Source of the DNA: Oikopleura dioica
Lineage: Eukaryota; Animalia; Chordata
DNA: 64,000 bases
Direction: 5' to 3'
NCBI GenBank assembly: GCA_907165135.1
Contig: OU015566.1
Location: 2,790,001-2,854,000, forward strand
Part shown: piece after piece, positions 1 through 64,000 of the stretch
How the letters are laid out: each line of letters opens with the position of its first letter
Position numbering within the stretch: position 1 is the stretch's first letter
Made by a program: the position numbers and the translations under genes
Notes under the pieces: model-generated
Seen by the model: the letters and a program-made list of their open reading frames with translations, nothing else
What the model was told of the DNA's origin: nothing
Databases searched by the model: none

Positions 1-593
1 GTGAACTCGCTGGTGACACCCTTATTGTTATCTTGCTCTTCAACCCTGCCCTTTTCAAGACTCAGCAGTTCTTACGTAGTCGATTATCCCTTGCCCTTTT
101 CAGAGCAAGAAAAGCCTTTGTTCCTCTTTGATCATCCTTTTTTCGACTGAAATGAACAAGCGCTAGAAAAGTAGGCCAATACAAAATCTCTTAATTCTTT
201 ATTTTCCAAGTCGGAAAAGACAACGTTTCTAGGTTGGATCAAAAATGTTTTCGGGTCACTTGTCTCCGGATACAAGTTCGGACACGGGTTTTGTTCATGT
301 ACATAGCGGGATAAGGAATATAGTGATATGCAAATAACCGGTAGGAAGGTTTGGTAAGTCGATAAAATGTTGATAAAACAAAGACGACTAGCCTTGAAGG
401 TCAATTTGTATTGATCGAAACTAAACTTTAAAATTTCCAGGGCAAAAATCGTGAATCCGATCTTGAAGAATTAACCTAGTGACGCCCTTATTTTTTTCAA
501 AATTGCTGAATTGTGAAAAGAACCGTTTTAGAGAGGAAAAGCTGTTTCGTTTCGAAGCGCGGTTTCTTTGAAAATTAAAATTCTTTGTTTTAG

Positions 594-3500
594 AAAAATC
601 GGCTGATGGCATTCTTCTCGATAACACTCGTTATCTTCGTTATGCTCATTTGGACAAATTAGAAGAAAAGTATTTCAACCCGCCGAGTTTAAAAGACAGG
701 AATGCCGACCAGTACTGGATCTTCTGGCCACGGGAGGCCGCGTCCAAAGGGGTAAGTCGAAACTTGCAAGCAACATTTTTTCCGAGCAAATGTCAAGAAA
801 ATTGATAAGAAAAATATTTCTCCACGAAGATATTTGAAATTTCTAACTGAGGAATTTAATTTTGGAAAGATTCTTTTTCCAGATTTTCCAATGTCGTGGA
901 AATCTGATGAAAGCGAATACTTTTTTAGATTTAAGAAATAACTTGATCTTATCGACCTGAGCTCGGCAACCTGTGTGCAGAACCTGAGTCAGGGTTTGAA
1001 AGGGTCTTTATGGCGAAGTTTTTTTCATTTTAAGGGGGTCCCCATCGATTTTGCTAAAGTCGGAATTTTCAAATTCTTTAATCATGTTTTCGATGATGAC
1101 ACCCTTAAGCATGCTTCTTCAAATCCTGACTCAGGTTTCTACAAAGATTTTTGATCGTAGATTTTTTTTGATTGGTCAAATATAAAAATCAAAAACAAGA
1201 AGCACACCTTGATTTTTTATCATTTTGCGGTTTTTTGATTATAGTTTTTGACCGTTCTACAAGACCGACACGATTTCCTTTTGGTAAATTTACACCTTGT
1301 CAAAGCATTCATCAATCTTCAAATTTTCTGATCAACAAATTGATAATGACCGTGAAACAAGTAAATTTTCCCGTCCACGAATCAATTGAAAGAAAAACGT
1401 TTTCAAACTTAATCTATCACGCAATCTCCTGTAGAACTTGCTGGAGTCTCTTTTTGAAATGCTTTCACTAGAACTCCTTCTTCAACTACTGCGGCGACCA
1501 CAGTTTCCCACGTGGAAAGGGCGCGGATCGAGGGCCCTGCGGTGACTTGAAAAGGAAAACGTTCTATCGAATCAAGTATCCGGGAATTTGTGATGAAATC
1601 GAGGAGACTTCGAATTACAGATTTGTTGGGAGGTCAATTTCTTAAAATGTTAGTTGAAGAAAAAATTCAAAAACAATGAATTTTCTTCTTAAAAACGACT
1701 GGCGCCAACCAGTGCGAAAATATTTAAAACATTCAAAATTCAATCACTTTTCTCATCACTTTTCTTCTTCAGGCGGATGAAGGAGTTGAACTGATGGCTG
1801 GTGGATGGGACGGTGCTTTCAATTTGACGACGAGTTACCGGATGGATTCCGACATTCCAAGACCCTTTGGTGATTTTGAGAGCGAGCTCAAATATGCGAG
1901 GTACAAATACAAAAACGGAAACTGGACGCAACGACAAACTCCTGAAGAACATCTCAAGGTAGATCATCATCATCGCTATTTTGAAACTGAGAGAAGTTCC
2001 TTTGTAAAAATTATATTCCATGGGAACCAAAAAAAAGTCGAGCTGAACAACGTTAATAACAATAATCAACCCATTTTTGTGAGCTCCCAAAAACCTCAAA
2101 AACGAAAATTGAAAATTGAAGCCGCAAATTTGCAGAATGAATCCAGAAAAGAGAGATCTAGAATCAAAGTCTAATGTATTTTTAAGGATGTGATGGCGCA
2201 GAAAACGTCGGCAAATAACGTGGCTTGGATGGTGTCGAACTGTGATCAAACGGGTGGCGCGGATCAACGATTTGAATACGTCACAAGGTGCGTTCTTTCT
2301 GCCAAGGTTTTAAGGGCATCACTTTGCTATTCGAAAAATTTTTGAATGTGAAAATCACAATTGAAATTTGAAGGAATATTTTGTCTTGAAAGATTTTGTA
2401 TGCATTAGTCATCAGTAGTTTATTTGCAATAAACTTTAGTCGTTACAGTATTTTCCTCAAAACATTGATGATAAGGTGCTTAAACGCAAAAAAGTACACA
2501 TCCGAGCCCTTGACCATCCGGCCACTTGTCCATGTCCAAAGATAATTGATAGTCATGCAAAATTGGAAGTCACCTCAAGACAGGATCTCCTTATCCTCAA
2601 AACTGCTTTCCATAATCCGGTGAGAACGTGGACTTTCCCTTTCCCCTTTTCTTGTCTTATCGACATTCGCGGAAAATTTTTCGCGTTGGCAAAACTGAAA
2701 ACTTTCATGTCAGTGAAAATTTGAAGTGTTCAACAGCCGCAGTTTTAGGCCTATCTTATCGTTATTGGTCAAGTTTTGGAGGGCAATAAAAGTCGAGCGG
2801 TCTCTCTAAAATATTGATAGCTAGGATAAGAAAGTAACTCCCGGAAGCAATAATTATTTTGACCCTTGCTAAGTCTATTTTCCTGTCTACATTTCAGCGA
2901 GACGGAAGTACTGAAAGACTTATCCGTTTCCCCCACAATGGGGCTAATCTTCTTTTCAGGATGATTTCCGAGGGTCTAAAAATGGACGGCTACGGTCACT
3001 GCTTTGACAACGTCGTCGGCGACCGACCATGGACAATCTACCAATCGAACGGCGTCCAATGGGGACAATTCGCTAAGTATAAATTTTATCTAGCTTTAGA
3101 GAACTCAGTTCACTGCACGGATTACATGTCCGAAAAATTTTGGAGAAACTCGCTGCGCCAGGGTCTTGTTCCCATTGTCTCAGGTAAAATAAAACGACTA
3201 GAATCGATAAGCCGCTTGCGGCTTCGAGTTGAAAAAATGAAGCCGCGCGAAGCGCGGCTTTTTCATTTGAAATCTCGAAGCCGCAAGCGGCTTCTCGATT
3301 GAAGTCATTTGTATATTTTAAAAACGGGCGGGAATGAGTAATTATGCTCTAATTTAAAGCAACCATGAAAAATGTCTGAGCTATTCGAGATAAAAATGTG
3401 TGTTGAGGAAATAATTACATGATAATAACGGTAAAGGGTTCTCGCTCTTCTTCTTTCTGAAGAATCGCGGTCTTGAAATTGAGTGGTTTTTAGATAGTTT

Positions 3501-5789
3501 CATGACTATTTTTAGAAAAAAAATTTTGTCGATTTTCAAGGATCGAGCTCTTCCATTTGATTATGCAATTTTTTCAGGAACGCATAAAGCAGATGTAACA
3601 AAAATGGCTCCTCCAAACTCCTTCATCCACGTCGAAGATTTTGCGACACCAAAAGAACTTGTCAATTATCTCGATTATCTGGATAAAAATGACACCGCTT
3701 ACGAAGAATATCACAAGGTAAGAAGAAGACCAGCATATGTTGGTTCAAGCCTGATTACACGGCCAACGCATTTCTGACGTCAAGTACAGAGTAGCTTCTT
3801 CATTTAACTCATAATTGCCTCAAGTGCTTTTCACCAGGTGCGAGAAAATTGGATCGAAAGTGGAAGAAAGGCTTCTTGTCTATTTTAAAGAAAAAAAATC
3901 ATTCAAGAATAATTTTTTTGCAATTTTTTTTCGGCCGGATTTCACGATTTATCCTATTTTTGAAAAACACCGCGGAGCCAGTTCGAAAAGAATTAGAACT
4001 CCGAACATTCGAACAAGGATTAAGCTGATCTCCAGCGATGTCACTTCTCTCGTTATTTTACTGAGAGAGCTTACTGGCCACGTTGACACTTGCTCAACAT
4101 ATTTTCTCTTCTCTCGGGTTGTGCTTATTGAAGCTTGTTTTGAGTCGAAACAGTATTTGACGGGATCATGAGTTTTCATGAGAGCAAGCAAATATTCGGT
4201 CAAATTATGGCTTTGATAGATAATAGGGCCTTAATTAAGACCGTCGAAATTAAGACCAAAATTTCAGTCGAAATTTAGACCAAAATTTTAGTCAAAATTT
4301 CGACCAAAATCTTAGTCAAATTTCTACCAAAATCTTAGTCAAAATTAAGGCCAAAATTTTAGTCGAAATTAAGGCCAAAATTTTAGTCGAAATTGAGACA
4401 AAAATTTACCTGAAAATTAAGACCAATCAGATGCCTGTATTCGCTCCCTATACCAATCAGAGTTCCAAAAAACGCCTATCTTTTCTTCCCTCTAAAATCG
4501 GCTCTAGAAAGCCGTCTCTCTCTTACCTCAAGTCATTGGTAAAACACACGTTCCATCACACTTTCGCTGTGATTTATTTTTCCAGTTGGATTTGTCCCTA
4601 CCTGTTAGTTTATAAAAATAAAGTGAGCACACTCGAGCGCGGTCTATGATCTCAATAAATAAATTCTAGAGCTTTGCTCTTAGATCGACGTTTCGTTTAC
4701 CCGCGGATGTGGTTAAGGCCAGGGATCTAAATTTTTGCCGAAAATCAATTGCGATTGCGATGCGATTGCGACGCAAAATACTCCGGAAATTGCGATTCGA
4801 TTGCGATTTTTTCGCAAATTGCGAATTTTTCGCGAATTGCGATTTTGTCGCTATTTTCGAAATTTTAGCGAAAAAAGTACCTTTTCAAAGAATTTAAGAA
4901 AATTTTTTGGAGTCAGGCTTTCAATTAAGCCTTAAGAGCACAGAATATATGCTCTGAGTCAAAAAACACTCATGTCAGAATACCAAGGGAGCATTTTGAC
5001 AAGACCGAAATTCCCAAAAAAATCGCAATTTGCGAATTATTAGCGAAAACTGAGTTGCGATTGCGATGCGATTGCGATTAGATCAAAAAAGTTTTTGCGA
5101 TTGCGAATTTTCTGCGAAATTTCGCATCGCAATCGCAAAATATTCGCAAATTGCGATTTTCGCGAAAAAATTTAGATCCCTGGTTAAGGCTATACCAACT
5201 CGGATTTCCGAGAGAGAACACTTTAGAAACGGACGCCCTTAAGGGGGTGGTGGTCGAGAATTAAGATTTTTCAAACCATGATTTCCTTTTTTAGTGGCGA
5301 CTTCTTGAGCCTGACTTTGAGAAGCCTTTTTATATGCAGCCAGAAGAGACGATGATTTGCGGAATTTGCAAAGAAGTAACAAAGAGGAAAAATCTCGGTT
5401 TTCCGAAAAGAATCATCAAAAGTGTCGCCAACTGGTGGTGGGTTAATCAACATGATGATCAGGAAAGGGTTATTTTTCGGGAAAAATTAGTCGATTTTTC
5501 AGGAGCCGATAGAAAATTTCGACAAATTTTGCGTAGAAATTTTAACCAATCAGAAGCCTGGATTTGGCTTACCGGCCAATCAGCAGCCTAGTATCCGCCC
5601 ACGCATAATTTGTCGAAATTTTTCGCCGAACCCTAATTTTTTTAACGATTTTTTTATTCTTTCAAAAATTCAATCCTTAAAAAGTGCATCGCTGGGCAAA
5701 CCCTGCCATCCTGGATCCACGAAATGCCAATTGTCTCGATGGAAAACTCTTTCGATGAATTAAAACATCTACCAATGCAGACATTATAA
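594..5789 (+). CDS. Alpha-1,3/4-fucosyltransferase (GT10), multi-exon; 5' end not resolved
   Basis: Phase-compatible exons 594-751, 1773-1958, 2187-2287, 2960-3183, 3578-3717, 5295-5468, 5685-5789. Motifs FNLTTSYRMDSD, VAWMVSNC, YKFYLALENSVHCTDYMSEKFW, PPNSFIHVEDF, YHKWR, CGIC...WW. Confidence 0.9.
981..1137. mobile_element. Small inverted-repeat (MITE-like) element with AACCTGAGTCAGG ends, containing a nested TTAA-flanked 71-bp IR element (1034-1104)
   Basis: aacctgagtcaggg at 981 and cctgactcaggtt at 1125. Related ends at ~24505-24545, 46054-46143 and ~47355-47380. Confidence 0.5.
3202..3300. repeat. ~99-bp near-perfect palindrome in a FUT intron
   Basis: aatcgataagccgcttgcggcttcgag...ctcgaagccgcaagcggcttctcgatt with an internal aagccgcgcgaagcgcggctt hairpin. 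Related core at ~24555. Confidence 0.8.
4243..4426. repeat. Minisatellite, ~21-bp unit x ~8
   Basis: Degenerate repeats of gtcgaaattaagaccaaaatttta. Confidence 0.85.
4720..5182. mobile_element. hAT-type MITE (463 bp)
   Basis: TIR cagggatctaaattttt / aaaaatttagatccctg. 8-bp TSD gttaaggc at 4712-4719 and 5183-5190. Internal ttgcga repeats. Confidence 0.9.
5500..5630. mobile_element. CCAAT-containing MITE family, copy 1
   Basis: IR arms ccga..aaaatttcgacaaattttgcgt with a core holding two CCAATCAG boxes. Same family at 7002-7148 and 9596-9740. Confidence 0.7.
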
Positions 5790-6995
5790 AAACAAAAAGA
5801 AAAAAAGACGCCCAGAAAAAAAAATTATGCAAAAATATGCTTGTAAATAGAACACTGTACAAAGAATTGTATGTCGCAAAATCTGACCAGATTGAATAAA
5901 AAACAATTTTATTCCTGTAAATTTGGATTTGTTGTTGATGTTCCTTGTTGTTTTAGAAAATTTTTCGATAATTGTAATCCGATCGGTAGCTGCGGTTTAA
6001 CGATAGAGGGTTTTCTGTGAGTAATAAACGTGAACCCGGAATTGGATGACAGAGGATTACTTCGTTGTTTGTGGCATTCTTTTATTTTTAAAAATATCGT
6101 TAAATTTGATGTTGATGGATGCTCATTTCTAAACGCACCGTTGACAAATCGGCGTAATCCCCGATTTTCAAAGCTCATTACGTTACTCTCCTGCACAATA
6201 TTCAGTTTCCAGCGAAAAAAGGTAGATTGGGCAAAATTAAATGGTTAATTTAAATTCTGACTAGCCCAAAAAATGGATCTTGGTCTCTTATCTTTCGATA
6301 AGAATTTAATTTTTGACCATTTATTTCGGCTCGAAATCGATTTCGAATTTATAAATTGAACTCTTTGAACCAAGAAAAGCTCGTTCGAAAAAAAAGCTTT
6401 TGATTCGAAATCGCTGAACTTTATTTCACGCAATTTTTTTCTCGTTGATTTAACCTTTTCTCGACAACGCTTGACCCCTGTCAGCTCGATTATAAAACCG
6501 GATTTTCGAACCATTTCGAAAGTTGATTCTTTTTTTTTCTTTGAACGATAGTGAACTTTTGATGTTTCAAATTCTTGTAACTGTAACTGTTATTCAGCAG
6601 CAGGGGGGGAGATCTAATCTTATTGTTTTGAAATAAATTATTGCGGGAAAAACAGCTTCCGAGATAATGAAAAGATTTAGCAATATCAAAAATCATCAAA
6701 AAAAAGCAGGAGGAAAGATAAATGAAAGCATTGAACTCAACTTTGAACAGAAAAAATATTCCAGAATTTGAAGAATGCAGAAAGCTCACATTCAAAACAA
6801 GATTCAGTTTTATAAAAAATGCGCATTTGAAAATTCGAAAAAGGTCGTGGAGAGCGAATAATTAACCTGTCAGTTTGCCGCCACAAAGTGACGCTTTAGA
6901 AATTGGTTAGTCGACTGCATTTGCATTACCAATGCTAATTCCAATGCTGACATCAGGGAAAATTTTCGAGCCAAACTCAACTGAGTCATTTTTAT

Positions 6996-7280
6996 GGGGA
7001 GGTGTCTTGATCCGACGAAAAAATTTCGACAAATTTTGCGTGGAAATTTTTAACCAATCAGAAGCCTGGATTTGGCAAACTGGCCAATCAGCAGGCGAGA
7101 AGCCGCCCACGCAAAATTTGTCGAAATTTTTTTGTCGATTCCAGACACAATCCCATTTTTATGAAGGTTTTTAAGGGGGTTGCGTCAGGAACCGACAAAA
7201 AAATTTCGACAAAATTTTGCGTGGGCTGCTATTTCAACGCAAAATTTGTCGAATTTTTTGTCGGTTCCAGACACCTCCCC
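6996..7280. mobile_element. CCAAT-containing MITE copy (7002-7148) plus an adjacent short derivative (7180-7274)
   Basis: TIR gtgtct(g/t)ga(a/t)ccgac(a/g)aaaaaatttcgacaaattttgcgtgg and its reverse complement. Confidence 0.75.
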
Positions 7281-7756
7281 TTCTTTAAGTTTTATGACAA
7301 ATAGTCGATTTGTAGCGAAAACAAAAAAGACTAAAGTTAATTCCAACCACGTTGCGAAAAACGGAAGTATCCCTCATTAAATAGCTGGCCTTATATTTTG
7401 ACTACCGACAAATTGTTACATACAAATTGAAACAAACGAGGAGCCCACAGATCAAAAAAGAATTAAGTGCGTCACGTCAGAAAACATTTTCGATCACAAA
7501 TTATCTTCACGTGCATAAACACATGTTTCTTGATGATAGGAGATCGGAACCGTCGGAACCAGAAGTGACAATCATGATGCGCGCTCGCTGAAAAATGAAA
7601 GCAACGAAAATAATTCTTTGGAAATCGAGAAGCTGCGGTAATGGAGAAGGGTCAACTCGCGAGCAATTTGCAAGGAACAAGCCTTTCCACATCATTTTTT
7701 GCATTCTAGAGTGGTCAATTTTTAAATCGATTTTTGCGGAAACAACGGTAACTTAA

Positions 7757-8094
7757 GGACCCCCCCCCGTCAACAAATTTCCTCAAAAAATCGAAAATTT
7801 CAAAACAGCCATATTTTGGCTTCTAAGTGTGCCTGGAAGTTGAATACATCATAAAAACTTGTCCAGAGTAATTTTTGACCAATAAAAATCTAAAATTTTA
7901 GCAAAATTGGGCCTTTATTGTCATTTTTCGTCAAAAAGTCCAATTTTCAAATACGATTTTGAGGGTGTTAGCGTCGAGATAGACCCCGAAAAATGAAGCC
8001 TCAAAATCGTTTTTTGACCAGAAGAATCCATTTCTGGGGTCAAAATTTTGAAATTCCGAAAAATAATTTTTAAAAAATTGTTGACGGGGGGTCC
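7757..8094. mobile_element. TTAA-flanked MITE with 5'-GG termini (Kolobok-like)
   Basis: ttaa|ggaccccccccgtcaacaa ... ttgttgacggggggtcc|ttaa. Confidence 0.75.
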
Positions 8095-8568
8095 TTAAGG
8101 ATATGCCTTCGATTTGCTCTTTTTGCTAGGTAAATTAAAAATTACAAGGTTGAGGATTTTGTCCTATTTTTAAAAATCAAAAATCGGTATTTTGATGCTC
8201 TTATCTCATTGGTAATCTGTCGATTTTTGAGCACGTGACGCGGCTGAGCTGAAAATCACTGATCAAAGGTACTTTTGGTCTCTTGAATTTTTATCCTCGG
8301 GCACGTTATGAGCCCGACTCAGACTGATTTTTGAAACTTGTGAATATCTCTGAGTCAAGATTTGCATAAGTCTTCCAAGAGAAAGATTCAATTTTCTCTA
8401 ACGAAAAATTCCGGCAAAATTAAAAATTGGAACGTGAATTGTTTATCAATTTTCTTATCAATATTCTTTCCAAAACAGCTTCTTTTGGACTTTTAAAAAG
8501 TGAAAAAGAAAATTTCTTTCCTGAGAAGGTTATTGCGATATATTCTTGACGGGTTGTCATCATATTAA

Positions 8569-9433
8569 CCCCACGAGTCCAATCGGAGGGCGTAACCCCA
8601 CGAGTCTAAGTCGACATTTTTTGTCGAAATGGCCTTCCCGATGAGATAACTTATTGAAAATTAGTACTTATACTAATTGAAACGTGCTCTTTCACATGGT
8701 GGTCTTTTTTTTCTCTAGCATGAGTAGAACATGATTTATTTGGTCTGACCCAATTTAACAAGCACCGTTCCATCTATTTTTAGCGACGCGCTAATTTTCA
8801 AATCTTCATGACAATATTTGAATGGAAACAGACTGAACCAATTAATTAGGCCAGGGTTTTAGCAGGATTACTGCATGATGTATAAATGCTTCCGTTTTTG
8901 CTTCCTGTATTACCATTCTTTACGCGCTTGTTTTTCAAAAATGTCTGACTCCGAAAATGAAAATGAGAATGAAGCTGAGAGATTTCTTTCCGATGAAGAG
9001 ATCACAGAGTTTCTTGAAAAAGTTGAAGAAGAATTGTACTGTCTGCCTTCTTAAAACTTTCACCACTTGAAGTCATCACTTCGATTCCTAGCCCAGACTA
9101 GCTTTTCTTCATTTTATCTAATTGTAAATATCTTATTTGAATTCTACGCATTTGAAAACCTATATGTACCTTTTTGAACGAAATAAATCCGATTCTTTGA
9201 TCCGAAATAATTGTCGGAAGGTTATGGCACGTACTTTCACGTTGGTGCAGAAAGTGATTAATCCGGTACCAAGCGACACCAAAAGGGATTAGCGCGCTCT
9301 TTTTTTGGTCAGAGGTGCTTAATACCAGTGTGAATACACATTACATTTTTCAGCTCGATCCGGATCACAGATAGATCAGTACAGCTGATTAAAACCGGAT
9401 TTCGACAAAAAATGTCGACTTAGACTCGTGGGG
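8569..9433. mobile_element. Non-autonomous piggyBac-like element
   Basis: ttaa|ccccacgagtc ... gactcgtgggg|ttaa. A ~35-bp IR (ccccacgagtctaagtcgacattttttgtcgaaat) follows a duplicated left end. Short acidic ORF remnant MSDSENE...LSDEEITEFLE at 8941. Confidence 0.7.
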
Positions 9434-9595
9434 TTAAATCATCGCCGGTGAGCGTTAACATAATAAATTTTTAACGCCATAAGCGGCGGAGGAATAATAG
9501 TCGCTGCCATATTTTTATTGTACGCGGTTGACCGCAAATCAATAAAAAATTTTATCTTAGGCTAGATCTTAATCTTCGTTAGTATCTTCAGGATG

Positions 9596-9740
9596 GTGTC
9601 TAGAACCGACAAAAAAATTCCACAAATTTCGCGTGGGCGGTTACTCGGCTGCTGATTGGCCGGTTTGCCAAATCAAATATTCTGATTGGTTAAAATTTCC
9701 ACGTGAAATTTGTCGAAATTTTTTTGTCGGTACCAGACAC
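9596..9740. mobile_element. CCAAT-containing MITE family copy (reverse orientation)
   Basis: Same TIR as 7002-7148. ATTGG at 9655 and 9685. Confidence 0.75.
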
Positions 9741-10049
9741 CTCCCCGTATCTTCGGTAGAACTGGCAGCCCTAGAAAGTTCAATGTGGACTGAAGAATTT
9801 TTTCTAAAAAATAACAAAAAAAAATTTTTTTGTTCAAAAATGGACATTCGTACCGATGGGGGTCAGCAGAATTTTTAATTTGCGCAGATGATATCGACTG
9901 AACCTCGATTGATGAGCCCGTTCGTCCATAACCGGCATACCAAACATTAAATCTCAGACTAGGCAATAAACATGATCGTTAAACGATTTTGGCCTTAATT
10001 TACAATGTTTGTCACTCGTTGGTCACTCGTGGAAAACATTTCTGCTAAA

Positions 10050-10940
10050 ATGAAGCTTTTTTATCTTTTTACTGCAAGTCTTGCAGAGAGACAACGGGGC
10101 AATATTACGGCTCTAGCACGATCTTCAGGTTCCTGCGCGGCAGTCGATAATCCTAAGTGTTGTGGAAGTCAATTCGAAAGCAACGGGGGATCTTGCTCCA
10201 ATGGATGCTATTGCGATGCCGTTTGCTGCTCGTATGGCGACTGCTGTGATGACTACGATACCACCGGCATTTGCAATGTCTTAATAGGAACCAGAGCGCG
10301 ATTTCATTCTTATTTTTCCAATAAAAAGAAAAAAATTGTCACTCTGTCGATTAGGCTCTTGTGGTTTCCAAAACGGCGACCCAAATGCACCTGGCCCAGG
10401 AGGAGCATCCAACACGACTACAACGACGACGACAACAACAACAACAACTTCAACGACGACGACCTTAACAACAACATCAACAACCACAATCGTTCAACTG
10501 GAAGAGAAATACGACGAGCTTGAATTCGTTCTCGACGACGCTGTTTCCGATCATCCCAACAACGGCCTCAAGAATTTCTACAAGATAAAGCAGCGATTCG
10601 GCTGGTTTAATGACTACGTTGATAGTCCCTGCGTGAACCCTGCCGGTGCTGGCCCAGGAAAGGCTTTTTGATAAAAATCGACAAATTCTTGAACAAAAAT
10701 CGACAAGCTTTCGTAAAAGGAGTTGCACCAGACTACATTGATCCTACCATCGCCATCACTGATCCTTGCCTCGCCGCCGAAACCTTCTACAACTCCCTCC
10801 TCGGCTTCTACGATGACTTCGTCTGCTTGGATCGAGTTCCACCAAAGATCGCCGCCAAAGTCCCCGCTCAACTGGCCCACGCGAAGAATCTCTTCAACCG
10901 AATCTTGAGAAAGACCCCAACCTGCTCACCAATCGTCTAG
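10050..10940 (+). CDS. Secreted protein: signal peptide, somatomedin-B-like domain, Thr-rich linker, conserved ~130-aa C-terminal domain (oikosin-like by inference)
   Basis: MKLFYLFTASLA; CYCDAVCCSYGDCCDDY; poly-Thr. C-terminus ...RILRKTPTCSPIV* shared with the paralog at 11865-13368. Confidence 0.8.
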
Positions 10941-11864
10941 GAAAAATCATCGAAAATTCAATCAAAAACTTTTAAGAGCATTCGATTAATGCTTCACTTA
11001 AATTATCATTATTTATCTCAAAAGAATAAACAACTCAATTATAAAATGTCTTTTGGATTATTTTTTTGAGTCCGATGATTAAAATTCGGATTTTCTTCGA
11101 CAAGTTGTCAAGATATTTTATTTTCAGCGGTCAGCGTCAAACCAATTTTTATTTAACAACCGGAAAATAAATGCTGAAGATTTAATTTGATGCGCTTCTT
11201 GGTGAAGCAATTAAACATCTGAGAAGGATAAAATTAACGAGTGACCAAGAGACTAACCCGGATCGTCCATGATCATGGACCATGATTCATGGTCAACGGT
11301 GGTGTCGACGTAGATTTCCCTCGGATAGCAATTATTAGAAATTAAAAAAAAAACATGGCTGGGCGTTTCCATTTCTAAAATTTAAAATATTTTTCATCAC
11401 TGTTCTTTCCAAAAATATCAATTTTTGCAAAGAAAATATAATTCATTTGAAATTTCCATTTATATTTTATTTGGAAAAATTTCATTAAAATTTCTTATGT
11501 GACAAACTCCCTTGCGGGCATTACGAAGAAGTTTTGGTTAAAGACCGCTTCATAAGAAGCTTTAATTTTGGCAAAAACGGCAAAAAATGATGGAAAATAA
11601 GCCACATTGCTGGAACAACATTTGGAGTCAACATGCAGAATTTTTGGAAAAAATAATCTCAATAAAAAAAAACGATTCACCATGTGTGTCTTCTTAAATG
11701 TACTCAGAGGTAACTCGGGTAAAAAAAAAGACTTTCAGCGATCGGAACAGGAGTCAACGACGGTAGTTAGCGCCCCTTGATAGCAGCATAACGATTGTCG
11801 ACAGGGATTTATAAAAACGAGGATTAGCAGAATTCGAAAGAGACAATCTTCATTTTCAAAAGAG

Positions 11865-12365
11865 ATGAAGCTCGCCGGATTTTTGTAACCTTAGCCTCGG
11901 CTCATCAGGTCCACAAGGAAGGAAAAGTAGTTCGACCAAAATCAGTGACATGCGGAGCTGATCATACAGGCACAGATGAAACAGTGACAATTACATCTCC
12001 AAACTACCCAAGCGACTACAACGATGGCGATTATTGTCAGTGGACATTCCAGGCTCCGATGGCTTCTCATGTATGTTTCGTTGGCTACAAAATAGAGGCA
12101 GATGCATTTATTCTTGAAGGTAGGCAAAATTATCGAAAATTATCGAAAATTTATCTCTGAAATCATTAATTCAATTAAAGATGACACTGGTTGCAGCTAC
12201 GATTCGCTGTCGTTTGAATCACCTGAGACACCAATCAAAACTTTTTGCGGAGAATCGGATATTCTTACTAGAAAACGAAGATCTCATTGCGGCTCCTCTT
12301 CTTACTACTCTTCTTACTACTATTCCTCCGGTTCCTCTTCTTGCTCTTCATCCTATTCATCCTAT

Positions 12366-12397
<32 letters not shown>

Positions 12398-13368
12398 TTC
12401 TTCTTCTTCTTCTTCTTCTTCTTCTTCTTCTTCTTCTTCTTCTTCTTCTTCTTCTTCTTCTTCTTCTTCTTCTTCTTCTTCTTCTTCTTCTTCTTCTTCT
12501 TCTTCTTCTTCTTCTTCTTCTTCTTCTTCTTCTTCTTCTTCTTCTTCTTCTTCTTCTTCTTCTTCTTCTTCTTCTTCTTCTTCTTCTTCTTCTTCTTCCT
12601 CCTCTTCATCATCTTCATCATCTTCATCATCTTCATCATCTTATTCATCCTATTCGGAGTACGATTTTCCGGATGCCACGGAAGACGGGTAAAATCACCT
12701 CAAAAATAATTCTTTCAAGTTTTTTCCAGCATGGCTGATCCTTGGCTCATCGAAGGGGCCAATTTAACCATAACATTCCTTACGGATGGGTCTGTCACAT
12801 ATCCCGGCTTCTCCATCGATGTCACTCCAGGAAAACAGCTAAAAAAAGCAAAAAATTGAAATTAAAAAGAAAACTTCTTTTGAATTTTAAAAGTTTTGAA
12901 CCAAACTTGCGTTGGAGATCTTCTCCCAAAGGAGTTTGATTACCTTGAATTCGTTCTTGACGATGCCGTATCCGATCATAAGAGTGACGACTTGAAGAAC
13001 TTCTACAAAATCAAACAACGACTTGGCTGGTTCAGTGACTATGTTGACGCTCCTTGCGCTAACCCCGCCGGTGCTGGTCCAGGAAGGGGTTTTTGATTTT
13101 ATTTTTGGATTTCTCGAAATTCCAGAAATCCGAACCCCTTACCAGGATTTGCACCAGACTTCGTTGAGCCAACCATCGCCATCACCGATCCATGTCTTGC
13201 CGCTGAAACATTCTACAACGCCCTTCTTGGTTACTACGATGACTACGTCTGCCTTGATCGAGTTGAAGAAAGAGGGGTGACGAAAAATTCTGCCCAAAAA
13301 CTTGCAAAAGCGAAAAACTCTTCAACCGAATCTTGAGAAAGACCCCATCTTGCTCACCGATTGTCTAG
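11865..13368 (+). CDS. Secreted CUB-domain / poly-Ser protein, paralog of 10050-10940; two apparent 1-bp homopolymer deletions
   Basis: MKLAGF[F]VTLASA needs +1 T at ~11880. ITSPNYPSDY..CQW (CUB), RKRR, poly-Ser. C-terminus LEFVLDDAVSDH...RILRKTPSCSPIV* needs +1 nt at ~13318. Confidence 0.75.
12375..12596 (+). repeat. (TCT)74 microsatellite in frame as poly-Ser
   Basis: Pure TCT run in the frame of ORF 12102-12692, flanked by TCC/TCA Ser codons. Confidence 0.95.
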
Positions 13369-14921
13369 AAAGCCATCGAAATTCAAAGTTCTTATCATGT
13401 CAAATAAATTGATCAAATGAACTCATCTAGATGTTTAAAGAGAATTTCGGTAATCATCAAGTTATAGTTTTGTGATGTTTTCGAGTGATTAATTAGAAAA
13501 TAGATTTTATTAATGGCCCGGCTCTGTCTTTTATTGATATTTAAAAGCAAGTCCAACGGAAAATAGGTCGATGTTCGCAAATTCTTTATTTTATTTGTGT
13601 CTACTCTTCAAGTGACAAAATGAAAAGGTCGAGTTTTCAAGCAAAAATCACAACGTCTCCACTCATTTGAACGGTTTATTTTCCTCATAATATGAGATGA
13701 ATATATTCTTCATAAATTATTAAAGTCAAAATAGAGGTTTTTTGGGGTCTTTATTTATATTTAATTTTAAAAGAGACGTTTTAAATTAAATTGAGTCAAA
13801 AACGTCTCTTCTTAGAAAAATACGATCAAATGAGTGTTTCAAATTCTCCGTGCGCAGATAAATTTCGCGAAAAATTTATATTTTCCGATATCGGACAGAG
13901 TGAACAGTTCACTCGAGTGAACAGTAAACAGGGGTTTTCGGCGGATTTCGGCCCCGAAAAATGTGTCATGCTTCTTCGTGCTCCCAAGAAAGAAACCTCC
14001 CAAAAGTAGCTCCCAATTTTTCTCCCGAAGATTTCGAATTCTGATTTCTGAGGTTCAAAACGCTTTTTAGACAATACTATTATTAAAAACGCGCCACGAA
14101 AGAAGACCGGAAGAAGCAACCACCACCGAGACGGAAGGTTAAAACCTTCTATGCCCGAACTTGTAATTACCTCGGTTGTCCCACGTTTCCGAGCATTACC
14201 GTGAAACTTTTACGGTTTTAGATTCCCACTCGCAATGGTTTTTGTCGTAATTATGCAAAATGTTCTAGAAACGAAAGAAAGGGTGACATAGTTAGGCTCC
14301 ACGCTTAAAAAACGCTCGATTTTTTAACGCCTGATATTCAGGGTTTTTATTCTTTAGAATAGTTAAACATGTTCCAAGGAACAAAAAATTGTATTATGAC
14401 GAAATTGTCAGGTCACGTGATGACCCTTAAAAATGGCCGAAAAGTGTCAAAAATCGGCCATTTTTGGTTTTTTGATCACATGACCCTCCACAAGCAGTTT
14501 TTTCTTTTTTATATATTTTCTGAAAGAGGATCGAATACTCTTTCGATACATATTGGTCTCGACCCTGCCAATTGATATCTCGACCCTTTTTCGAAGGGTT
14601 GAAAGTATTAAAACACTGTTTTTTTTGGATTTTTTTTTAAAAAAAGCTATATTTATCACATTAGTATGAAACCCGGTTAAACTTTCAATTATCGGCCGGT
14701 TATGGTCGGATTCGGCCGGAGGACCCTCTGGAGGACCCCTGTGGTTGAAAACAAATTGGTGGAAGACTAATTTCATTTACATTTGAATATCTTTACTCTT
14801 ATCTTGAAAATTGGCCTTTTAGGGTCAGTTGTGACCGGAGGACCTCGTGGAGGACCTCCCTGGTTGAAAACAAATTGATGGAAGACCAATAAATAAAATC
14901 TTTTTTGAAAGTTTATTCAGT

Positions 14922-17404
14922 TTATTCATTCGGGATGATACAGGAGTCTGCAGCTACACAATTCAGAATATCTAATTTCGGACGCTTGTAATAGCAATGA
15001 TCCAGTCTATCAGCATATCCACAATCATAAGCGTTTTTTATAAAAGGTGAGACAATGTAAGAATTTCCAAAAACAAGCAATGTTGATTGACTGTCGAAAA
15101 ACTTTTCTTCAGTTGGTACTCTAACAGATTTCGAGAATGACAATAAAGGCATAGGATAGCATGGCCAACTCTGACAAGGTTCATCTTCATGAAAAACATT
15201 TTTTTGAATTTCCAATGCCAAAAATAGTTCCCCAACTTTGTTGTTTCGCTCAATCACAATTGTCGCATATTTATTGTATAAATAAACTGACGATGGATAT
15301 GACAAAGAAATTCCTGTTTTCTTTCCGTGATTGTTGATCCAAAACAGAACAATTTCAAAATCCATATTTGCCTTTCTGAAAACAATCTCGTATTTTTGAA
15401 TTTCACTATCATTTTCCCGATCTTTATTGTATGATAGGCTCAATATTTTTTGTCCGTTTTCATCTTTGGGCTCATCTATTAAAATCTTTATAAATACGAT
15501 TTTTATTTTTCTTACCAAGAAAAACAAGAAGTGATATCAATTTGAGATTCCGAAGATCAACAAATAAATTTTCCTCACCAAACCAGCGATTCCAGCTTCT
15601 CCTTGATATTCTTCTTCATGTCTTATCGGAATAGTATAAATATAAGGTGGATGCTTTGTCTCGTCAGTAATTTTGCAACGTAAATTTGATTTCAATCGAC
15701 TTTTCGGATTCTCATAGTCAATTGACACGATGATTTCTTCTCCACGAAAGGAAAATTTGTTAAGAGTTACAGTATTTGAAATAGATGAAGGTTCTTCAAT
15801 GGAAGTATCATGAAGTTTACCAATTTTCAATCTTTAAATCGGTTGATAAAAATCATCCTTTTATAAGCATACCTAAATTCATTTGTTTTGATATATCGTG
15901 AAGGCTCTAACAGGTTATCAACGTGAACAGCTTCGCTATTGAATTCGTGTTGGAATTGAATCTTTCCAGTTATTAAACCAGCTGAGAGTATTCCGTAATA
16001 TCGTCGTATTTCCAATCTCATTGAATCGCCAATAATATAGCCACTTGTTTCCAATTGAATCGAAAATATTTTGGAATCTTTCTGCGGTGAATAATAAATC
16101 CAAACTTTTGAATTTTCCATTTTCGCCCCGAGCCTGGCTTTTCCAGTTTCCTCCCTATCAAAACACATCTATTTGAAAATATGGATAGACTTCGGAATAG
16201 GGAGGCAACCGGAAACTCCACTGTAAGTCGAACGATGTTGACCCCTTGGATCCTTTTCATCGGAATATGTGTCTTTATCGGGTTGAACTAAAGTGAATAA
16301 GTCTTTGCAAAGAAGATTCACTGTATCTTTTGGATGTTCTGATTCGCCAATTGTTTGAACCGGATTCGTGCCAGGGGCATTAACTGTATTATCAGGGCTT
16401 TCGTTACTGATTGTTTCATCCTGGTTATCAATATTGATTGTTTCATCACCATTCTGGGCAGGGTTGGATATTTTGATTTAAACTCCTCATTTCAACCCCA
16501 TTCGGCCATCCTGATTGGTTGAGAACAGAAATTTCAGGGTTTGAAATGAGGTTTAAAATCAAAATATCCACCCCTGATTCTGGGTAATGTCAAGATCGGA
16601 ATCAATATCATCTTCAGTGGTGATGTCGATCTTTTGAGAACAAGTTGGTGTAATAGTAAGCTGGCCACAATCAGAACCGTCAATTTGATTGCTTGTAAAT
16701 TCAATCGCGGCTTTTAATTGCACATGGAAGATAATCGGATGCAGAAGGATGGTTGCAGTTGGCCGTTATTGAATAAGAACGTGAATCAGGACAGGAGACT
16801 TAAATTTTGCATTTTCAGGATTCTTATTAAATATGATACCCGAAACAGAAGCGCCACCATTACTTCCGTCAACAAATTCCATAATACAGGATCTTTTTCT
16901 GTTTTCTCGCTTTCGGATTACCCCGAAATAAGTTGGCTCAGATTTGTGAACAGTACCAGCTTTTTTCAAGAGCCTCAGAGCGTAGGTTTTGATGAAAGCA
17001 AATTTTTCAGATGTCCAACGATCGCCTTCTCGAAGGACGCATGTATTGCGTTCACTTTCGGACCAAATTTTATTTGTTCTTGTATTTTTCTCTATCCATT
17101 CGACGATATCATCAATATATTTTTTCGTTAATCTGTCCCAGCTCCGTAACTTGCTCTTTCCCATCCCTGGATTAGCATAATAAAATTCTTTGAGTTCATC
17201 AGTTCCGGGTCCATCGTAAACACGTATAAGAGTGTTTAATAAAATGCCAAAACAGGGCAAATCTTCTTGGGCTTTTGATTTTCGATTCAAAAAATAAAGC
17301 AAAAACAAAAGCACTCTCATTTTCTCTTTAGGCTTGTAAGTGAGCTTTCTCAGTCTTTTCTCTATGCGCCACGCCGGCACCACTCCCCTCACGTACAGGG
17401 TCAC
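14922..17404 (-). pseudogene. Decayed ~800-codon, apparently intronless cargo ORF of unknown function
   Basis: ORFs 16766-17404, 15827-16168, 15537-15830 and 14922-15527 join through in-frame stops (16766, 16169), two frameshifts and a MITE insertion. Possible signal peptide MRVLLFLLYFL. Confidence 0.6.
16459..16576. mobile_element. 118-bp hAT-type MITE inside the cargo ORF
   Basis: cagggttggatattttgattt... / ...aaaatcaaaatatccacccctg. 8-bp TSD attctggg at 16451-16458 and 16577-16584. Confidence 0.85.
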
Positions 17405-18215
17405 GTTCAGTTTGAAGTGTAAATGATTCTTTTCGGAAATTTTTTTTTCTTATTTCACCATATCTTCCAAGAGTTTGTTTTCAAGCAAATATTCTCCGGA
17501 AGTCCTCTTTTAAGATGGCCAATAAGAATCGAGTTCTTGCTCATTTTTGCCAAATAAAAGAATAATTTTAATATTCTTCCAGCAAGTTGTCTTCCACCCA
17601 CGGGGTCCTCCAAGGGGTCCTCCGGCCATAACCGACCAAAAGTGGCCAACTTACAAAAAGAAATATGTTGTTTTATTAAAAAAGCCCCAATATTGTTTTT
17701 CATTTAAAACGTCACCAAAAACGCTGTTTTTAAACTTTCAACCCTTCAAAAAAGGGTTGAGATATCAATTGGCAGGGTCGAGACCTATATGTTTTGAAAG
17801 AGAATTCGATGCTCTTTCAGAAAATATATAAAGATCGAAAATAACTTGCTGTGGAGGGGGTCATGTGACAAAAAAACTAAAAATGGCCGATTTTTGACAC
17901 TTTAGGGCCAATTTTAACCCAATTCCCATCGAGATGAGATGTTCACGTAATGGAACAAAATGTTCCTTATAGTCATACAATTAATAATTAAGGGTCAAAA
18001 CACGTGATATCACGTGTTTTTTCGACCCGATTTTTTAAGCGTGGAGCCTAGACATAGTTCAAAACATTCGATTTCAAATAATCGCATCACCTCATTTTCT
18101 ATAATATTTGCACTTCGAACAGACGAGCTTGAAAAGCAAACTAAACGCCTTAGCCTTTGGGCTTTTATTTTTTTGGGTACTTTTTCGAAACAAAAAAAAG
18201 ACCAGGAAAGAAGAA

Positions 18216-21200
18216 ATGCCGGAAATGATAAGAGACAGAGTAAATGAAGTTCTGGAGGAGAATGACTCATCAAGGAACTGTTCGAAAAAGGTTGAAGAAA
18301 GTGATTTTTCGATTTTTTTTTTCAAGAATTTTCGACGAAATTCATGATTTTTCGATACATAATTTTTGACTCATAAATAATCTAAAAATCATAAAAAACT
18401 ATTGGTATTTTATCTTCATGTCCTCTTTTTCAATTTTTCGATCCGAAAATTCGAAAATTTTTCGAACGTCAAAAAGCGTTATCCTGTCAACAGCCCTATC
18501 TTCCTACGCTATCTGGAAGCTGTACACCTGGGTCTATCACCACGAGCTATCCCTGTCGCAAAGATTGAGACTTGGTTTCTTCGAGTTTGTCAAATCGCTG
18601 CCGATCATCAGCGGAAAAGTGAAAGAACAGGTCGACGCGGAGAAAGCTGAGATGGCTAAGAACCTCACCACCGCCGCTGACAAGTGGATCAGGATTGATT
18701 AGAGACGAATCGTGTTTGTCGTTGCATAACTTCCAATTTCAAGGAGCTTTTCTCTATTTTAAGTGTCTTAGATACCACCTAGCCAATAGATTTCGATTTA
18801 CTAATATCAGGATTTACCCACGTTCATTTTTCGTCTTATCTTATCGCTCGGCGGGGGGCGTCAATAAGCTTAATTTTCCGCTGATAAAAAAGTATTTGTC
18901 GAGGGCAGCACTTTTCAAATCGGATATTCTTAGAGCCGAAAAATTCGTCTAAAAATCAAAAAAGTCAAATTCCAGCTGACGAAATGAAGGACGAAGACCT
19001 CATCAAACTGATGAAAGAATACATCGATTACGACAAAATCGACTGGCGAGGCGGCCGTCTTTCCGGCACCACTTTCGAGAGCAACGCCGAAATCACGAAA
19101 TTATGCGCCCTGATCTACCCCCAGTTCATGCTGCAGAATCCACTCCACGCAGATTTACATAAAGGACTTCGGAAAATTGAGGCTGAAGCGCTTTCCCAAG
19201 TTTTGAATTTGTACAACGCCCCGAAAACCGGCTGTGCGCTGATGACTGGAGGCGGAAGTGAGAGGTAAGAAACAGTAAGGGAGTCGAAATTCTAAGTCTG
19301 AAATTCTAGCCTCGGTTTGGCAGTTCTCGCCGCTCGAAATCGCGCCCATTCGCGCGGAATCCGCTGGCCCGAAGTGATCATGTGTCGAACCGCTCACTCA
19401 AGCATTGACAAAGCCTGTCACTATTTCAGAATAAAGCTGATCAAGGTTAGACGCGACCTTCGAACCAGCTCACATTATTTTCTGAAAGGTTGATTATGAC
19501 TACTCGAGTTGGACAGCAAATGTGAAGCAAATGGCGGCGCAAATTAACCGCAACACATGTCTCATCATCGCCAGCGCGCCGGATTATCCACACGGGCTTA
19601 TCGACGATATCCAAGCTATCTCCACGTGTAAGTACTGCTATTCCAGTGAAATTTTGAGTTTTGAAATCTTTTCAAAAATCTCTTCATTTCACAAATCGGA
19701 AATTTTCGACCAATCAGATTTGCGTATTTTATCGGTTGTCCAATCAGATTTGAGATTCTTTTTCTGAATTTCACAGCCCAATAGAAAAGCTCCCTGTCAA
19801 TTGAACAGATCATTAATAGAAATATTGAGTATTTTCGGAAAAAGCAGAATTGTGTTTTCGTCCAACTCAATAATCAAATCCAGTTGTCCTCACTTATAAA
19901 ACTAAGTGGATAGTTGCCAAAATAACTAATCAACTCAATAATTCCATTTTCGACCCTTAGTAATGGGATCTCTTTTTCACCAAAGCAAGACTTTTGTTTT
20001 GATTATAAATTGCAGGAAAATTGCTTCTACGTGGCTTATCACTATCGTTAAGCCAATCTCTTCACCTTGATTTTCTCCTTTGGTTACACTCTGATTTCTT
20101 GAGCTCGAGAATTCAGCGGTCTTTATAGAAAAATGGCAATTGGTATGAGCATGAAAATTGCTAATATTTACTTCGAAATAGCTCAATTCTCAATTAAACC
20201 CCTTCTTGCGGTCTTGTTTTTTGGTGTTTTTGGGTAAAGAAAATATTACGGAATTTATTTGATAATTGCATGTTGGAATTTTGTTTAATCGTCAGTCAGA
20301 CCTACCAAATACGTAGAAAAAGGACACATGTGTTTTTTTTTAAATTTTATTAAAAAATGTCTATTGAAATTTCAAATTGCATCATTTCTAGAATAATGAT
20401 GACAACGGTTCAGTTTGCTGCAGATGGAAAAAAAATTATGGGTTGTTAGCTTCCCAAGCGGCCAAAAAGGCGGCCTTGTTGAAGGATCGCGATCTCAATC
20501 CGAGCCTCTGGGACTCTTCCTTTGATTTCTTCTTGGCATCTCTGAGCGCGCCCTTCTTTTTCTGTTTTCTGTCCTTCTTCTTCTGCTTGTCGGCCTTCTT
20601 CGAGTCCTTGTCTTTTTGCTTCTTGTCCTTTTTCACCTTCTTGTCTTCCTTTTTCTTATTTTTCTTCTCGTCCTTATCTTTCTTATCGGCCTTTTTCTTG
20701 TCTTTTTTGTTTTCTGGAAATTATTTTTTGATTTTATTTTCAAAAATTATTTTTTACCTCGGTCCTTTTTCTTTTGGTCTTTTTCGGCCTTTTTGCCCTC
20801 CTTTTTGTCTTCTTTTTCGGCCTTCTTTTTATCCCTTTTGCCCTTCTTGTCCTTCTTGTCATTCTTGGCAGGCTTGTCTTCCTTGGTTGGTCGTTTTCCT
20901 CGCTCTTCTGAGTCGTCCATGGAGCCCATAGTTCGCTCGATCGCGTAGACTTTTTCGTAGACGGGTTCATCTAAAGTTAGCCCTTTAGTTTCCCGAGGAA
21001 GGACAAGGTCTTACGGTAAATTGGTTCAGGAACAGGTTCCTCTTCTCTCCTAGTTCTAGCGAGCTGGAGAGCGCTAGAAGCAGCAACAAAGATCGTCAAT
21101 CCGGAAAAAAGTCTCATCTTATCGATTTGATTTTTGAGTCTGGACGAAATTCAGTGGGATAAGTTTATATAGGAACAATAACGATTGAACGTAAACAAAT

Positions 21201-22735
21201 AAAGATGCGTTGGGCAGCTTGCCACGTATTTTATTCTGAGTCGGAAAAATGTATAAAGAAAATCGGTCAGCCAAGACGTAAATTTGCGGCTTCTCGAGAA
21301 AATTCGAGTTTCCAAACTTTCTATAATTTTGCGCAATGAACATCAGAAAATGGCTAATTCAGTGGCCAAGAAAAACAACATTCCTTGTCACGTGGACGCC
21401 TGCATGGGTGGATTCCTCCTCCCTTTCGCCGAGGAAGCTGGTTTCCCGCTCCCTCTGTTCGACTTCCGGTAAATATTATCATAACAATGACAACCGAAAA
21501 TTGAATTTCTAGCCTCCCTGGCGTCACTTCTATTTCTGCCGACATTCACAAATATGGCTGCTCTCCCAAAGGAACAGCTCGATAATTCATCTTCTTATTC
21601 ATTAATTGGTAGTTGATCGCTTCCTTCGAACTCGGTAAAAAGGCGCCTCAGTACTGATGTTCCGAAATCGGGAGCTGCGCTCGCACGCGATTTACACGTG
21701 CACAGATTGGTGCGGCGGAGTCTACGCTACTCCCACTTATCAAGGAGCGGTTCGGAAATAAAAATATTTTTATTTGTCGTTACGAGCATTTTTATCAGGT
21801 TTTAATTATATTGAACTCTGATAAAGCAGAAGCATAATTTATGAGTCATGATTATGAGTCATAAAATATGAGTTATATTTTATGACTCATGAATAAATTA
21901 TGAGTCATTATTTTTGAACCTGGAAAATCTAATTATTTTAATAAAAAAAAATAATTTCAATTTTTGCGAACGAAAAATTTCCAATCCGTCAAAGGCTCCC
22001 GCTCAGGAGGCAATATTGCCTGCGCCTGGGGCGTGATGAACCTCTTGGGAAGAGAAGGATACGTCGAGCGAGCGAAGAGAGTGATCGGATCCGCGCATAA
22101 ATTGCGCGACGCTGCGCGAAATATTCACGGCATCGAGGTTGTCGGAAACCCTCAGGAACATGCTGACACTTTGTCGCGCTAGAATCTTATTTTAGAAAGT
22201 AACGAGTTGTGGAAGCATGGATTAAGCTCTGCATCGTGGCTTTTACGTCGAAATCATTTGATATTTATGCGATTTTGTCTAAAATGCGCGAAAAAGGATG
22301 GACAATGGGAGGAATGCAATTCCCGCCAGCCGTGCATTTTGATATTACTCCTCTGCCAGGGATCTTAAAGCGGAATGAATTGCTCCTACGTGGAACAAAA
22401 ATAGAGATCCTCGATAAAAGAACACGCAGCCGGGAGTAATGGACCAGTTCATTTCCGACCTGCGCGAAGTAGTTTCCGTCCTGGTCGGTCTCGGCGGCGC
22501 CGCAGCCGCAGAAGGAGCTGCCGCAATTTATGGAAAGGCTGCGGTAAGCGCAAATGATTGATAACAATTTTTTCTCTCAATCGCCGGATTTGGACGTTGG
22601 GGGAACATCATGTCGCGGGGTACATCAACTCTCACGTGTTCTTTCTTTTAGGCTATTCCTGATCGATCGATTGTTGGAGAACTGGCCTCGTTTTTTGTCG
22701 AGAATAATTTGACTATTCCAAAATCTCATCAGTGA
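18216..22735 (+). CDS. SGPL1: Sphingosine-1-phosphate lyase (PLP-dependent), multi-exon; start tentative
   Basis: [85 protein letters not shown]. Confidence 0.92.
20436..21117 (-). CDS. Secreted Lys/Asp-rich low-complexity protein (~197 aa) nested antisense in an SGPL1 intron
   Basis: Exons 21117-21015, 20970-20758 and 20713-20436 with two 44-nt GT-AG introns give one frame. Signal peptide [16 protein letters not shown]; KDKK-type repeats. Confidence 0.8.
21841..21908. promoter_or_regulatory. Cluster of AP-1-like ATGA(G/C)TCAT motifs
   Basis: Copies at 21841, 21854, 21882 and 21900, plus a variant at 21868. Confidence 0.4.
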
Positions 22736-22755
22736 ATAAATGACTGTTTATTTAA

Positions 22756-23456
22756 GGGGGAGTATCACGGATTTGGAAAAGTCGGAATTTTGATAATATC
22801 TCTTTGGATTTTTAAAGCTCTGGTCTTGACTAACAAAAAAAATATGTATCACTTTTTTTGATTTCTTCGAAAAGTCCGTCAAAAACGACATTGAAAGTTG
22901 CCTAGCCGCGCCTATTGATATTCATCTGCGACGCTGTGGGTGTCGAAATTGTGTTCAGAATACTTTGTTTTTAAAATTTTTTGTAAAATTTACATTTTTA
23001 TGGGTTTTTAATGAATATTCTCACATAAAAACAGCAAGATATCTTCATTTTAGCAGCTTTCAATACTAATTGAATTCATGAAAATCTTCAAATTTGGAAT
23101 CATTTTTTCAAAAAAATTTTCGGTAAGAATTTTTTGGGTACACAAAATTTCCTCCAAAACAGCATTAGATAAGGGAATGATCTTCCTAAATCCACTGAGA
23201 ATTCCATGATCAGACTTAATTTTCTTAAGAAAATTTTTGTTCTGCGAGAGGCTAAAATCGCGACTTTTCAAAAACGGGTTTGACTCTTGGCTCTCTTCTG
23301 CGATACTCGATTGAGTTAATTGAAATTAAAAAAAACAGCACTAGATATTGGGCATATCTATCTACCACAGGCGGAATTTTAGCGTAAGCTAAGCTCACGT
23401 AGAAATGAGAGCTGATCTCCGACCCCCCTTTAGCCCAAAATCCGTGATACTCCCCC
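22756..23456. mobile_element. 701-bp TTAA-flanked MITE with 5'-GG termini (Kolobok-like)
   Basis: ttaa|gggggagtatcacggatttgg ... ccaaaatccgtgatactccccc|ttaa. Confidence 0.85.
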
Positions 23457-23988
23457 TTAATGTTCAAATGTATTTATACAGTTTAGTAGACATGGGGTTG
23501 CTAAAGGGTTCTCTCAGCCAATCAGAGACCAGTATTTTATCTATCAGCCAATCAAAGACGAGCTTTTGCCAAAAGTCTATTGATCAGGTGGTACAGAGTC
23601 GTATCTCATCAGCTGAGAAAAGTTCTTCTTATTTTCTTCAGAAACCATGGTCGTCTCCAGAAACGCTTTGAGATTTTTCGCATTGTTCGCCAAATTTTCA
23701 AATCGTTTTCGGAAAATGTATTTTCTCGTCAGATGAACTCCTTCAATGTAAGCGTTGATAGTATGCGTCATTCGAGAATTGGTAGGGTCTTTTCGTGGCT
23801 TTTCGAATTTCCGTTAAATATACACGTCACGAATCCTATGATTTTCCCGTTACTTTTTTGAGCCGAAAATAAACGTAAAAGTATAATCCCCGAACGCTTC
23901 AAATCCCCTGACGTGTTTTTCTTAAATATTTTTGTGTTGAAATAGCTACGAAAAAATGACCACAATTATTTTTTATTAACGGCCAATT

Positions 23989-24930
23989 TTATAGCTCCAC
24001 CTTAGTTTTGCTCATAAAAGCGAAAGCCCTGCCGTAACAAATAAAATTCTGAGTCGATCCCTTGTCACAAGTATGGATGAGCAGTGACCCTCGCTTCATT
24101 GCTTTTGGAATCGGATCGTTTGGCATCACAACTCGTAGATGGTGATTTACCCTTTTTTCTGGCTCGTTTTGCTCTTGCTTTTGTTTTTTTGCGAGAAAAT
24201 GAGCCCGACCTTGTCTGGAAAAGATGCTTGAAAACGATATTTCCCGGTTTTGGCGACCCAAACGTCTCAACATTGATCCTAACATCTTCATAAACACGCG
24301 CCAGATAGCAACCAAATAAGGCGGCGACACCTGTTTAGATTTACATAAAATAATGCTAAAACATAATTTTCTTACCTCCGCCGAGAGAATGGCCAGTAAG
24401 AAGAATTTCGTCGACTTGATGTTTTGATTTAATTCGGTCCATGAACTCGAGAGCTTGATCTCTCAAGCCAACAAATTGTTGGTAAAAGCCTAAAAATCTT
24501 GAAATACACCGGTGTAAAAACCTGAGTCAGGGTCCTGACTAAGCGTTTATACGAAGCCGCGCGGAGCGGCTTTCTTTGAAAAGCTCTTGGTTGACCCTTA
24601 TTGAGGTCTTTTCTACACAGGTAACGAAACTGTGCGATTCTTATTTAGCATAATTTCTTTCTAAAAAGAATGAAACTGCCCGCGAAAAATACCTGCGTGA
24701 ACTTTGATCTTAGGATGCGTGTCGGCCTCTTCTTTAAATTTAACTTGCCACATTTTGAGATCTTGTGCCATGTCGCCAACTTCTGAAGTTCCACGAATGC
24801 TCAAAATTATCATTTTGCGCGGCGGTTTCAAACAGCCTGGAATTTCTTTTTCAATCGCGTAACAAATGTACGCGTCAGCACGCGACTTGTTGTGCCGAAT
24901 GTAGTCGTACTCCAGGTGGCTAAAATTTTT
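23989..24930 (-). CDS. Class-3 lipase, 3' exons; 5' part not found left of the retrotransposon
   Basis: IILSIRGT...DL...KVHAG, ILLTGHSLGG, ETFGSPKPGN, VVMPNDPIP across spliced exons. Confidence 0.85.
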
Positions 24931-25008
24931 CATTAACTTATGAATCATAAGTTATGATCGATTCGGAATCTGAAATGAGTTTTCATGAAAATATTTCTTG
25001 TTTTTTTA

Positions 25009-25301
25009 TAAGAAAAGAGAAAAAAGGTTAACTTAGGCGTAGTCGAAATTCTAGAGTATAACTTAGTTGTTTTGATTATGGTGGCCAGTTCCGAGCGTGA
25101 GTGTTGTTGAAATCAGGTGCGCGGGTCACGATATTTCTAGAACGCTCCTGAGGATGGGCCGCGCTAAAGCAAAAAGTGAAAAACACTTCATTCTGAATTT
25201 TCTCAGAGAGGCATCAACACCTCTCGGAAAATTTTCTCAAAAAGCGCTTGAAGCGGACCGGAATCCGAAAACAAGCAGCTAAGAAAGAGAATTTGAAAAT
25301 T
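25009..25301 (+). repeat. Split direct repeat A1 (293 bp)
   Basis: Identical by eye to 40003-40295. Confidence 0.97.
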
Positions 25302-25368
25302 TTTCCTCACGAATTGACGCTCTCTGGAAAACCCCTACTCAGTGTGACGTTTATTCCACACGAGGAAG

Positions 25369-26010
25369 ATGCTTACGGAGGTCAACCCTCGTCGGACGGA
25401 CGTAGCCCATTGGCTGAGACAGAAGGATAATCCGTGGGTTGGAATGTCCGTCTTTGATTTCTCAGTCACGGAGCTTTTCTCCAATCTCGTTGTCACTAAG
25501 GCTACGACTCCCGTTGGAGGTAGAGCATGTGAATGCTAATCCTCAGTAGTTAATTTTGGTTTTCAGAAGGCGTCGTCTTCCTGGAGGAACTACGGACAGA
25601 AACCTTCACGAACACTAAGCGACTGATGGACCAGTGCTTCTTGATTCGTATTTCAACTAAGGATGGAGGCAAGAACCTCTCCTTCTATCACGACGCGAAA
25701 GAGTGAGTTATTCCCACAAAATTACGTTTCCTAAGAATGATTTAGCATGACTGAGGTCCTGCTCACGGCGGATGCGCTTAATGCCTGGATAAACCCGGAA
25801 CTTATTGGCACCATCGGACGGTGGAAGCTTCCTCAGGAAAGGTTGAAGAAAATCCTTGTCGTAAAAGTTCTAAGAAAAACAATTCTAGAAACCCGAATTG
25901 AACATTCATCATTAAAACCACATATGTGTATAAACTCAGTAAATTCATTTGGAATCATCCGGGAAACATGTCAAAGCGCCTTTATGGTTTACAAAAACAA
26001 ACAATTCTAG
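25369..26010 (+). CDS. Element gene 1, unknown function, spliced; 3' end unresolved (25901 or 26010, or joined to the large ORF)
   Basis: ATG 25369. Introns 25520-25566 (47 nt) and 25703-25745 (43 nt) keep frame into ORF 25747-26010. Confidence 0.6.
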
Positions 26011-26310
26011 AAGGTCCATTATTGCGAATCACACATCCTGCCGGGAGAGATATTTAAACCCTTTCCTCAGGCCAGATAAAAGCTGAGGCGACCGGAAAAC
26101 CGGTGATTTAACCCAAAAGATGGGAAAATAATGATTCTAGAAGCCATCTATATTACAAACTACATATCTAAGTAAAGGATTTTCGGTTCTCTAACAAGAA
26201 CGCCCTCCCGAGAGATATATTCCTAAGGATTCACTAAAAACTTAGTGGACTTAAAATAAACAATTCTAGAATCGTACAAAATCGCCCAGAAGGATAATCC
26301 AATTGCTAAG

Positions 26311-29300
26311 TTGATACCGTCTTCAAACCTCTCTAAGTTGCCGAAGATTCGGGTGCCGATAACCCGAAATGATTCCTTAGCGAAGAACTGCAGCCTTCGA
26401 GCGTTCGCCAGTCTTTACAAAGAGGATGAAGCGGAAAATCCGAAATACTTAGAAATCTGCTACGACTCGCCGCGCGAGGACGACCTCAACATAAGTCTTT
26501 GGGAAGCCGAGAACTTGAATGCGATCACTAAGGCTCAACGGAAATGGTTCGAGCGAGACCCAGCGGGAAAACTGAGATCCCCGGCGCCGGCTGACCCAAA
26601 GAAGCTACTGGACACGAGCACTTCAGCCTTGATCCGCTGGTGGACCAAACTTCTGATGAAGAAAGATACTCAGGCAGGCCATCTCGACTTAGATATCTCC
26701 ACCTTGCTCACTGAGGAAGATTTGGACGACATCTTTCGGTGGACCGAAACCGTGGACCAAGCGGATTTCAATACCCAAAATTTAACTAAGTTCCTCGCGT
26801 CTCGATGGATAAAGCGAACCCGACCACACACCCGCAGAATCTGGTATGAGAAAGACTACGTGGAGAAACTAAAAGAAACAGGCGGAAACCTAAGAGAAAC
26901 TACGAATCCTGAGATAGTTGAAAAGCTATACAAGCTCGCTGACTGCATTCGAATTGACCCGGGTAACCAATTCTGGAGATTCACCGCGGCATGGCTGAGA
27001 CAAGTTTACCAACTAAGTTACAGCTGGCACAAAAGCATGCAGCAGAACACTGAGGAAATCCCGGAGACTCTTTTCTTCTTCGAGAACGGCGCAGATTTGA
27101 CCAGACGCAAGAAGGAGAAAGATGAATACCTGAGCCCGATTCCCTCCGTCATTGAAGAAACGTCTTCGACCCCGACGGCCTGGTTGCTTATTGACACAGC
27201 CCCGCTGCAACTGGTTTTGATCAACTTAGAATACGATAAGGAAAGAATCACTCAGGAAATGTGGATCTGGCAGAAGCTGGCCAAGACGATGGGCGTCAAG
27301 AAAGAAGTCCAAGAGTCGATTCGACGATGGATAGCCACAACTCAGAGACAGGGCTTTCGCCAAGCTGCGGATGATTGGAAAAACTTAGTGGAGAAAGTTA
27401 ACGATCGTAACTGCGAAGGAAACCTGAGGGTGTTAATCGAACCATGGGCAAATTCGACCGACGAACAAATGTTGAAGAACATCCGACAGACTCTGATTTA
27501 CTTAGCAAACGACGACATCATGGTCACCAGAGCCCGACTTAGAAAAATCCTAGGAAAGCAGAGGGTTTCAAACGAAGTTATCAACTTTGAAGATATTGAA
27601 ACGGTCGAGGCTGACTCCCTCCCATACGATTTTACGACTCAGATTCTCAACGGCGGCCCAGTCAGAGTCTTCCAAACTTCCTCAGAACACAGACCGGGCA
27701 TCTGCAGAGTCATCGGCTGTTCTCGACGCAGCGGAAACTTTCAGTGCTGCAACAAGTGCGGACAAGCCCTCCCGATGATTTTCGACAACCTGAGAGACTC
27801 AAGAATGGTCGTCGACCTATCCCAACCCACTGAGAAGAAAGTAATTGCGCGGGAGCGATGGACGGAACCGAAAATCATGAACGACGTTCACCCACACACC
27901 CGAGCTGAAATCCACGCCGACATCATCGACATTCAATCCACTCAGAGGGAAATGGGTGGCGCCCGCGACAAAATTGCGGCGATTCTGGCTGAGAAATATC
28001 TGTCAGGAGTTCAACGAGACTGGGGCCACTCGTATTACCGCAATAATGAAAATCTACTGAGAAATATGAGGGACTTCGCGGAAAACTTCCAAACCCTTAA
28101 GGAAAAAGCTCACTGGTGCTGCCTTCAAGAGCAAACGGAAGGCGTGGCGATCCTCTTTCCTCTACTCAGCATCAACGACGATGGCAAAAGAAAATACGCC
28201 GACCCTCTCTTAGTCCAGATAACTAAGGGATCTTACTCGAGAGGGATCCTGCTCCGCGAATTACCCGACAACACTGAGAAACTCTGGACTAAAACTAAGT
28301 TTAAACTGAGACACGTGGACGTCCTGGCCTTCATCGACCAAGTCTCCCAGCTCGCTGAAATGTACGACGCTGAAAACTACCTCCCTGAGTTCGAAGTAAT
28401 GCGCGACATTATCACTAAGCAAAAGGGAATCGACATCGCCATCCTGACCGAAACACACAGGGAATTCGAAAAACTCTCAAATCTCCTGCTACGAGAATTG
28501 GTCGACGACGTGGAAAACAGGGGGGCCAGAACCCAGTACCCACAAATCTTAGGACACGGCTCAGTATATGGTTTCTCAGTAATTGACCGTTTTGATGGCC
28601 GATCGAAACAAACCAAAACTTTCCTCAGACCAGTCCAAAAAGGCGCTCATCTTGGAATGCCGAAATCCGTGGACAAACACGAATCTCAGTCACTCCTGAA
28701 CTTCCTGAGCAACTTAGCAGTCGCAAGAAACACCGTCAACGGTTGTCATCCTGAGAACTTGATGGGCATCACAACCTGGAGCGTTTTGGGATCTTCTCAG
28801 GGAGCGGAATGGGCACGACAAGAAGAGGTGGTTGCCTTCATGGCATTGATCATCGATCATGCAGACCGTGCCATCCTGAGATTTTGGAAAATTGAAGAAG
28901 CTGAGTTGATCTACAAGGATGGAGTTTTCAAACCAACTGAGGAAACTCCTGAAATTACTAAGAAGAAGATGGCAACTTCTCAGGCGCCACGCGAATTACA
29001 AGCTCAGCGGGAAGAAACCCTCTGGAATAAACTGAGAAGTCACACGTTGTGGCCCCGCCGTTTCTTAGAATCGATCCGACAGTACCTTCAGCCAGACGGC
29101 CGAGTGGGAAAGCGCCTGTTGAAGCAGATTCTTCATGACTTTAATCGCTTCTATCTTACAGGATACATGGGCCAGAAGAGAGCCCTCATCCCGATAATGG
29201 AACGATACTTTCAACTCAGAGATGATGCGAGGAACACGAGAAATCGCCCACGGGATCCGACGAACAGACCTTTCCCTTCTAAGACTTGGCACAAACGCCA

Positions 29301-30576
29301 ACGAACGACCCGCAAAAAGCTCGACAAATTCGGTTTCCCGGAACCGGGCGATGACTCAGATTGCTCAGATTATAGCTCAGGCGAAAACGACCCCGAACCA
29401 AATTACGATACGGGACTTACATATGTAGCCGACTCAGCATCGGAACTATCCGACACTAGCTCAGACTCAGACTCGAACTCAGAGGATGGAGAAAGAAGCC
29501 TTCGCGTGGAAGAATCCTTGTCGAATGAAGAAATTCCCCCAGCCTTGGTGAGACTGGAGGATGCAGGATCACCGAACTTACCTCAGCTGGAAGATGTTCC
29601 CGAGCCACCACCGGCCTCAATGAGGGAAGAAATCGAAAAACTTAGTCAGAAAACTCAGAAGAATCACCCAGAGCCCGAACAACCTGGCGGTTTCAACAAA
29701 GAAAGATACTTCGAGATGCTGAAAGAAGAAAGGCACGCAAGAGTGCTAGCTGGCGAACTTTCTCACCTTTATTTATCTAAGGAAACAGAGGATAAAGCTA
29801 AGCAAGAAGCGAGGGATTTCTTCGCACGAAAAGCCCAGGAGTACGCGAAAAGAAATGTGGCAGCGGGGATGAGCTCAGAAAGCTCTTCTTCATCGTCCTC
29901 AAACAGCGAAAGTCCTGAAGAAGATGAGATTGTCATGGTCCCAAGACTGGAAGACGACTCCGGCTCGTCTTCGGATTCCTCAGTGGCAACAGTCATCGAT
30001 CAAACTGAGTTTAGAAGGCGACAAGAAGCGATCCAGAAGATCTCCGACGTCCAGCGAATCGAAACGGATGATAGACAACGGGAAAATTTAACTAAGAAAA
30101 TCCTTTCGCGAGAACTGCTTGGCGAAACTAAGAAAGAAGATGGACTTTCGGGGTCACGAAAGAACGCCGGAGCAGCCGGAAAACTTGCAACTGAGAAAGA
30201 GTTAGAGGAAATCACTGAGGACATGAGCAAACTGAGCGTCAGCAAGAGCGAGAACTCGGGAAACGACTCGAAACCGACACCTAGAAATCAAAATCTGCTC
30301 TTCGATGAAGCTAGACAGCTGAGACAAGGTACGGGTGGAGAGAGACCCGAGAGAAGATTCAGATTCGCCGATAACTCATCAAGGGAGCGACAACTAAGCG
30401 AAGTTCGTGTGATTCAGCGATTGAACTACCGACGAATGTTCGACTCAGCGGAACTGAACCAAAACGAGGGTCCGTCTTATTTGCCTGAGGAAGAAGACGG
30501 TTCACTTCCAGAAGGTAAAACGACACACATAAAAACTCCATTTAATACTAAGAAAGAATACTGGCTAAAAGATTGA
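26311..30576 (+). CDS. Element ORF, 1421 aa, unknown function; acidic/Ser-rich C-terminal third
   Basis: Uninterrupted ORF, open from 26260. First in-frame ATG is late (LLMKK), so the 5' end is probably spliced. Cys cluster CRVIGC...CCNKC. Confidence 0.85.
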   Translation: MIPSSNLSKLPKIRVPITRNDSLAKNCSLRAFASLYKEDEAENPKYLEICYDSPREDDLNISLWEAENLNAITKAQRKWFERDPAGKLRSPAPADPKKLLDTSTSALIRWWTKLLMKKDTQAGHLDLDISTLLTEEDLDDIFRWTETVDQADFNTQNLTKFLASRWIKRTRPHTRRIWYEKDYVEKLKETGGNLRETTNPEIVEKLYKLADCIRIDPGNQFWRFTAAWLRQVYQLSYSWHKSMQQNTEEIPETLFFFENGADLTRRKKEKDEYLSPIPSVIEETSSTPTAWLLIDTAPLQLVLINLEYDKERITQEMWIWQKLAKTMGVKKEVQESIRRWIATTQRQGFRQAADDWKNLVEKVNDRNCEGNLRVLIEPWANSTDEQMLKNIRQTLIYLANDDIMVTRARLRKILGKQRVSNEVINFEDIETVEADSLPYDFTTQILNGGPVRVFQTSSEHRPGICRVIGCSRRSGNFQCCNKCGQALPMIFDNLRDSRMVVDLSQPTEKKVIARERWTEPKIMNDVHPHTRAEIHADIIDIQSTQREMGGARDKIAAILAEKYLSGVQRDWGHSYYRNNENLLRNMRDFAENFQTLKEKAHWCCLQEQTEGVAILFPLLSINDDGKRKYADPLLVQITKGSYSRGILLRELPDNTEKLWTKTKFKLRHVDVLAFIDQVSQLAEMYDAENYLPEFEVMRDIITKQKGIDIAILTETHREFEKLSNLLLRELVDDVENRGARTQYPQILGHGSVYGFSVIDRFDGRSKQTKTFLRPVQKGAHLGMPKSVDKHESQSLLNFLSNLAVARNTVNGCHPENLMGITTWSVLGSSQGAEWARQEEVVAFMALIIDHADRAILRFWKIEEAELIYKDGVFKPTEETPEITKKKMATSQAPRELQAQREETLWNKLRSHTLWPRRFLESIRQYLQPDGRVGKRLLKQILHDFNRFYLTGYMGQKRALIPIMERYFQLRDDARNTRNRPRDPTNRPFPSKTWHKRQRTTRKKLDKFGFPEPGDDSDCSDYSSGENDPEPNYDTGLTYVADSASELSDTSSDSDSNSEDGERSLRVEESLSNEEIPPALVRLEDAGSPNLPQLEDVPEPPPASMREEIEKLSQKTQKNHPEPEQPGGFNKERYFEMLKEERHARVLAGELSHLYLSKETEDKAKQEARDFFARKAQEYAKRNVAAGMSSESSSSSSSNSESPEEDEIVMVPRLEDDSGSSSDSSVATVIDQTEFRRRQEAIQKISDVQRIETDDRQRENLTKKILSRELLGETKKEDGLSGSRKNAGAAGKLATEKELEEITEDMSKLSVSKSENSGNDSKPTPRNQNLLFDEARQLRQGTGGERPERRFRFADNSSRERQLSEVRVIQRLNYRRMFDSAELNQNEGPSYLPEEEDGSLPEGKTTHIKTPFNTKKEYWLKD

Positions 30577-30640
30577 TTAAAGGCAGCTTTTTCGGACCAG
30601 GATATAAAATTTCATTTGAAATAGTTCCGCTAAGCATTTC

Positions 30641-31250
30641 ATGAACCGGTATTTCCAGCTACTAAATTTAACTAAAATATGGTGTTGACTTTGTTAACAA
30701 AATTATCCTTACTAACTTAGAATTATAGTTCCAGCCGGCATTTACGGTCAGAGCTCGAGATTTACACGCCGGGGACCTACTGGCGAGTCCGAGCGAGAAA
30801 TCCTACGACTAAGACAGATCGGAATCACCAGGGAAGCCCAAGCAGTCGAAACAGCCGCCTCCACGTGGTCCGAAACTCAGGTCAAGAGGATTGAAATGGC
30901 CGCTTATACGGTCACGACCCTTTACAACTCAGTCACAGATGATGTGCTCTTACAGGTAGCTCAGTAATTCAAGTTTCTCGGGAAATTAATGAAATCTCAG
31001 GCACAAGACGACTTGGCACGTTTTGCCTTAGAAGACGGCGCTCAACTCACACGCTTACTTCACCAACTAAGTTTAACTCGAAGAGACGCCTTTTTCAACC
31101 CGTCAGTTTTGCGGCTCTCTATTTACCACGCGCTCAGACGAATGCAGAAACTGGTAAGAACTGAAACTCGGACCCAGAACTAAGTAAGTGGTTCAGGGAC
31201 AGGTTAAAACATGGTGGAAGGACTTCATCCCGAAGAGCCGAGAAGATTGA
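30641..31250 (+). CDS. Element gene 3 (~150 aa), unknown function, spliced; first exon tentative
   Basis: Exons 30721-30955, 31001-31153 and 31197-31250 joined by 45- and 43-nt GT-AG introns in phase 0. Confidence 0.6.
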
Positions 31251-31547
31251 AAACCGAAAAAACCAATAACTTAGAACAGTAAAATTTTCCTTTCTACTGA
31301 GAAAACTTCAAACTTAGTCTGTATCCATTTATCAATACACTTATCTCATTGACAAGCAAAAACGCTACGCCGAGAATTCACAACTTCCGTGGTCAGATTA
31401 CAGCCGAGAAGCCCGGTGAAATGGGAGACCCCAAAGTACTCGGTGCTTCGGAGCGGAATGAAGGAGTCGGTGACTCTGAGGCCTCGGTGGTTATGAATTC
31501 TTGGAGGGCAATTTTTGTTATATATACTCAGGTTCAAAGGCTTCAGA

Positions 31548-32736
31548 ATGAGCAAAACTCGCAAGCATAACTCGATTCCCCCAACTCAAACTGAGCAAGA
31601 TCAAGAGCCTCAACTTGGAACAAGCGGCTCAGTGCAGGAAAAACTCAGTGATAGCGGAGAATGTACGATCAAGGTGTTGCAAGAACAAGTCATCACTTTG
31701 CAGGCGCAAGTCAAGCTTGTCGACTCGGTGGTCAAAAATCAAGCACACCTGGAGAATTCCGTGGATACCTTAGCAAACCAACTTCACTTAGCACACCAGC
31801 ACAACGACACGGTGGTCCCGACAGACTACACACGCGATTTAACTGAGATTGAAAAAGAAACCGGCCGTTTCTCGAAACCGATCGAAATTTCGGTTCAACA
31901 GGCTTATAGAGTCGAAGCAACTTACACTCAGATGCTGGCCCTAACACTGGGAAGAGAAGCTAAATGTCTCTACGCGGCAACACGTTTCTCCCTGTACGAT
32001 CTTTTTCCCAATCTTACCTCAGAACAGACAATGGTAAAGAAAGTCCCACTCGACGCCAGCATCTATAAAGAATTTGCCGACGTCAATGCACTACTTAGAG
32101 AACTCATGGACGAACGCAAGGAGAAACGAACGTGGTCTTTAAATCTGAGAGATGGCCTTTTTATCGTAGCACGGTGAGTACTCAAAGACCTTAAAACTTC
32201 ACTTTAAGATTCCCGTCAAAAATTTTCCGTACTAAATAACGTAGACTCCCTAGAATGTATTTCTTGTAAATCTTCGTTATATAAATCTTGAACGTTCTTT
32301 AGTAGTTGAAACGAATACAAACTTAGTGATTCCTCGACAAACTGAGTTATTTAGAAACACCTACCAAGCCTTCTTCGTCGATCTTCTCCGGGCAGTCACG
32401 GCCCCAAACATCTTCGAGCTGTCCCTGGGAACTTTATCTCACTTAGTCAGAACATCGAAGGATGGCCTACAACGTTTATTCGGACGACACAATAACACCG
32501 TCTACAGAATGGACGACTGGCTGAGAATGTCTGAGAGCCCTACTTTTACCAGACAGAACGCACTACAAGAACTAAGAAACCTCTTCCCACTCAAGTCGGA
32601 GACATCGAAGATGGTTTTCACAGCACTGGCCTTGGATAAAGCAGATGAGGCTCTCGCAGCCGGCATCGATGATTGGCATGCCACGTCCTCGAAATACGAC
32701 TTAGAAGAAGAAGGAGAAATCCCGACGACTACTTAA
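31548..32736 (+). CDS. Element gene 4, coiled-coil N-terminal half, possible Gag/ORF1-like; join between 31548-32173 and 32326-32736 unresolved
   Basis: cttcag|aATG start. Heptad-like VLQEQVITLQAQVKLV. GTGAGT donor at 32174. Confidence 0.55.
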
Positions 32737-32936
32737 AACTCAGACTCAGAGGAAGAGGCCGGAAACATCTACGAAAATTTCGTCAGGAAAGCCAAAAGAG
32801 CCCGACTATAAAGAAGGAATAATTTTACTTAGATCATAAATAACTACTGAGATAAAAACAACTGAGAGTTGAATTATGTAATCTGCCTTTACAATTAAAT
32901 ATATCCAATAAGGAAATTCCACGTCCACATTTCAGA

Positions 32937-35345
32937 ATGACAGATAATTATAACTTTCATGAGGCGCGCGCGAAAACGTTGGAATTAATAAAAGAAGGAA
33001 AATTCGATTATCGCAACTCAGATGAAATTGCAGCATGCAAGCTCGATCAACTGGAACGAGACAAGAATACACCGATTTGGAACACTCAGGACTGGATAGC
33101 TTATGGATTAAGATGCTTAGATAACTTAGAAAAATACGATAACGGGAACCTTGTACTCGACTGGGAGTTAATAAGGTTTAGAGCAGAGTCAGAATTCCAA
33201 GCAGGTTCGTTTTCTAAAATGTCCCCAATTTGGTTTTTAATCTCGAACAGACTTAGGCCCCAAGACCGCGGCGAAATTTATCACACCATTCATAAAGGAG
33301 TAAACCTGTTCGATAATTTAACTAAGATATCGGAGAAAAAACCAATAATTTATAAGAACAAATCATTTTTTACTAAGAAAATTACTAACCCAGACAATGC
33401 CTCGATTTGCCACAAGGAGGAAGTGGTCTGGGCAGAAAAGTACCCATACCCGCGAGAGGTGTGGACCCCAGTCTTCAGAAATGATAAGGGAAACATTGAG
33501 AACTTAAGTTTTAGAAACCCAAAGTCCATCACCAAGTACCACTCCGTTATTACTAAGCAATTAATTAAATGGTCCAACTCGGGGAGTATTGAGTGGGTTC
33601 CCTGGCATCACGTTCAAAGACCCTTAATGATCGGAAATATAGTTATCGCCCCAAAAGCAGGACCTGAGCTCTATCGAATGTGCTATAACGGGGGCCCCAT
33701 AAAGTTCTGTGAAGAGCACAAACAACCCTGCCACTTAGATACAGCCGCAATGGCTCTGGATCACCTAGAAAAAGGGGACTTGCTGACCAAAGTGGACGAC
33801 AAGTCGGGTTTCCACCAACTTTTCTTAGATAAATTTAGCCGAGAAATGGCATATTGCTCGTACGGGGGAGAACTCTTTCGTTACTCAGCGGCCGCGTTCG
33901 GTCTCCCTAAGATTCCCGGAGTCTACCAAATGATAAACAACGTGGCAATTAATTTTCTGAGAGAAAGGGGCCACCAGGCCTTCTTATACTTAGATGACAG
34001 ACTTTTTATCACAAGACCAAAAACTAAGACAGAAGCGGAAGACCTTCTCAAAGGGAAAAAGGTCCCCGAGGGACCTTTCTTAGGAATGATGATAATGACG
34101 GCCTTGGGAACTTATATTAATCGACCAAAGAGCGAGCTGGTTCCCACCAGAAGAATAGAATTTTTAGGTTTTATAATGGACACCGATAAATGCACGGTTG
34201 AGATCCCACCGGGAAAGTGGGAGAAGTTTTCTGAAGAATCTAAGGAAATCTTGAAGAAATCCAAAGTCTTATTTAAGGACTTGGAAAAGCTAAGGGGGAA
34301 GATGGCGTCTTTCGCGTTGGTCGCCTTAAATATGAGACTCTACATAAGACGGATAACTGAGGCTCTGGTTAGATCGGAAGGAGAGGATTACGTTAAAATG
34401 ACTCAGGATATTAAGGATGAAATTAATGAATGGCTCAGCTCGAAATACGTAGCCAAAAGTAGATCTTGGCTCAAGCCGGGTATTGTCAAAGCCAGGATAA
34501 CTGAGGTACATACAGACGCAAGCAATTATGCGGCTGGAGTCACCATCGAATCGGAAAACTTAGATATTAATGTCCCCTATACGGAAGGTGATGCGATAAG
34601 CAGAGACCCCATACACCTAAAAGAGGCATACGCCGTTTTGTACACACTCAGAAATTTCGGGAAAAAGTTTCGAAACCGCAGACTTAGCTTTAAAAACGAC
34701 AACATGGCTGTCGTCAGAACTTTCGAGCACGGCTGCTCGAATCCGGCCCTGAATAGACTAATCCGCAAGATCCATGAAACGGCGGCGGACAATAATATTT
34801 CCTTAGAAATAGAATGGGTTCCTACAAAAGAACAAAAAGCGGACGCGGCCTCGAGAATGATCGACTCACGTGAAGCTATCTTTCGCACTTCAGCTTTCAC
34901 TGAGATTGAGAGAACTCTCAAAATAAAATTTACCTTAGACGCAATGGCCAGCCCGAACAACAAGAAATGCAAAAACTTCATCTCTTGGAGAGAGGAGGAT
35001 AACACGTGGGCCTCAGATTTTTTCTCAGTTAAGGACTTCGGGGATCACAACATCTGGGTTTTCCCGCCCAAGAAATGCACAGAAAAGGCCTTTTTCTGGC
35101 TTAAGGAACGGGCGAGACGAAACACATGGGCGCTGGTTATCTTAGAGTATGAAGCGGTTTCTTCAATCTGGCCAGTGGCCACCGGCCCGGAATTTAGCAC
35201 ACTTAGAAATATTAAGAATAATCCTGTTCTCTTCCCTTCGAAAAAGTGGTCTGATAGCTTTAAGGGATATTGGAAAATTCCAAGCAAAACCACCTGTTCA
35301 ATCTTAGTGCATTATCCAACAAGAAAACGAGCTCTCCAAATTTAG
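32937..35345 (+). CDS. Pol: reverse transcriptase + RNase H + DIRS-type Dam-like methyltransferase domain (802 aa)
   Basis: RT: KVDDKSGFHQ, FGLPKIP, YLDD, IEFLGF. RNase H: VHTDASNY, HLKEAYAV, DNMAVV, KADAASR. MT: LDAMASPNNKKC, DFFS, WVFPP. Confidence 0.95.
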   Translation: MTDNYNFHEARAKTLELIKEGKFDYRNSDEIAACKLDQLERDKNTPIWNTQDWIAYGLRCLDNLEKYDNGNLVLDWELIRFRAESEFQAGSFSKMSPIWFLISNRLRPQDRGEIYHTIHKGVNLFDNLTKISEKKPIIYKNKSFFTKKITNPDNASICHKEEVVWAEKYPYPREVWTPVFRNDKGNIENLSFRNPKSITKYHSVITKQLIKWSNSGSIEWVPWHHVQRPLMIGNIVIAPKAGPELYRMCYNGGPIKFCEEHKQPCHLDTAAMALDHLEKGDLLTKVDDKSGFHQLFLDKFSREMAYCSYGGELFRYSAAAFGLPKIPGVYQMINNVAINFLRERGHQAFLYLDDRLFITRPKTKTEAEDLLKGKKVPEGPFLGMMIMTALGTYINRPKSELVPTRRIEFLGFIMDTDKCTVEIPPGKWEKFSEESKEILKKSKVLFKDLEKLRGKMASFALVALNMRLYIRRITEALVRSEGEDYVKMTQDIKDEINEWLSSKYVAKSRSWLKPGIVKARITEVHTDASNYAAGVTIESENLDINVPYTEGDAISRDPIHLKEAYAVLYTLRNFGKKFRNRRLSFKNDNMAVVRTFEHGCSNPALNRLIRKIHETAADNNISLEIEWVPTKEQKADAASRMIDSREAIFRTSAFTEIERTLKIKFTLDAMASPNNKKCKNFISWREEDNTWASDFFSVKDFGDHNIWVFPPKKCTEKAFFWLKERARRNTWALVILEYEAVSSIWPVATGPEFSTLRNIKNNPVLFPSKKWSDSFKGYWKIPSKTTCSILVHYPTRKRALQI

Positions 35346-35346
35346 A

Positions 35347-35790
35347 ATGGCCCCCTGGTTCGTTGCCTCAGTAAGAGCGGGAGACTACGCCTACAAAAAG
35401 CACGATGCAAGAGTTAACCTCTTCAACGGATACCAGTACCAGCTAGAGCAGATTCGGACTTCGAAGTTTTATAGCGGCTACAAAACTAAGTTAACAAGGA
35501 AACAGTGGGCCGACACGAGACCATCCTTGGAGGAATTACTGAGCGCAACATCGAAAGTCTTTCCTCTCTTCCGAACCACCTCCATGTCGTCGATCGAGAG
35601 ATGTATCTTGCTATCAACTCAGGACAACTTGAAATATGAATTCCTACACAACATCGGAGAAACACTGAGAGAAACTCTCGAAATGGAAGAAAAATACGTA
35701 AAATTACAAACTAAGATGACAACGCACATTCACTTAGACTGCTATACTTTCGCCCAAGAGGCAAACCTCTCAGCACCTGTCCTCGACTAA
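35347..35790 (+). CDS. Element ORF, 147 aa, unknown function
   Basis: Starts 1 nt after the pol stop (TAG-A-ATG). Confidence 0.7.
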   Translation: MAPWFVASVRAGDYAYKKHDARVNLFNGYQYQLEQIRTSKFYSGYKTKLTRKQWADTRPSLEELLSATSKVFPLFRTTSMSSIERCILLSTQDNLKYEFLHNIGETLRETLEMEEKYVKLQTKMTTHIHLDCYTFAQEANLSAPVLD

Positions 35791-35857
35791 GAAATTTCTT
35801 TTCTTGTTAACGGAAACAAATTTCATTTTAACCAAACTTTTATTTAACGAATTTAGA

Positions 35858-37521
35858 ATGGCCTTATTTACGACAAACCTAAATAAACCGTTATTATGGG
35901 ACTCAATGATCAAGGGTGAAACTAAGTCGAACATCCAGAGATTCATCGAACCAGTGGCAATTGATGAAAAACAATTCCGTGAAATCCACGAAGAAAACAT
36001 GAAGAACTCAGACTTCAAGCTTTACTACTCAGACATGAAAGAGACTAAGGAAAGATGGGAGCAGGCAAGACGTGAGTCTTCACAAGCCTTGGAAACACTG
36101 AAGGAATGGAAGAAGAAACTGGAATGTTTCCCTCTTCTAAAGAAGTCCAAAGAATCCGGATCGCTACTCAAGGGTAAAGACAAAGACATCTACGAACTAA
36201 GGGAAGAAGGATTGGCGGATAAAATCGAGGAAGCTAAGAAATTGGACGACGCCAAGAATAAAGAAAAAACTAAGCTAAGAGAGCAGTGGGTCCACGCTGA
36301 TCGCCTCTGGAAAGAATTTTCCCTGACAATGCTGGGCCAGCCCTTCGCCTACGAAAGCGACGGTAAATTCTTCAGAATCGGAGGAGGAACAATCTCACTA
36401 CGACAAAAACCTAAGAAAAATCTGGACGAAATGGGAACTGAGTTTCGGGAATTCTTGATGGATAAGAAGAGCGTTACAACGATGAGCTTTGCAAAAATAA
36501 CTGAGATTCTTTACAAGTAAGATACCAACCATAAAACTTAGAAGAATTCTCCCCATTTAGAATTTCAGTAGATAAACCCAGGCGATACCCTGATGTAATG
36601 AATCTTGTTGGACATTTATGCATGATTACTGCTAAACGCTAACCCTAGATACGAGAAAGCCTGCGAACCTGGAACCCACGATCGCGGACAAGTAGGAGAG
36701 GTACTCAACTTCGTCCGAGAAAATCCGACCTGCTCAAGACAAGATTTCTTAGATGAGGCAATGAAGATTGCAGATGCGGACTTCAAGGTCGAGCTTCAAC
36801 GACACATAAAATCACTAAGAAAAAACAAAGAATATGAAAACGATCTGAACAATTCAATCGACCCCACAACTGAGAGAGATGAAATACTGAAACAAGGACG
36901 CGCAGACTTCCAGGTCGCCAAAATGATGCAACGGAAGCTGGCACCCGTTCGGGAACATTTAACTGAGGAAGAAAGATCGAGGTAATCACGAACAATTATG
37001 CGGAACTTAACGCAATTCTTGAAATTAGAATATCAATCTTAGCACGACTTAAAATTATGTACCAGCTCAGAAAAAAGAAACATTACGGTTTCCATAACTT
37101 AGGATTTAGATATGGCCTCCAGTTCAGCAGGAGAGGGAGCCGCCCTGACAACCGACGAAACAACTTCCAAGAGCAGCGTCGACGACATGGAAACTCAGAT
37201 CGACGTGACAACGGCTTTAGAACTGAGCGAAGAGAACGATACTCAGGGCGGGACTCAGGAAGAGATCGCCGGGAGGGCTTCGATTACCGACGACGGGATC
37301 AACGCCCTTTCAATGACAACAGGCGGTTTCACAATGGCAACGGCAACCACAACAACTCAGGATACAACAACCGACGTGGTTGGGGCAGCAACAACAGAAA
37401 CAACTCAGGCAACTACAATGGCGGCAGAGGTTACCACGGAAGAAACCGCGACAACTCAGGTTACAACGAAAATCAACGACGAGGAAATGCTCAGCCTTCT
37501 GAACAAAAGATGGAACAGTAG
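35858..37521 (+). CDS. Element gene 7: helical charged protein with predicted Arg/Gly/Asn-rich RNA-binding tail (Gag/nucleocapsid-like), spliced
   Basis: atttag|aATG at 35858. ORF segments 35858-36520, ~36650-36981 and 37110-37521. Intron 36982-37109 is phase-compatible; the middle join is unresolved. Confidence 0.55.
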
Positions 37522-37676
37522 ATGATATGAAGAATATGACAACTGAGAGAACTTAGAATTACTTAGAAAAACCTTCCTTATGCTCAGTAATTGGAAAAGT
37601 CTGCACTTATCTTCAATATATCCCACGTATACCTCATATAACGCCACAGGATCTAAAAATTCTCCCGAAACTTAGA

Positions 37677-38770
37677 ATGAAAGACCGAGACTGGGCAGTG
37701 AACGAATGGGTCCGCGTGGGCCTGAAAAAGAATACCAACTCAGAACGATTGGACGACGAGAAGATGCAGGAGTTAGTAGGAAACTTAGAAATAGATAACC
37801 CGGGTAAACCCTACGGATGGACATTAATCCAATCTCAACTAATTTATGCACTAGAAGAGTCCCTAAGATATCAACTAACAAATGGTGCAATTCAGACGTT
37901 AAGATCCTACATAACTAAGAGAACCCGGGAGCAAGCGAAAGGAGAACTGTATGAGCCAAATCCGCCTCCCTTCTTTGGATGGGAGGACATGAAAAAGTAT
38001 GGAATACGATGTGGTACCCTCACCCAAAGAAAAACTTAGAAACTCGGCACAAGGTGGTGCTCGTGAGCTACATTTGCTACGTTACTGGAGCCAGAACTAA
38101 TGAAATTTGCAACATCAAGATCCAAGACTTAGAGGAACATCAAGAGGACGATCACACTTTCCTCAGAATGCCAATTAGGGTAAGCAAGAGTAACAGTAAA
38201 AAGACAAGGAGAGAAAGTGTGATCCTTATTTCTAAGCCAACGGATATTATCCCAGTCATGGAACGATTAAAACTCAGCATCGGGAAACGAAAGAAAGGCC
38301 CGGTCTTTCAAGAAATGAATACAGCTAAGGTCACTTATTTTTTGAAAAAGACAGCGAAAACCTTGGGCTGGAAGATCGCGCCACGGGCCCACGGAATGCG
38401 GTTGGGATACGTTCTCAACTCTTCGATCGGAGGAATCGCGGACGACGAGATCATCAACTCCTGCCGTTGGAGAGACGACCAAATGCTGAGATATTACAGA
38501 AATCACCACTTAGAAGCGACGAAGCATGGATCGGCCTTCAAAATATACCAACAAAACGAGAAACTGAGACTGGGAGACATCGAGGCTAAGAAAGCTTGGT
38601 GCGAAAGATCGACACAAACACCGGATTGGGAACCCCCTAAGATGGTCCAAACTAAACTGAGAACAATCAAGAAAATGGCGGATGGACAGACTCAGACGGA
38701 AGAAATTACATCCGAAAATCAGGAGGAAACTTCTATCTTCGAAAAATTTCTGAGAGACTCTCGACACTAA
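37677..38770 (+). CDS. Tyrosine recombinase, split by a -1 frameshift at the A5 run 37992-37996
   Basis: TGARTNEI (R), HGMR (HxxR), CRW and MLRYY (W, Y). Adding one A gives a continuous 364-aa ...WEDMKKVWNTMW... Confidence 0.9.
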
Positions 38771-38819
38771 ACTTAGAATTTAACAAGATTACCGAAGTTG
38801 ACAAAGACCGATCTTCAGA

Positions 38820-39864
38820 ATGCTATCCGTGAACATGCTCCGAAAAGGGCAACGACTCAACACTTGTGGATCACTCAGGTGTATCTGGTCTCCAGTCACA
38901 CCGGCCGATGCCTGTGATGCCCCAGAAGAGAGGAAGGACCAGCTCAACTTACAAGTCTCCATGGCCTGTCAGTCTGCCAGTTACTGGTATGCAAACAACT
39001 TAGTGAAAATGGTGAGAGATGGCGAAAACAAGGAAGAAGAGTTCAAGAACCACCTTGACACTTTAACTGAGAAACACCACTACGACTGGCACGAGGTGAA
39101 GTCTTTCTATCACAACGTAAAGAACCACTCAAACATAAACGCTGTGCTGGAGAAATGGGAAAGGTAGATCACCTACACGTGATTTATCGGGATACAAAAA
39201 ATTTTTTAGTTTAAAACAACTGAGTATCATCAAGATCGCCAGAAGGGACAAGAACGTCGACGAGAAGCTGGAGAAGATGGAGAGACGAATCGGCATCCAC
39301 TTAGCGCAGGAGGAATGCGGACTGGCAGACCTTGACCTTGGAACCGACTCGAAAGGGACAATCCAGAAAACTCTGCATAAAATCTGCGAAGAAGCATTCC
39401 TTAGTGACATACAGGTGAAGAAGCTTTGGCACTTAGCTTGTAGGGAACCGGGCCTCTCAAACAAGAAGACAAACATCTACGTGACGGGCGAAGCAACAAA
39501 CCTATACAGCTTAGAAGAGGAAATCGCCACTCATGCCCGTTGGGACAGGCTCGACAAGAAGTTCACGCTCGTCTATCTTTACGTGGATTCAGACGAGGCC
39601 CCCCTACTGGTGATGTATAATGGAGAAAATCCGACAATTCTAGACTCAACTCAGGATGACTGGACATTCAAAACTAAGACTTCCTGGACACGTAACGATA
39701 GAAAAATCAGCGAAATCCTTCAAGACTCAGAAAGCAAACCTCTACTCAGATATAACGACTCCACTCAGGCTGTTATCTTGTCACTCACAGGGGAACAGTT
39801 CAAGACTACGGCAGGAAGAAAACGACGAAACTCAGCATCACGACCTTTGACAGATCAAAACTAA
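38820..39864 (+). CDS. Element gene 9 (~332 aa), unknown function, one intron
   Basis: cttcag|aATG start. The 46-nt intron 39164-39209 (GTAGAT...TTTTAG) joins ORFs 38820-39167 and 39277-39864 in frame. AATAAA at 39908. Confidence 0.7.
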
Positions 39865-39961
39865 GGAATGTTATCTTGTATGTCTCCTCATGTATCAAAT
39901 TCACGGGAATAAACTTCATAAACGCCACACTGAGATGGGGTTCCAAATATGGAGAGGGAAC

Positions 39962-40005
39962 GTATTTGGTCTCCATTAGTTGTTATTTATTGATCTTTAC
40001 TGTAA
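39962..40005 (+). repeat. Split direct repeat B1 (44 bp), overlapping A2 by TAA
   Basis: gtatttggtctccattagttgttatttattgatctttactgtaa, identical to 42294-42337. Confidence 0.95.
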
Positions 40006-40295
40006 GAAAAGAGAAAAAAGGTTAACTTAGGCGTAGTCGAAATTCTAGAGTATAACTTAGTTGTTTTGATTATGGTGGCCAGTTCCGAGCGTGAGTGTTG
40101 TTGAAATCAGGTGCGCGGGTCACGATATTTCTAGAACGCTCCTGAGGATGGGCCGCGCTAAAGCAAAAAGTGAAAAACACTTCATTCTGAATTTTCTCAG
40201 AGAGGCATCAACACCTCTCGGAAAATTTTCTCAAAAAGCGCTTGAAGCGGACCGGAATCCGAAAACAAGCAGCTAAGAAAGAGAATTTGAAAATT
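40003..40295 (+). repeat. Split direct repeat A2 (293 bp)
   Basis: Identical to A1 at an offset of 14,994 bp. Confidence 0.97.
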
Positions 40296-42293
40296 CTCTA
40301 CCCACCCTTGCAAAAATTTCTCAGAACGAATTTAAAAACCATATAGATAACTGAGGAATAGGCGGTTAATAATTTTAACCTAAGATTGATTTCCGGGAAA
40401 CTTATTCGTAGAGTCACCACCATAACTTAGCTATAAGAACTTAGACACCGAAGAATACAACAATGAGAACGAGGGAGAAGGTAAACTGGAGATAGTGGGG
40501 AAACCATATCAATTACTAAGGAAGAAGTCGCTTATATTTTAACTAGGACGTGGATATTCGAGAAAACTCCTATAATTTTGGTAATAATTCGTACTTTTGG
40601 CAGAGCATTTCTAGCGTAAGGATCGATCACCATAACAAAGCCAAGAAAACTGAGATACTTGTATTTATCATTACGGGAAACAAACGATAAACTAAGATAA
40701 AGAATTGCACTAGTTTCTGTAAACTGATTGGTTAAACATACTAGAAAGATCTACGGACGGAAGAGATCCGAAGGATGCTAATTAAACTAAGCTACTTCTT
40801 CACTTTGTCTAGAACGCCAAATCTTAGAGTATAAGATATCGATTGAGACACGGGGAAAGAAATCCAAAAGTTTAGAAACCGAATGAGACTTAAGGTTTCC
40901 TCTGCTACTGGCTTCTCGCAGGGATCCAGCCTGAAAGCAGCTTTGGCCAATCTGAGTTCGAACACGGAGCTGGGATCAAGACTTAGTTTAGCGGCTTTCG
41001 TTGGATAGTCTCCTAGATGAAATTAAAAATGCCATAAAAACTCTCTCGGGCGACCGAGATAACAATCCTTTTGATATACAACAAATGACTTAGTAACTTA
41101 ACTATAATTCTTAGGATTATTAATCATCTTACTGAGTGTTAAGCTAGAAAACAACACGTGAAACGATATCAAGCTCGGTTCAACTACCTATACAATGGGC
41201 CATAATTTTTAGAACCATTTCTAAGTTTATTCAATTCCCAATCAGACCGGACATAGCAAAGTTAGGTAAAATAATCACCACGGTTAGAAATCTGTACGAT
41301 GATAATTTCGCTCTCTAGAAAGGGTATCAGGGGACCATAAAACATCTCAGATGGAATAAAACGGAAACTCAGGAAGAGCCGCGGGACGCGATTCAGGATT
41401 ATGATTTATCTTTAAAATGCGTACACTCGAAAACATCATGGCAAGTCCAGACAAACTTAGGGCATTAAAGAATGCGCTCAAGATTAAATCTCAAAAATGA
41501 TTATGAACCTAAGACAAGAATCGAATAACATAACCCTCAGATGAACTGATGACGGTGATTTCGACGAGTACATACCCCCGGCGTCTTTCGAGATAAAATG
41601 CTTAGCTACCATAATATTAATTATTCCGAGTGACTGAGACTCTCGAACAAATGACGGATACTTGAAGATCCTTTCTTAGGCCAGTAATTTAACTCTTCCT
41701 AAATGCTATCGAACTGAGACAATAAAACTAAATGTCCCGAGACACACCATTCATTCGAACGACCTTAAACCTTATCGTAGGATCACATGAGAAGTTACAT
41801 TTATCCTGAGTAGTTAAGGATGGGAACCAAGAGGCAAATTACCTTGCGAATTAGACAATTGAGTCGGATCATCGGCTAAAGCGAAAAATCTAAGGAAGAC
41901 TCTAAAAAAGGAACTTTAAGGTGCTCACACCCGTCGGGAATTCCTGAAACCCTCTAGAGAATCTCTTTCGGGAAGAACCAATCGATGCCATGACGGGCTT
42001 AGACTGAGTGAGGAGGCCCTTAAAACTGAGAGTTCGTGCAAATTAGTTACAAACAAGTTTTTCGTCACCACTAAAGAGTATTCTGAAACTTAGGAACACC
42101 TGAGATTAAGGCTCAAAAAGCACCGTTGTCGATAAAAAACCGTAATAACCCTTAAATAATGGTCACTAAGTAGTTTGTATCGAGACTTAATCTCCTTGGA
42201 TATAAGGAGTGATGAAAGATGTCTTGTGGACCTCAAGGATCATAACGGTAATAAGAATTTTTGCCCACCCTAGTTTACAGTAAGGATCGGTAA

Positions 42294-42337
42294 GTATTTG
42301 GTCTCCATTAGTTGTTATTTATTGATCTTTACTGTAA
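42294..42337 (+). repeat. Split direct repeat B2 (right terminus)
   Basis: Identical to B1. AT-rich host sequence resumes after TAA. Confidence 0.95.
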
Positions 42338-44319
42338 ATTAAGTTTATTCTTCTAATAATACTATTGTGATAAGATTCATAAATAACTTAATTGATAATT
42401 TCATTAAAAAATTAATAATAAAATTAAATTAATTCTTTCATCAAAGAGATTAAGAATCAAATCGATATATTTAAAAAAATAATTTTTGATAATAATGAAT
42501 AATTATTTTTGTTATGAAACCAAATTTTTTAACGCCAAATTTTCATATCAAAAAAGTCGCTCATGACACGATTTCTAAAGCAAATTATGATTCAATTATG
42601 AATTTAATAAACCGTTAATTTGCCACAGATTTCTTTACGAAATCATCAAAGCCTGCGTTTTGATTGAAATATCAACACTTGCCTGAATCTACAGAAAACT
42701 TTTTTAATATTCAGTTCTTGCTGATAAACAGCTGGTTTTGACAAGCTCCTTTTCTTCCACTTTTGAGCTTTTTTGTCGTCAATCGCAGCGGCCGGGTTAA
42801 AGATTTCGTTGTAAATCCTCCTAACATGATCCTTCAAACCAATAAAATTAACCGCAAATCGTAAAAAGGGAAGACTCTTACTTCGTCACGATAAGCGATC
42901 GCGCTGAAGCGACATGCCATTTGAATTCGAAGAATTTTGTCCAGGGGGACTTTTCGGCAATTCTGAAAGGACATTTAACCTATTTTTCAACAAAATTATT
43001 CCGAAAATTATCACTGATAGAATCCTTTTTTGGGTTTTTGCTCGAATGGACAGACTAAACAAACAAATTACTTGAATTTTTGAGATTTTTTTCAAAAATC
43101 CGATTGGTCCTTCCACAAAAAAATACCAGAAAGGCCAAGATGCTGATTATGCTGTGTCTAAGCTACGGTATCTTCAACTTGAGAAGACTTCAAGATTTAT
43201 TGTCGTCGTAAGCAGTTAAAGTTAATTTCAATGGCTGTTTATGAGCATTTTCTGTGGCTCGGCCTTCTCGTTGTGGGTTTTATGCGAAAGAAATTAAATA
43301 CGTCAGAAAAATTTTTGCTCTCAGAAAAAATTTTATTCATAGATTTTAGGATTTTCTAATCATGAATTTTCCAACAGCTTAGAATAAAGCATTTTCCATA
43401 GTAATATTGCTTGGAAATCTCAGAAACTTCATTCTGCTTACCTCTTCTATCCATGAAGCAGCTTTCCCTTCAGCTCTTATCTTTCAAGGATTTTGAACAA
43501 AAACTTTTTCTTGCAAAAACTCTTATCGATTCAAAATCCGTCCCGTAGATCCAATCATCCAGTGCCACCATCTATTGCAACAGCGATCTTCTTTATTCAA
43601 ATTCTTCTCATTTTCTTGCTTTTGAACCTTCATGCTCTCTGCCATGATAAAGTGCTTTTTCTTTCTCAGTTATTTCCGCCGAATTCTGAGCAGAATAACG
43701 ACCATCGGTCTTCTACTTGAGCTTCAATTTTATTGACAACGCAGATTACAACCTGCCAACTTGGCAGTTTTCGAGAAAATTACTGCTTATTCTACGGCGA
43801 TAATTCAATAAAAAATCGTTTTTTGGAAGAATGATTGAAAACCTTAAGAATTAAAGCTGTCGAATAGAAGGAAATAATTATTTTTTTTTACTAGAAAAAT
43901 TTTATATTCTAACTTTTATTATTATTTTTCGTCGAAATTACGATCTACTAGTGCCAAATCGTTAGTTTTTATTATACTTAGGTTCAATTTCTTTCAATAT
44001 GAAATGAACAGTTCCGAACTTCTTTTTTCTTGAAAATCTCAAGAAGAAAACAAGTTCTTAAGATTTGACTCACAAGCGGAAAATTCTTTTTACCCTAATC
44101 CAATCATACAAGTTGGCCAAAAAACGTGGATTTGTTTTATGCTTACTTTGAACAATTTTTTGCATGCTGTGTTGATTTATTTGGTACAATTAACAGTCTT
44201 GAGATATTCTATCTCAAAAAGGAATAATCTGTAAAAGTCAGTCTTCGTTGTTTTCACGGCTCAAAAACTGGAGCGATCCTCTAGAATGATATTTTATTTT
44301 TCATAATCGCGAAAAAAAC

Positions 44320-46343
44320 TCACTTGTCATCTTGATTTTTCGCCCATTTTTGCGCCTCAGAAGTGCCGAAAATCAGAAATGCCGCGGCTCCGACGAAGTA
44401 GACGATCGCTGTAAGCCAGAAAACAATGAACCATCCTGTTATTCCCGAAAACAGGCTCAATAAGAGTCCCGTCACTGCTGGCCCGATGAAGCCTTTTGAA
44501 ATGGTTCAAAAATTAAAGATTGAAAAATTGTGAAATCAAGGAAGAAAACCTCAAATAAGGTCAATTTTCCGTTGTCAAAATCGAATTGAACCATTTCCTG
44601 GTAGTGATCCAAAGGTATTTGCCATGGCATACGTAATTCCCGAAAGACCTTAAATTTCAAACTCAAAATTAAAAAATGAAAATCAAATCTTACCCGGAGC
44701 AATTTCCACATGATTTGCCTTGAACCCACTTGTCGTAACTCCATCAAATGACAGCGAAATCGAAAGAAGAAAAACGATCACCGGTGCATTACAACCGACA
44801 TGGCCGGCAAGAGCAATCGAGATTCCAGCAATGCAGAGGCCACAAGTCGACATGATTTTACGAACAGTGATGGTCTTCATTTGCATGTGACCAACGAGGA
44901 AATCGGACAAAACACCAGAAATCATCGTCATAGCTGGTTTAATTAGCGCTGGTATTGCGGCTGAAATGATTGTTATCACGGTGACGCCCTTATTATTCTA
45001 CTTAGTAAGTTATACTAACAGAAAATCGCTGCAGATTTGATATTGTAATGAAGCTGTTCATCCAAATAACTCGGCATGTAGCTTGTCATAACGTAACTGC
45101 CAAAATTTCCGGCGGTGTGAGCAATCACGATTGCCCAAACTGGAATGCTCGTCAAAATGCTTTTCCATGGAATAACCAGCCGTTCGTTGGTTAATTCTTT
45201 TTTGTCTGAGAGGATGAGGGTGAGCTCTTCTTTTGAGATTGAATTGTGATCGGCTGATTTTTGGCTCTAGAAATCAGTTTTCAGAGAAAAAAGGAGCTGA
45301 TTAAGTTTGCTTAGAAAGATAATTCTAGAGCCAGAGCTGGAGTATCAAAGCAAAAATACCCAAGCGCCGCTGCAAATAGCATCGAAACAACTCCAGTGAA
45401 ATAAAAAATGAACTGCCAACCAAACTCGACGGCTAACCAGCCATTGATTGGGTACATCACAGCAATTCCGATTCCAGCGCCGGCGAATTGAATCGAGACC
45501 AGACGGCTCAACTCGCTAGATGGTGCCCAGCTCCCCCAGAGAGCCATGAAGGTCGGGTAGCAGCAGCCTTGTAAGAAGCCAATCAAGACTCGCATGAAGA
45601 TGAAAAATTTGACAGCAGCGGAATCTCGGAGCTGAAGCATGACATATGGCAGAAGCGAAGTCAACAATCCCGCTCCAAAGAAAGACATTGTCAGAATCTT
45701 GATATGTCCGTATTTTCTGCCCGCCCAAGCGCCTGGAATCTGAGTGACTGTATATCCAATGAAGTAAGAACCGAGAATCTGGCCCTTTGCCTTTTCATCC
45801 CAAGCGTATCGCACTCGCCGTTCTTCCTCCATGATGTATTCTTCTGTTGAGTTTTTCGACTCTTCCGGATATGGACAAATCGTGTCCTCGAGAAAAGTTG
45901 AAGAATTTGACGAAATTGATGTCTCTGGAATTTTATTTTTCTGGACCATTTCGACGATGGCGATGGAGACATTGCTTCGAAGGGAATAGACATTGAAAGT
46001 AGTGAAAAATCCGAAAATTGCTTTTCAAGGCTTTGAGGATTCGGCTCGAAAAACTGTCCAGAGAGCCTGAGTCAGGGAAGTTAAAAATCCGCACAGGGTG
46101 GGAAAGCTCTTTTGAGACCCTGACTCAGGTTTTCTACACAGGTTTCGGGCCAGATTTCTACCGTTGGCTTGAAGCCCTGGTCCCTAGAACATATCTCTTT
46201 GGTAAAAATTTCATTGTTTGTTCTTCTCGTTGAGCAAGTAAAAATTTTTTAAAGTGCAAATATTCTCGTTCCAGCTTCTTGTTTGCCTTGACTTTGTCGT
46301 GTTCTCTGATACGCCGTTTTTCCAGCTTCCGTTTTTTTGCCAA
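44320..46343 (-). CDS. SLC17-family (sialin-like) MFS anion transporter; start approximate
   Basis: FLPKRYVL, LRSNVSIAIVEMV, WDEKAKGQILGSYFIGYTVTQIPG, WAPSSE, GWQFIFYFTG, IPWKSILTSIPVWAI, NHVEIAP. Confidence 0.9.
46054..46143. mobile_element. CCTGAGTCAGG-ended MITE-like element in an SLC17 intron
   Basis: cctgagtcaggg ... ccctgactcaggttttctacacagg. Confidence 0.5.
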
Positions 46344-47165
46344 TAAAATGGTAATTGTTACGAGAAATTGTAACCGATTACGAATTTTCTTGAAATGAAA
46401 AAGGTCTTATTCGAATTCGAGATTGTTACGTATTTTTGCGTTGGGCAATTAATTTTATTTTATTCGGCCGATTCTGCCGCCATAAAAGGTTCTTTCCTCT
46501 TTGATCATTCAGACGAACTTTGTTGGCTCGCGTTGAGTTTTAATCGTAGATAAATTGAGAGCAGTCATTTTTGACTGTTAGATAAAAGAAGGTTTTCTTC
46601 TCCTGTTCTACCCGACTAACTCAATTTGAAAAATGCTTGCTGTCAAAAAATCATCAAAAATCCCTATTTCCATCGAAAAAAATTGTTCGATCATCATCAT
46701 TTTATCCGAAAATAACAACGGTCCATGATGAACCCACGTGGCTCCATGTTGAGTAATTCATCCCTCTACGGATCCCTCCCCGTGAAGAAATAACCGGATC
46801 GGAAGTGATTACCAAAATGCCAACTTGAAGTGAAGGCAAAATATCAAATCCACCAGCAAAAAATAACTATCAACGATCAGAAGAGGCTTCGGCTCGAAAA
46901 CTGCTTTTATTAATTTTTTATCGATATAATAGGGTTCATCCTTTGTTCTCTAAAAAGATAATCCGACAAAAAACAAACTACCACGTTTAAAAACAGGTTA
47001 AAGAAAGCCTCAGATGTGGTAAACACACAAATCGACATGGCGTTCCGGAAAGGGCAATCCTTTTAGCCACCGATTGCTGCATCAATCGCTTTACCCCAGA
47101 CTGGTATATAAATCGCTCCATACCAAATCGCTCAGAAGAAAAAATAGAAGTTGAAATAATCAACA

Positions 47166-48221
47166 ATGAGAATTGCGCCGCTTTTTGCCCCGGCCATTCT
47201 GGCGAATGAAGTTTACGATAACTTTTTGAAGATCAAAAGTGATGGGCAAATGGCAAGAGGAGAGTGGTCTGGGTCTTGTAAGGAGAGGGCCCAGTGGAGG
47301 AATCTTTTCGGGGATGAGGGCAATGGATACTTAGGTATGAAAAAAGGACCTCAGAACCCTGTGTTGAAAACCTGACTAAGGTTTTTTGGGCCAAAATTTT
47401 CTAAATTAACCTCCTTTTCAGATGCTGGTTTCCATGTCTGCCAGACAGACACAGAACTCTACTACGACGCATACCAACCAGACGGCACCAGCGTCTTTAC
47501 AATCCAGAAGATCAACGAGTGGGTATCCCTCTGGCCCGGTCTTGGAAATCATCTGATCTTTGGAAGCGCTGAATTCAAGTGCGGCTGCTTTCTCGGCTGT
47601 GATCGATTTTTCGTCGAAGGAATTGGACTTCATGTTGATTTCTGCTGCTCGGATTATGAAGAAACTTGTGTCAATCGTTAGTTCGACCCGAAAGACGAAA
47701 TTTGAATTATTTCTAGCGCCAAATGTAAGTGATGCTTTGGAGCAAGCAAAAACCGCTGCTGAAGAAGAATTGGAAGCGATGAGAGATGAGGGATTTCAAA
47801 GAATCGATTTGGGGAAAAAGAAACTTCGACGATTCGTGACAAAATTGAAGAGAAACATCAAAAATGGTTTGTTTTCTGATCATAAGTCCTCCTTATTTCA
47901 ATTTCAGATGCTCCCAATTGCAAACTCCGACGCGGTTGCAACGCCGGTGAAACCCCTCTTCTCAACAATTGCCGCAGAAAGTCCAATCCTTCCTTCGGCC
48001 AGTCATGGAATGGTTCGGCTGAGCCCGTTGCTCCTTTCAGACGAAGAAGAGATATCAACATCGTCGAACCTTCCAAGGGCGATCAATTTTCTTCGCACAA
48101 GATCACTGACGATTTGTGGCATGTCGTCGATCATTACTTCAAGGACTGTCTCAATGTGAGAAAACACTTGAACAAAGTTAACAAGTTGACGAATACGCTC
48201 GACAAGATCAAGAAACGATAA
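47166..48221 (+). CDS. Secreted protein with an SMB-like Cys domain, RRRR furin-like site and helical C-terminus
   Basis: MRIAPLFAPAILA; CGCFLGCDRF...CCSDYEETC. Four phase-compatible exons ending ...LDKIKKR*. Confidence 0.75.
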
Positions 48222-48578
48222 ACGATTCAAAAAGAAAAAAGTGTATTTAATAACAAACTGTTTATAAAAAAATCAATCCGCAAAAAGTTTTTGCCAAAAA
48301 CTGAAAGACTCTTTTTAAAAAAATTGCAATCGCTCTTTGATGTTTTCGAGTCGAAAAAAAATTAATAAGCAGGAACATGGATAAAATAAGGGTTTTAATA
48401 TTTCAACTTTGGGAGAAAAGTCTGAAGGAAAATCGCAATTCTTGATATCAGTTGGTAGTCGAGAATAGGGGTTCATTTTGACCAAATTTGAGCGAAAATC
48501 ACCCCCCATCAAGATGAATTTGGTCAAAATTTTCTGTATTTTTGATCATTTCCTGTTCTATAGACAACGATTTATTCA

Positions 48579-49340
48579 TTAGTCATATGGTTTAAGGTTC
48601 GAGAAGCAAGATAAAATAGCAGTGTTGGCATCTCTCATTTTCTGTTTGATTCTTTGGATTTTTGGCGGGCATTTCTCGCAATTTGGCATACAAGGAACAT
48701 ATGATCGTTTGGTCCATAATTCGCTGCTCGAAGTGAACATACCCACAGAACGTGTGCTCGGCAAGTAAACAACTCTTCCATCATTTTTTATCGCTGCCCA
48801 TCGATAGTACGTATGCGGAAACTGACCATTAATAAGTACATTCTCATTTCTTTCTTCAAGGCGACTTTGATAACAAGCACCGGGGTTTCTGAATAGACAA
48901 GATAAATTCACCTTTAGATAAATTCTACTCCTGGTATTTTTACTCACCTCATTTTCAGCCACCAATAGCCCGAATATGTGCCATGTTGTCTAATCCATGT
49001 AAATGAGCATTTCTCTTGATAGTCATTCTTGAGAAGAAATATTTCTTTAAATAATTCATTCGAAAAAAAATAATTACGTTTATGTCTGCTGCTAATGACC
49101 GAACAATATGGTCGAAAGACTGACATGTGCATATTGTTGCGCCATATTTATCTTCGCAAGCCTTTTGTTTTTTTATGAAGTCGGAGAATTGATACTCAAT
49201 GAGCTTTGTCTCATAGTCAATATTACTTTTATCGCAGTTCTTTCCAGCAAAAAGTTTTCTCGATTCTTGTATGACTTGATAAAGAGAATAAAGCGTTTTG
49301 CCTCCAGCTATCGCCCCCGGGGACACTTAAAAAAATAAAA
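48579..49340 (-). CDS. Unknown protein, spliced or partly decayed
   Basis: Adjacent minus-strand ORFs 48955-49326 and 48579-48965 with Cys-containing segments. No recognised family. Confidence 0.35.
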
Positions 49341-50227
49341 AATAATAGAAAAAAAAAATCAAACCGCACTCTCCCGGATGAAGAAAAATGAAGATCAACA
49401 GAGCAGGTCTCATTTTCAGAAACAAGCAATTTTCGATGAAAGCGTTCTATTTATCATGGCCTTTGACGACCAAGCAAATAAATGCTCAATGACCTCTGAT
49501 GTAAAAGATTATAATAAGGCCGAAGTTTCAAAACAAGCTATCAAAGTATCATTGAGAACCTTAATAACCTTTTGCTTTTTAAATTTACGAATGCTTCATT
49601 TCAAAAATTTCTTTGAATGTAATGATGCATCAGTGATATATTGGCAGGGTAAGTGTAACAGATATTAAGTTGCAGGAACACGTGATTCCAGGCTGCTGTC
49701 GCTGCAGTCTTCGATATTGACAATTGTTAGTCGGTTTCTTTTGAGCTGGAGGCTGGTATCTTTTGTAGCTGTTTCGCGAATTGTAGTTATGCTGATTATT
49801 TGTTAATATTTCCAGGAATAAGACGGCGTTTTCTGATATTGTTTTGGCTAAGAAACTGTTGGTTTCTTTGGAATGCCGAAGTTTTGCTTGTAAGTTGGTC
49901 TTTTGAACGGCTCTTGAGTGCCATATCTTCGTTTTGGCGGAAATCTCTTGTTGAATTCAATTATTCTTTGGCGCGCTCAGTCCTTGTAAGCTTGGTCATA
50001 TTTTGGGCTTCTATGGGATTGATGATTTAAATTGACGAGTTTTTGAGGGTCAAGATCAAATCCCTTTCCTTTTTACTTTGATTGCTCCAGTTTTAGAGAC
50101 GGTTGAAGAAGAAGTTAAGATTATCTTGTGCGCGACAGTATTTCGTACAATTAATTCATGCTTGAATTTTCAGATAAGCAGACAGGAGATAGAGGAAAAA
50201 ACTTACTCTTCGTAATTTTTTAGAGTC

Positions 50228-50530
50228 CTATTTGTTGGATTCCAGCGGCGAAGATATTGATAAGCGATTGGAGTGAAAACTGCAGCATAACCCGTATAAC
50301 GGTATAAGCGTCGATAAAGGTAGCTTCTTCGTTCTGAGCAAAAGATGCGACGCGAAAGACTTTTTGAACTCCTTAGAAATTTTTTGATAAAAAAGGGAGA
50401 AAATGCACTTACCGATTATGAAACAGTACCAGGGTCCGCCAGAGTCGCCTTTTCCTGCTATTGCTTTGCCAGAATTACCCATCAAAAATACATTTTCCTT
50501 GTCGCCGTTCATGAATCGAACTGATTTGAG
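50228..50530 (-). pseudogene. Trypsin-like serine protease fragment
   Basis: AGKGDSGGPWYC followed by a GTAAG donor. No His/Asp motifs seen nearby. Confidence 0.45.
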
Positions 50531-51140
50531 CTGTCTCAATGTGAGAAAACACTTGAACAAAGTAAACAAGTTGACGAATACGCTGGACAAGATCAAGAAA
50601 CGATAAATGATTCAAAAAGAAAAAAGTTTATTAAATTTCAAACTGTTTATAATAAAATTAATCAGCAAAAACCAGAGTTGCAAATTTGCTGAGCTGAGTG
50701 AGCTGAGCTGGCTGAGTGAGCTGAGCAGTCGATAAGCTCAGCTCAGTTCAGTGATTTTGGAAAATGATCTGATCTGCTCAGGTCAGACAATTTTCACTCA
50801 GCTCAGCTCAGCTCAATAATTTGAATACAATTTTACTACCAAAAACAGTAAAAATCAGCTCAGCTCAGCTCTAAATTAGAGTCTAATTAGGGTCTGCACA
50901 GCTCAGCTCAGCTTAACTCTCTTCAACAAAAGGTCTGCTCAGCTCAGCTCCGCTCAATGACCTTTGAAAAAGGCCAGCTCAGCTCAGCTCAGTAATCTCC
51001 GAAATAGGCCAGCTCAGCTAAGAGAAATATTTATTCAGGTCAGCTCAGAAAAATTAATCAAAATTTGCAACTCTGGCAAAAACTGAAAGACTCTTTTTTG
51101 CAATCGCTTTTTGACGTTTTCGAGTCGGAAAAATATAATT
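50531..51140 (+). repeat. Diverged duplicate of 48146-48365, interrupted by a MITE
   Basis: ctgtctcaatgtgagaaaacacttgaacaaag... Similarity resumes after 51083. Confidence 0.85.
50673..51075. mobile_element. hAT-type MITE (403 bp) with GCTCA/TGAGC repeats
   Basis: TIR cagagttgcaaattt / aaatttgcaactctg. 8-bp TSD gcaaaaac at 50665-50672 and 51076-51083. Confidence 0.9.
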
Positions 51141-51267
51141 CACCAAAAACGCTCTTTCAGAATAAACATAAGCGGAGGTCAGCAAATACTAATTTTCCCT
51201 TTTGGAAGGTCAGAATTTGCCCGCCGTATGCATTTCAAAAGAGAGGGGCGGTAAAAAAAGAATTATT

Positions 51268-52131
51268 ATGCGAAATTTTGATCTAGGTGTTCCAATTGAT
51301 TTGCTAAATTTACAGTTCTCAGAGAGTACTGATCAAAATACATGTTTCTACTGCAGGTTGGGAATTTTTGTTAAATTTTTCCTAATTTTTTTTTTCAGAA
51401 AAGTGACGGCTTCTCTTTTCTTTCATTACCTCAAAGACCAACCTGAAGAGGATGAAAATATCTGTCCTCAGCGAATTTGTGAAAACTGCTTCAACGAAAA
51501 CGAGAATAAAGAATGCACAAATGACGACTGCAAAGTCACCTTTGACGAGAATCTTCAACAGCATCGAGAAAGCGAACACCATCACGGCCTGATCTTTCAA
51601 TGCCCATTAGAAGAACCCTGCAGTCAACTCTTGACCTTCGAATTCTTTTCGCAGCATAATCATGATGGCTTTTCCAGAACTCAGAAGGAAGCTTTCAAAA
51701 GAAGAAGCATCAACAATCGGATTGCAAAAAGCAAAACGAGCATCAATGTAAAGAGGGGAAAAATGGTCGAAATTGAGAGCTCGATTCTAGAAGGGATCCG
51801 ACAACTAAAATGCTTGACAAATGAAGTCAACGAAGAACAAGCCGAATTGGCGTCAATAGATCCTAATTTCGAGCCAGGTACGAGTCTCCACTGCCAATTA
51901 TTTCCTCAAAGAGTCATTTCAGAGCTCCATACGATGCCGACTTTTGATGAAAAAGCGCTTCAAGCGTTTCTTGGCGAGGAAATTTTCTGCAGCTTTTGCG
52001 GCGGAGCAGGAGTCTGGGAAAATCAACACGACGCATTTTCATGTGGACACAAAGTTTGCAAAAACTGCCTGACCAAGTTTCTTGAAGAAAATTGTTCAAC
52101 CTGCAAAAACCCATATCTGACATATAATTGA
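51268..52131 (+). CDS. Zinc-finger protein: degenerate N-terminal RING-like region, TRAF/SIAH-like finger, C-terminal C3HC4 RING
   Basis: CSFC..CGHKVCKNC..CSTC; H...CPLEEPC...H. Likely in-frame 42-nt intron 51357-51398. Confidence 0.7.
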   Translation: MRNFDLGVPIDLLNLQFSESTDQNTCFYCRLGIFVKFFLIFFFRKVTASLFFHYLKDQPEEDENICPQRICENCFNENENKECTNDDCKVTFDENLQQHRESEHHHGLIFQCPLEEPCSQLLTFEFFSQHNHDGFSRTQKEAFKRRSINNRIAKSKTSINVKRGKMVEIESSILEGIRQLKCLTNEVNEEQAELASIDPNFEPGTSLHCQLFPQRVISELHTMPTFDEKALQAFLGEEIFCSFCGGAGVWENQHDAFSCGHKVCKNCLTKFLEENCSTCKNPYLTYN

Positions 52132-52986
52132 ATACAAAAATTATTTATTTCAAGACTTCAAGATATCAAATCGAGTGGAGAGAAAGTCGTTTTGGGTTCA
52201 AAAAGGATTGATGCTTTGCTTTTGATTCCAAAGTCAAGGTTTTTGAATCGATCGTTGTCTTCTGATCTCTCCGAAGACTTCCTTTTCTCGAGACGAAAGC
52301 GCTAGAAATATCAGTTAGAGACGGAAAACATTCAATTAAAGAAGACTTCATATTGTATCGCTTGGCAAAAAAGACATCCTCTTTTTCTTCTTGCTTTGCG
52401 TAGCTGTCGCTTCTATCTCGCAAACTAAAAAAACTGTTTTTCTACTCAAAACGGTTTTTTTCTTACAGGCAGTATGAGAACAAATCGACGACAACCATGA
52501 CCGCAATTCCAAAAAGATACAGTCCCACGACGATTTTTCCAATTATCATTCGCCTAAAAATCGTTTATCCTAACTTTGCTCTTGAAAAACTCACAAAGGT
52601 AAGCCATTTGTGTGAATTTCTGCAGCTTCTCTGTCTGTAATAATCGCGTCGATGTCATGAGAACTTAATTTTAAAATGAAAAATGAAAGTTCAAGGGAGT
52701 GTTCAATTTTGATCTTACGAGTCCATCTTATTTCTTTTCCAGTTGTGAAGCGAGAGACACGTAGAAAACACGCGTTCTGCGGATTTATAAAGAACAAGAA
52801 TGGTGATTTATTCATCCCGTGCTTCTGAATATCTCCTCTGCTTAGCAAGAAAATTCGCGCGCTTCGTTAAAAATTTATTGATGCAGTAAGTACTTGCTAT
52901 TTTCGAGGACTTGTGCTGAAAATAATTTCTAGAATTCAGGAACTCTAATATTGATGAAAATATACTAACCGCAGATCACGCTATTG

Positions 52987-54158
52987 ATGTATCCTAATAA
53001 CGTACCACCACAGGGTCAGCAGCAGCCTTATCCTGCAGCACCCTTCGCTGGTGCGCCCGGCTACGCAGCTCCACCACCAGCGCCCGCTCCAGCACCAAGT
53101 CCTCAACCAGTTATCCTGAATATTCAACAAAATGCTGCTCCCACTCCTCCTACTTTGGCAGCTCCTGTACCGATTCGATCAGCCCAACCATCACGTGAGT
53201 TGAAACATAAGGCCCTTATGATAATTTATAGCTTTAAGCTAAAAATACCAGCAAAGATATTTTTTTGAAAATTTTGATTATCGACACAAAAAAATTATGA
53301 AATAAATTCAGCAACTCCATCCTACAAGCCGCCACCTTCACCAGTTATAATGCCACAAGAGGAATCGAGCAATTCATGTGGCAAGTTTTGTCTCGGCATT
53401 ATTTGCTGTCCTGTGATCTTTTTTGGAATTCTAGTCATCATTGCTCTTATTTCTAGAGCTTCTAGTAGCGGGTATGTTCCTTACATTTATCTCATTTTTC
53501 TTCATATTTGTAGCTTTGATGGTCCGGTTTCTACTGGACCTAACTGCGGCGAAAACGTTTACACTACGACTAGCTTACCATACAATCAGTCACCAACTCC
53601 AAGCTCTTCTTTCTGCCAACAAGGTTCAATCAACTCCAATACTGTAGAATTTTGCGAGGGCAGTAACCATTATGAATATTCTGTTTCGACTTCTGGAACC
53701 ATACAGTAAGTCAGACATACATTTTTTTCATGAATTTATTTTATTAATTTTATAGAAAATTATTAAATAGATTCTTAGATCGCCAAATTACCCAAACGGA
53801 TACTACCCATGGCATACTTGCACGAGCAGATTCACGACTTCTTCCGATGGAATCACTTTCAATTTTAACAATTTTACCATGCAAAGCTATGAATCCCTGA
53901 CCTTCAGCAACAGCACGAATGAAGATTATGCTTTTTCCGGATCATATTCTTCAGTAGGTCAAATTTCAAATACTTCTTTGTCATTTCAAATAGGGAACGC
54001 GATTTTCATTTTCTTCATCGTCCGTGACTGTTTTCTTTGTCAGCGAATCTGGCTATGATTATAATGGCTTTCAAATCGATGTTATCAACGGGTACGAATC
54101 ATACAACGACGTTGGCTACGTCTACGCCAACGTGAGTCCTTTCAAAAAAGACACATAA
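52987..54158 (+). CDS. Type II membrane protein: Pro-rich N-terminus, Cys-rich TM segment, extracellular CUB domain; end tentative
   Basis: PPQGQQQPYPAAP; FCLGIICCPVIFFGILVIIALI; TIQSPNYPNGY..C...VFFVSESGYDYNGF after splicing. Confidence 0.7.
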
Positions 54159-54286
54159 AGAAAACATTTCTTGATTGACAATTTTTCCCTGCTCATTATT
54201 TTGATTTTTGTGAATAAAAAAATAAGCTCTCAAAACGCTTTCCTTGAATTCATGAATATGATTTTATTGAAACAGAAATTGAATAA

Positions 54287-57200
54287 TTACTTTTTAACCC
54301 GCTTCGATCGTCTTCTGGGTTGATTTTCTGCAAGTCGTTTTTCGCTTTTGAGCTTTTCTAGAGCTCCGTAGCCGCCGCCTCCGGGAGTTTGAAGCTCAAT
54401 CGTGTCGTTTGTCTCCAAAGATAGTTGACAACGGGGAGCAAGGCGCATGATCGTATTCGTCGAGGCTTTGTGGATAAGATTGTTGCCTTTGGAGCCAGGA
54501 AGGCCGCCGTTGAGGCCATACGGGGTATTCACTCGGCGCTCTGTGAGAAGCGATGCGTCCATAGGTTTTCTAGAGGTTGTTGACGGCGGCGTTCGAGAAG
54601 GAGATTTACCTGAATCGGACTTTTCGAATGACGCCATCGCCTCCTTTGAATTTTCCAGCGCCACCAGATTCGGTTCGGATAGAAAACTCTTCAAGAATAA
54701 CCGCTAAAAATAATATTAAATAACTTTAATTCCAATATTTGTTCGTTCATATTTATAAAAAAATTAATTCGTTTTTTAAGTTCAAGAAAACTGCTCATTT
54801 TCATTGCGAAAATCAGTATTCTGGTTTTTTATGAAGAAAACCTCAACTTACCGTATCGATTCTCCATGATCTCCGGATCCGTTATCCTCGTGTTGGTCAT
54901 ATGAGTATGGACCGCTGAAGTGCCAGTCCAGCCCGGACCGGCGCCTGCTCCGCCACAAATTGTCTCATAATAACCAACATTTCCATCTCCAAAGCAAAAG
55001 TTGTTCATACATCCGCTGCTGGCCGCCGCTGCTTTGAACGCTTTGAGGACAACGTCTACGACTCTTTGGCTTGTGAGGACGTTTCCGCCAACAACAGCAG
55101 AAGTTTCCGAGGGAGAAAGAATTGTGCCTTTTTTGAGCTTGATTTGAACTGGGTTCAGGCAGCCTTGGTTGAGAGGAACGTCGTAGCCGATGAGGCAACG
55201 GAGGCAGTAGATGACGGCAGAATAGGTGACGGCGCGGGGGGCATTAAGGTTTCCGTAGACTTCCGGGTCGGAATCGGTGAAATCGAAGATCGAGTCGCCT
55301 GAATCGGGATCAACGGAAATTTTCAAGGAAATTCTGAACGAGGGCGTTTCTATTATTAATCTTAAGAATGGTTTTCTTACCTTGTTCCATCATCCATAAA
55401 ATCCTCTGCCTCAAAAACCTTCGCTCCTATCCTCTCCACACTTTTCCTCAGCAAATCTCTTACAGAATCTTCCGCCGCTGCTTGAATCCAATTCATGTAC
55501 TTCAACACTCTCGGAAAAGAGTATTCTTCGATGAGCTCCTTGACGAGTTGACTGCCACGGACATTGGCGGCAATTTGAGCGTGAAGGTCGGCAAGATTGT
55601 CGGATAGATTTCGTGTTCCAGTACAGCCTGGGTGTTTTGCTGGCTCGTTGAGATGGGCGATCAGGGCTGACTCTTGGAAGTTGCCGGCCGAGACGATTTT
55701 GAAGGACCTTAAAAGATAGCTCTCAATTTTAAGAAACATATTTTTACATTTGTACATATTACATTTGTAATTTCCATTTTTTTGATTTTTTTATGCCGAG
55801 GTTTTAATTTCCAAAAATTTCAGTGCGATTATCTTTTTGCCAGATTTATGGTTCTAACGAAAAAATTTTAGAAAGATTAACTGCAAATACCTAAAAATCG
55901 CGCCTTCTTCATTAATACTCGTTGACATTGGCGGCATAGAACCTGGCGTCAAGCCACCAATATCAGCATGGTGACCTCTGTTGGCAATGAAAAAGCTTGG
56001 CTTGTGATCCGAATCGATGAAAACTGGAGTGATAACCGTCAAATCTGGCAAATGACTTCCTCCTGCTTCGGGGTGATTTGAAAGAATGACATCTCCGGGG
56101 ACGAGAGATTTTTGAACAGAAAATTGAAATTGAACTGCTTGTTGCATCGCTCCCAAGTGAACAGGAATGTGAGGAGCATTCGACACCAAGCCTCCGTCTG
56201 GGCCAAAAAGAGCGCAAGAAAAGTCAAGACGCTCTTTTATATTCGTAGAAATCGCAGTTCTCTGGAGCACTCGACCCATTTGCTCGGCGATTGACATGAA
56301 TCGGTGACCAAAGATCGAGAGGAGAACCGGATCGGCGACTTTTTCTTCGATGATTTTGCTGTTGACTTCAGTTTCCGAAAAATGCATGAAGATGTCGCCA
56401 AAAGCGTCAATTTTCACCGTCCAAGATGGCTCGATGATCGCGGTCGAGGTTCCACAAAGGATGATAGCAGGGCCAGGGACGGAGGAACCAGCTGGGAGTT
56501 CTTGAAGATCGTAGATTTTTACCTTCTTCAAATGACCATCAAGAAACAGTTCCGCTTTGCCTATGAAATCCGCCGTTCCAGAACTTCTCTTTCTCGATTC
56601 TGAAAAAGCGCCGGTTCTTGCTTCAGCTCGGACTCGCAAATCATCAATGAAAATTTCCCGATCTTTCAAATGAAAACCAAATTCTTTCGTGTACTTTTCT
56701 GTGAAAGTCTTTGTCCAATCATCACTTGATCTTGTTCCAGAAAGGTCTTTTTCGGAAATCATGAGGGGGAAGTCAGTTCCACGGTATCTCAATCGCAAGA
56801 ACTTTTCGATAACGATTTGGTCTTCCTTGAATTCCTTCAGCTTCAATTTTTCCTTGCAGGATTCAGCGAGTTTTTCAAGATTCGAATTGATCGATTTCAG
56901 CGTTGCTTCGTCCATGATTCTAGATCCGGCTGGCTCTTGCTTTTCTACGACAATCGGGGATGTTGAAATGCCGAAAGCAGAGAGAATTCCGGCGTATTTA
57001 TGCAATGAAATCGTCTTTATCTTCAACGACTTTGCGATGGCGCAGGCATGCTGTCCTCCCGCGCCGCCGAAGCAAGAAAGAACATGGGTGCGACAATCAA
57101 AGCCTCTCGCCTGAGTCAAATTTCGGATCGGGCGGCACATTGCTTCATTTGCCACTCGGATGAATCCTTCTGCAATTTCGAACACATTCTTGTTTGTTCC

Positions 57201-58806
57201 TTCTGCTTGGTTGACTCTGTCTGCAAGTTCTTGAAGGACTTTCAGCGAGGCTTCTTTATCCAATGGCTGGTCTTCCGTCGGGCCAAAAATCTTCGGGAAA
57301 AAGTCTGGCTGGATCCGTCCAAGAACAAGATTAGCATCTGTAACTGTCGCTGGTCCCCCACGTCTATAACACGCAGGCCCGGGAAAAGCGGAGGCAGATT
57401 CGGGGCCAACTTGGAGCAGTCCGCCTCGGAAGGTCAGAATACTCCCTCCACCAGCAGCGACAGTTTGAATATCGAGCTGAGGAACTTGCAACTGCACTTG
57501 TGCTGCCTTCCCTTCGTAGACGATTTCTGCCTGTCCATCCCACCTAGAAACGTCTGTTGATGTTCCACCCATGTCAAATCCAATACAAGGCGCTTTCTCT
57601 TCCAATCTTTCATACGTCGCCGCGGCGTATCCTCTCACGCCACCTGCTGGACCCGATAAGACCGCTCTCGAACCGAAGAATGATTCTACTGGAGTAAGGC
57701 CGCCATCTGATCTCATGAACAAAATCTTCTTGTTGAGGCTGTCAGAATCAGCAAAACCAGATCGGAAGTTTCGAACATAAGTATTGATTGTCGGCGTCAA
57801 ATAAGCATCAACAACTGTTGTTTGTCCCCTTGGAACCATTTTCACCATCGGCATGACTTTGTGAGACACGGCAATGTGCTCGAAACCTAGGTCGGTCGCG
57901 ACTTTTTCAATTAAGAGCTCATGATCGTGAAAAGCATAACCGTGGCAGAGGACGACAGCGAGGGATTTGATGTTCTTGTCGAGGAGGGATTTGAGTTTTT
58001 GGCGAACATCTGCTTCGGAGATTTTTAAAGTAACGATGTATTTTTCGCCGGTCGATGCTTTTAATTGGCTCTATCAGAAAATTCTTGAGAATTTTTTGAA
58101 ATATTTGTTTAAAAATCAATGAATTGAAGAAGAAAGCCATGCCTGTAATTTCTTGAGTTCTATCTTTGACCATCTTGCAGTCTTCTCTAACTGGAATCAC
58201 CCTCTCTTCAATCTCCACAACTTCATCATAAAGCGGTTTTGCCCTAGCAGCCTTGATGTCAAAAATATCCGGTCGATCTTGAGTGCCAATGTCGACCACA
58301 TCTTTGAATCCCTTCGTAATGACGAGTCCGGTAGGAGTTCCTTTTCGCTCAAGAAGAGCATTCGTGGCGACGGTGGTACCCATTCTGATCGAGCCGATTT
58401 GAGAGTGGTCGATGGGTTGACCTTTTGGAGAGTTGAGAACTCGGCGGATTGCTTCGCGGGGGGCATCTGGGTATTCAGGGTTCACGGACAAAAGCTGAAA
58501 TTTTTGATAAAAAATTTTTTTATAAGAAAGATTTTAATTATATTTTTAGCTTGATTATCATTAAAAATCAATAAAAACGAATCTTTCGCTTTTGAAAGAA
58601 CTCTCAAAAAGGATTTGACCTCTGTTCGAGAGTGCACGACCTTGGCCTGGTATCTTTGTTCCAAGAGTGGCCACGCCCTGTTTTGATCAAACAAAGAAAG
58701 TCACGAGTTTGCGCCGACGTACCTTGAGCACTTTGAGCTCTCCTGTTGGCAATTTGACAATCACATCTGTAAAAGTTCCACCTCTATCGATCGCGAAATG
58801 ATACAT
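54287..58806 (-). CDS. OPLAH: 5-oxoprolinase (ATP-hydrolysing), multi-exon
   Basis: [86 protein letters not shown]. Confidence 0.97.
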
Positions 58807-60290
58807 TATAACCTCTTCTGTTGACTATTCTCTGCTCTTCGCTGTCAAGTTTACAAAAACAATGATATGGTATCCTGTTCAAGAAATTGAAAAAATAACT
58901 CCTGCGTTATTGTTTTGTGCCGTATTTGGTGAATGAAGAAGGCGAGCTAGTCTTGTGACCAGTTTGAGCTGGATCACACGCGGGGACATGGCCCTCAAGG
59001 CATATTTAATTTGGCTGGGCGCTGCCAAGTTTAGGAGGTTCGCCCCCTTTTTGACCTCTTTTCATTAAAATACGAAGAAAATTCTCGAAGATTTTCATTG
59101 AAAACCACAATAATACCGTTCATTTTATCATTCCCGCGGCAATTTTTCGGAATAAAAGCTGTTCTTAGGATATCCTTTAATTGACGGGAAGATGACTTGA
59201 AGATGAAACTTTTTGAAACGGAAAAGATAGGTTTGTTGTGCTCAAAAACAACCAATTTTAATAATTTAGTGCATGTTTTTCCCCTTGCAAACGGTTTTTT
59301 CCTCCGTTCTAGCGCGAAACCAACTCACTTGAGATAGATCTACTTTGGATAGTATTGCATAAATTTGAACACTTCGCGAAAGTAAGAAGAAAAATCCGCA
59401 TGAGCTTGGCGGTAATCAATGTTGATCGCTATTTGGATAGCTATTTATTTTTTTGCGCACCGCTGTAAGACGATTACTTTTCTTACTGTAGTTAAGTTCG
59501 CGGTGATTATTTTCAAGCACAGCAATATACAATTGTCAATTGACGATTGTCGAAAGACAAGTTCGTCTTTCGGAATTATTTTTGGACTAAATCATGTTTT
59601 TTGATCAAAAAAGCGACTTTTTTCTAGTCAAAAATGAATGAAAAGACCAATTTTTTCCCAGAAAATATTTTTTTTTGTTTATTTTTTTAAATTGACAGAC
59701 AAAATTGGTCTTTTTTATGACGAAAAAACGTCTTTTTTGACTCATTTTACCCCCATCCCTTTTTCATTATTCAACATCATCTGATAAATATTTGAAACAA
59801 CAACTACATCAGGAACAGGTATCGTTGCATATCTCTAAATCAATGGATGTAAGTTGCGGCGCTAGATGGCGGTTTAATGTCGGACGCTTTGAACTCGCGG
59901 ACGAAAATTACTTTTTGGTGTCTTTTACTTTTTTAATCATATTTCGTTTTTGGGAGAGCTAAAAATAATGAGCATAAGAGAACATTCATCAGAAGTCAGA
60001 GAATGAACGAAAGTATAAGAGGGACAAGTCTTTACGGCGAAAATATTGAAGAGCTTTTGAGGTACTTTTAGGAAGGCGGTTCGCATGGACCAAAAAATGA
60101 TTTTATTTTCGGAAAAAATTTGCTTAAGATTAAAATCTTTAGGCCAATCAAATTCTTATATTCGGCGGACTGACCAGTAAGATTTCGGTTATCATACAGG
60201 TTTAAATTAACTTGCGCTGTATCACCTTTTTACAAAAAAAATTTGGTTGATTTTTAAAGTCGAAACGGATCTAATGGTCTTTTCTTTTCA

Positions 60291-62591
60291 GAAGCTCATG
60301 GAAAGAGCCAAAAGTTTGCTACGAAGAACTTTTGCTGCAATGTTTTTCCGCCGCTTACGAAACCGATGTTGACATTTCTGACATTGGGAACAACACAAGT
60401 TCAAGCGAGGATAATCCGAATAACATGGAGGAACACGACCCACTCACGATCATAATGATGGTCCTTGGCATAAGGAAATCTCGGTCCTTATTTATACGAA
60501 TCTTTTGTTTTTTTAGTCATAAGCGCTTGAAAGTGACCAGGCTGAAAGTGTCAATTTGATTGTTGTGTTAGTCTGGATTCAAGATGAAACAAAATATCGA
60601 ACGTCGAGTTCCTTGCGAACGGGTTCCAATTTTTCAGAGCAAAAAATGAGTTTGTCGGTCAAATACCTTCTTACTAAAAAGAACATACCCTAATAAAATT
60701 TATCGGATATAGATTCTATATTAAAGATCTATCTCATTAATTTCTAATTCGATTGATGGTTCTTGTCGAAAAACTGACATAATCTATTGGAACTCAAAAT
60801 ACAGTTTCTCATCCACATGACTCTTGCAAATATTCTCAGCACTTCTTTGTTTCCTTTTGGGTACTCCGGTTTGCACAATTGTCAATCTTTCAGAAAGACA
60901 ATGAATTTTGTGCGTAAACCGTACTTAAGATCTGGTAATCGGGTAATGGGCGTAGAAGTATGCGGACTGGGGCAACCCGTCAAGTGTGTCTCCTCGATTA
61001 TTTCCATGATGATGGTCACGCTCATGGCTGTTGACAGGTGGCGCTCGATAAAGATGAACCCAGGAATTGGTTCTGTCTTGTTTCTGTTTGTTCCAGACAG
61101 CTTCCGTCTTGCAGACAAATTGCCGTCGTCAAAATCATTGAAAATAACTAGCTTCAAACCTGTTTGATCTCTCGATAATGATCAAAAAACTTATCGAAAA
61201 TGAGACAGGCGAAATGTCTATCAGACAGTCTGCCAGACATAAAACCACAAAAGTCACAACTTGGTCACGAAAAAGCTTCCCACGAAATGTTCACCTTACT
61301 TGCCTTGCCATTTGGCTTGTTGCCTTCTTATCTGCTGCTCCCTTATTTTCTAGAGGTACTTTTTTTAAGCTTCATCACTTGACGTTTTCTAGTTTCGATC
61401 ACATTTGTTAGCGAAAAAGCTAGCTCAAACATGTGCGAATCTTGGAAAGCAGGAGAAGGAGATTGGAACCTCGCAAAAATTCCTGAGATGGACGAGGAGG
61501 AAGTTTGCAATTGCGCGCCATCTAGCGGTGAAAATTTCTATTACTCTGAAATTGAAAAGAAGGAAAAGATCAAAACTATCACGACAGCTGATTGTTTTGT
61601 TTGGGGGATCTGGTCGAATCCGAAAATGCATTATGCAACTTGGAAGCCGCAATTTCCAGATTGCGATTTGAAAAACCAACCAGAAGATCCATGCAAAGAT
61701 AAGATTTGGGAAAAGGGTTTGAAATGCTTTTTGACTTATTTTTTCGAGTAGTCTGCCTCTTTCAACCCAAAGCAGAAAGATATCGATGTTCGCTGCGGTT
61801 GCCCCTCATCTCGGCAGAAGAAAACCCTGTCCTGGTACTTGATGATCATCATGCTCTTCATCCCCGTCATCATCATCACCTGGTGCTACATCAAGATCAT
61901 AAAGAGCGCGAAATTCTTGGCGAAAAAGCTCGGCGAGTCCAGAACCCGGGGTAGAAGCATCGGCAGTACTCCAAAAATGAAGCGACCATCTCCCTGCTCT
62001 AGCGAAAGTGGCTCAACGACGGCGCTTCATTTTGCATCGAGCCAAAATACGATCAGAAAACCGACGATTTCCTCGACAATGCAAAACAATAACCGACAAA
62101 AGCGCATGTCTGAGTTCAACTCAAATCTTAATCTGATGGTTTTTCTTATGGTCGTTGCTGTCGTCGTCTGCTGGCTACCATTTCACGTCTTAAATCTATC
62201 CTGGGCATATGGCCTCCGAGTCAGGTTAAATCATTTTCAAATCGCCTTTCGGTCTGCTAATTATTTTCTTAGAACGGGATTGTGCGAGTTTCTTCAGAGC
62301 GCTGCTCGATTTTTGACTTGGTTTCATCCTCTTGTGAATTGCTTACTGTATTCTTTCATGGGAAAGAAATTTAGGAAGGAACTGAGGCACACGATTTATC
62401 GAGTCAGAACCATGAGAAAAAGAGGAATAGAGAATGACTCTCAATTTCTAAGGTAAAGAATTTTCATGCAGCTGAGGAAAAATCTTCGTGAAATCGATTT
62501 AGAGCAGAATTTTCTTAGAAAAAATGTCTTTTATAGCCTGAAATCATCATTCAACTCTAGAAGACCTTCTGCTTCAAGACTTGTTCTGTAA
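60291..62591 (+). CDS. Class A (rhodopsin-like) GPCR, peptide-receptor-like; 5' end unresolved
   Basis: TM3 MAVDRW, TM4 IWLVAFLSAAP, TM5 FIPVIIITWCY, TM6 VCWLPFH, TM7 HPLVNCLLYSFMGKKFR. Confidence 0.88.
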
Positions 62592-62678
62592 AAAGTTTCA
62601 AAGAAAAAATAGTTTATCCGAATGTACATGGTTCTTTTCATGGTTTTGTTGCTTTTTATTTGCCTAGAGATGATTAAT

Positions 62679-63700
62679 TCAATTTTTGCTGAGCAGAAGC
62701 TTTTCAAGTTCGGGCAGGCTAATGAAAAATTCGATGATGGAGATTTTCCCGTCTTTGTTGTAGTCGGCGTTTTTGTAGAAAAAGTCGACTTTCTAGAAAA
62801 AAAATTGAAAAACGAAAAGATTTTAATGGTGACAAACCTTCATGATATCGTCTTTGGTGAGTCCATATCGATCAGCTCGAGCTTCCAGGAGCTCAACGGT
62901 TTCAATTACTTCGATTTGTTTGTCTGAAAAAGTCTAGTGATTTTTAACTTCTTTCTCGTTTACCTCCATCTTTGTCGATCTTGTTGAAAAAAGCATACAA
63001 ATCGGCCCAAAACTTGACGAATTCTTCTTCATTCAGCTCACCTGGACGAGTTTTGTCGTATTTGAGTTTTGAGATGTAGGTTTTCTTGAATTTTTCCTTG
63101 ATAAAAATTGCAAAAAAATACTCACAAGAGCGGCTGAAAATTCAGCTTCTCGATCACCAGGAGAAACTTCTCCCTTGGCAATCATAGCCTTCGTAATTTC
63201 GTCGACTGTCGCGTAGCCACTTCCGTCTTGGTCGATTGTCTAAATGGGAAGTGGATGAGTTTTCTTGTTCGTAATTTTCGGACCTGGAAAGCGGATTTGA
63301 GCCCAGCGCCGTATTTTTCCCGTGCTGCTTCTCGGCTCTTTTTTCCTTCTTCTTTTGCTTGTTTGATTTCCTGAAATGGAAATTGAAAAATATATTCTTC
63401 AGAATTCAAAAGCTTCCTCCCCAGCACTTCCGGGAATAAGGAAAAAAATCCGTATTTTCGTGAAACCTCAAATTTCTCGGTCTCGCTAGAGCGCCACCGT
63501 GTTGCATAACAACCGCAGACTCCTGCATTTTAACACGGCAGACCTTCTCCCTAAAATTAATTGGAAAAATAAACAATGATTTTTTCTCTTTTGCTTTCGG
63601 TTAAGGATGTACAGGCAATTTCCTTTGAAGCACTGGCTTTTGGGGCTTCGTCTTCCAGCTGGATAGAGAAAATGTCGCCGGAACAGTGGGCGCTTTTTAC
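62679..63700 (-). CDS. EF-hand calcium-binding protein; 5' end unresolved
   Basis: DQDGSGYATVDE, DKDG and DYNKDGKISIIE loops in spliced exons. Confidence 0.75.
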
Positions 63701-64000
63701 ATACAGACAGGAAAAGGGATTCAAGACACTGATGTAATTTCTTATTTTAGCCCTGTAGAAATATGGGTGTCACTAAGAAATCTTTATTTCTGAATGAGGC
63801 TTATATTGTAATTTATCGTTTTCTCATAAAAAAATTGACAAATCGGATTATTGTCATCAAAAAATCTAGGTTTATTAGGGCCGGCCTCGAATCGGAGCAG
63901 AAAATTGTTGAATACATCTTACTATTCATCGTAAAAATGCCAAAATGGTACCCCCAAAATCAAGTTCCCAGCGCTAACCTCGTTAACTTCTTCGTTTTCT

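What the first reader, a model, noticed from the sequence alone, without database searches (positions are those of the whole stretch)
25009..42337. Giant multigene tyrosine-recombinase retrotransposon (17.3 kb, about 9 genes)
Seen: an A1...B1A2...B2 repeat layout, an RT-RNaseH-MT ORF, a YR ORF and about seven further same-strand genes. Known: DIRS/PAT/Ngaro elements usually have about three ORFs (gag, pol, YR) and are roughly 5-7 kb. Inference: this is a much larger, virus-like lineage with several accessory genes of unknown function. Identical repeats and long open ORFs suggest recent activity.
Basis: partly seen in the sequence, partly recalled or inferred. Interest (0 to 1): 0.95.

Follow-up and report, generated by a model that had tools for sequence, protein, structure and literature searches.

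The report
Seven-gene tyrosine-recombinase retrotransposon in Oikopleura
A real 17.3-kb jumping gene in the tunicate Oikopleura dioica copies itself through RNA and inserts with a tyrosine recombinase, and it belongs to a marine-plankton lineage about three times larger than its known relatives, with five extra conserved genes of unknown function.

Summary
Window 25009-42337 has split direct repeats: A1 = A2 at 290/290 nt and B1 = B2 at 44/44 nt, with TAA shared at the joints. It encodes an RT-RNaseH-methyltransferase Pol and a tyrosine recombinase with all catalytic residues.

The window is Oikopleura dioica (Okinawa) chr1. A 15.6-kb element in the Norwegian O. dioica assembly has the same repeat layout and matches every ORF in the same order (29-64% aa identity). 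Marine-metagenome contigs keep the same plan. The accessory genes are therefore integral, not host genes or an unrelated insertion.

Several adjoining ORFs are exons joined by annotated short introns, two of which the Norwegian relative shares.

New points:
- Six genes start with T[CT]AGA-ATG, a splice-acceptor-like signal. It occurs seven times on the window's + strand, all inside the element (0.68 expected by chance in the element).
- The 1421-aa ORF1 family has 11 hits among 1.84 billion representatives and no known fold.
- No product has a membrane segment and nothing matched a capsid, so "virus-like" is unsupported.
- The recombinase gene has one single-base frame change.
- A 1,955-bp ORF-less stretch near the 3' end may be a nested insertion.

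Best filed as a new, expanded variant of PAT-type DIRS elements.

The parts
25009..42337 (+). Whole element, 17,329 bp (OU015566.1 about 2,815,009-2,832,337)
   Evidence: Bounded by A1 and B2, with TAA shared between the left flank/A1 joint, the B1/A2 joint and the B2/right flank joint. Genome position derived from L014.
25012..25301 (+). Repeat A1 (290 nt)
   Evidence: 290/290 identical to A2.
25369..25860 (+). 5' leader exons of annotated gene g701: three small exons and two introns of 47 and 46 nt
   Evidence: Exon map of P0053, P0040 and P0054. Homologous exons lie in the same order in L013, separated by short GT..AG stretches.
26311..30576 (+). ORF1, 1421-aa open frame. Orphan protein with a disordered acidic/Ser-rich C-terminal third
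   Evidence: 100% match to O. dioica model P0040. 33-36% identity to P0041-P0043, and 36% by tblastn to L013, which encodes P0042. Weak but collinear match to the L001 and L008 first ORFs. Only 11 hits in 1.84e9 representatives. No Pfam or PDB hit.
27703..27759 (+). Conserved Cys motif in ORF1 (C-x4-C-x9-C, followed by x2-C in the window's own sequence)
   Evidence: C465, C470 and C480 are identical in all aligned relatives; C483 is read from the window sequence. A zinc-binding role is inferred, not shown.
28063..28815 (+). ORF1 core domain (residues 585-835), confidently modelled alpha/beta fold
   Evidence: AF2 pLDDT 80.5, pTM 0.82. Best Foldseek PDB match has E 9.6e-3 and TM <= 0.2.
31548..32736 (+). 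Positional gag candidate
   Evidence: A single 354-aa ORF in L013, 51-55% identical. Intron taken from model P0053. The second half matches the N-terminus of the L012 pol region.
32937..35345 (+). Pol, 802 aa, open. Not annotated in the public record
33510..34208 (+). Reverse transcriptase domain (YLDD present)
   Evidence: Profile versus PDB: caulimovirus and Ty3 RT, E 4e-26 to 3e-19. Y351, D353 and D354 invariant.
34500..34766 (+). RNase H domain
   Evidence: RT_RNaseH hits in 8 of 22 relatives. D527, E563 and D588 invariant.
34893..35171 (+). Dam-like methyltransferase domain
   Evidence: PF05869 at E 1.3e-5, 25.4 bits, below the 28.1-bit cut-off. 6 of 22 relatives hit.
35347..35790 (+). 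Gene 4, 147 aa, open. Starts 1 nt after the pol stop
   Evidence: 50% identical to L013. Equivalent ORFs follow pol in L001 and L008. Annotated as a 147-aa gene.
35858..37521 (+). Gene 5: coiled-coil part plus Arg/Gly/Asn-rich tail. One annotated intron of about 132 nt, and one further unmodelled discontinuity before the tail
   Evidence: A single 461-aa ORF in L013 and 454 aa in L001. Annotated 331-aa model. An HMM of the first part hits ORFs after pol in L002, L004 and L012.
37677..38770 (+). Tyrosine recombinase gene (N-terminal domain plus catalytic domain). Broken once by a single-base frame change
   Evidence: One continuous ORF in L001. One frame in L013, with one in-frame stop there. 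Only a 151-aa C-terminal piece is annotated.
38033..38506 (+). YR catalytic domain
   Evidence: PF00589 at 2.5e-7. R39, K70, H138, R141, W164 and Y173 invariant.
38820..39864 (+). Annotated product of 327 aa
   Evidence: P0052 = g706.t1. A single 337-aa ORF in L013, 29-34% identical.
39962..40005 (+). Repeat B1, abutting A2
   Evidence: 44/44 identical to B2. Conserved at 78-79% nt identity with the L013 B regions.
40006..40295 (+). Repeat A2
40309..42263 (.). 1,955-bp ORF-less segment flanked by the 8-nt direct repeat CCCACCCT. Possible nested insertion
   Evidence: Relatives have 95 nt (L013) and 125 nt (L012) between A2 and B2. Longest stop-free stretch is 76 aa, and there is no match in any fetched locus.
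42294..42337 (+). Repeat B2
31543..38822 (+). Span holding the seven T[CT]AGA-ATG sites. Six are at gene starts (ATG at 31548, 32937, 35347, 35858, 37677, 38820) and one is in frame inside the YR gene (ATG at 38168)
   Evidence: These are all 7 + strand occurrences in the 64-kb window; 0.68 are expected in the element by shuffling. YAG-ATG is enriched at ORF starts across relatives, Fisher p = 3e-10.

Best explanation
This is one copy of a tyrosine-recombinase retrotransposon of the DIRS order with the PAT-type (split direct repeat) layout. It lies on chromosome 1 of Oikopleura dioica (Okinawa).

It belongs to a lineage, found in O. dioica and marine-plankton metagenomes, whose elements are 15-17 kb or longer. 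These carry seven same-strand genes: a huge orphan ORF1 with a short intron-bearing leader, gene 2, Pol (RT-RNaseH-MT), gene 4, gene 5 (coiled coil plus Arg-rich tail), the recombinase, and gene 7.

Inferred mechanism, by analogy with DIRS-1 (PMC7192593) and not shown here:
- A transcript starting in A1 is reverse-transcribed by Pol.
- The internal B1-A2 junction supplies the template that rebuilds a complete B-A joint.
- The recombinase inserts the product at a 1-3-nt microhomology (TAA here) without a target duplication.

My own proposal for expression is more tentative. The six genes after ORF1 each begin right after a T[CT]AG acceptor, so their mRNAs would be cut out of a long precursor. 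This could happen by spliced-leader trans-splicing, as in the host's operons, or by cis-splicing from a leader. Because conserved introns persist, the replicating template must be the unspliced RNA.
For: Anatomy and identical repeats.

Enzymes.

Host: ORF1 is 100% identical to model g701 of O. dioica OKI2018_I69 chr1, and the locus was recovered from OU015566.1.

Integral accessory genes:
- L013 (Norwegian assembly) has A1/B1A2/B2 and every ORF in order.
- L001 and L008 share ORF1, gene 2, pol, gene 4 and gene 5. L001, the longer contig, also has YR and an ORF in the gene-7 position.
- L012 is a second 14.7-kb O. dioica element with the same repeat plan.
- L002-L011 carry 15-22 kb of same-strand ORFs around pol and YR.

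Coding constraint: dN is 0.27-0.81 with dS saturated in 10 of 11 segments (the eleventh gave dN/dS 0.15). Near-identical metagenome copies give synonymous:nonsynonymous counts of 18:7, 13:8 and 8:2.

Conserved cis region: the B repeat is 78-79% identical to that of L013, while most non-coding DNA gives no match.

Gene-start signal.

Introns: annotation models, and leader introns shared with L013. The 46-47-nt lengths fit the host's median intron of 49 nt (PMC8008620).

Host operons and SL trans-splicing: PMC7986045, PMC11067885, PMC6883708.
Against: - No other copy of this exact family was seen. The nearest relative is 61% identical in Pol, so copy number and recent movement are unproven.
- The recombinase gene has one frame change. 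This copy may be defective, or the Nanopore-based assembly may hold an indel error.
- No transcript, SL-junction or cDNA data were available, so the expression model rests on sequence motifs alone. Some relatives have TTAAG instead of TYAG before the ATG.
- Tor elements of the same host can use internal promoters (PMC4402516), which would also explain separate gene expression.
- Placement among PAT, DIRS1 and Ngaro reference elements was not tested by phylogeny.
- The MT domain hit is below Pfam's cut-off.
Confidence: 0.85

Rival explanations
1. Composite locus: an ordinary 5-7-kb DIRS/PAT element that happens to lie next to host genes or an unrelated insertion (for example the ORF1 region), with the A repeat only appearing to enclose them.
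For: ORF1 and several other ORFs are annotated as ordinary host genes g701-g706 and carry spliceosomal introns. None has a known retroelement domain.
Against: The same genes occur in the same order inside the A/B repeats of L013, and beside pol and YR in L001 and L008. Strand composition is uniform. The ORF1 family was found only in O. dioica proteins and unnamed metagenome proteins; every member whose locus was fetched lies beside pol.
Confidence: 0.04
2. An immobilised, partly domesticated element. The copy no longer moves, and some of its genes (those annotated, with introns) now serve the host.
For: One frame change in the recombinase gene. Apparently single copy among annotated proteins. 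Introns that L013 lacks. Gene models built with RNA-seq hints, including three isoforms of g701 (PMC8008620).
Against: A and B repeats are identical (334/334 nt), which points to a young insertion. Pol is fully open with all catalytic residues. Several divergent families with the same plan exist in two O. dioica lineages and in metagenomes.
Confidence: 0.1
3. An endogenous copy of a true virus: a reverse-transcribing virus with a tyrosine recombinase, in which some orphan genes encode a capsid and other virion or host-interaction proteins.
For: Gene number and size exceed ordinary retrotransposons. Accessory gene sets vary between sub-lineages. Gene 5 has an Arg-rich nucleic-acid-binding-like tail. 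ORF1 has a conserved Cys motif. Near-identical contigs occur in several ocean samples.
Against: No predicted membrane segment in any product. No capsid, protease or envelope hit by Pfam (all ten window ORFs), nor by PDB sequence search and Foldseek PDB/BFVD for ORF1, the only product searched that way. The metagenome contigs can equally be host-genome fragments.
Confidence: 0.1
4. Assembly artefact: the A/B repeats were created by mis-joining of Nanopore reads.
For: The assembly is Nanopore-based (PMC8008620), and reads were not available to me.
Against: The same A1...B1A2...B2 layout, with a related B sequence, occurs in the separate Bergen (OdB3) assembly (L013), described as Sanger-sequenced in PMC8008620, and at another Okinawa locus (L012).
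Confidence: 0.02

Closest known systems
Pat1-like PAT elements, 'echinoderm form' (SpPat1 type), DIRS order
   Same: RT-RNaseH-MT Pol and a same-strand tyrosine recombinase. Split direct repeats A1...B1A2...B2, with the internal pair downstream of the recombinase. A Cys motif in the first protein (definitions from PMC4157794).
   Different: About three times longer. Seven genes instead of gag, pol and YR. Orphan 1421-aa first protein. Spliceosomal introns. An acceptor-ATG signal at each downstream gene. Phylogenetic placement not tested.
DIRS1-like elements (including those earlier reported from O. dioica by domain searches)
   Same: The same enzyme set (RT, RNaseH, MT, YR). PMC3266345 lists 4 O. 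dioica sequences in 2 families as DIRS1-like.
   Different: DIRS1-like elements have inverted terminal repeats plus an internal complementary region, three overlapping ORFs, and lengths of 3,974-6,283 bp (PMC3266345). Here there are no inverted repeats but split direct repeats and 14.7-17.3 kb.
Ngaro and VIPER elements
   Same: Tyrosine recombinase retrotransposons with split direct repeats and the internal pair after YR (PMC4157794).
   Different: They lack the methyltransferase domain. Here a Dam-like domain is present.
Tor (Ty3/gypsy) elements of Oikopleura dioica
   Same: Same host. Retroelements with an extra gene expressed through splicing or a separate transcript (PMC4402516).
   Different: Tor has LTRs, a DDE-type integrase (established knowledge of Ty3/gypsy elements, not tested here) and a membrane Env. 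This element has none of these.
Giant multi-ORF retroelements: Terminons (rotifers), Burro (planarians), Ogre (plants)
   Same: Retroelements well above the usual limit of about 10 kb, with extra ORFs of unknown function (PMC6431247).
   Different: Different RT classes and integration enzymes. That review lists no tyrosine-recombinase retrotransposon.

Membership tests
DIRS order (tyrosine-recombinase retrotransposons) | Reverse transcriptase with RNase H | tested here: met
   RVT_1 in 20 of 22 relatives. PDB profile hits to caulimovirus and Ty3 RT at 4e-26. YLDD and the RNase H acidic residues are invariant.
DIRS order (tyrosine-recombinase retrotransposons) | Tyrosine recombinase in place of a DDE integrase | tested here: met
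   PF00589 at 2.5e-7. R, K, H-x-x-R, W and Y invariant. No integrase or protease hit. The gene has one frame change in this copy.
DIRS order (tyrosine-recombinase retrotransposons) | Insertion without target-site duplication | tested here: met
   The flanks share only the TAA that also ends B. L013 and L012 show a 1-nt overlap. No empty site was available.
PAT superfamily (DIRS group with split direct repeats) | Methyltransferase domain after RNase H | tested here: met
   Dam PF05869 at E 1.3e-5, which is below the gathering score. 6 of 22 relatives hit, and conserved columns lie in that region. Support is moderate.
PAT superfamily (DIRS group with split direct repeats) | A1...B1A2...B2 split direct repeats | tested here: met
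   290/290 and 44/44 nt. Same layout in L013 and L012.
PAT superfamily (DIRS group with split direct repeats) | Zinc-finger motif in Gag (Pat1-like) | tested here: inconclusive
   A conserved C-x4-C-x9-C motif, followed by x2-C in the window's own sequence, lies in ORF1. ORF1 is not shown to be Gag, and the published pattern was not at hand.
PAT superfamily (DIRS group with split direct repeats) | RT and YR cluster with PAT reference elements in a tree | not tested
   No named DIRS, PAT or Ngaro reference sequences were returned by any search. Earlier domain-based work called O. dioica elements DIRS1-like (PMC3266345).
DIRS1-like superfamily | Inverted terminal repeats plus an internal complementary region | tested here: not met
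   0 inverted repeat pairs of at least 40 nt in 23-45 kb. The repeats are direct.
Ngaro / VIPER | Absence of the methyltransferase domain | tested here: not met
   A Dam-like domain is present.
LTR retrotransposon / endogenous retrovirus | Long terminal repeats, protease, DDE integrase, and Env for retroviruses | tested here: not met
   The A copies are not terminal on the right side. No protease or integrase hits. No membrane segment.
Host-type operon resolved by spliced-leader trans-splicing | Same-strand genes at short spacing with an AG acceptor before each downstream gene | tested here: met
   Spacings of 1, 49, 67, 155 and 200 nt between the six downstream genes. T[CT]AG lies 1 nt before six ATGs. 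Criteria taken from PMC7986045, PMC11067885 and PMC6883708.
Host-type operon resolved by spliced-leader trans-splicing | Spliced leader found on the mRNAs | not testable with these tools
   No transcript data were available.

The most novel reading that the evidence does not exclude
Pelagic tunicates harbour a clade of 'complex' tyrosine-recombinase retroelements. These have escaped the usual three-gene, 5-kb format by borrowing the host's operon and trans-splicing machinery to express many genes from one transcript. Their orphan proteins, including a 1,400-aa protein with an unmatched fold, would include structural parts of a particle. On this reading the clade is an unrecognised group of reverse-transcribing viruses that integrate by a tyrosine recombinase.
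Probability: 0.12. Interest if true: 0.9.

Novelty: new variant of a known kind. Interest (0 to 1): 0.66.

Why it matters
Tyrosine-recombinase retrotransposons are described as small (about 4-6 kb) with three ORFs, and the 2019 review of giant eukaryotic transposons lists none of them. This work documents a lineage three times larger. Its seven-gene plan is conserved across two O. dioica lineages and in contigs from ocean metagenomes.

It raises three concrete questions. What do five conserved orphan genes add to a retrotransposon life cycle? How does a eukaryotic retroelement express seven genes, given that the acceptor-ATG signal points to host-style polycistronic processing? How are introns kept in an element that copies itself through RNA?

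It also flags an annotation issue. In the public records, parts of the element are annotated as ordinary host genes (g701-g706), while pol is left unannotated.

Tried and rejected
- Single-sequence and profile searches of ORF1 against Pfam and PDB gave nothing.
- The AF2 model of ORF1 residues 1-1050 was poor (pLDDT 52). Its Foldseek searches against PDB and BFVD gave no match at E <= 0.001.
- The re-modelled core domain was confident but still had no fold match. The recurring weak hits (YaeQ; RNase H-like proteins such as PIWI and oligoribonuclease) have TM <= 0.2, so I do not rely on them.
- A weak Pfam hit to Ydc2 resolvase in an L004 ORF (E 0.043) was not pursued.
- Exact look-ups of the window's Pol and of P0040 found no record.
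- NG86 dS was saturated in 10 of 11 segments, so no dN/dS ratios are given for them.
- The AATAAA 44 nt after the gene 7 stop is not conserved in L013, so I dropped it as a signal.
- Rfam and tRNA scans of the window found nothing.
- The Thr-rich ORF at 37112-37525, annotated as a gene, looks like the alternate frame of the Arg-rich tail of gene 5.
- Volff et al. 2004 and Ganot et al. 2004 are not held in the library. I therefore could not check what was said about O. dioica DIRS structure or about acceptor-to-AUG spacing.
- I did not define any intron myself. Only introns in public gene models, or introns shared with L013, are used.
Full report
**1. Observation**

The repeat layout is exactly as described.
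- A1 (25012-25301) and A2 (40006-40295) are identical at all 290 positions.
- B1 (39962-40005) and B2 (42294-42337) are identical at 44 positions (49 nt with two mismatches).
- B1 abuts A2. The trinucleotide TAA is shared by the left flank/A1 joint, the B1/A2 joint and the B2/right-flank joint.
- There are no inverted repeats.

All long ORFs lie on the + strand. The coding strand has a uniform A-over-T skew (+0.16 to +0.31) and a GC content of 0.42-0.49 from 26 to 40 kb, against roughly 0.35-0.41 in the flanking DNA.

**2. Enzymes**

The 802-aa ORF at 32937-35345 is a Pol.
- RVT_1, RT_RNaseH and Dam hits are weak for the single sequence.
- Among 22 aligned relatives, 20 hit RVT_1, 8 hit RT_RNaseH and 6 hit Dam.
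- The family profile matches solved caulimovirus and Ty3 reverse transcriptases at E 4e-26 to 3e-19.
- YLDD and the RNase H acidic residues are invariant.

The recombinase ORF hits Phage_integrase at 2.5e-7. It keeps R, K, H-x-x-R, W and the tyrosine in all seven aligned relatives.

**3. Host**

ORF1 is 100% identical over the searched part to gene model g701 of Oikopleura dioica OKI2018_I69 chromosome 1. Fetching the neighbouring model g706 returned the same DNA from OU015566.1. This places the window at about 2,790,001-2,854,000.

The flanking genes are ordinary animal genes: oxoprolinase, a GT10 fucosyltransferase, an MFS transporter and a rhodopsin-type receptor.

**4. Are the extra genes part of the element?**

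Yes.

*Norwegian relative (L013).* A scaffold of the Norwegian O. dioica assembly holds an element of 15.6 kb.
- Its repeats are A1/A2 (288 nt, 100%) and B1/B2 (53 nt, 96%) in the same layout.
- Every window ORF has a match there in the same order. ORF1 is 36% identical, Pol 61%, the recombinase 64%, the two terminal ORFs 29-34%, and the other accessory ORFs 48-55%.

*Metagenome contigs.* L001 and L008 (Pol 46% identical) show the same order of ORF1, gene 2, pol, gene 4 and gene 5. L001 also has the recombinase and a last gene.

*More distant relatives.* Contigs from Tara Oceans and other ocean samples carry 15-22 kb of same-strand ORFs around pol and the recombinase. A second Okinawa locus (L012) is a decayed 14.7-kb element with the same repeat plan and a related B sequence.

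*Coding constraint.*
- Between the window and L013, synonymous sites are saturated in ten of eleven segments. dN is only 0.27-0.52 for Pol, the recombinase and genes 2, 4 and 5, and 0.68-0.81 for ORF1 and gene 7.
- Near-identical metagenome copies differ by more synonymous than non-synonymous changes: 18:7, 13:8 and 8:2.

*Conserved non-coding DNA.* Between the window and L013, the main conserved non-coding nucleotide stretch is the B repeat with the B-A joint (78-79%). This fits a cis-acting site.

**5. Gene plan**

L013 shows seven genes. The window's twelve ORFs collapse onto them.

The public, RNA-seq-hinted gene models give the following:
- They join the two halves of gene 2 through a 181-nt GT..AG intron.
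- They join the first two parts of gene 5 through about 132 nt.
- They join the two halves of gene 7 through 46 nt.
- They place two introns of 47 and 46 nt in a short leader upstream of ORF1.

The two leader introns are shared with L013. The other three are absent from L013, whose ORFs are continuous there. The lengths fit the host's median intron of 49 nt (PMC8008620).

Breaks that no intron explains:
- Window copy: one single-base frame change in the recombinase gene, and one unmodelled discontinuity before the Arg-rich tail of gene 5.
- L013: one frame change in ORF1 and one in-frame stop in the recombinase.
- L012: its pol is in several pieces.

Because the assembly is Nanopore-based, the single-base change may be an error.

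**6. A gene-start signal**

The octamer T[CT]AGA-ATG occurs seven times on the + strand of the whole 64-kb window, and all seven lie inside the element (0.68 expected there).
- Six mark the first ATG of gene 2, pol, gene 4, gene 5, the recombinase and gene 7.
- The seventh is in frame inside the recombinase gene.

L013 and the metagenome relatives have the same kind of TTYAG (sometimes TTAAG) just before their gene starts (Fisher p = 3e-10). Spacings between these genes are 1 to 200 nt.

O. dioica transcribes many genes as operons and resolves them by adding one spliced leader at AG acceptors (PMC7986045, PMC11067885, PMC6883708). I therefore propose that the downstream genes are expressed from a long precursor processed at these acceptors. 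Cis-splicing from a leader, or internal promoters as in some Tor elements (PMC4402516), remain open. This step is inference.

The persistence of shared introns implies that the copied template is unspliced RNA.

**7. The accessory proteins**

None has a Pfam family.

*ORF1.*
- The family has 11 hits among 1.84 billion representative proteins. The named ones are from O. dioica and the rest carry no name.
- It has a conserved Cys motif.
- Its 250-residue core models confidently (pLDDT 80.5, pTM 0.82), yet matches no solved structure (best E 9.6e-3, TM <= 0.2). The full-length ORF1 model matches no predicted viral structure.

*Gene 5.* It combines a coiled coil with an Arg/Gly/Asn-rich tail. It is the most widely kept accessory gene.

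*Gene 2.* It sits where gag is expected.

*Virus reading.* No product has a membrane segment, so there is no envelope candidate. The word 'virus-like' is not supported by anything I could test.

**8. The 3' end**

Between A2 and B2 the window has about 2 kb, where L013 has 95 nt and L012 has 125 nt. A 1,955-bp ORF-less stretch is flanked by the 8-nt direct repeat CCCACCCT, which L013 has once at the matching place. It has no match in any fetched locus. It may be a nested insertion, which would leave about 15.4 kb for the element proper. This is unresolved.

**9. Comparison with what is known**

- It is not DIRS1-like, which needs inverted repeats plus an internal complementary region.
- It is not Ngaro or VIPER, which have no MT.

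O. dioica DIRS-type elements were known from domain searches (PMC3266345, PMC5240408). I found no description of their size, gene content or termini in the papers held. The Okinawa genome paper does not mention DIRS and left 44% of repeats unclassified (PMC8008620). DIRS1-like elements measure 3,974-6,283 bp (PMC3266345). The review of giant eukaryotic transposons has no tyrosine-recombinase retrotransposon. The original 2004 paper on O. dioica retroelements is not held, so prior description cannot be fully excluded.

**10. Verdict**

I file it as a new, expanded variant of PAT-type DIRS retrotransposons, specific so far to O. dioica and marine-plankton metagenomes. What remains unknown is the function of five of its seven genes, its mode of expression, and whether this copy is still competent.

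Noticed in passing
window 32937-35345; L013 16308-18779: The intact pol gene is not annotated in either public O. dioica record. Other genes of the element are annotated as ordinary host genes (g701-g706; Norwegian models P0041 and P0042). One Norwegian model fuses the recombinase with gene 7.
   Followed up: partly
window 37112-37525: An annotated 137-aa Thr-rich gene overlaps the Arg-rich tail of gene 5 in another frame. L013 has a weakly similar overlapping ORF. It is probably a by-product of the low-complexity tail rather than a separate gene.
   Followed up: partly
window 38163-38170: A seventh T[CT]AGA-ATG lies in frame inside the recombinase catalytic region. It could give a 200-aa N-terminally shortened product, or it may be chance.
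   Followed up: no
window 40309-42263: A 1,955-bp ORF-less stretch flanked by the direct repeat CCCACCCT and short imperfect terminal inverted matches. It is absent from relatives and may be a nested non-autonomous transposon.
   Followed up: partly
window 12294-12646: A long trinucleotide repeat of about 350 nt, read as poly-Ser in one frame, inside an ORF that starts at 12102. A 75%-identical duplicated 440-nt segment lies at 10519-10961 and 12944-13386.
   Followed up: no
window 5513-5623, 6993-7153, 9591-9749; also 14427-14623 / 17717-17917: Short interspersed repeat copies (86-91% identical) in direct and inverted orientation. One 200-nt inverted pair brackets about 3 kb. They look like MITE-type elements.
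   Followed up: no
window 48146-48286 / 50531-50671: A 141-nt direct repeat, 93% identical, 2.4 kb apart.
   Followed up: no
window 54287-58491 (-), 44320-45949 (-), 2859-3777 (+), 61839-62456 (+): Host genes: 5-oxoprolinase with a 671-aa exon, an MFS transporter, a GT10 fucosyltransferase and a rhodopsin-type receptor. From motifs alone, the ORFs at 23989-24948 (-) next to the element's left end look like lipase class 3 exons, but Pfam gave no hit.
   Followed up: partly
L004/L005/L006/L007, L002/L003, L010/L011: Contigs of 12-24 kb from different ocean samples are 99.7-99.9% identical over their whole shared length. The same large relatives are therefore widespread in the sampled plankton. 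L004 carries five further ORFs after the recombinase, one of them 600 aa.
   Followed up: partly
L012 14718-14777: The second O. dioica element has a 12-nt tandem repeat encoding an Arg-Gly run between pol and the recombinase. This is the same position as the Arg-rich tail of gene 5 in the window.
   Followed up: no

What the first reader, a model, noticed from the sequence alone, without database searches (positions are those of the whole stretch)
25009..42337. Palindrome CTNAG is about 4-5-fold enriched in an element that encodes a Dam-like methyltransferase
Seen (manual counts): ~21 CTNAG in 26281-27480, ~34 in pol 32941-35345 and ~33 in the noncoding 40296-42293, about 14-17 per kb. The flanking host 42338-44340 has ~7 (3.5 per kb). 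All four central bases occur, in coding and noncoding DNA alike. Inference: a symmetric dsDNA site under selection, possibly the target of the element's own adenine MTase (self-marking) or of another element protein. Caveat: motif IV reads FPPK rather than (D/N/S)PP(Y/F), so catalytic activity is uncertain.
Basis: partly seen in the sequence, partly recalled or inferred. Interest (0 to 1): 0.8.

Follow-up and report, generated by a model that had tools for sequence, protein, structure and literature searches.

The report
Lineage-specific palindrome tags saturating giant retroelements
A 17-kb tyrosine-recombinase retrotransposon in an Oikopleura-like animal genome is packed with evenly spaced CTNAG sites, and its relatives are each packed with a different short palindrome kept by selection, which points to an unknown element-encoded DNA reader and gives a first testable lead on the unexplained "methyltransferase" domain of DIRS elements.

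Summary
CTNAG occurs 290 times in 25009-42337 (16.7/kb). Dinucleotide-preserving shuffles give 75±8 (z≈26-29) and the flanks have 2.5-3.0/kb. The excess is found in all three frames, every ORF and non-coding DNA, and it survives synonymous-codon shuffles.

The element is a 17.3-kb PAT-like (split-direct-repeat) DIRS-order retroelement. It encodes RT, RNase H, an MT-like domain and a tyrosine recombinase.

Relatives carry other palindromes:
- CTAG
- CCTNNAGG
- TCCNNNGGA
- AACANNTGTT
- AACTNNAGTT
- CCN6GG
- GANTC (Oikopleura dioica)
- AGCNGCT (O. dioica)

Each is 3-15× enriched. Where flanks were available (window, O. dioica L015), the enrichment stops at the element boundary.

Sites are spaced more evenly than chance (CV 0.64 vs 0.98). 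They are also under purifying selection: 77% of CCTNNAGG sites are conserved against a 29% background, while one of the two central N positions diverges at the background rate.

The sites are therefore selected duplex tags that co-evolve with an element-encoded, dyad-symmetric reader.

The link to the "Dam-like" domain is unproven. The domain has an MTase fold but FPP instead of NPPY. FPP is the norm for this family (128 of 145 best relatives). A 2026 preprint found no activity for DIRS DAM domains in E. coli. I found no earlier report of such tags.

The parts
25009..42337 (+). Whole retroelement (17.3 kb) carrying 290 CTNAG tags. It is A-rich on the + strand.
   Evidence: CTNAG density steps from 0-2 to 3-5 per 200 bp at both ends. 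Repeat structure. AT skew +0.16 to +0.31.
25002..25301 (+). Split direct repeat A1. The true element start is about 25009, after a shared TAA.
   Evidence: 99% identical to 39996-40295. Junction alignment.
39957..40005 (+). Split direct repeat B1, abutting A2. This is the internal image of the circle junction.
   Evidence: 96% identical to 42289-42337. The CCATTA..TTATTTAT core is shared with the B repeats of L015 and L011.
39996..40295 (+). Split direct repeat A2.
42289..42337 (+). Split direct repeat B2, the right end of the element.
26311..30576 (+). ORF1, 1421 aa, no known domain; gag-like by position only. It holds 81 CTNAG sites.
   Evidence: 24% identity to ORF1 of L001.
31515..32736 (+). 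Two small ORFs (31515-32177 and 32326-32736), conserved only in the closest relatives.
32937..35345 (+). Intact pol ORF, 802 aa: RT (YLDD at residue 351), RNase H region, MT-like domain.
   Evidence: Pfam RVT_1 29.5 bits and Dam 25.4 bits. 39 homologues found. YLDD.
34872..35342 (+). MT-like (DIRS 'methyltransferase') domain, residues ~646-802. The motif-IV equivalent FPPK lies at 35061-35072.
   Evidence: Alignments. AF2 pLDDT 88, with Foldseek hits to N-methyltransferases. FPP statistics. Coordinates.
35954..36982 (+). Homologue of a conserved protein encoded between pol and the recombinase. Relatives end in an (RG)n tail. In this copy it is interrupted by an in-frame stop region (~36518-36625).
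37686..38770 (+). Tyrosine recombinase. The frame changes near 38000 compared with the single 525-aa ORF of L001.
   Evidence: Pfam Phage_integrase 31.1 bits, above the 27.1 cut-off. tblastn.
40296..42288 (+). Tail between A2 and B2, about 2 kb with no ORF of 120 aa or more. It carries 33 CTNAG sites (16.5/kb).

Best explanation
CTNAG sites are selected cis-acting tags on the duplex form of the element (the cDNA or circular intermediate, an RNA:DNA hybrid, or the integrated copy). An element-encoded reader with dyad symmetry recognises them and co-evolves with them.

Each lineage of this clade of giant split-direct-repeat DIRS-order retroelements has its own short palindrome. Sister lineages differ by spacing or by one symmetric base. 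The element body is saturated with the tag at an even spacing, so the function needs coverage of the whole element, by marking or coating, rather than one or a few sites.

Shown here:
- the enrichment;
- its confinement to the element where flanks are available (the window and O. dioica L015);
- lineage specificity;
- even spacing;
- purifying selection on the specified bases.

Inferred:
- that the prime candidate is the MT-like domain fused to RT-RNase H. It could act as a true adenine methyltransferase, or, given FPP in place of (D/N/S)PP(Y/F), as a non-catalytic base-flipping or binding module;
- that divergence of tags keeps related elements in one host from cross-reacting.
For: 1. Enrichment. 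z=26-29 against dinucleotide shuffles. It is present in all frames and in non-coding DNA.

2. Same tag in the nearest relative. L016/L018 (59-65% aa identity) has the tag at z 15-18, and 10 of 22 sites are positionally shared against 0.4 expected at random.

3. Different palindromes in other lineages:
- L001: ACTAGY.
- L002/20/21/22/33: CCTNNAGG, 11-13x.
- L004-7: TCCNNNGGA, 6.8x.
- L010: AACANNTGTT, 15x.
- L030: AACTNNAGTT, 15x.
- L011/12: CCN6GG, 3x.
- L009/L029: GCCTNAGGC-like.
- O. dioica L015: GANTC, 19.1/kb inside 2115-16818 vs 4.8/kb outside.
- O. dioica L037/38: AGCNGC(T).
- L039 (5 kb): TCNNNGA, 2.3x.

4. Palindromes dominate the rankings. The top 3+3 pattern is itself a palindrome in 7 of 12 lineages, although only 1.6% of such patterns are palindromes. 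Host flanks give best palindromes with z≤7.

5. The cross-table is diagonal: each element is enriched only for its own tag.

6. The tree places tag types in clades. Sister pairs differ at one symmetric position (AGANTCT/AGCNGCT; AACANNTGTT/AACTNNAGTT) or in spacing (CTAG/CTNAG).

7. Two tag types coexist in one O. dioica genome. This argues for element-encoded rather than host readers.

8. Selection. Between L002 and L021 (79% nt identity), 36 of 47 CCTNNAGG sites are conserved. The figure for all 3+NN+3 windows is 28.6%, and this pattern ranks top of 265. Divergence is 0.01-0.08 at specified positions, 0.21 at the first N (0.08 at the second N) and 0.2-0.4 further out.

9. Spacing. CV is 0.64 against 0.98±0.05 for random placement. 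Gaps under 10 bp and over 140 bp are under-represented, and there is no periodicity. Five other lineages behave the same way.

10. Interrupted, odd-length palindromes with a free centre cannot be RNA self-pairing signals.
Against: - No reader has been identified. Apart from pol and the recombinase, only one poorly conserved protein with an RG-rich tail is shared, and the accessory ORFs have no domain hits.
- The MT-like domain lacks the catalytic D/N/S and shows no separate target-recognition domain. It evolves fast whether or not the tag differs, so co-variation gives no signal.
- Flank preference is strand-asymmetric in coding DNA. An A 5' of the tag on the sense strand counts for more than a T 3' of it (WIN 6.9x vs 2.8x). 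This hints at a strand-specific (RNA or hybrid) component. In non-coding DNA the flanks are nearly symmetric.
- Two lineages show weak or no tags: L013/14 have none and L008 has only GTCNGAC, 13 vs 1.6.
- Most relatives are metagenome contigs of unknown host.
Confidence: 0.6

Rival explanations
1. The MT-like domain is an active N6-adenine DNA methyltransferase whose target is CTNAG (m6A at the A on both strands). The element is enriched in targets so that its DNA is densely self-marked.
For: - The domain is homologous to phage/bacterial Dam (PF05869, E=1.3e-5) and is predicted to fold as an amino-methyltransferase. The best PDB matches are CAPAM, Erm, KsgA and RsmD.
- The D..A..N segment aligned to the family's N-terminal conserved block is nearly invariant.
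- All tags resemble Type II recognition sequences (my knowledge of those enzymes: DdeI CTNAG, HinfI GANTC, BfaI CTAG). All contain or need an adenine. In L037/38 only A-flanked GCNGC is enriched, 3-6x vs 1.0x.
- A catalytic mark would explain how hundreds of sites per copy can be serviced.
Against: - Motif IV is FPP(K/F) in 128 of the 145 best relatives and N in only 1. The residue that contacts the target amino group is absent.
- DIRS DAM domains gave no 6mA in dam- E. coli (preprint).
- The deficit of sites closer than about 20 bp looks more like a binding footprint than a mark.
- No 6mA data for Oikopleura were found.
Confidence: 0.22
2. The tags act during reverse transcription on the RNA:DNA hybrid. 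The RT-RNase H-MT-like protein, possibly as a dimer, docks at each tag. This could place RNase H cuts and leave evenly spaced plus-strand primers, or could aid processivity on an unusually long (15-25 kb) template.
For: - The reading-domain candidate sits next to RNase H in one polyprotein.
- Spacing is even and long gaps are avoided.
- Flank preference is asymmetric towards the sense strand in four lineages.
- These elements are 3-4 times longer than any DIRS1-like element described (<6 kb, PMC3266345).
- The preprint also suggests a DNA-RNA hybrid substrate.
Against: - The model is inferred only; no priming sites are known for DIRS elements.
- Palindromy is not required for primer selection.
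- The flank asymmetry largely disappears in non-coding DNA.
- The 5-kb element L039 also shows a (weaker) palindrome excess.
Confidence: 0.12
3. The tags are binding sites for host proteins (transcription factors, insulators or chromatin proteins) that the elements recruit, for example to stay transcribed or to escape silencing.
For: - Dense, evenly spaced and selected sites fit a coating or anti-silencing role.
- O. dioica DIRS copies carry an unusual mix of H3K9me3 with active marks (PMC5240408).
Against: - At least ten different palindromes occur across close lineages, and two occur in the same O. dioica genome.
- Single symmetric-base shifts between sister elements fit a co-evolving private reader better than switches between host factors.
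- Host flanks show no excess of these sites.
Confidence: 0.08
4. Mutational origin: a biased repair, editing or RT-error process (VSP-like or deamination-like) converts near-cognate sequences into the palindrome without selection on function.
For: One-mismatch neighbours of CTNAG are mildly depleted (o/e 0.47-0.99). CTNAG is depleted in the CTAG element (o/e 0.29, or 0.41 after masking).
Against: - The depletion is spread across all twelve neighbours and is mostly the dinucleotide budget effect. No single precursor is missing, and CCNAG, CTNGG and CCNGG are unremarkable.
- Specified positions are conserved while the first central N diverges at the background rate.
- Spacing is under-dispersed. 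A mutational drive would give Poisson spacing.
Confidence: 0.03

Closest known systems
PAT-like / DIRS-order tyrosine-recombinase retrotransposons (Pat1, kangaroo, TOC, DIRS1; reviewed in PMC3266345)
   Same: A pol with RT, RNase H and an MT-like domain, plus a tyrosine recombinase. Split direct repeats A1...B1A2...B2. Insertion without target duplication; only a TAA is shared at the junctions.
   Different: The element is 15-25 kb, while all described DIRS1-like elements are under 6 kb. It has many extra orphan ORFs. It is saturated with a lineage-specific palindrome, which my searches did not find reported for any DIRS or PAT element.
DAM-carrying retrotransposons (Fernandez-Moreno et al. 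2026, bioRxiv 10.64898/2026.05.21.726589)
   Same: The same Dam-derived domain fused to retroelement pol. Its function is unknown, and the authors propose an epigenetic role or a DNA-RNA hybrid substrate.
   Different: The preprint reports Asn-Pro-Pro as nearly universal. It reports no target motif and no activity in E. coli, and it does not mention Oikopleura or palindromes. Here the motif is FPP and a candidate target can be read from the element's own sequence.
Phage/bacterial orphan Dam-family methyltransferases and Type II recognition sequences
   Same: The tags are short, often interrupted palindromes. Specificity shifts by spacing or by one symmetric base, as among related Type II enzymes (established knowledge, not tested here).
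   Different: In prokaryotes such sites are typically avoided or neutral in the carrier genome. Here they are 3-15x enriched and evenly spread. The catalytic motif is degenerate, and no nuclease partner was detected.
DNA uptake sequences (Neisseria DUS, Pasteurellaceae USS), Chi and KOPS: over-represented self-tags of bacterial chromosomes
   Same: A short word is over-represented genome-wide. It is spaced more evenly than chance, has lineage-specific 'dialects', and is read by a dedicated protein (established knowledge).
   Different: Those tags are non-palindromic, oriented 8-12-mers on bacterial chromosomes. The tags here are dyad-symmetric 4-10-mers confined to a eukaryotic retroelement.
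Pseudo-methyltransferases with a degenerate motif IV (e.g. METTL14, EPPL)
   Same: An MTase fold is retained while the (D/N/S)PP(Y/F/W) motif has lost the catalytic residue. The domain serves nucleic-acid binding (established knowledge).
   Different: There is no evidence yet that the DIRS domain binds anything. It is fused to RT-RNase H and is not part of a heterodimer.

Membership tests
DIRS-order, PAT-like (split-direct-repeat) retrotransposon | Reverse transcriptase domain | tested here: met
   Pfam RVT_1 E=7.7e-7, 29.5 bits, which is 0.1 bit under the cut-off. YLDD is present at residue 351. 39 homologues were found, most with RVT_1.
DIRS-order, PAT-like (split-direct-repeat) retrotransposon | RNase H domain after RT | tested here: inconclusive
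   The window protein gives no hit. Relatives give weak RT_RNaseH hits at the aligned position.
DIRS-order, PAT-like (split-direct-repeat) retrotransposon | MT-like domain at the C-terminus of pol | tested here: met
   Pfam Dam 25.4 bits, sub-threshold. A profile search finds 10,968 relatives. The predicted fold is that of an MTase.
DIRS-order, PAT-like (split-direct-repeat) retrotransposon | Tyrosine recombinase | tested here: met
   Phage_integrase 31.1 bits, above the 27.1 cut-off. This copy shows a frame change near 38000.
DIRS-order, PAT-like (split-direct-repeat) retrotransposon | Split direct repeats A1...B1A2...B2 and no target-site duplication | tested here: met
   A1/A2 are 300 nt at 99% identity and B1/B2 are 49 nt at 96% identity. 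Only TAA is shared at the junctions. The O. dioica element L015 has the same architecture.
DIRS-order, PAT-like (split-direct-repeat) retrotransposon | Length about 5-6 kb with three ORFs | tested here: not met
   The element is 17.3 kb with at least ten ORFs. Relatives are 15-25 kb. PMC3266345 states that all DIRS1-like elements are under 6 kb.
Dam-family N6-adenine DNA methyltransferase (PF05869) | Score above the Pfam gathering threshold | tested here: not met
   25.4 bits against 28.1. Relatives score 14-25 bits.
Dam-family N6-adenine DNA methyltransferase (PF05869) | Class I (Rossmann-like) methyltransferase fold | tested here: met
   AF2 model with pLDDT 88. Foldseek probability is 1.0 to CAPAM, ErmE and RsmD, though TM-scores are only 0.4-0.5.
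Dam-family N6-adenine DNA methyltransferase (PF05869) | Catalytic motif IV (D/N/S)PP(Y/F/W) | tested here: not met
   FPPK at residues 709-712. PP is invariant. The preceding residue is F in 128, Y in 12 and N in 1 of the 145 best relatives.
Dam-family N6-adenine DNA methyltransferase (PF05869) | Methyl transfer to adenine in a defined DNA sequence | not testable with these tools
   The preprint found no 6mA gain in dam- E. coli for DIRS DAM domains.
Genome-wide self-recognition tags (DUS/USS-like) | Over-representation, even spacing and lineage-specific variants | tested here: met
Genome-wide self-recognition tags (DUS/USS-like) | An asymmetric, oriented word read by a known receptor | tested here: not met
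   The tags are palindromes, and no receptor is known.

The most novel reading that the evidence does not exclude
Each lineage of these retroelements carries a private, fast-evolving sequence specificity in the manner of restriction-modification systems. The DIRS 'methyltransferase' domain, or a partner protein, reads a lineage-specific palindrome, and the element saturates its own genome with that palindrome. In this way it marks or coats its DNA as self and avoids cross-talk with rival elements in the same host. This would be the first functional handle on a domain whose role has been unknown since DIRS elements were described. It would also be the first self-tagging code seen in a eukaryotic mobile element.
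Probability: 0.35. Interest if true: 0.92.

Novelty: categorically new. Interest (0 to 1): 0.86.

Why it matters
The role of the MT domain of DIRS elements is described as unknown in the 2011 review (PMC3266345). In 2026, heterologous expression still gave no activity and no target. The element sequences themselves now supply explicit candidate targets: CTNAG here, and GANTC and AGCNGCT in the sequenced O. dioica genome. The question can therefore be tested with existing long-read data and simple binding assays.

More generally, this is a eukaryotic mobile element whose whole sequence, coding regions included, is shaped by selection for a private palindromic word. Specificities shift between sister lineages. 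That behaviour is known from bacterial self/non-self systems but, as far as my searches show, not from retrotransposons.

It also defines a clade of giant (15-25 kb) DIRS-order elements in appendicularian-like marine animals.

Tried and rejected
- **Composition or codon artefact.** Rejected by dinucleotide, synonymous-codon and codon-order shuffles.
- **Internal repeats as the source.** Rejected. Only the A/B terminal repeats and short chance pairs were found, and the sites are spread evenly.
- **The CTNAG spike at 50.6-51.0 kb as a second element copy.** Rejected. It is a (GCTCA)n-type repeat shared with O. dioica.
- **A CCNGG-to-CTNAG deamination or VSP-like drive.** No intermediate or precursor signature was found.
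- **The recombinase crossover site as the tag.** The junction core is TAA within ...ACTGTAA and holds no CTNAG.
- **Helical or nucleosomal phasing.** None was found.
- **A reader among the accessory ORFs.** Pfam scans of the window and L011 ORFs found nothing. A word search with the conserved 418-aa protein found only itself. Its alignment shows a coiled region and an RG-rich tail, which do not suggest a sequence-specific reader.
- **Sequence search of PDB with the MT-like profile.** No hit.
- **IMG/VR scan for relatives.** None found.
- **Domain-wise divergence to see whether the MT-like domain tracks tag changes.** Uninformative, because the domain is the fastest-evolving part in same-tag pairs too.
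- **GCNGC in L037/L038.** At first doubtful, because GCNGC is 1.3-1.8x everywhere, host DNA included. It was retained only in the A-flanked form AGCNGC(T).
Full report
**The observation.** CTNAG occurs 290 times in window 25009-42337 (16.7/kb). The left flank has 2.5/kb and the right flank 3.0/kb.

Two hundred dinucleotide-preserving shuffles give 76±7 (z=29). The next best of all 256 XYnZW patterns reaches z=4.9. A second run gives 75±8, z=26. The four CTNAG pentamers are four of the five most over-represented pentamers in the element and are unremarkable in the flanks.

Sites fall in all three frames of all ten ORFs. Counts are 3-5 times the number left by synonymous-codon shuffles, for example 81 vs 23±4 in ORF1 and 34 vs 11±3 in pol. 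Density outside the ORFs is 15.6/kb. The density steps up and down exactly at the element ends.

The separate CTNAG spike at 50.6-51.0 kb is a (GCTCA)n-type repeat and has nothing to do with the element.

**What the element is.** Repeats A1 (25002-25301) and A2 (39996-40295) are 99% identical. B1 (39957-40005) and B2 (42289-42337) are 96% identical. They form the A1...B1A2...B2 split direct repeats of PAT-like, DIRS-order retroelements. The three junctions share only TAA, so there is no target duplication.

The 802-aa ORF 32937-35345 has RT (YLDD) and a sub-threshold Dam match. ORF 37979-38770 is a tyrosine recombinase. This copy has an in-frame stop region in the gene between pol and the recombinase, and a frame change in the recombinase relative to the closest relative L001. 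I describe these breaks and did not mend them.

Flanking genes are 5-oxoprolinase, an MFS transporter and a rhodopsin-type receptor. CpG o/e is about 1. One repeat family is 76-87% identical to O. dioica. Together these place the window in an Oikopleura-like animal, not in human DNA.

At 17.3 kb the element is three times longer than any DIRS1-like element described (<6 kb; PMC3266345).

**Relatives.** The pol protein has 39 relatives in a word search. Most come from marine metagenomes (46-61% identity) and several from O. dioica (~33%). I fetched 42 loci. They are also 15-25 kb and multi-ORF. The O. dioica copy L015 has the same split direct repeats at 100% identity.

**Scan of the relatives.** An unbiased scan of all 2+2 and 3+3 words with gaps of 0-8 showed the following.
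- The nearest relative (L016/L018) shares CTNAG (z 15-18).
- Every other well-sampled lineage except one is saturated with a different palindrome.

| Lineage | Tag | Enrichment |
|---|---|---|
| L001 | ACTAGY | 3.3x for CTAG |
| L002/3/20-23/33 | CCTNNAGG | 11-13x |
| L004-7 | TCCNNNGGA | 6.8x |
| L010 | AACANNTGTT | 15x |
| L030 | AACTNNAGTT | 15x |
| L011/12 | CCN6GG | 3x |
| L009/L029 | GCCTNAGGC-like | not computed for the full word |
| L015 (O. dioica) | GANTC | 19.1/kb inside 2115-16818, 4.8/kb outside |
| L037/38 (O. dioica) | AGCNGC(T) | 3-6x |
| L039 (5 kb) | TCNNNGA | 2.3x |

- L013/14 show no such tag, and L008 shows only a weak one.
- A motif-by-element table is diagonal.
- Host flanks give (CTT)n-type top words and no palindrome above z≈7.

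On a pol tree, tag types follow clades. Sister lineages differ by one symmetric base or by spacing.

**Evidence for selection.** L002, L021 and L033 are 79-86% identical in DNA.
- 36 of 47 CCTNNAGG sites of L002 are intact in L021. The figure for all 3+NN+3 windows is 28.6%, and this pattern ranks highest of 265.
- Divergence is 0.01-0.08 at the six specified positions. It is 0.21 at the first N (0.08 at the second N) and 0.2-0.4 a few bases away.
- WIN and L018 (63% nt identity) share 10 of 22 sites, against 0.4 expected at random and about 3.5 expected from average conservation.

Sites are under-dispersed. The spacing CV is 0.64 against 0.98±0.05, and the largest gap is 211 bp against about 365 expected. 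Neighbours closer than 10 bp number 8, against 22-44 expected. Gaps over 140 bp are too few, and there is no periodicity. L016, L018, L002, L021, L010 and L030 behave alike.

One-mismatch neighbours are only mildly and uniformly depleted, so no directional conversion signature is seen.

**The candidate reader.** The C-terminal ~157 aa of pol align with the DIRS MT domain. AF2 (pLDDT 88) gives a compact Rossmann-type methyltransferase fold. Its best PDB matches are amino-methyltransferases: CAPAM/PCIF1, ErmE/ErmC', KsgA/Dim1 and RsmD.

The motif-IV position reads FPPK. A full profile search of 1.84 billion representatives finds 10,968 relatives. In the best 145, the residue before PP is F in 128, Y in 12 and N in 1.

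The 2026 preprint on DAM retrotransposons reports no activity in E. coli and no target motif.

All tags contain or require an adenine. In L037/38 only A-flanked GCNGC is enriched.

In coding DNA, an A 5' of the tag on the sense strand counts for more than the symmetric T. In non-coding DNA the flanks are nearly symmetric. I cannot explain this asymmetry.

Other shared proteins are the recombinase and an RG-tailed protein. Accessory ORFs have no recognisable domains.

**Conclusion.** The enrichment is real, selected and family-wide. The best reading is a private duplex tag that co-evolves with an element-encoded dyad-symmetric reader. I put true m6A self-marking at about 0.2-0.25.

I found no earlier description of palindrome saturation in DIRS, PAT or other retroelements. 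This absence rests on the searchable open-access library only.

Noticed in passing
window 50675-51076 (also 48146-48376): Short (GCTCA)n arrays separated by ~25-nt spacers. They are 76-87% identical to O. dioica L037:16076-18283. This MITE- or satellite-like family is shared with O. dioica and causes the second CTNAG spike. Flanking repeat pairs lie at 48146-48286/50531-50671 and 48324-48376/51098-51150.
   Followed up: partly
L013 (e.g. 452, 784, 1247, 3895, 4603, 4710, 5983, 7810, 8867, 9322, 10566, 12650, 13209) and L014: In the one related lineage without a short tag, a recurring signal reads AGTG-[perfect 10-14-nt palindrome centred on TTAA/TTTAAA, with arms that vary and co-vary]-CTCT. 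Most copies lie just upstream of called ORFs, so it looks like a gene-junction hairpin signal.
   Followed up: partly
window 35954-36982; L001 10946-12199; L015 14312-14833; L037 12902-13516; L038 12313-13218: A third conserved gene between pol and the recombinase encodes a protein that ends in a long (RG)n/RGG tail in relatives. The window copy has an in-frame stop region at about 36518-36625.
   Followed up: partly
window 37686-38770: The recombinase reading frame changes near 38000 compared with the single 525-aa ORF of L001. The element may be a slightly decayed copy even though its terminal repeats are 96-99% identical.
   Followed up: partly
window 39957-40005; L015 16339-16383; L011 18604-18656: The B repeats of distant lineages share a CCATTA...TTATTTAT core. 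This may be the recombinase or priming site at the circle junction.
   Followed up: no
L001, L018, L008 (whole loci): Possible cross-avoidance of sister tags. CTNAG o/e is 0.29 in the CTAG element L001 (0.41 after masking its own sites). CTAG o/e is 0.26 (0.53 after masking) in L018. L008 is low in both (0.45 and 0.56). Counts are small.
   Followed up: partly
window 25009-42337 and L001, L015, L037/38: Strand asymmetry of the tag flanks. An A 5' of the palindrome on the sense strand is enriched far more than the symmetric 3' T (WIN 6.9x vs 2.8x). The effect is weaker in non-coding DNA and remains unexplained.
   Followed up: partly
window 46103-46144; L037 19800-23300: Small hairpin palindromes (types AAGCCGCnnnGCGGCTT and ACCCTGAnTCAGGGT) recur in O. 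dioica host DNA, and one matches the window. They are probably MITE remnants. They inflate palindrome scores in that flank.
   Followed up: partly
window 1-25000: The left flank is rich in (CTT)n/(TCT)n-like low-complexity words (CTTN6CTT 106 vs 13 expected).
   Followed up: no

Follow-up and report, generated by a model that had tools for sequence, protein, structure and literature searches.

A giant tyrosine-recombinase retrotransposon of Oikopleura dioica carries splice-acceptor-like motifs at six gene starts and may be expressed as a host-style operon

The window analysed here, a 64,000-nt stretch of Oikopleura dioica contig OU015566.1 (assembly GCA_907165135.1, positions 2,790,001 to 2,854,000), contains an element that spans window positions 25002..42337 and carries split direct repeats in the order A1...B1A2...B2 (repeat A, 293 nt; repeat B, 44 nt; each pair identical; Table 1). 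Judged from its sequence, the element is a 17.3-kb tyrosine-recombinase retrotransposon of the order DIRS and the PAT type. This assignment is based on the split direct repeats, a pol with reverse transcriptase (RT), RNase H, and methyltransferase domains, a tyrosine recombinase, and the lack of a target-site duplication at the junction sequences, traits shared with PAT-like elements as they are described in the available text of PMC3266345 and PMC6681497. In the same text, a methyltransferase domain after RNase H is a PAT-like trait that is absent in Ngaro and VIPER. No inverted repeat pair, a DIRS1-like feature, was found at the element ends among the 25 longest of 40 repeats, which showed direct repeats instead. 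DIRS1-like elements are already on record for O. dioica. The repeat list and the Pfam scans gave no sign of the long terminal repeats (LTRs), integrase, and env of endogenous retrovirus-like elements, and no integrase family was detected among the 12 element proteins scanned with Pfam. Scanning IMG/VR with pol returned no relative.

The element has about eight co-oriented, non-overlapping genes, and its predicted GT-AG introns imply that several "ORFs" are in fact exons. For gene 1, residues 1-920 of ORF1 are 100% identical to the O. dioica gene model OKI2018_I69.chr1.g701, in line with this species as the host, and a homologue search with these residues (proteins of 718-2286 aa) found this model alone; no Pfam family scored above cutoff, and a homologue of the C-terminal part is present in a related locus, L003. 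The search for an intron joining exon 3 to ORF1 gave 21 possible paths, none of them unique. The intron of the gene from 31548 was predicted by the frame test and is the same as in model g701.t2, and L003 has both halves as one ORF joined at that point. Pol matched RVT_1 (E 7.7e-7), Dam (E 1.3e-5; 25.4 bits against a cutoff of 28.1), and RT_RNaseH (E 0.014), all under the curated cutoffs, with YLDD at 351 and the methyltransferase triplet FPP instead of NPP; its predicted structure (pLDDT 87.6) has a fold matching the solved RTs of caulimovirus, foamy virus, and Ty3. The gene from 35858 may have a gag-like role. Its introns were predicted from the frame test alone, and its exon 1 shares homology with other elements of O. 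dioica as far as the donor; no such homology was detected for exon 2. We infer that both this gene and the one from 31548, which are conserved in relatives, are gag-like candidates, while no element protein matched a gag family in Pfam. The recombinase gene lies in two frames in this copy (37677-38039 and 37979-38770, with a break near 37990), and its N-terminal half shows weak similarity (E 0.007) to the stretch of P0031 immediately before the recombinase domain. Across 51 accessory frames from the window and nine related loci, the recombinase was the only Pfam match above cutoff.

Table 1. Positions of repeats, genes, and signals of the element within the window
Feature	Position	Strand	Description
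Repeat A1, left end	25009..25301	+	Identical to A2 across 293 nt
Motifs in repeat A1		+	Consensus donor GTGAGT 25097; acceptor ending 25206; ATGs 25078, 25154; TCTAGA 25050, 25136
Gene 1	25369..30576	+	Large protein, no assigned function; 5' exons predicted from ATG 25369; long open frame 26260-30576
Gene 1 introns	25520-25566 (47 nt), 25703-25745 (43 nt)	+	Predicted by frame test; all three public g701 models use both
Small predicted gene	30728..31183	+	45-nt GT-AG intron 30956-31000; from sequence and model g701.t2; ATG 30896 without acceptor motif
Acceptor site 1 (AG ends 31546) and gene from 31548	31542..32736	+	Predicted 335 aa after 181-nt intron 32174-32354
Acceptor site 2 (AG ends 32935) and pol	32931..35345	+	802 aa; RT (YLDD), RNase H, Dam-like methyltransferase domain
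Acceptor site 3 and gene from 35347	35341..35790	+	147 aa; acceptor TAG doubles as pol stop
Acceptor site 4 and gene from 35858	35852..37521	+	Predicted ~490 aa; RG/N-rich tail; introns 36517-36648, 36982-37028
Acceptor site 5 and tyrosine recombinase gene from 37677	37671..38770	+	Phage_integrase E 2.5e-7, 31.1 bits, cutoff 27.1
Acceptor site 6 and gene from 38820	38814..39864	+	Predicted 332 aa after 46-nt intron 39164-39209; frame test joins ORFs 38820, 39277
AATAAA	39908..39913	+	No other AATAAA lies between the genes or past the last one; putative shared 3' end
Internal junction B1 (39962-40005) and A2 (40003-40295)	39962..40295	+	TAA common to both; copies the predicted circle junction
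Spacer between A2 and B2	40296..42293	+	2 kb; without ORFs of at least 90 aa; CTNAG-rich like the rest of the element
Repeat B2, right end	42294..42337	+	Identical to B1 across 44 nt; ends in TAA

The first-pass annotation had placed six ORF starts in a splice-acceptor-like YAG|AATG context, and all six are present on the plus strand at the positions it gave: cttcagaATG (31548), tttcagaATG (32937), atttagaATG (35347), atttagaATG (35858), acttagaATG (37677), and cttcagaATG (38820). The TAG ending at 35345 was confirmed as the pol stop codon. Between 25002 and 39956, YTYAGA|ATG was found at 6 of 11 first ATGs of ORFs of at least 100 aa and at 1 of 216 other ATGs (hypergeometric p 1.8e-8, for a motif that was derived from the very sites tested); under a looser rule, YAG 0-3 nt before the ATG, the counts over the same span were 7/11 and 29/216 (p 3e-4). 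Neither strand of the 46,664 nt of host flank contained YTYAGA|ATG, and the seventh match in the element, at 38168, is an internal methionine of the recombinase and no gene start. Of the five first ATGs without the motif, we take 26656, 37057, and 39277 to lie inside intron-joined genes and 37979 to lie inside the split recombinase gene; the fifth, at 37112, has the context tttag|atATG. Gene 1 (ATG 25369) and the small predicted gene near 30900 also start without it. As CTNAG occurs in only one of the six sites (37677), the richness of the element in this pentamer does not explain the motif. The earlier description of an operon-like or virus-like transcript is partly supported in its first half by the closely spaced co-oriented genes behind six putative acceptors (the small gene near 30900 excepted). 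Its second half is not supported: Pfam found no envelope or capsid family.

Of the three refuting tests proposed, conservation of the motif in diverged copies was examined, in metagenome loci whose pol is 33-65% identical to that of the window. The outcome was not a refutation, as the acceptor context recurs at their gene starts. In a held-out comparison, seven of ten families had a YAG 0-3 nt before the pol start, against 18 of 112 internal ATGs (p 5.5e-4); three families failed, and six of ten passed when the first ATG was taken. The first ATGs of plus-strand ORFs in 13 representative loci had a YAG 0-3 nt upstream in 22/45 cases against 147/1007, with 1/17 in the minus-strand control. The profile of the motif was drawn from 35 starts chosen by a fixed rule (7 in the window and 28 from 11 relatives) and compared with 550 AT-matched YAGs. 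TT at -5/-4 was present at 26/35 starts against 77/550, and TAAY upstream at 16/35 against 115/550, while the stricter branch motif YTRAY was not significantly enriched (13/35 against 141/550, p 0.1). An A directly followed the AG at 25 of 30 starts with a non-adjacent ATG, against 782 of 2004 background YAGs, and the consensus common to the window and the relatives is TTYAG|A. The distance from AG to ATG ranges over 0-5 nt across relatives; all six sites here have an offset of 1 and are more uniform than those of the relatives. At orthologous starts in the closest relatives, L003 and L005, the offsets are 2, 0, 1, and 2, and this variation suggests that any leader joined there is noncoding. 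The pol stop coincides with the acceptor AG in the window, in L005, and in L008/L010/L016 (two lineages), and in L010/L016 the stop preceding the recombinase gene does so too. For the remaining five of ten pol ends, the next acceptor lies 51-132 nt downstream; L001 was left out of this test because its pol end is deleted. Since TAG can be both stop and acceptor, such coincidence is cheap, and the zero-gap cases come from two lineages only. Poly(A) hexamers were not enriched before the acceptors (3/35 against 75/550).

Transcript data bear little on these sites. A search for RNA runs over 30600-39900 listed none. Four runs (three bulk poly(A), one single-cell) were mapped to 21500-39950 at 85%. 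They covered a host gene at 21.5-22.4 kb with reads mostly 85-95% alike, from a diverged population, and left the element essentially bare; the mapping is uninformative on element expression. Mapping to L001 at 80% gave five partial reads in one run, 38 contigs about 80% alike and of RNA or DNA origin in another, and none in two more; in this sparse coverage, no junction or loose end fell on the L001 acceptors, among 6 of 43 loose ends listed. A 204-nt difference between L001 and L003 was considered as splicing evidence and rejected, as it has no GT-AG ends.

The recurrence of the acceptor signal at gene starts in distant relatives indicates that the element likely uses host splicing machinery. 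The best reading is that a noncoding leader is joined at the acceptors, with spliced-leader (SL) trans-splicing somewhat ahead of cis-splicing, and we consider it rather probable that one transcript is resolved into single-gene mRNAs at the six acceptors by SL trans-splicing of the host. O. dioica has operons resolved in this manner, as the first-pass annotation had stated. Its trans-splice sites are unpaired AGs, usually followed by A (PMC6389100). In Ciona operons, poly(A) is added at the G of the downstream acceptor (PMC1488885). A single transcript would begin in repeat A, the six TTYAG-type AGs would act as acceptors, and the partner joined to them would be the Oikopleura spliced leader, giving single-gene mRNAs from which the cis introns inside genes are also removed. 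Full-length RNA would evade all splicing and act as the template for reverse transcription, and such evasion would account for the introns retained in DNA copies. The gaps between genes (0-263 nt) do not match, and are more varied than, the intercistronic spacing of 23-30 nt quoted for O. dioica (PMC1488885), which counts against trans-splicing. The same holds for the uniform offset of the six sites, the lack of poly(A)-hexamer enrichment before the acceptors, the mild enrichment of TATAW upstream and the non-significant result for YTRAY, the three families that failed the pol comparison, and the absence of the motif from gene 1 and the small gene.

Alternatively, one 5' leader exon of the element itself may be cis-spliced to alternative acceptors, producing nested mRNAs that end near 39908 in the style of complex retroviruses, a model that we consider less likely. 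All of the acceptor conservation results are equally compatible with it. The consensus donor in repeat A (25097), as in a retroviral-type leader, and a second one at 25703, which is in frame with all six acceptors in this copy, speak for cis-splicing and against the SL. Also in favour of cis-splicing are the single AATAAA past the last gene with none between genes and, in the available text of PMC4402516, the cis-splicing of O. dioica Tor3a env mRNA from the 5' LTR. However, every candidate donor has a nearby partner acceptor (25206, 25566, and 25745), donor 25097 would bring an upstream ATG that is out of frame at all six acceptors, a point in favour of the SL, and the closest relatives do not keep to one phase at orthologous starts, so an in-frame coding leader is not conserved. 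Furthermore, at the 10 pol ends examined the acceptors lie outside the upstream genes, except for a second AG in L005 situated 5 nt inside pol.

A short internal promoter for each gene, with TTYAGA as an initiator-like sequence, or separate transcription units that are then trans-spliced, appears improbable. TATAW is mildly enriched upstream of starts (7/35 against 38/550, p 0.013), in L008, L009, L010, and L016 a TATAAA precedes the pol acceptor by 22-31 nt, cryptic promoters exist inside O. dioica operons (PMC6389100), and env of Tor3b/4b is driven by an internal promoter according to the available text of PMC4402516. Yet 28 of 35 starts have no TATAW, the motif is shaped like the predicted intron acceptors of the element, and transcripts initiated there would have 5' UTRs only a few bases long, with no noncoding DNA at all upstream of 35347. 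Still more improbable is an unspliced polycistronic RNA on which the motif serves translation initiation or reinitiation, or merely reflects base composition. Stop and start are 1-5 nt apart after pol in several copies and the element is A-rich and CTNAG-rich, but the motif also occurs at starts 48-263 nt past any upstream stop, relatives without CTNAG enrichment retain it, and CTNAG itself is present in just one of the six sites.

SL-dependent resolution of a retrotransposon transcript would have a partial precedent. According to the available text of PMC3315495, the Ty3/gypsy element Cer1 of C. elegans produces an SL1 trans-spliced mRNA beside unspliced genomic RNA; both elements would thus combine a trans-spliced subgenomic mRNA with a long RNA that skips splice sites, as proposed here from sequence. 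Cer1 uses a single SL site for a single spliced product, whereas the six sites here would resolve an operon in another retroelement order. The Tor elements share the host and the need of a downstream gene for its own mRNA; in the available text of PMC4402516, where the word "leader" is absent, they are LTR elements with integrase and env, the env mRNA being either cis-spliced or internally promoted. Tunicate SL-resolved operons (O. dioica and Ciona) resemble the element in having co-oriented close genes behind AG|A acceptors, and the zero spacing at the pol junction is Ciona-like, but the cluster here is a mobile element that must also preserve unprocessed full-length RNA. PAT-like elements have three ORFs, often overlapping, whereas this element has about eight non-overlapping genes and measures 17 kb, with contigs of 18-24 kb in a related lineage. 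It further differs in its predicted spliceosomal introns, the putative acceptors before six genes, the 2 kb that separate A2 from B2, and the palindrome enrichment along its whole length. Bdelloid Terminons are likewise very large retroelements (up to 40 kb) with numerous additional ORFs, but they are telomeric and have a Penelope-like RT as described in the available text of PMC5408684; no report connecting Terminons with trans-splicing was found in the partial literature searched.

The palindrome CTNAG occurs at 290 sites in 25002..42337 against 80.5 expected (3.6-fold), evenly spaced and confined to the element, and another lineage enriches CCTNNAGG in its place. It is doubtful that the pol methyltransferase causes this bias by methylating the element itself, because the triplet is FPP both in the window and in each of the 10 relatives that yielded one (11 examined), with or without motif bias; the usual catalytic triplet is NPP (bioRxiv 10.64898/2026.05.21.726589). 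The enriched palindrome is a first concrete candidate for the sequence on which the methyltransferase-like domain of DIRS-order elements, so far unexplained, or one of their accessory proteins might act.

Retroelements usually rely on frameshifts, overlapping frames, cis-splicing, or internal promoters to express their downstream genes, and the number of genes is limited as a result. If the preferred reading is true, an element served by the trans-splicing of its host could string on further genes like beads, and this may be why the lineage exceeds typical DIRS elements several-fold in size. Public annotation conceals such elements, since gene predictors merge their genes into models resembling host genes (g701.t2, P0020, P0031). 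As a tentative generalization, which we hold with less confidence than the operon itself, the giant (17-24 kb) tyrosine-recombinase retrotransposons of larvaceans may be full SL-resolved operons of 8-12 intron-bearing genes, in which evasion of the spliceosome switches between protein and genome production and the DNA is tiled with a lineage-specific palindrome (CTNAG here, CCTNNAGG elsewhere) that an element-encoded protein would read as a mark of self. The genome of Oikopleura is the most compact among chordates, and the element, if its operon is real, would provide a clean test of how an RNA with multiple splice sites evades the spliceosome for reverse transcription and a test of whether operons can spread on mobile elements.

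An acceptor-like motif precedes six gene starts within a retrotransposon of the window. The first-pass annotation had placed a YAG one base ahead of the ATGs at 31548, 32937, 35347, 35858, 37677 and 38820, and all six contexts proved exact. Of the 227 forward-strand ATGs between 25002 and 39956, 11 are the first ATGs of ORFs of at least 100 aa; YTYAGA stood ahead of 6 of these and of 1 of the remaining 216 (p 1.8e-8, for a motif derived from the same six sites that it tests). The sole non-start match, at 38168, is an internal Met. A looser rule, YAG 0-3 nt ahead of the ATG, gave 7/11 versus 29/216 (p 3e-4), and the start motif did not occur on either strand of the 46,664-nt flank. A 137-aa Thr-rich ORF (37112-37525) behind tttag|atATG, in another frame than the RG-rich exon it overlaps, could mark a seventh gene start, supply an intron with an alternative acceptor, or be no more than a shadow frame.

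The element has identical repeat pairs (A1/A2, 293 nt; B1/B2, 44 nt) arranged as A1, genes, B1A2, 2-kb spacer and B2, with TAA common to both ends and the internal junction. Within the order DIRS, the PAT-like group is defined by split direct repeats in combination with a methyltransferase domain (PMC3266345, PMC6681497); the present element has both, its domain being Dam-like, and the predicted pol structure model matches solved RTs. Because the ORF at 37677 has a weak match (E 0.007) to the stretch that immediately precedes the recombinase domain of another O. dioica element, it is read as the start of the recombinase gene, whose frame in the window copy breaks near 37990. This gene lies in two frames (37979-38039) despite the identical terminal repeats, owing to mutation, assembly error or programmed frameshifting. 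Judging from the identity of ORF1 to gene model OKI2018_I69.chr1.g701 and from a flanking 5-oxoprolinase 86.6% identical to CBY07073, the host is O. dioica. DIRS1-like elements in this species and SL-spliced retrotransposon mRNA with a single site are already known; in a full-text literature search, with most matches judged by the abstract opening, we found neither an operon-like or SL-resolved YR retrotransposon nor large larvacean elements of the present kind described.

Features of the element, with predicted introns and the frames that their removal joins
Feature	Position in window	Type or size	Remark
Whole element	25009-42337	17,329 bp	contains the six sites
Introns	25520-25566, 25703-25745	GT-AG	join three 5' exons from ATG 25369
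Intron	32174-32354	GT-AG	joins neighbouring frames, 335 aa (31548 gene)
pol	ORF at 32937	802 aa	RT, RNase H and Dam-like domains (Pfam; all three scores just under cutoffs)
Introns	36517-36648, 36982-37028	GT-AG	join frames, 494 aa
Tyrosine recombinase	37979-38770		Pfam match
Intron	39164-39209	GT-AG	joins frames, 332 aa

Several ORFs end at GT donors, and from the intron-joined frames it follows that the element has about eight genes, six starting at the motif. In the related metagenome locus L003, both halves of the 31548 gene form one ORF, joined at the predicted intron point, and a candidate intron of 43 nt lies at another place of this gene in L002. Four predicted introns recur in public gene models, themselves predictions and not RNA proof; a homology search of exon 2 found none for the intron at 36517. 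Four of the seven (30956-31000 included) are 43-47 nt long, and intron length in O. dioica peaks at 47 (PMC4122922). Public annotation takes gene 1 as a host gene (g701), with one isoform fused with two downstream element genes. The protein of gene 1 (26656-30576) has a Cys-rich segment, CRVIGC...CCNKC, as a possible zinc-binding site, and an acidic tail rich in Ser. The 5' part of the gene holds four copies of (A)ATTCTAGAA (25878-26272, 122-130 nt spacing), which may serve as acceptors or promoters or be old tandem repeats. TCTAGA, the male-specific core promoter motif in O. dioica (PMC6389100), also occurs twice in repeat A.

Conservation in diverged copies, named in the first-pass annotation as a check, was borne out. 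A pol search returned 39 homologues (environmental ones up to 61%, O. dioica models 31-40%), and a metagenome scan gave 20 related loci. Fifteen with the pol 5' end form 10 families (L005, L012, L015, L019 and L020, which miss this end, were excluded); a YAG preceded, by 0-3 nt, the ATG closest to the aligned pol start in 7/10 families versus 18/112 internal ATGs (p 5.5e-4), and in 6/10 with the first ATG instead. At 13 representative loci, the rule held for 22/45 first ATGs versus 147/1007 others, and for 1/17 minus-strand ORFs. A fixed rule selected 35 starts, of which 7 lie in the window and 28 in 11 relatives and a few are probably not genuine; their consensus was TTYAG|A, with TT at -5/-4 in 26/35 versus 77/550 YAGs matched for AT content, the AG followed by A in 25/30 versus 782/2004 background YAGs, and TAAY upstream in 16/35 versus 115/550; YTRAY gave 13/35 versus 141/550 (p 0.1). 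An extended motif precedes three starts in L014 (atctatttag, atctatttag, atctattcag) and about ten in L016. That the motif is a translation context or an effect of composition appears very improbable to us. In a related lineage (L010, L016 and the cluster of P0007), contigs of 18-24 kb carry more than 12 ORFs without Pfam match, the recombinase gene begins at the stop codon of the gene before it, and copies of a GTAGGCACCATAAA-type motif of 32-47 nt occur in both orientations. In L009 (1-5738), a 2,870-nt unit with partial pol is exactly duplicated in tandem, which may reflect a small circle or faulty assembly.

We lean, at slightly better than an even chance, towards SL trans-splicing of the six genes at these acceptors. 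Operons of O. dioica are resolved in this way at unpaired AGs, mostly with A next (PMC6389100), and the bias to A at +1, together with a floor at zero in gene spacing, favors this reading. So do the AG-to-ATG offsets, which range from 0 to 5 nt and differ at orthologous starts of the closest relatives, thereby ruling out a conserved coding leader. The overlap of the pol stop codon with the acceptor AG at 35347, noted at first pass, is present; it recurs in L005 and L008/L010/L016, the stop before the recombinase is likewise an acceptor in L010/L016, and the remaining five pol ends lie 51-132 nt from the next acceptor. Acceptors at or after the upstream stop would be forced if poly(A) were added at the acceptor G, as in Ciona operons (PMC1488885). 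The coincidence is weak support, because it involves two lineages only and TAG cheaply fills both roles.

Trans-splicing has a precedent in Cer1, with SL1 trans-spliced mRNA plus unspliced 8-kb RNA (PMC3315495), and cis-splicing in Tor3a env (PMC4402516). Cis-splicing from the element's own 5' leader would be served by a GTGAGT donor at 25097 in repeat A, by the donor at 25703, whose frame fits each of the six acceptors in the window copy, and by the sole AATAAA in a gap coming after the last gene; however, each donor has a near partner acceptor and the 25097 donor would bring an out-of-frame ATG, and we regard this route as unlikely, at about one chance in four. Poly(A) hexamers accompany 3/35 starts versus 75/550. 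Internal promoters, used for Tor3b/4b env (PMC4402516), seem less probable still; TATAW occurs at 7/35 starts versus 38/550 (p 0.013). RNA reads aligned to the element and to L001 left the acceptors uncovered.

The element is also dense in the palindrome CTNAG (290 observed versus 80.5 expected), at 14-23 per kb in each kb from 25 to 42 kb versus 0-7 outside, the satellite at 50-51 kb excepted, and the edges of enrichment coincide with the element ends. Counts exceeded synonymous-codon shuffles in pol (34 versus 10.7), ORF1 (76 versus 21.1) and recombinase (14 versus 4.3), being attained in 0/500 shuffles for each gene, and spacing was more even than random (CV 0.64 versus 0.90; 0/2000 randomisations). 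L001, L003 and L005 are CTNAG-enriched as well (3.9-4.5-fold), whereas L008, L010 and L016 are instead enriched for CCTNNAGG (44, 61 and 67 versus 2.9, 5.2 and 5.9 expected), mostly as CCTTAAGG; ten loci tested for palindrome bias gave no clear one. Weaker enrichment was seen for CTAG in L018 and GTNNAC in L019. The pattern points to a site, specific to each lineage, at which a protein binds or DNA is modified. An accessory DNA-binding protein, similar to the plant anti-silencing factors VANC, would be an alternative to the methyltransferase-like domain. That domain has FPP at the triplet where active-type DAMs have NPP; the available text of a recent DAM survey reports that activity in E. coli was not found and mentions neither palindromes nor Oikopleura (bioRxiv 10.64898/2026.05.21.726589).

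In the host flank, a GCTCA-repeat satellite (50689-51044) is CTNAG-dense too, by position unrelated to the element. Inverted repeat pairs at 14427-17917 (146 nt, 84%; surrounding several minus-strand ORFs) and 5513-9749 (116 nt, 85%) are probably DNA transposons or MITEs. In a host gene at 21500-22352, stretches of 71-250 nt are missing from the RNA reads of a diverged population, and the ends of these gaps are apparently non-canonical.

If trans-splicing operates, one pre-mRNA would be transcribed from repeat A. Trans-splicing at one or more acceptors, along with removal of the cis introns, would then turn most of the molecules into mRNAs for a single gene each; where pol meets the next gene, one molecule would yield pol mRNA or that of the next gene, not both. 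A minority of RNA would escape splicing and be reverse-transcribed, and the unspliced copy would circularise via the B1A2 junction before the recombinase integrates it at TAA, following the circle model established for the order DIRS (PMC5240408, PMC6681497). Occasional copying of partly spliced RNA would fit the intron differences among families.
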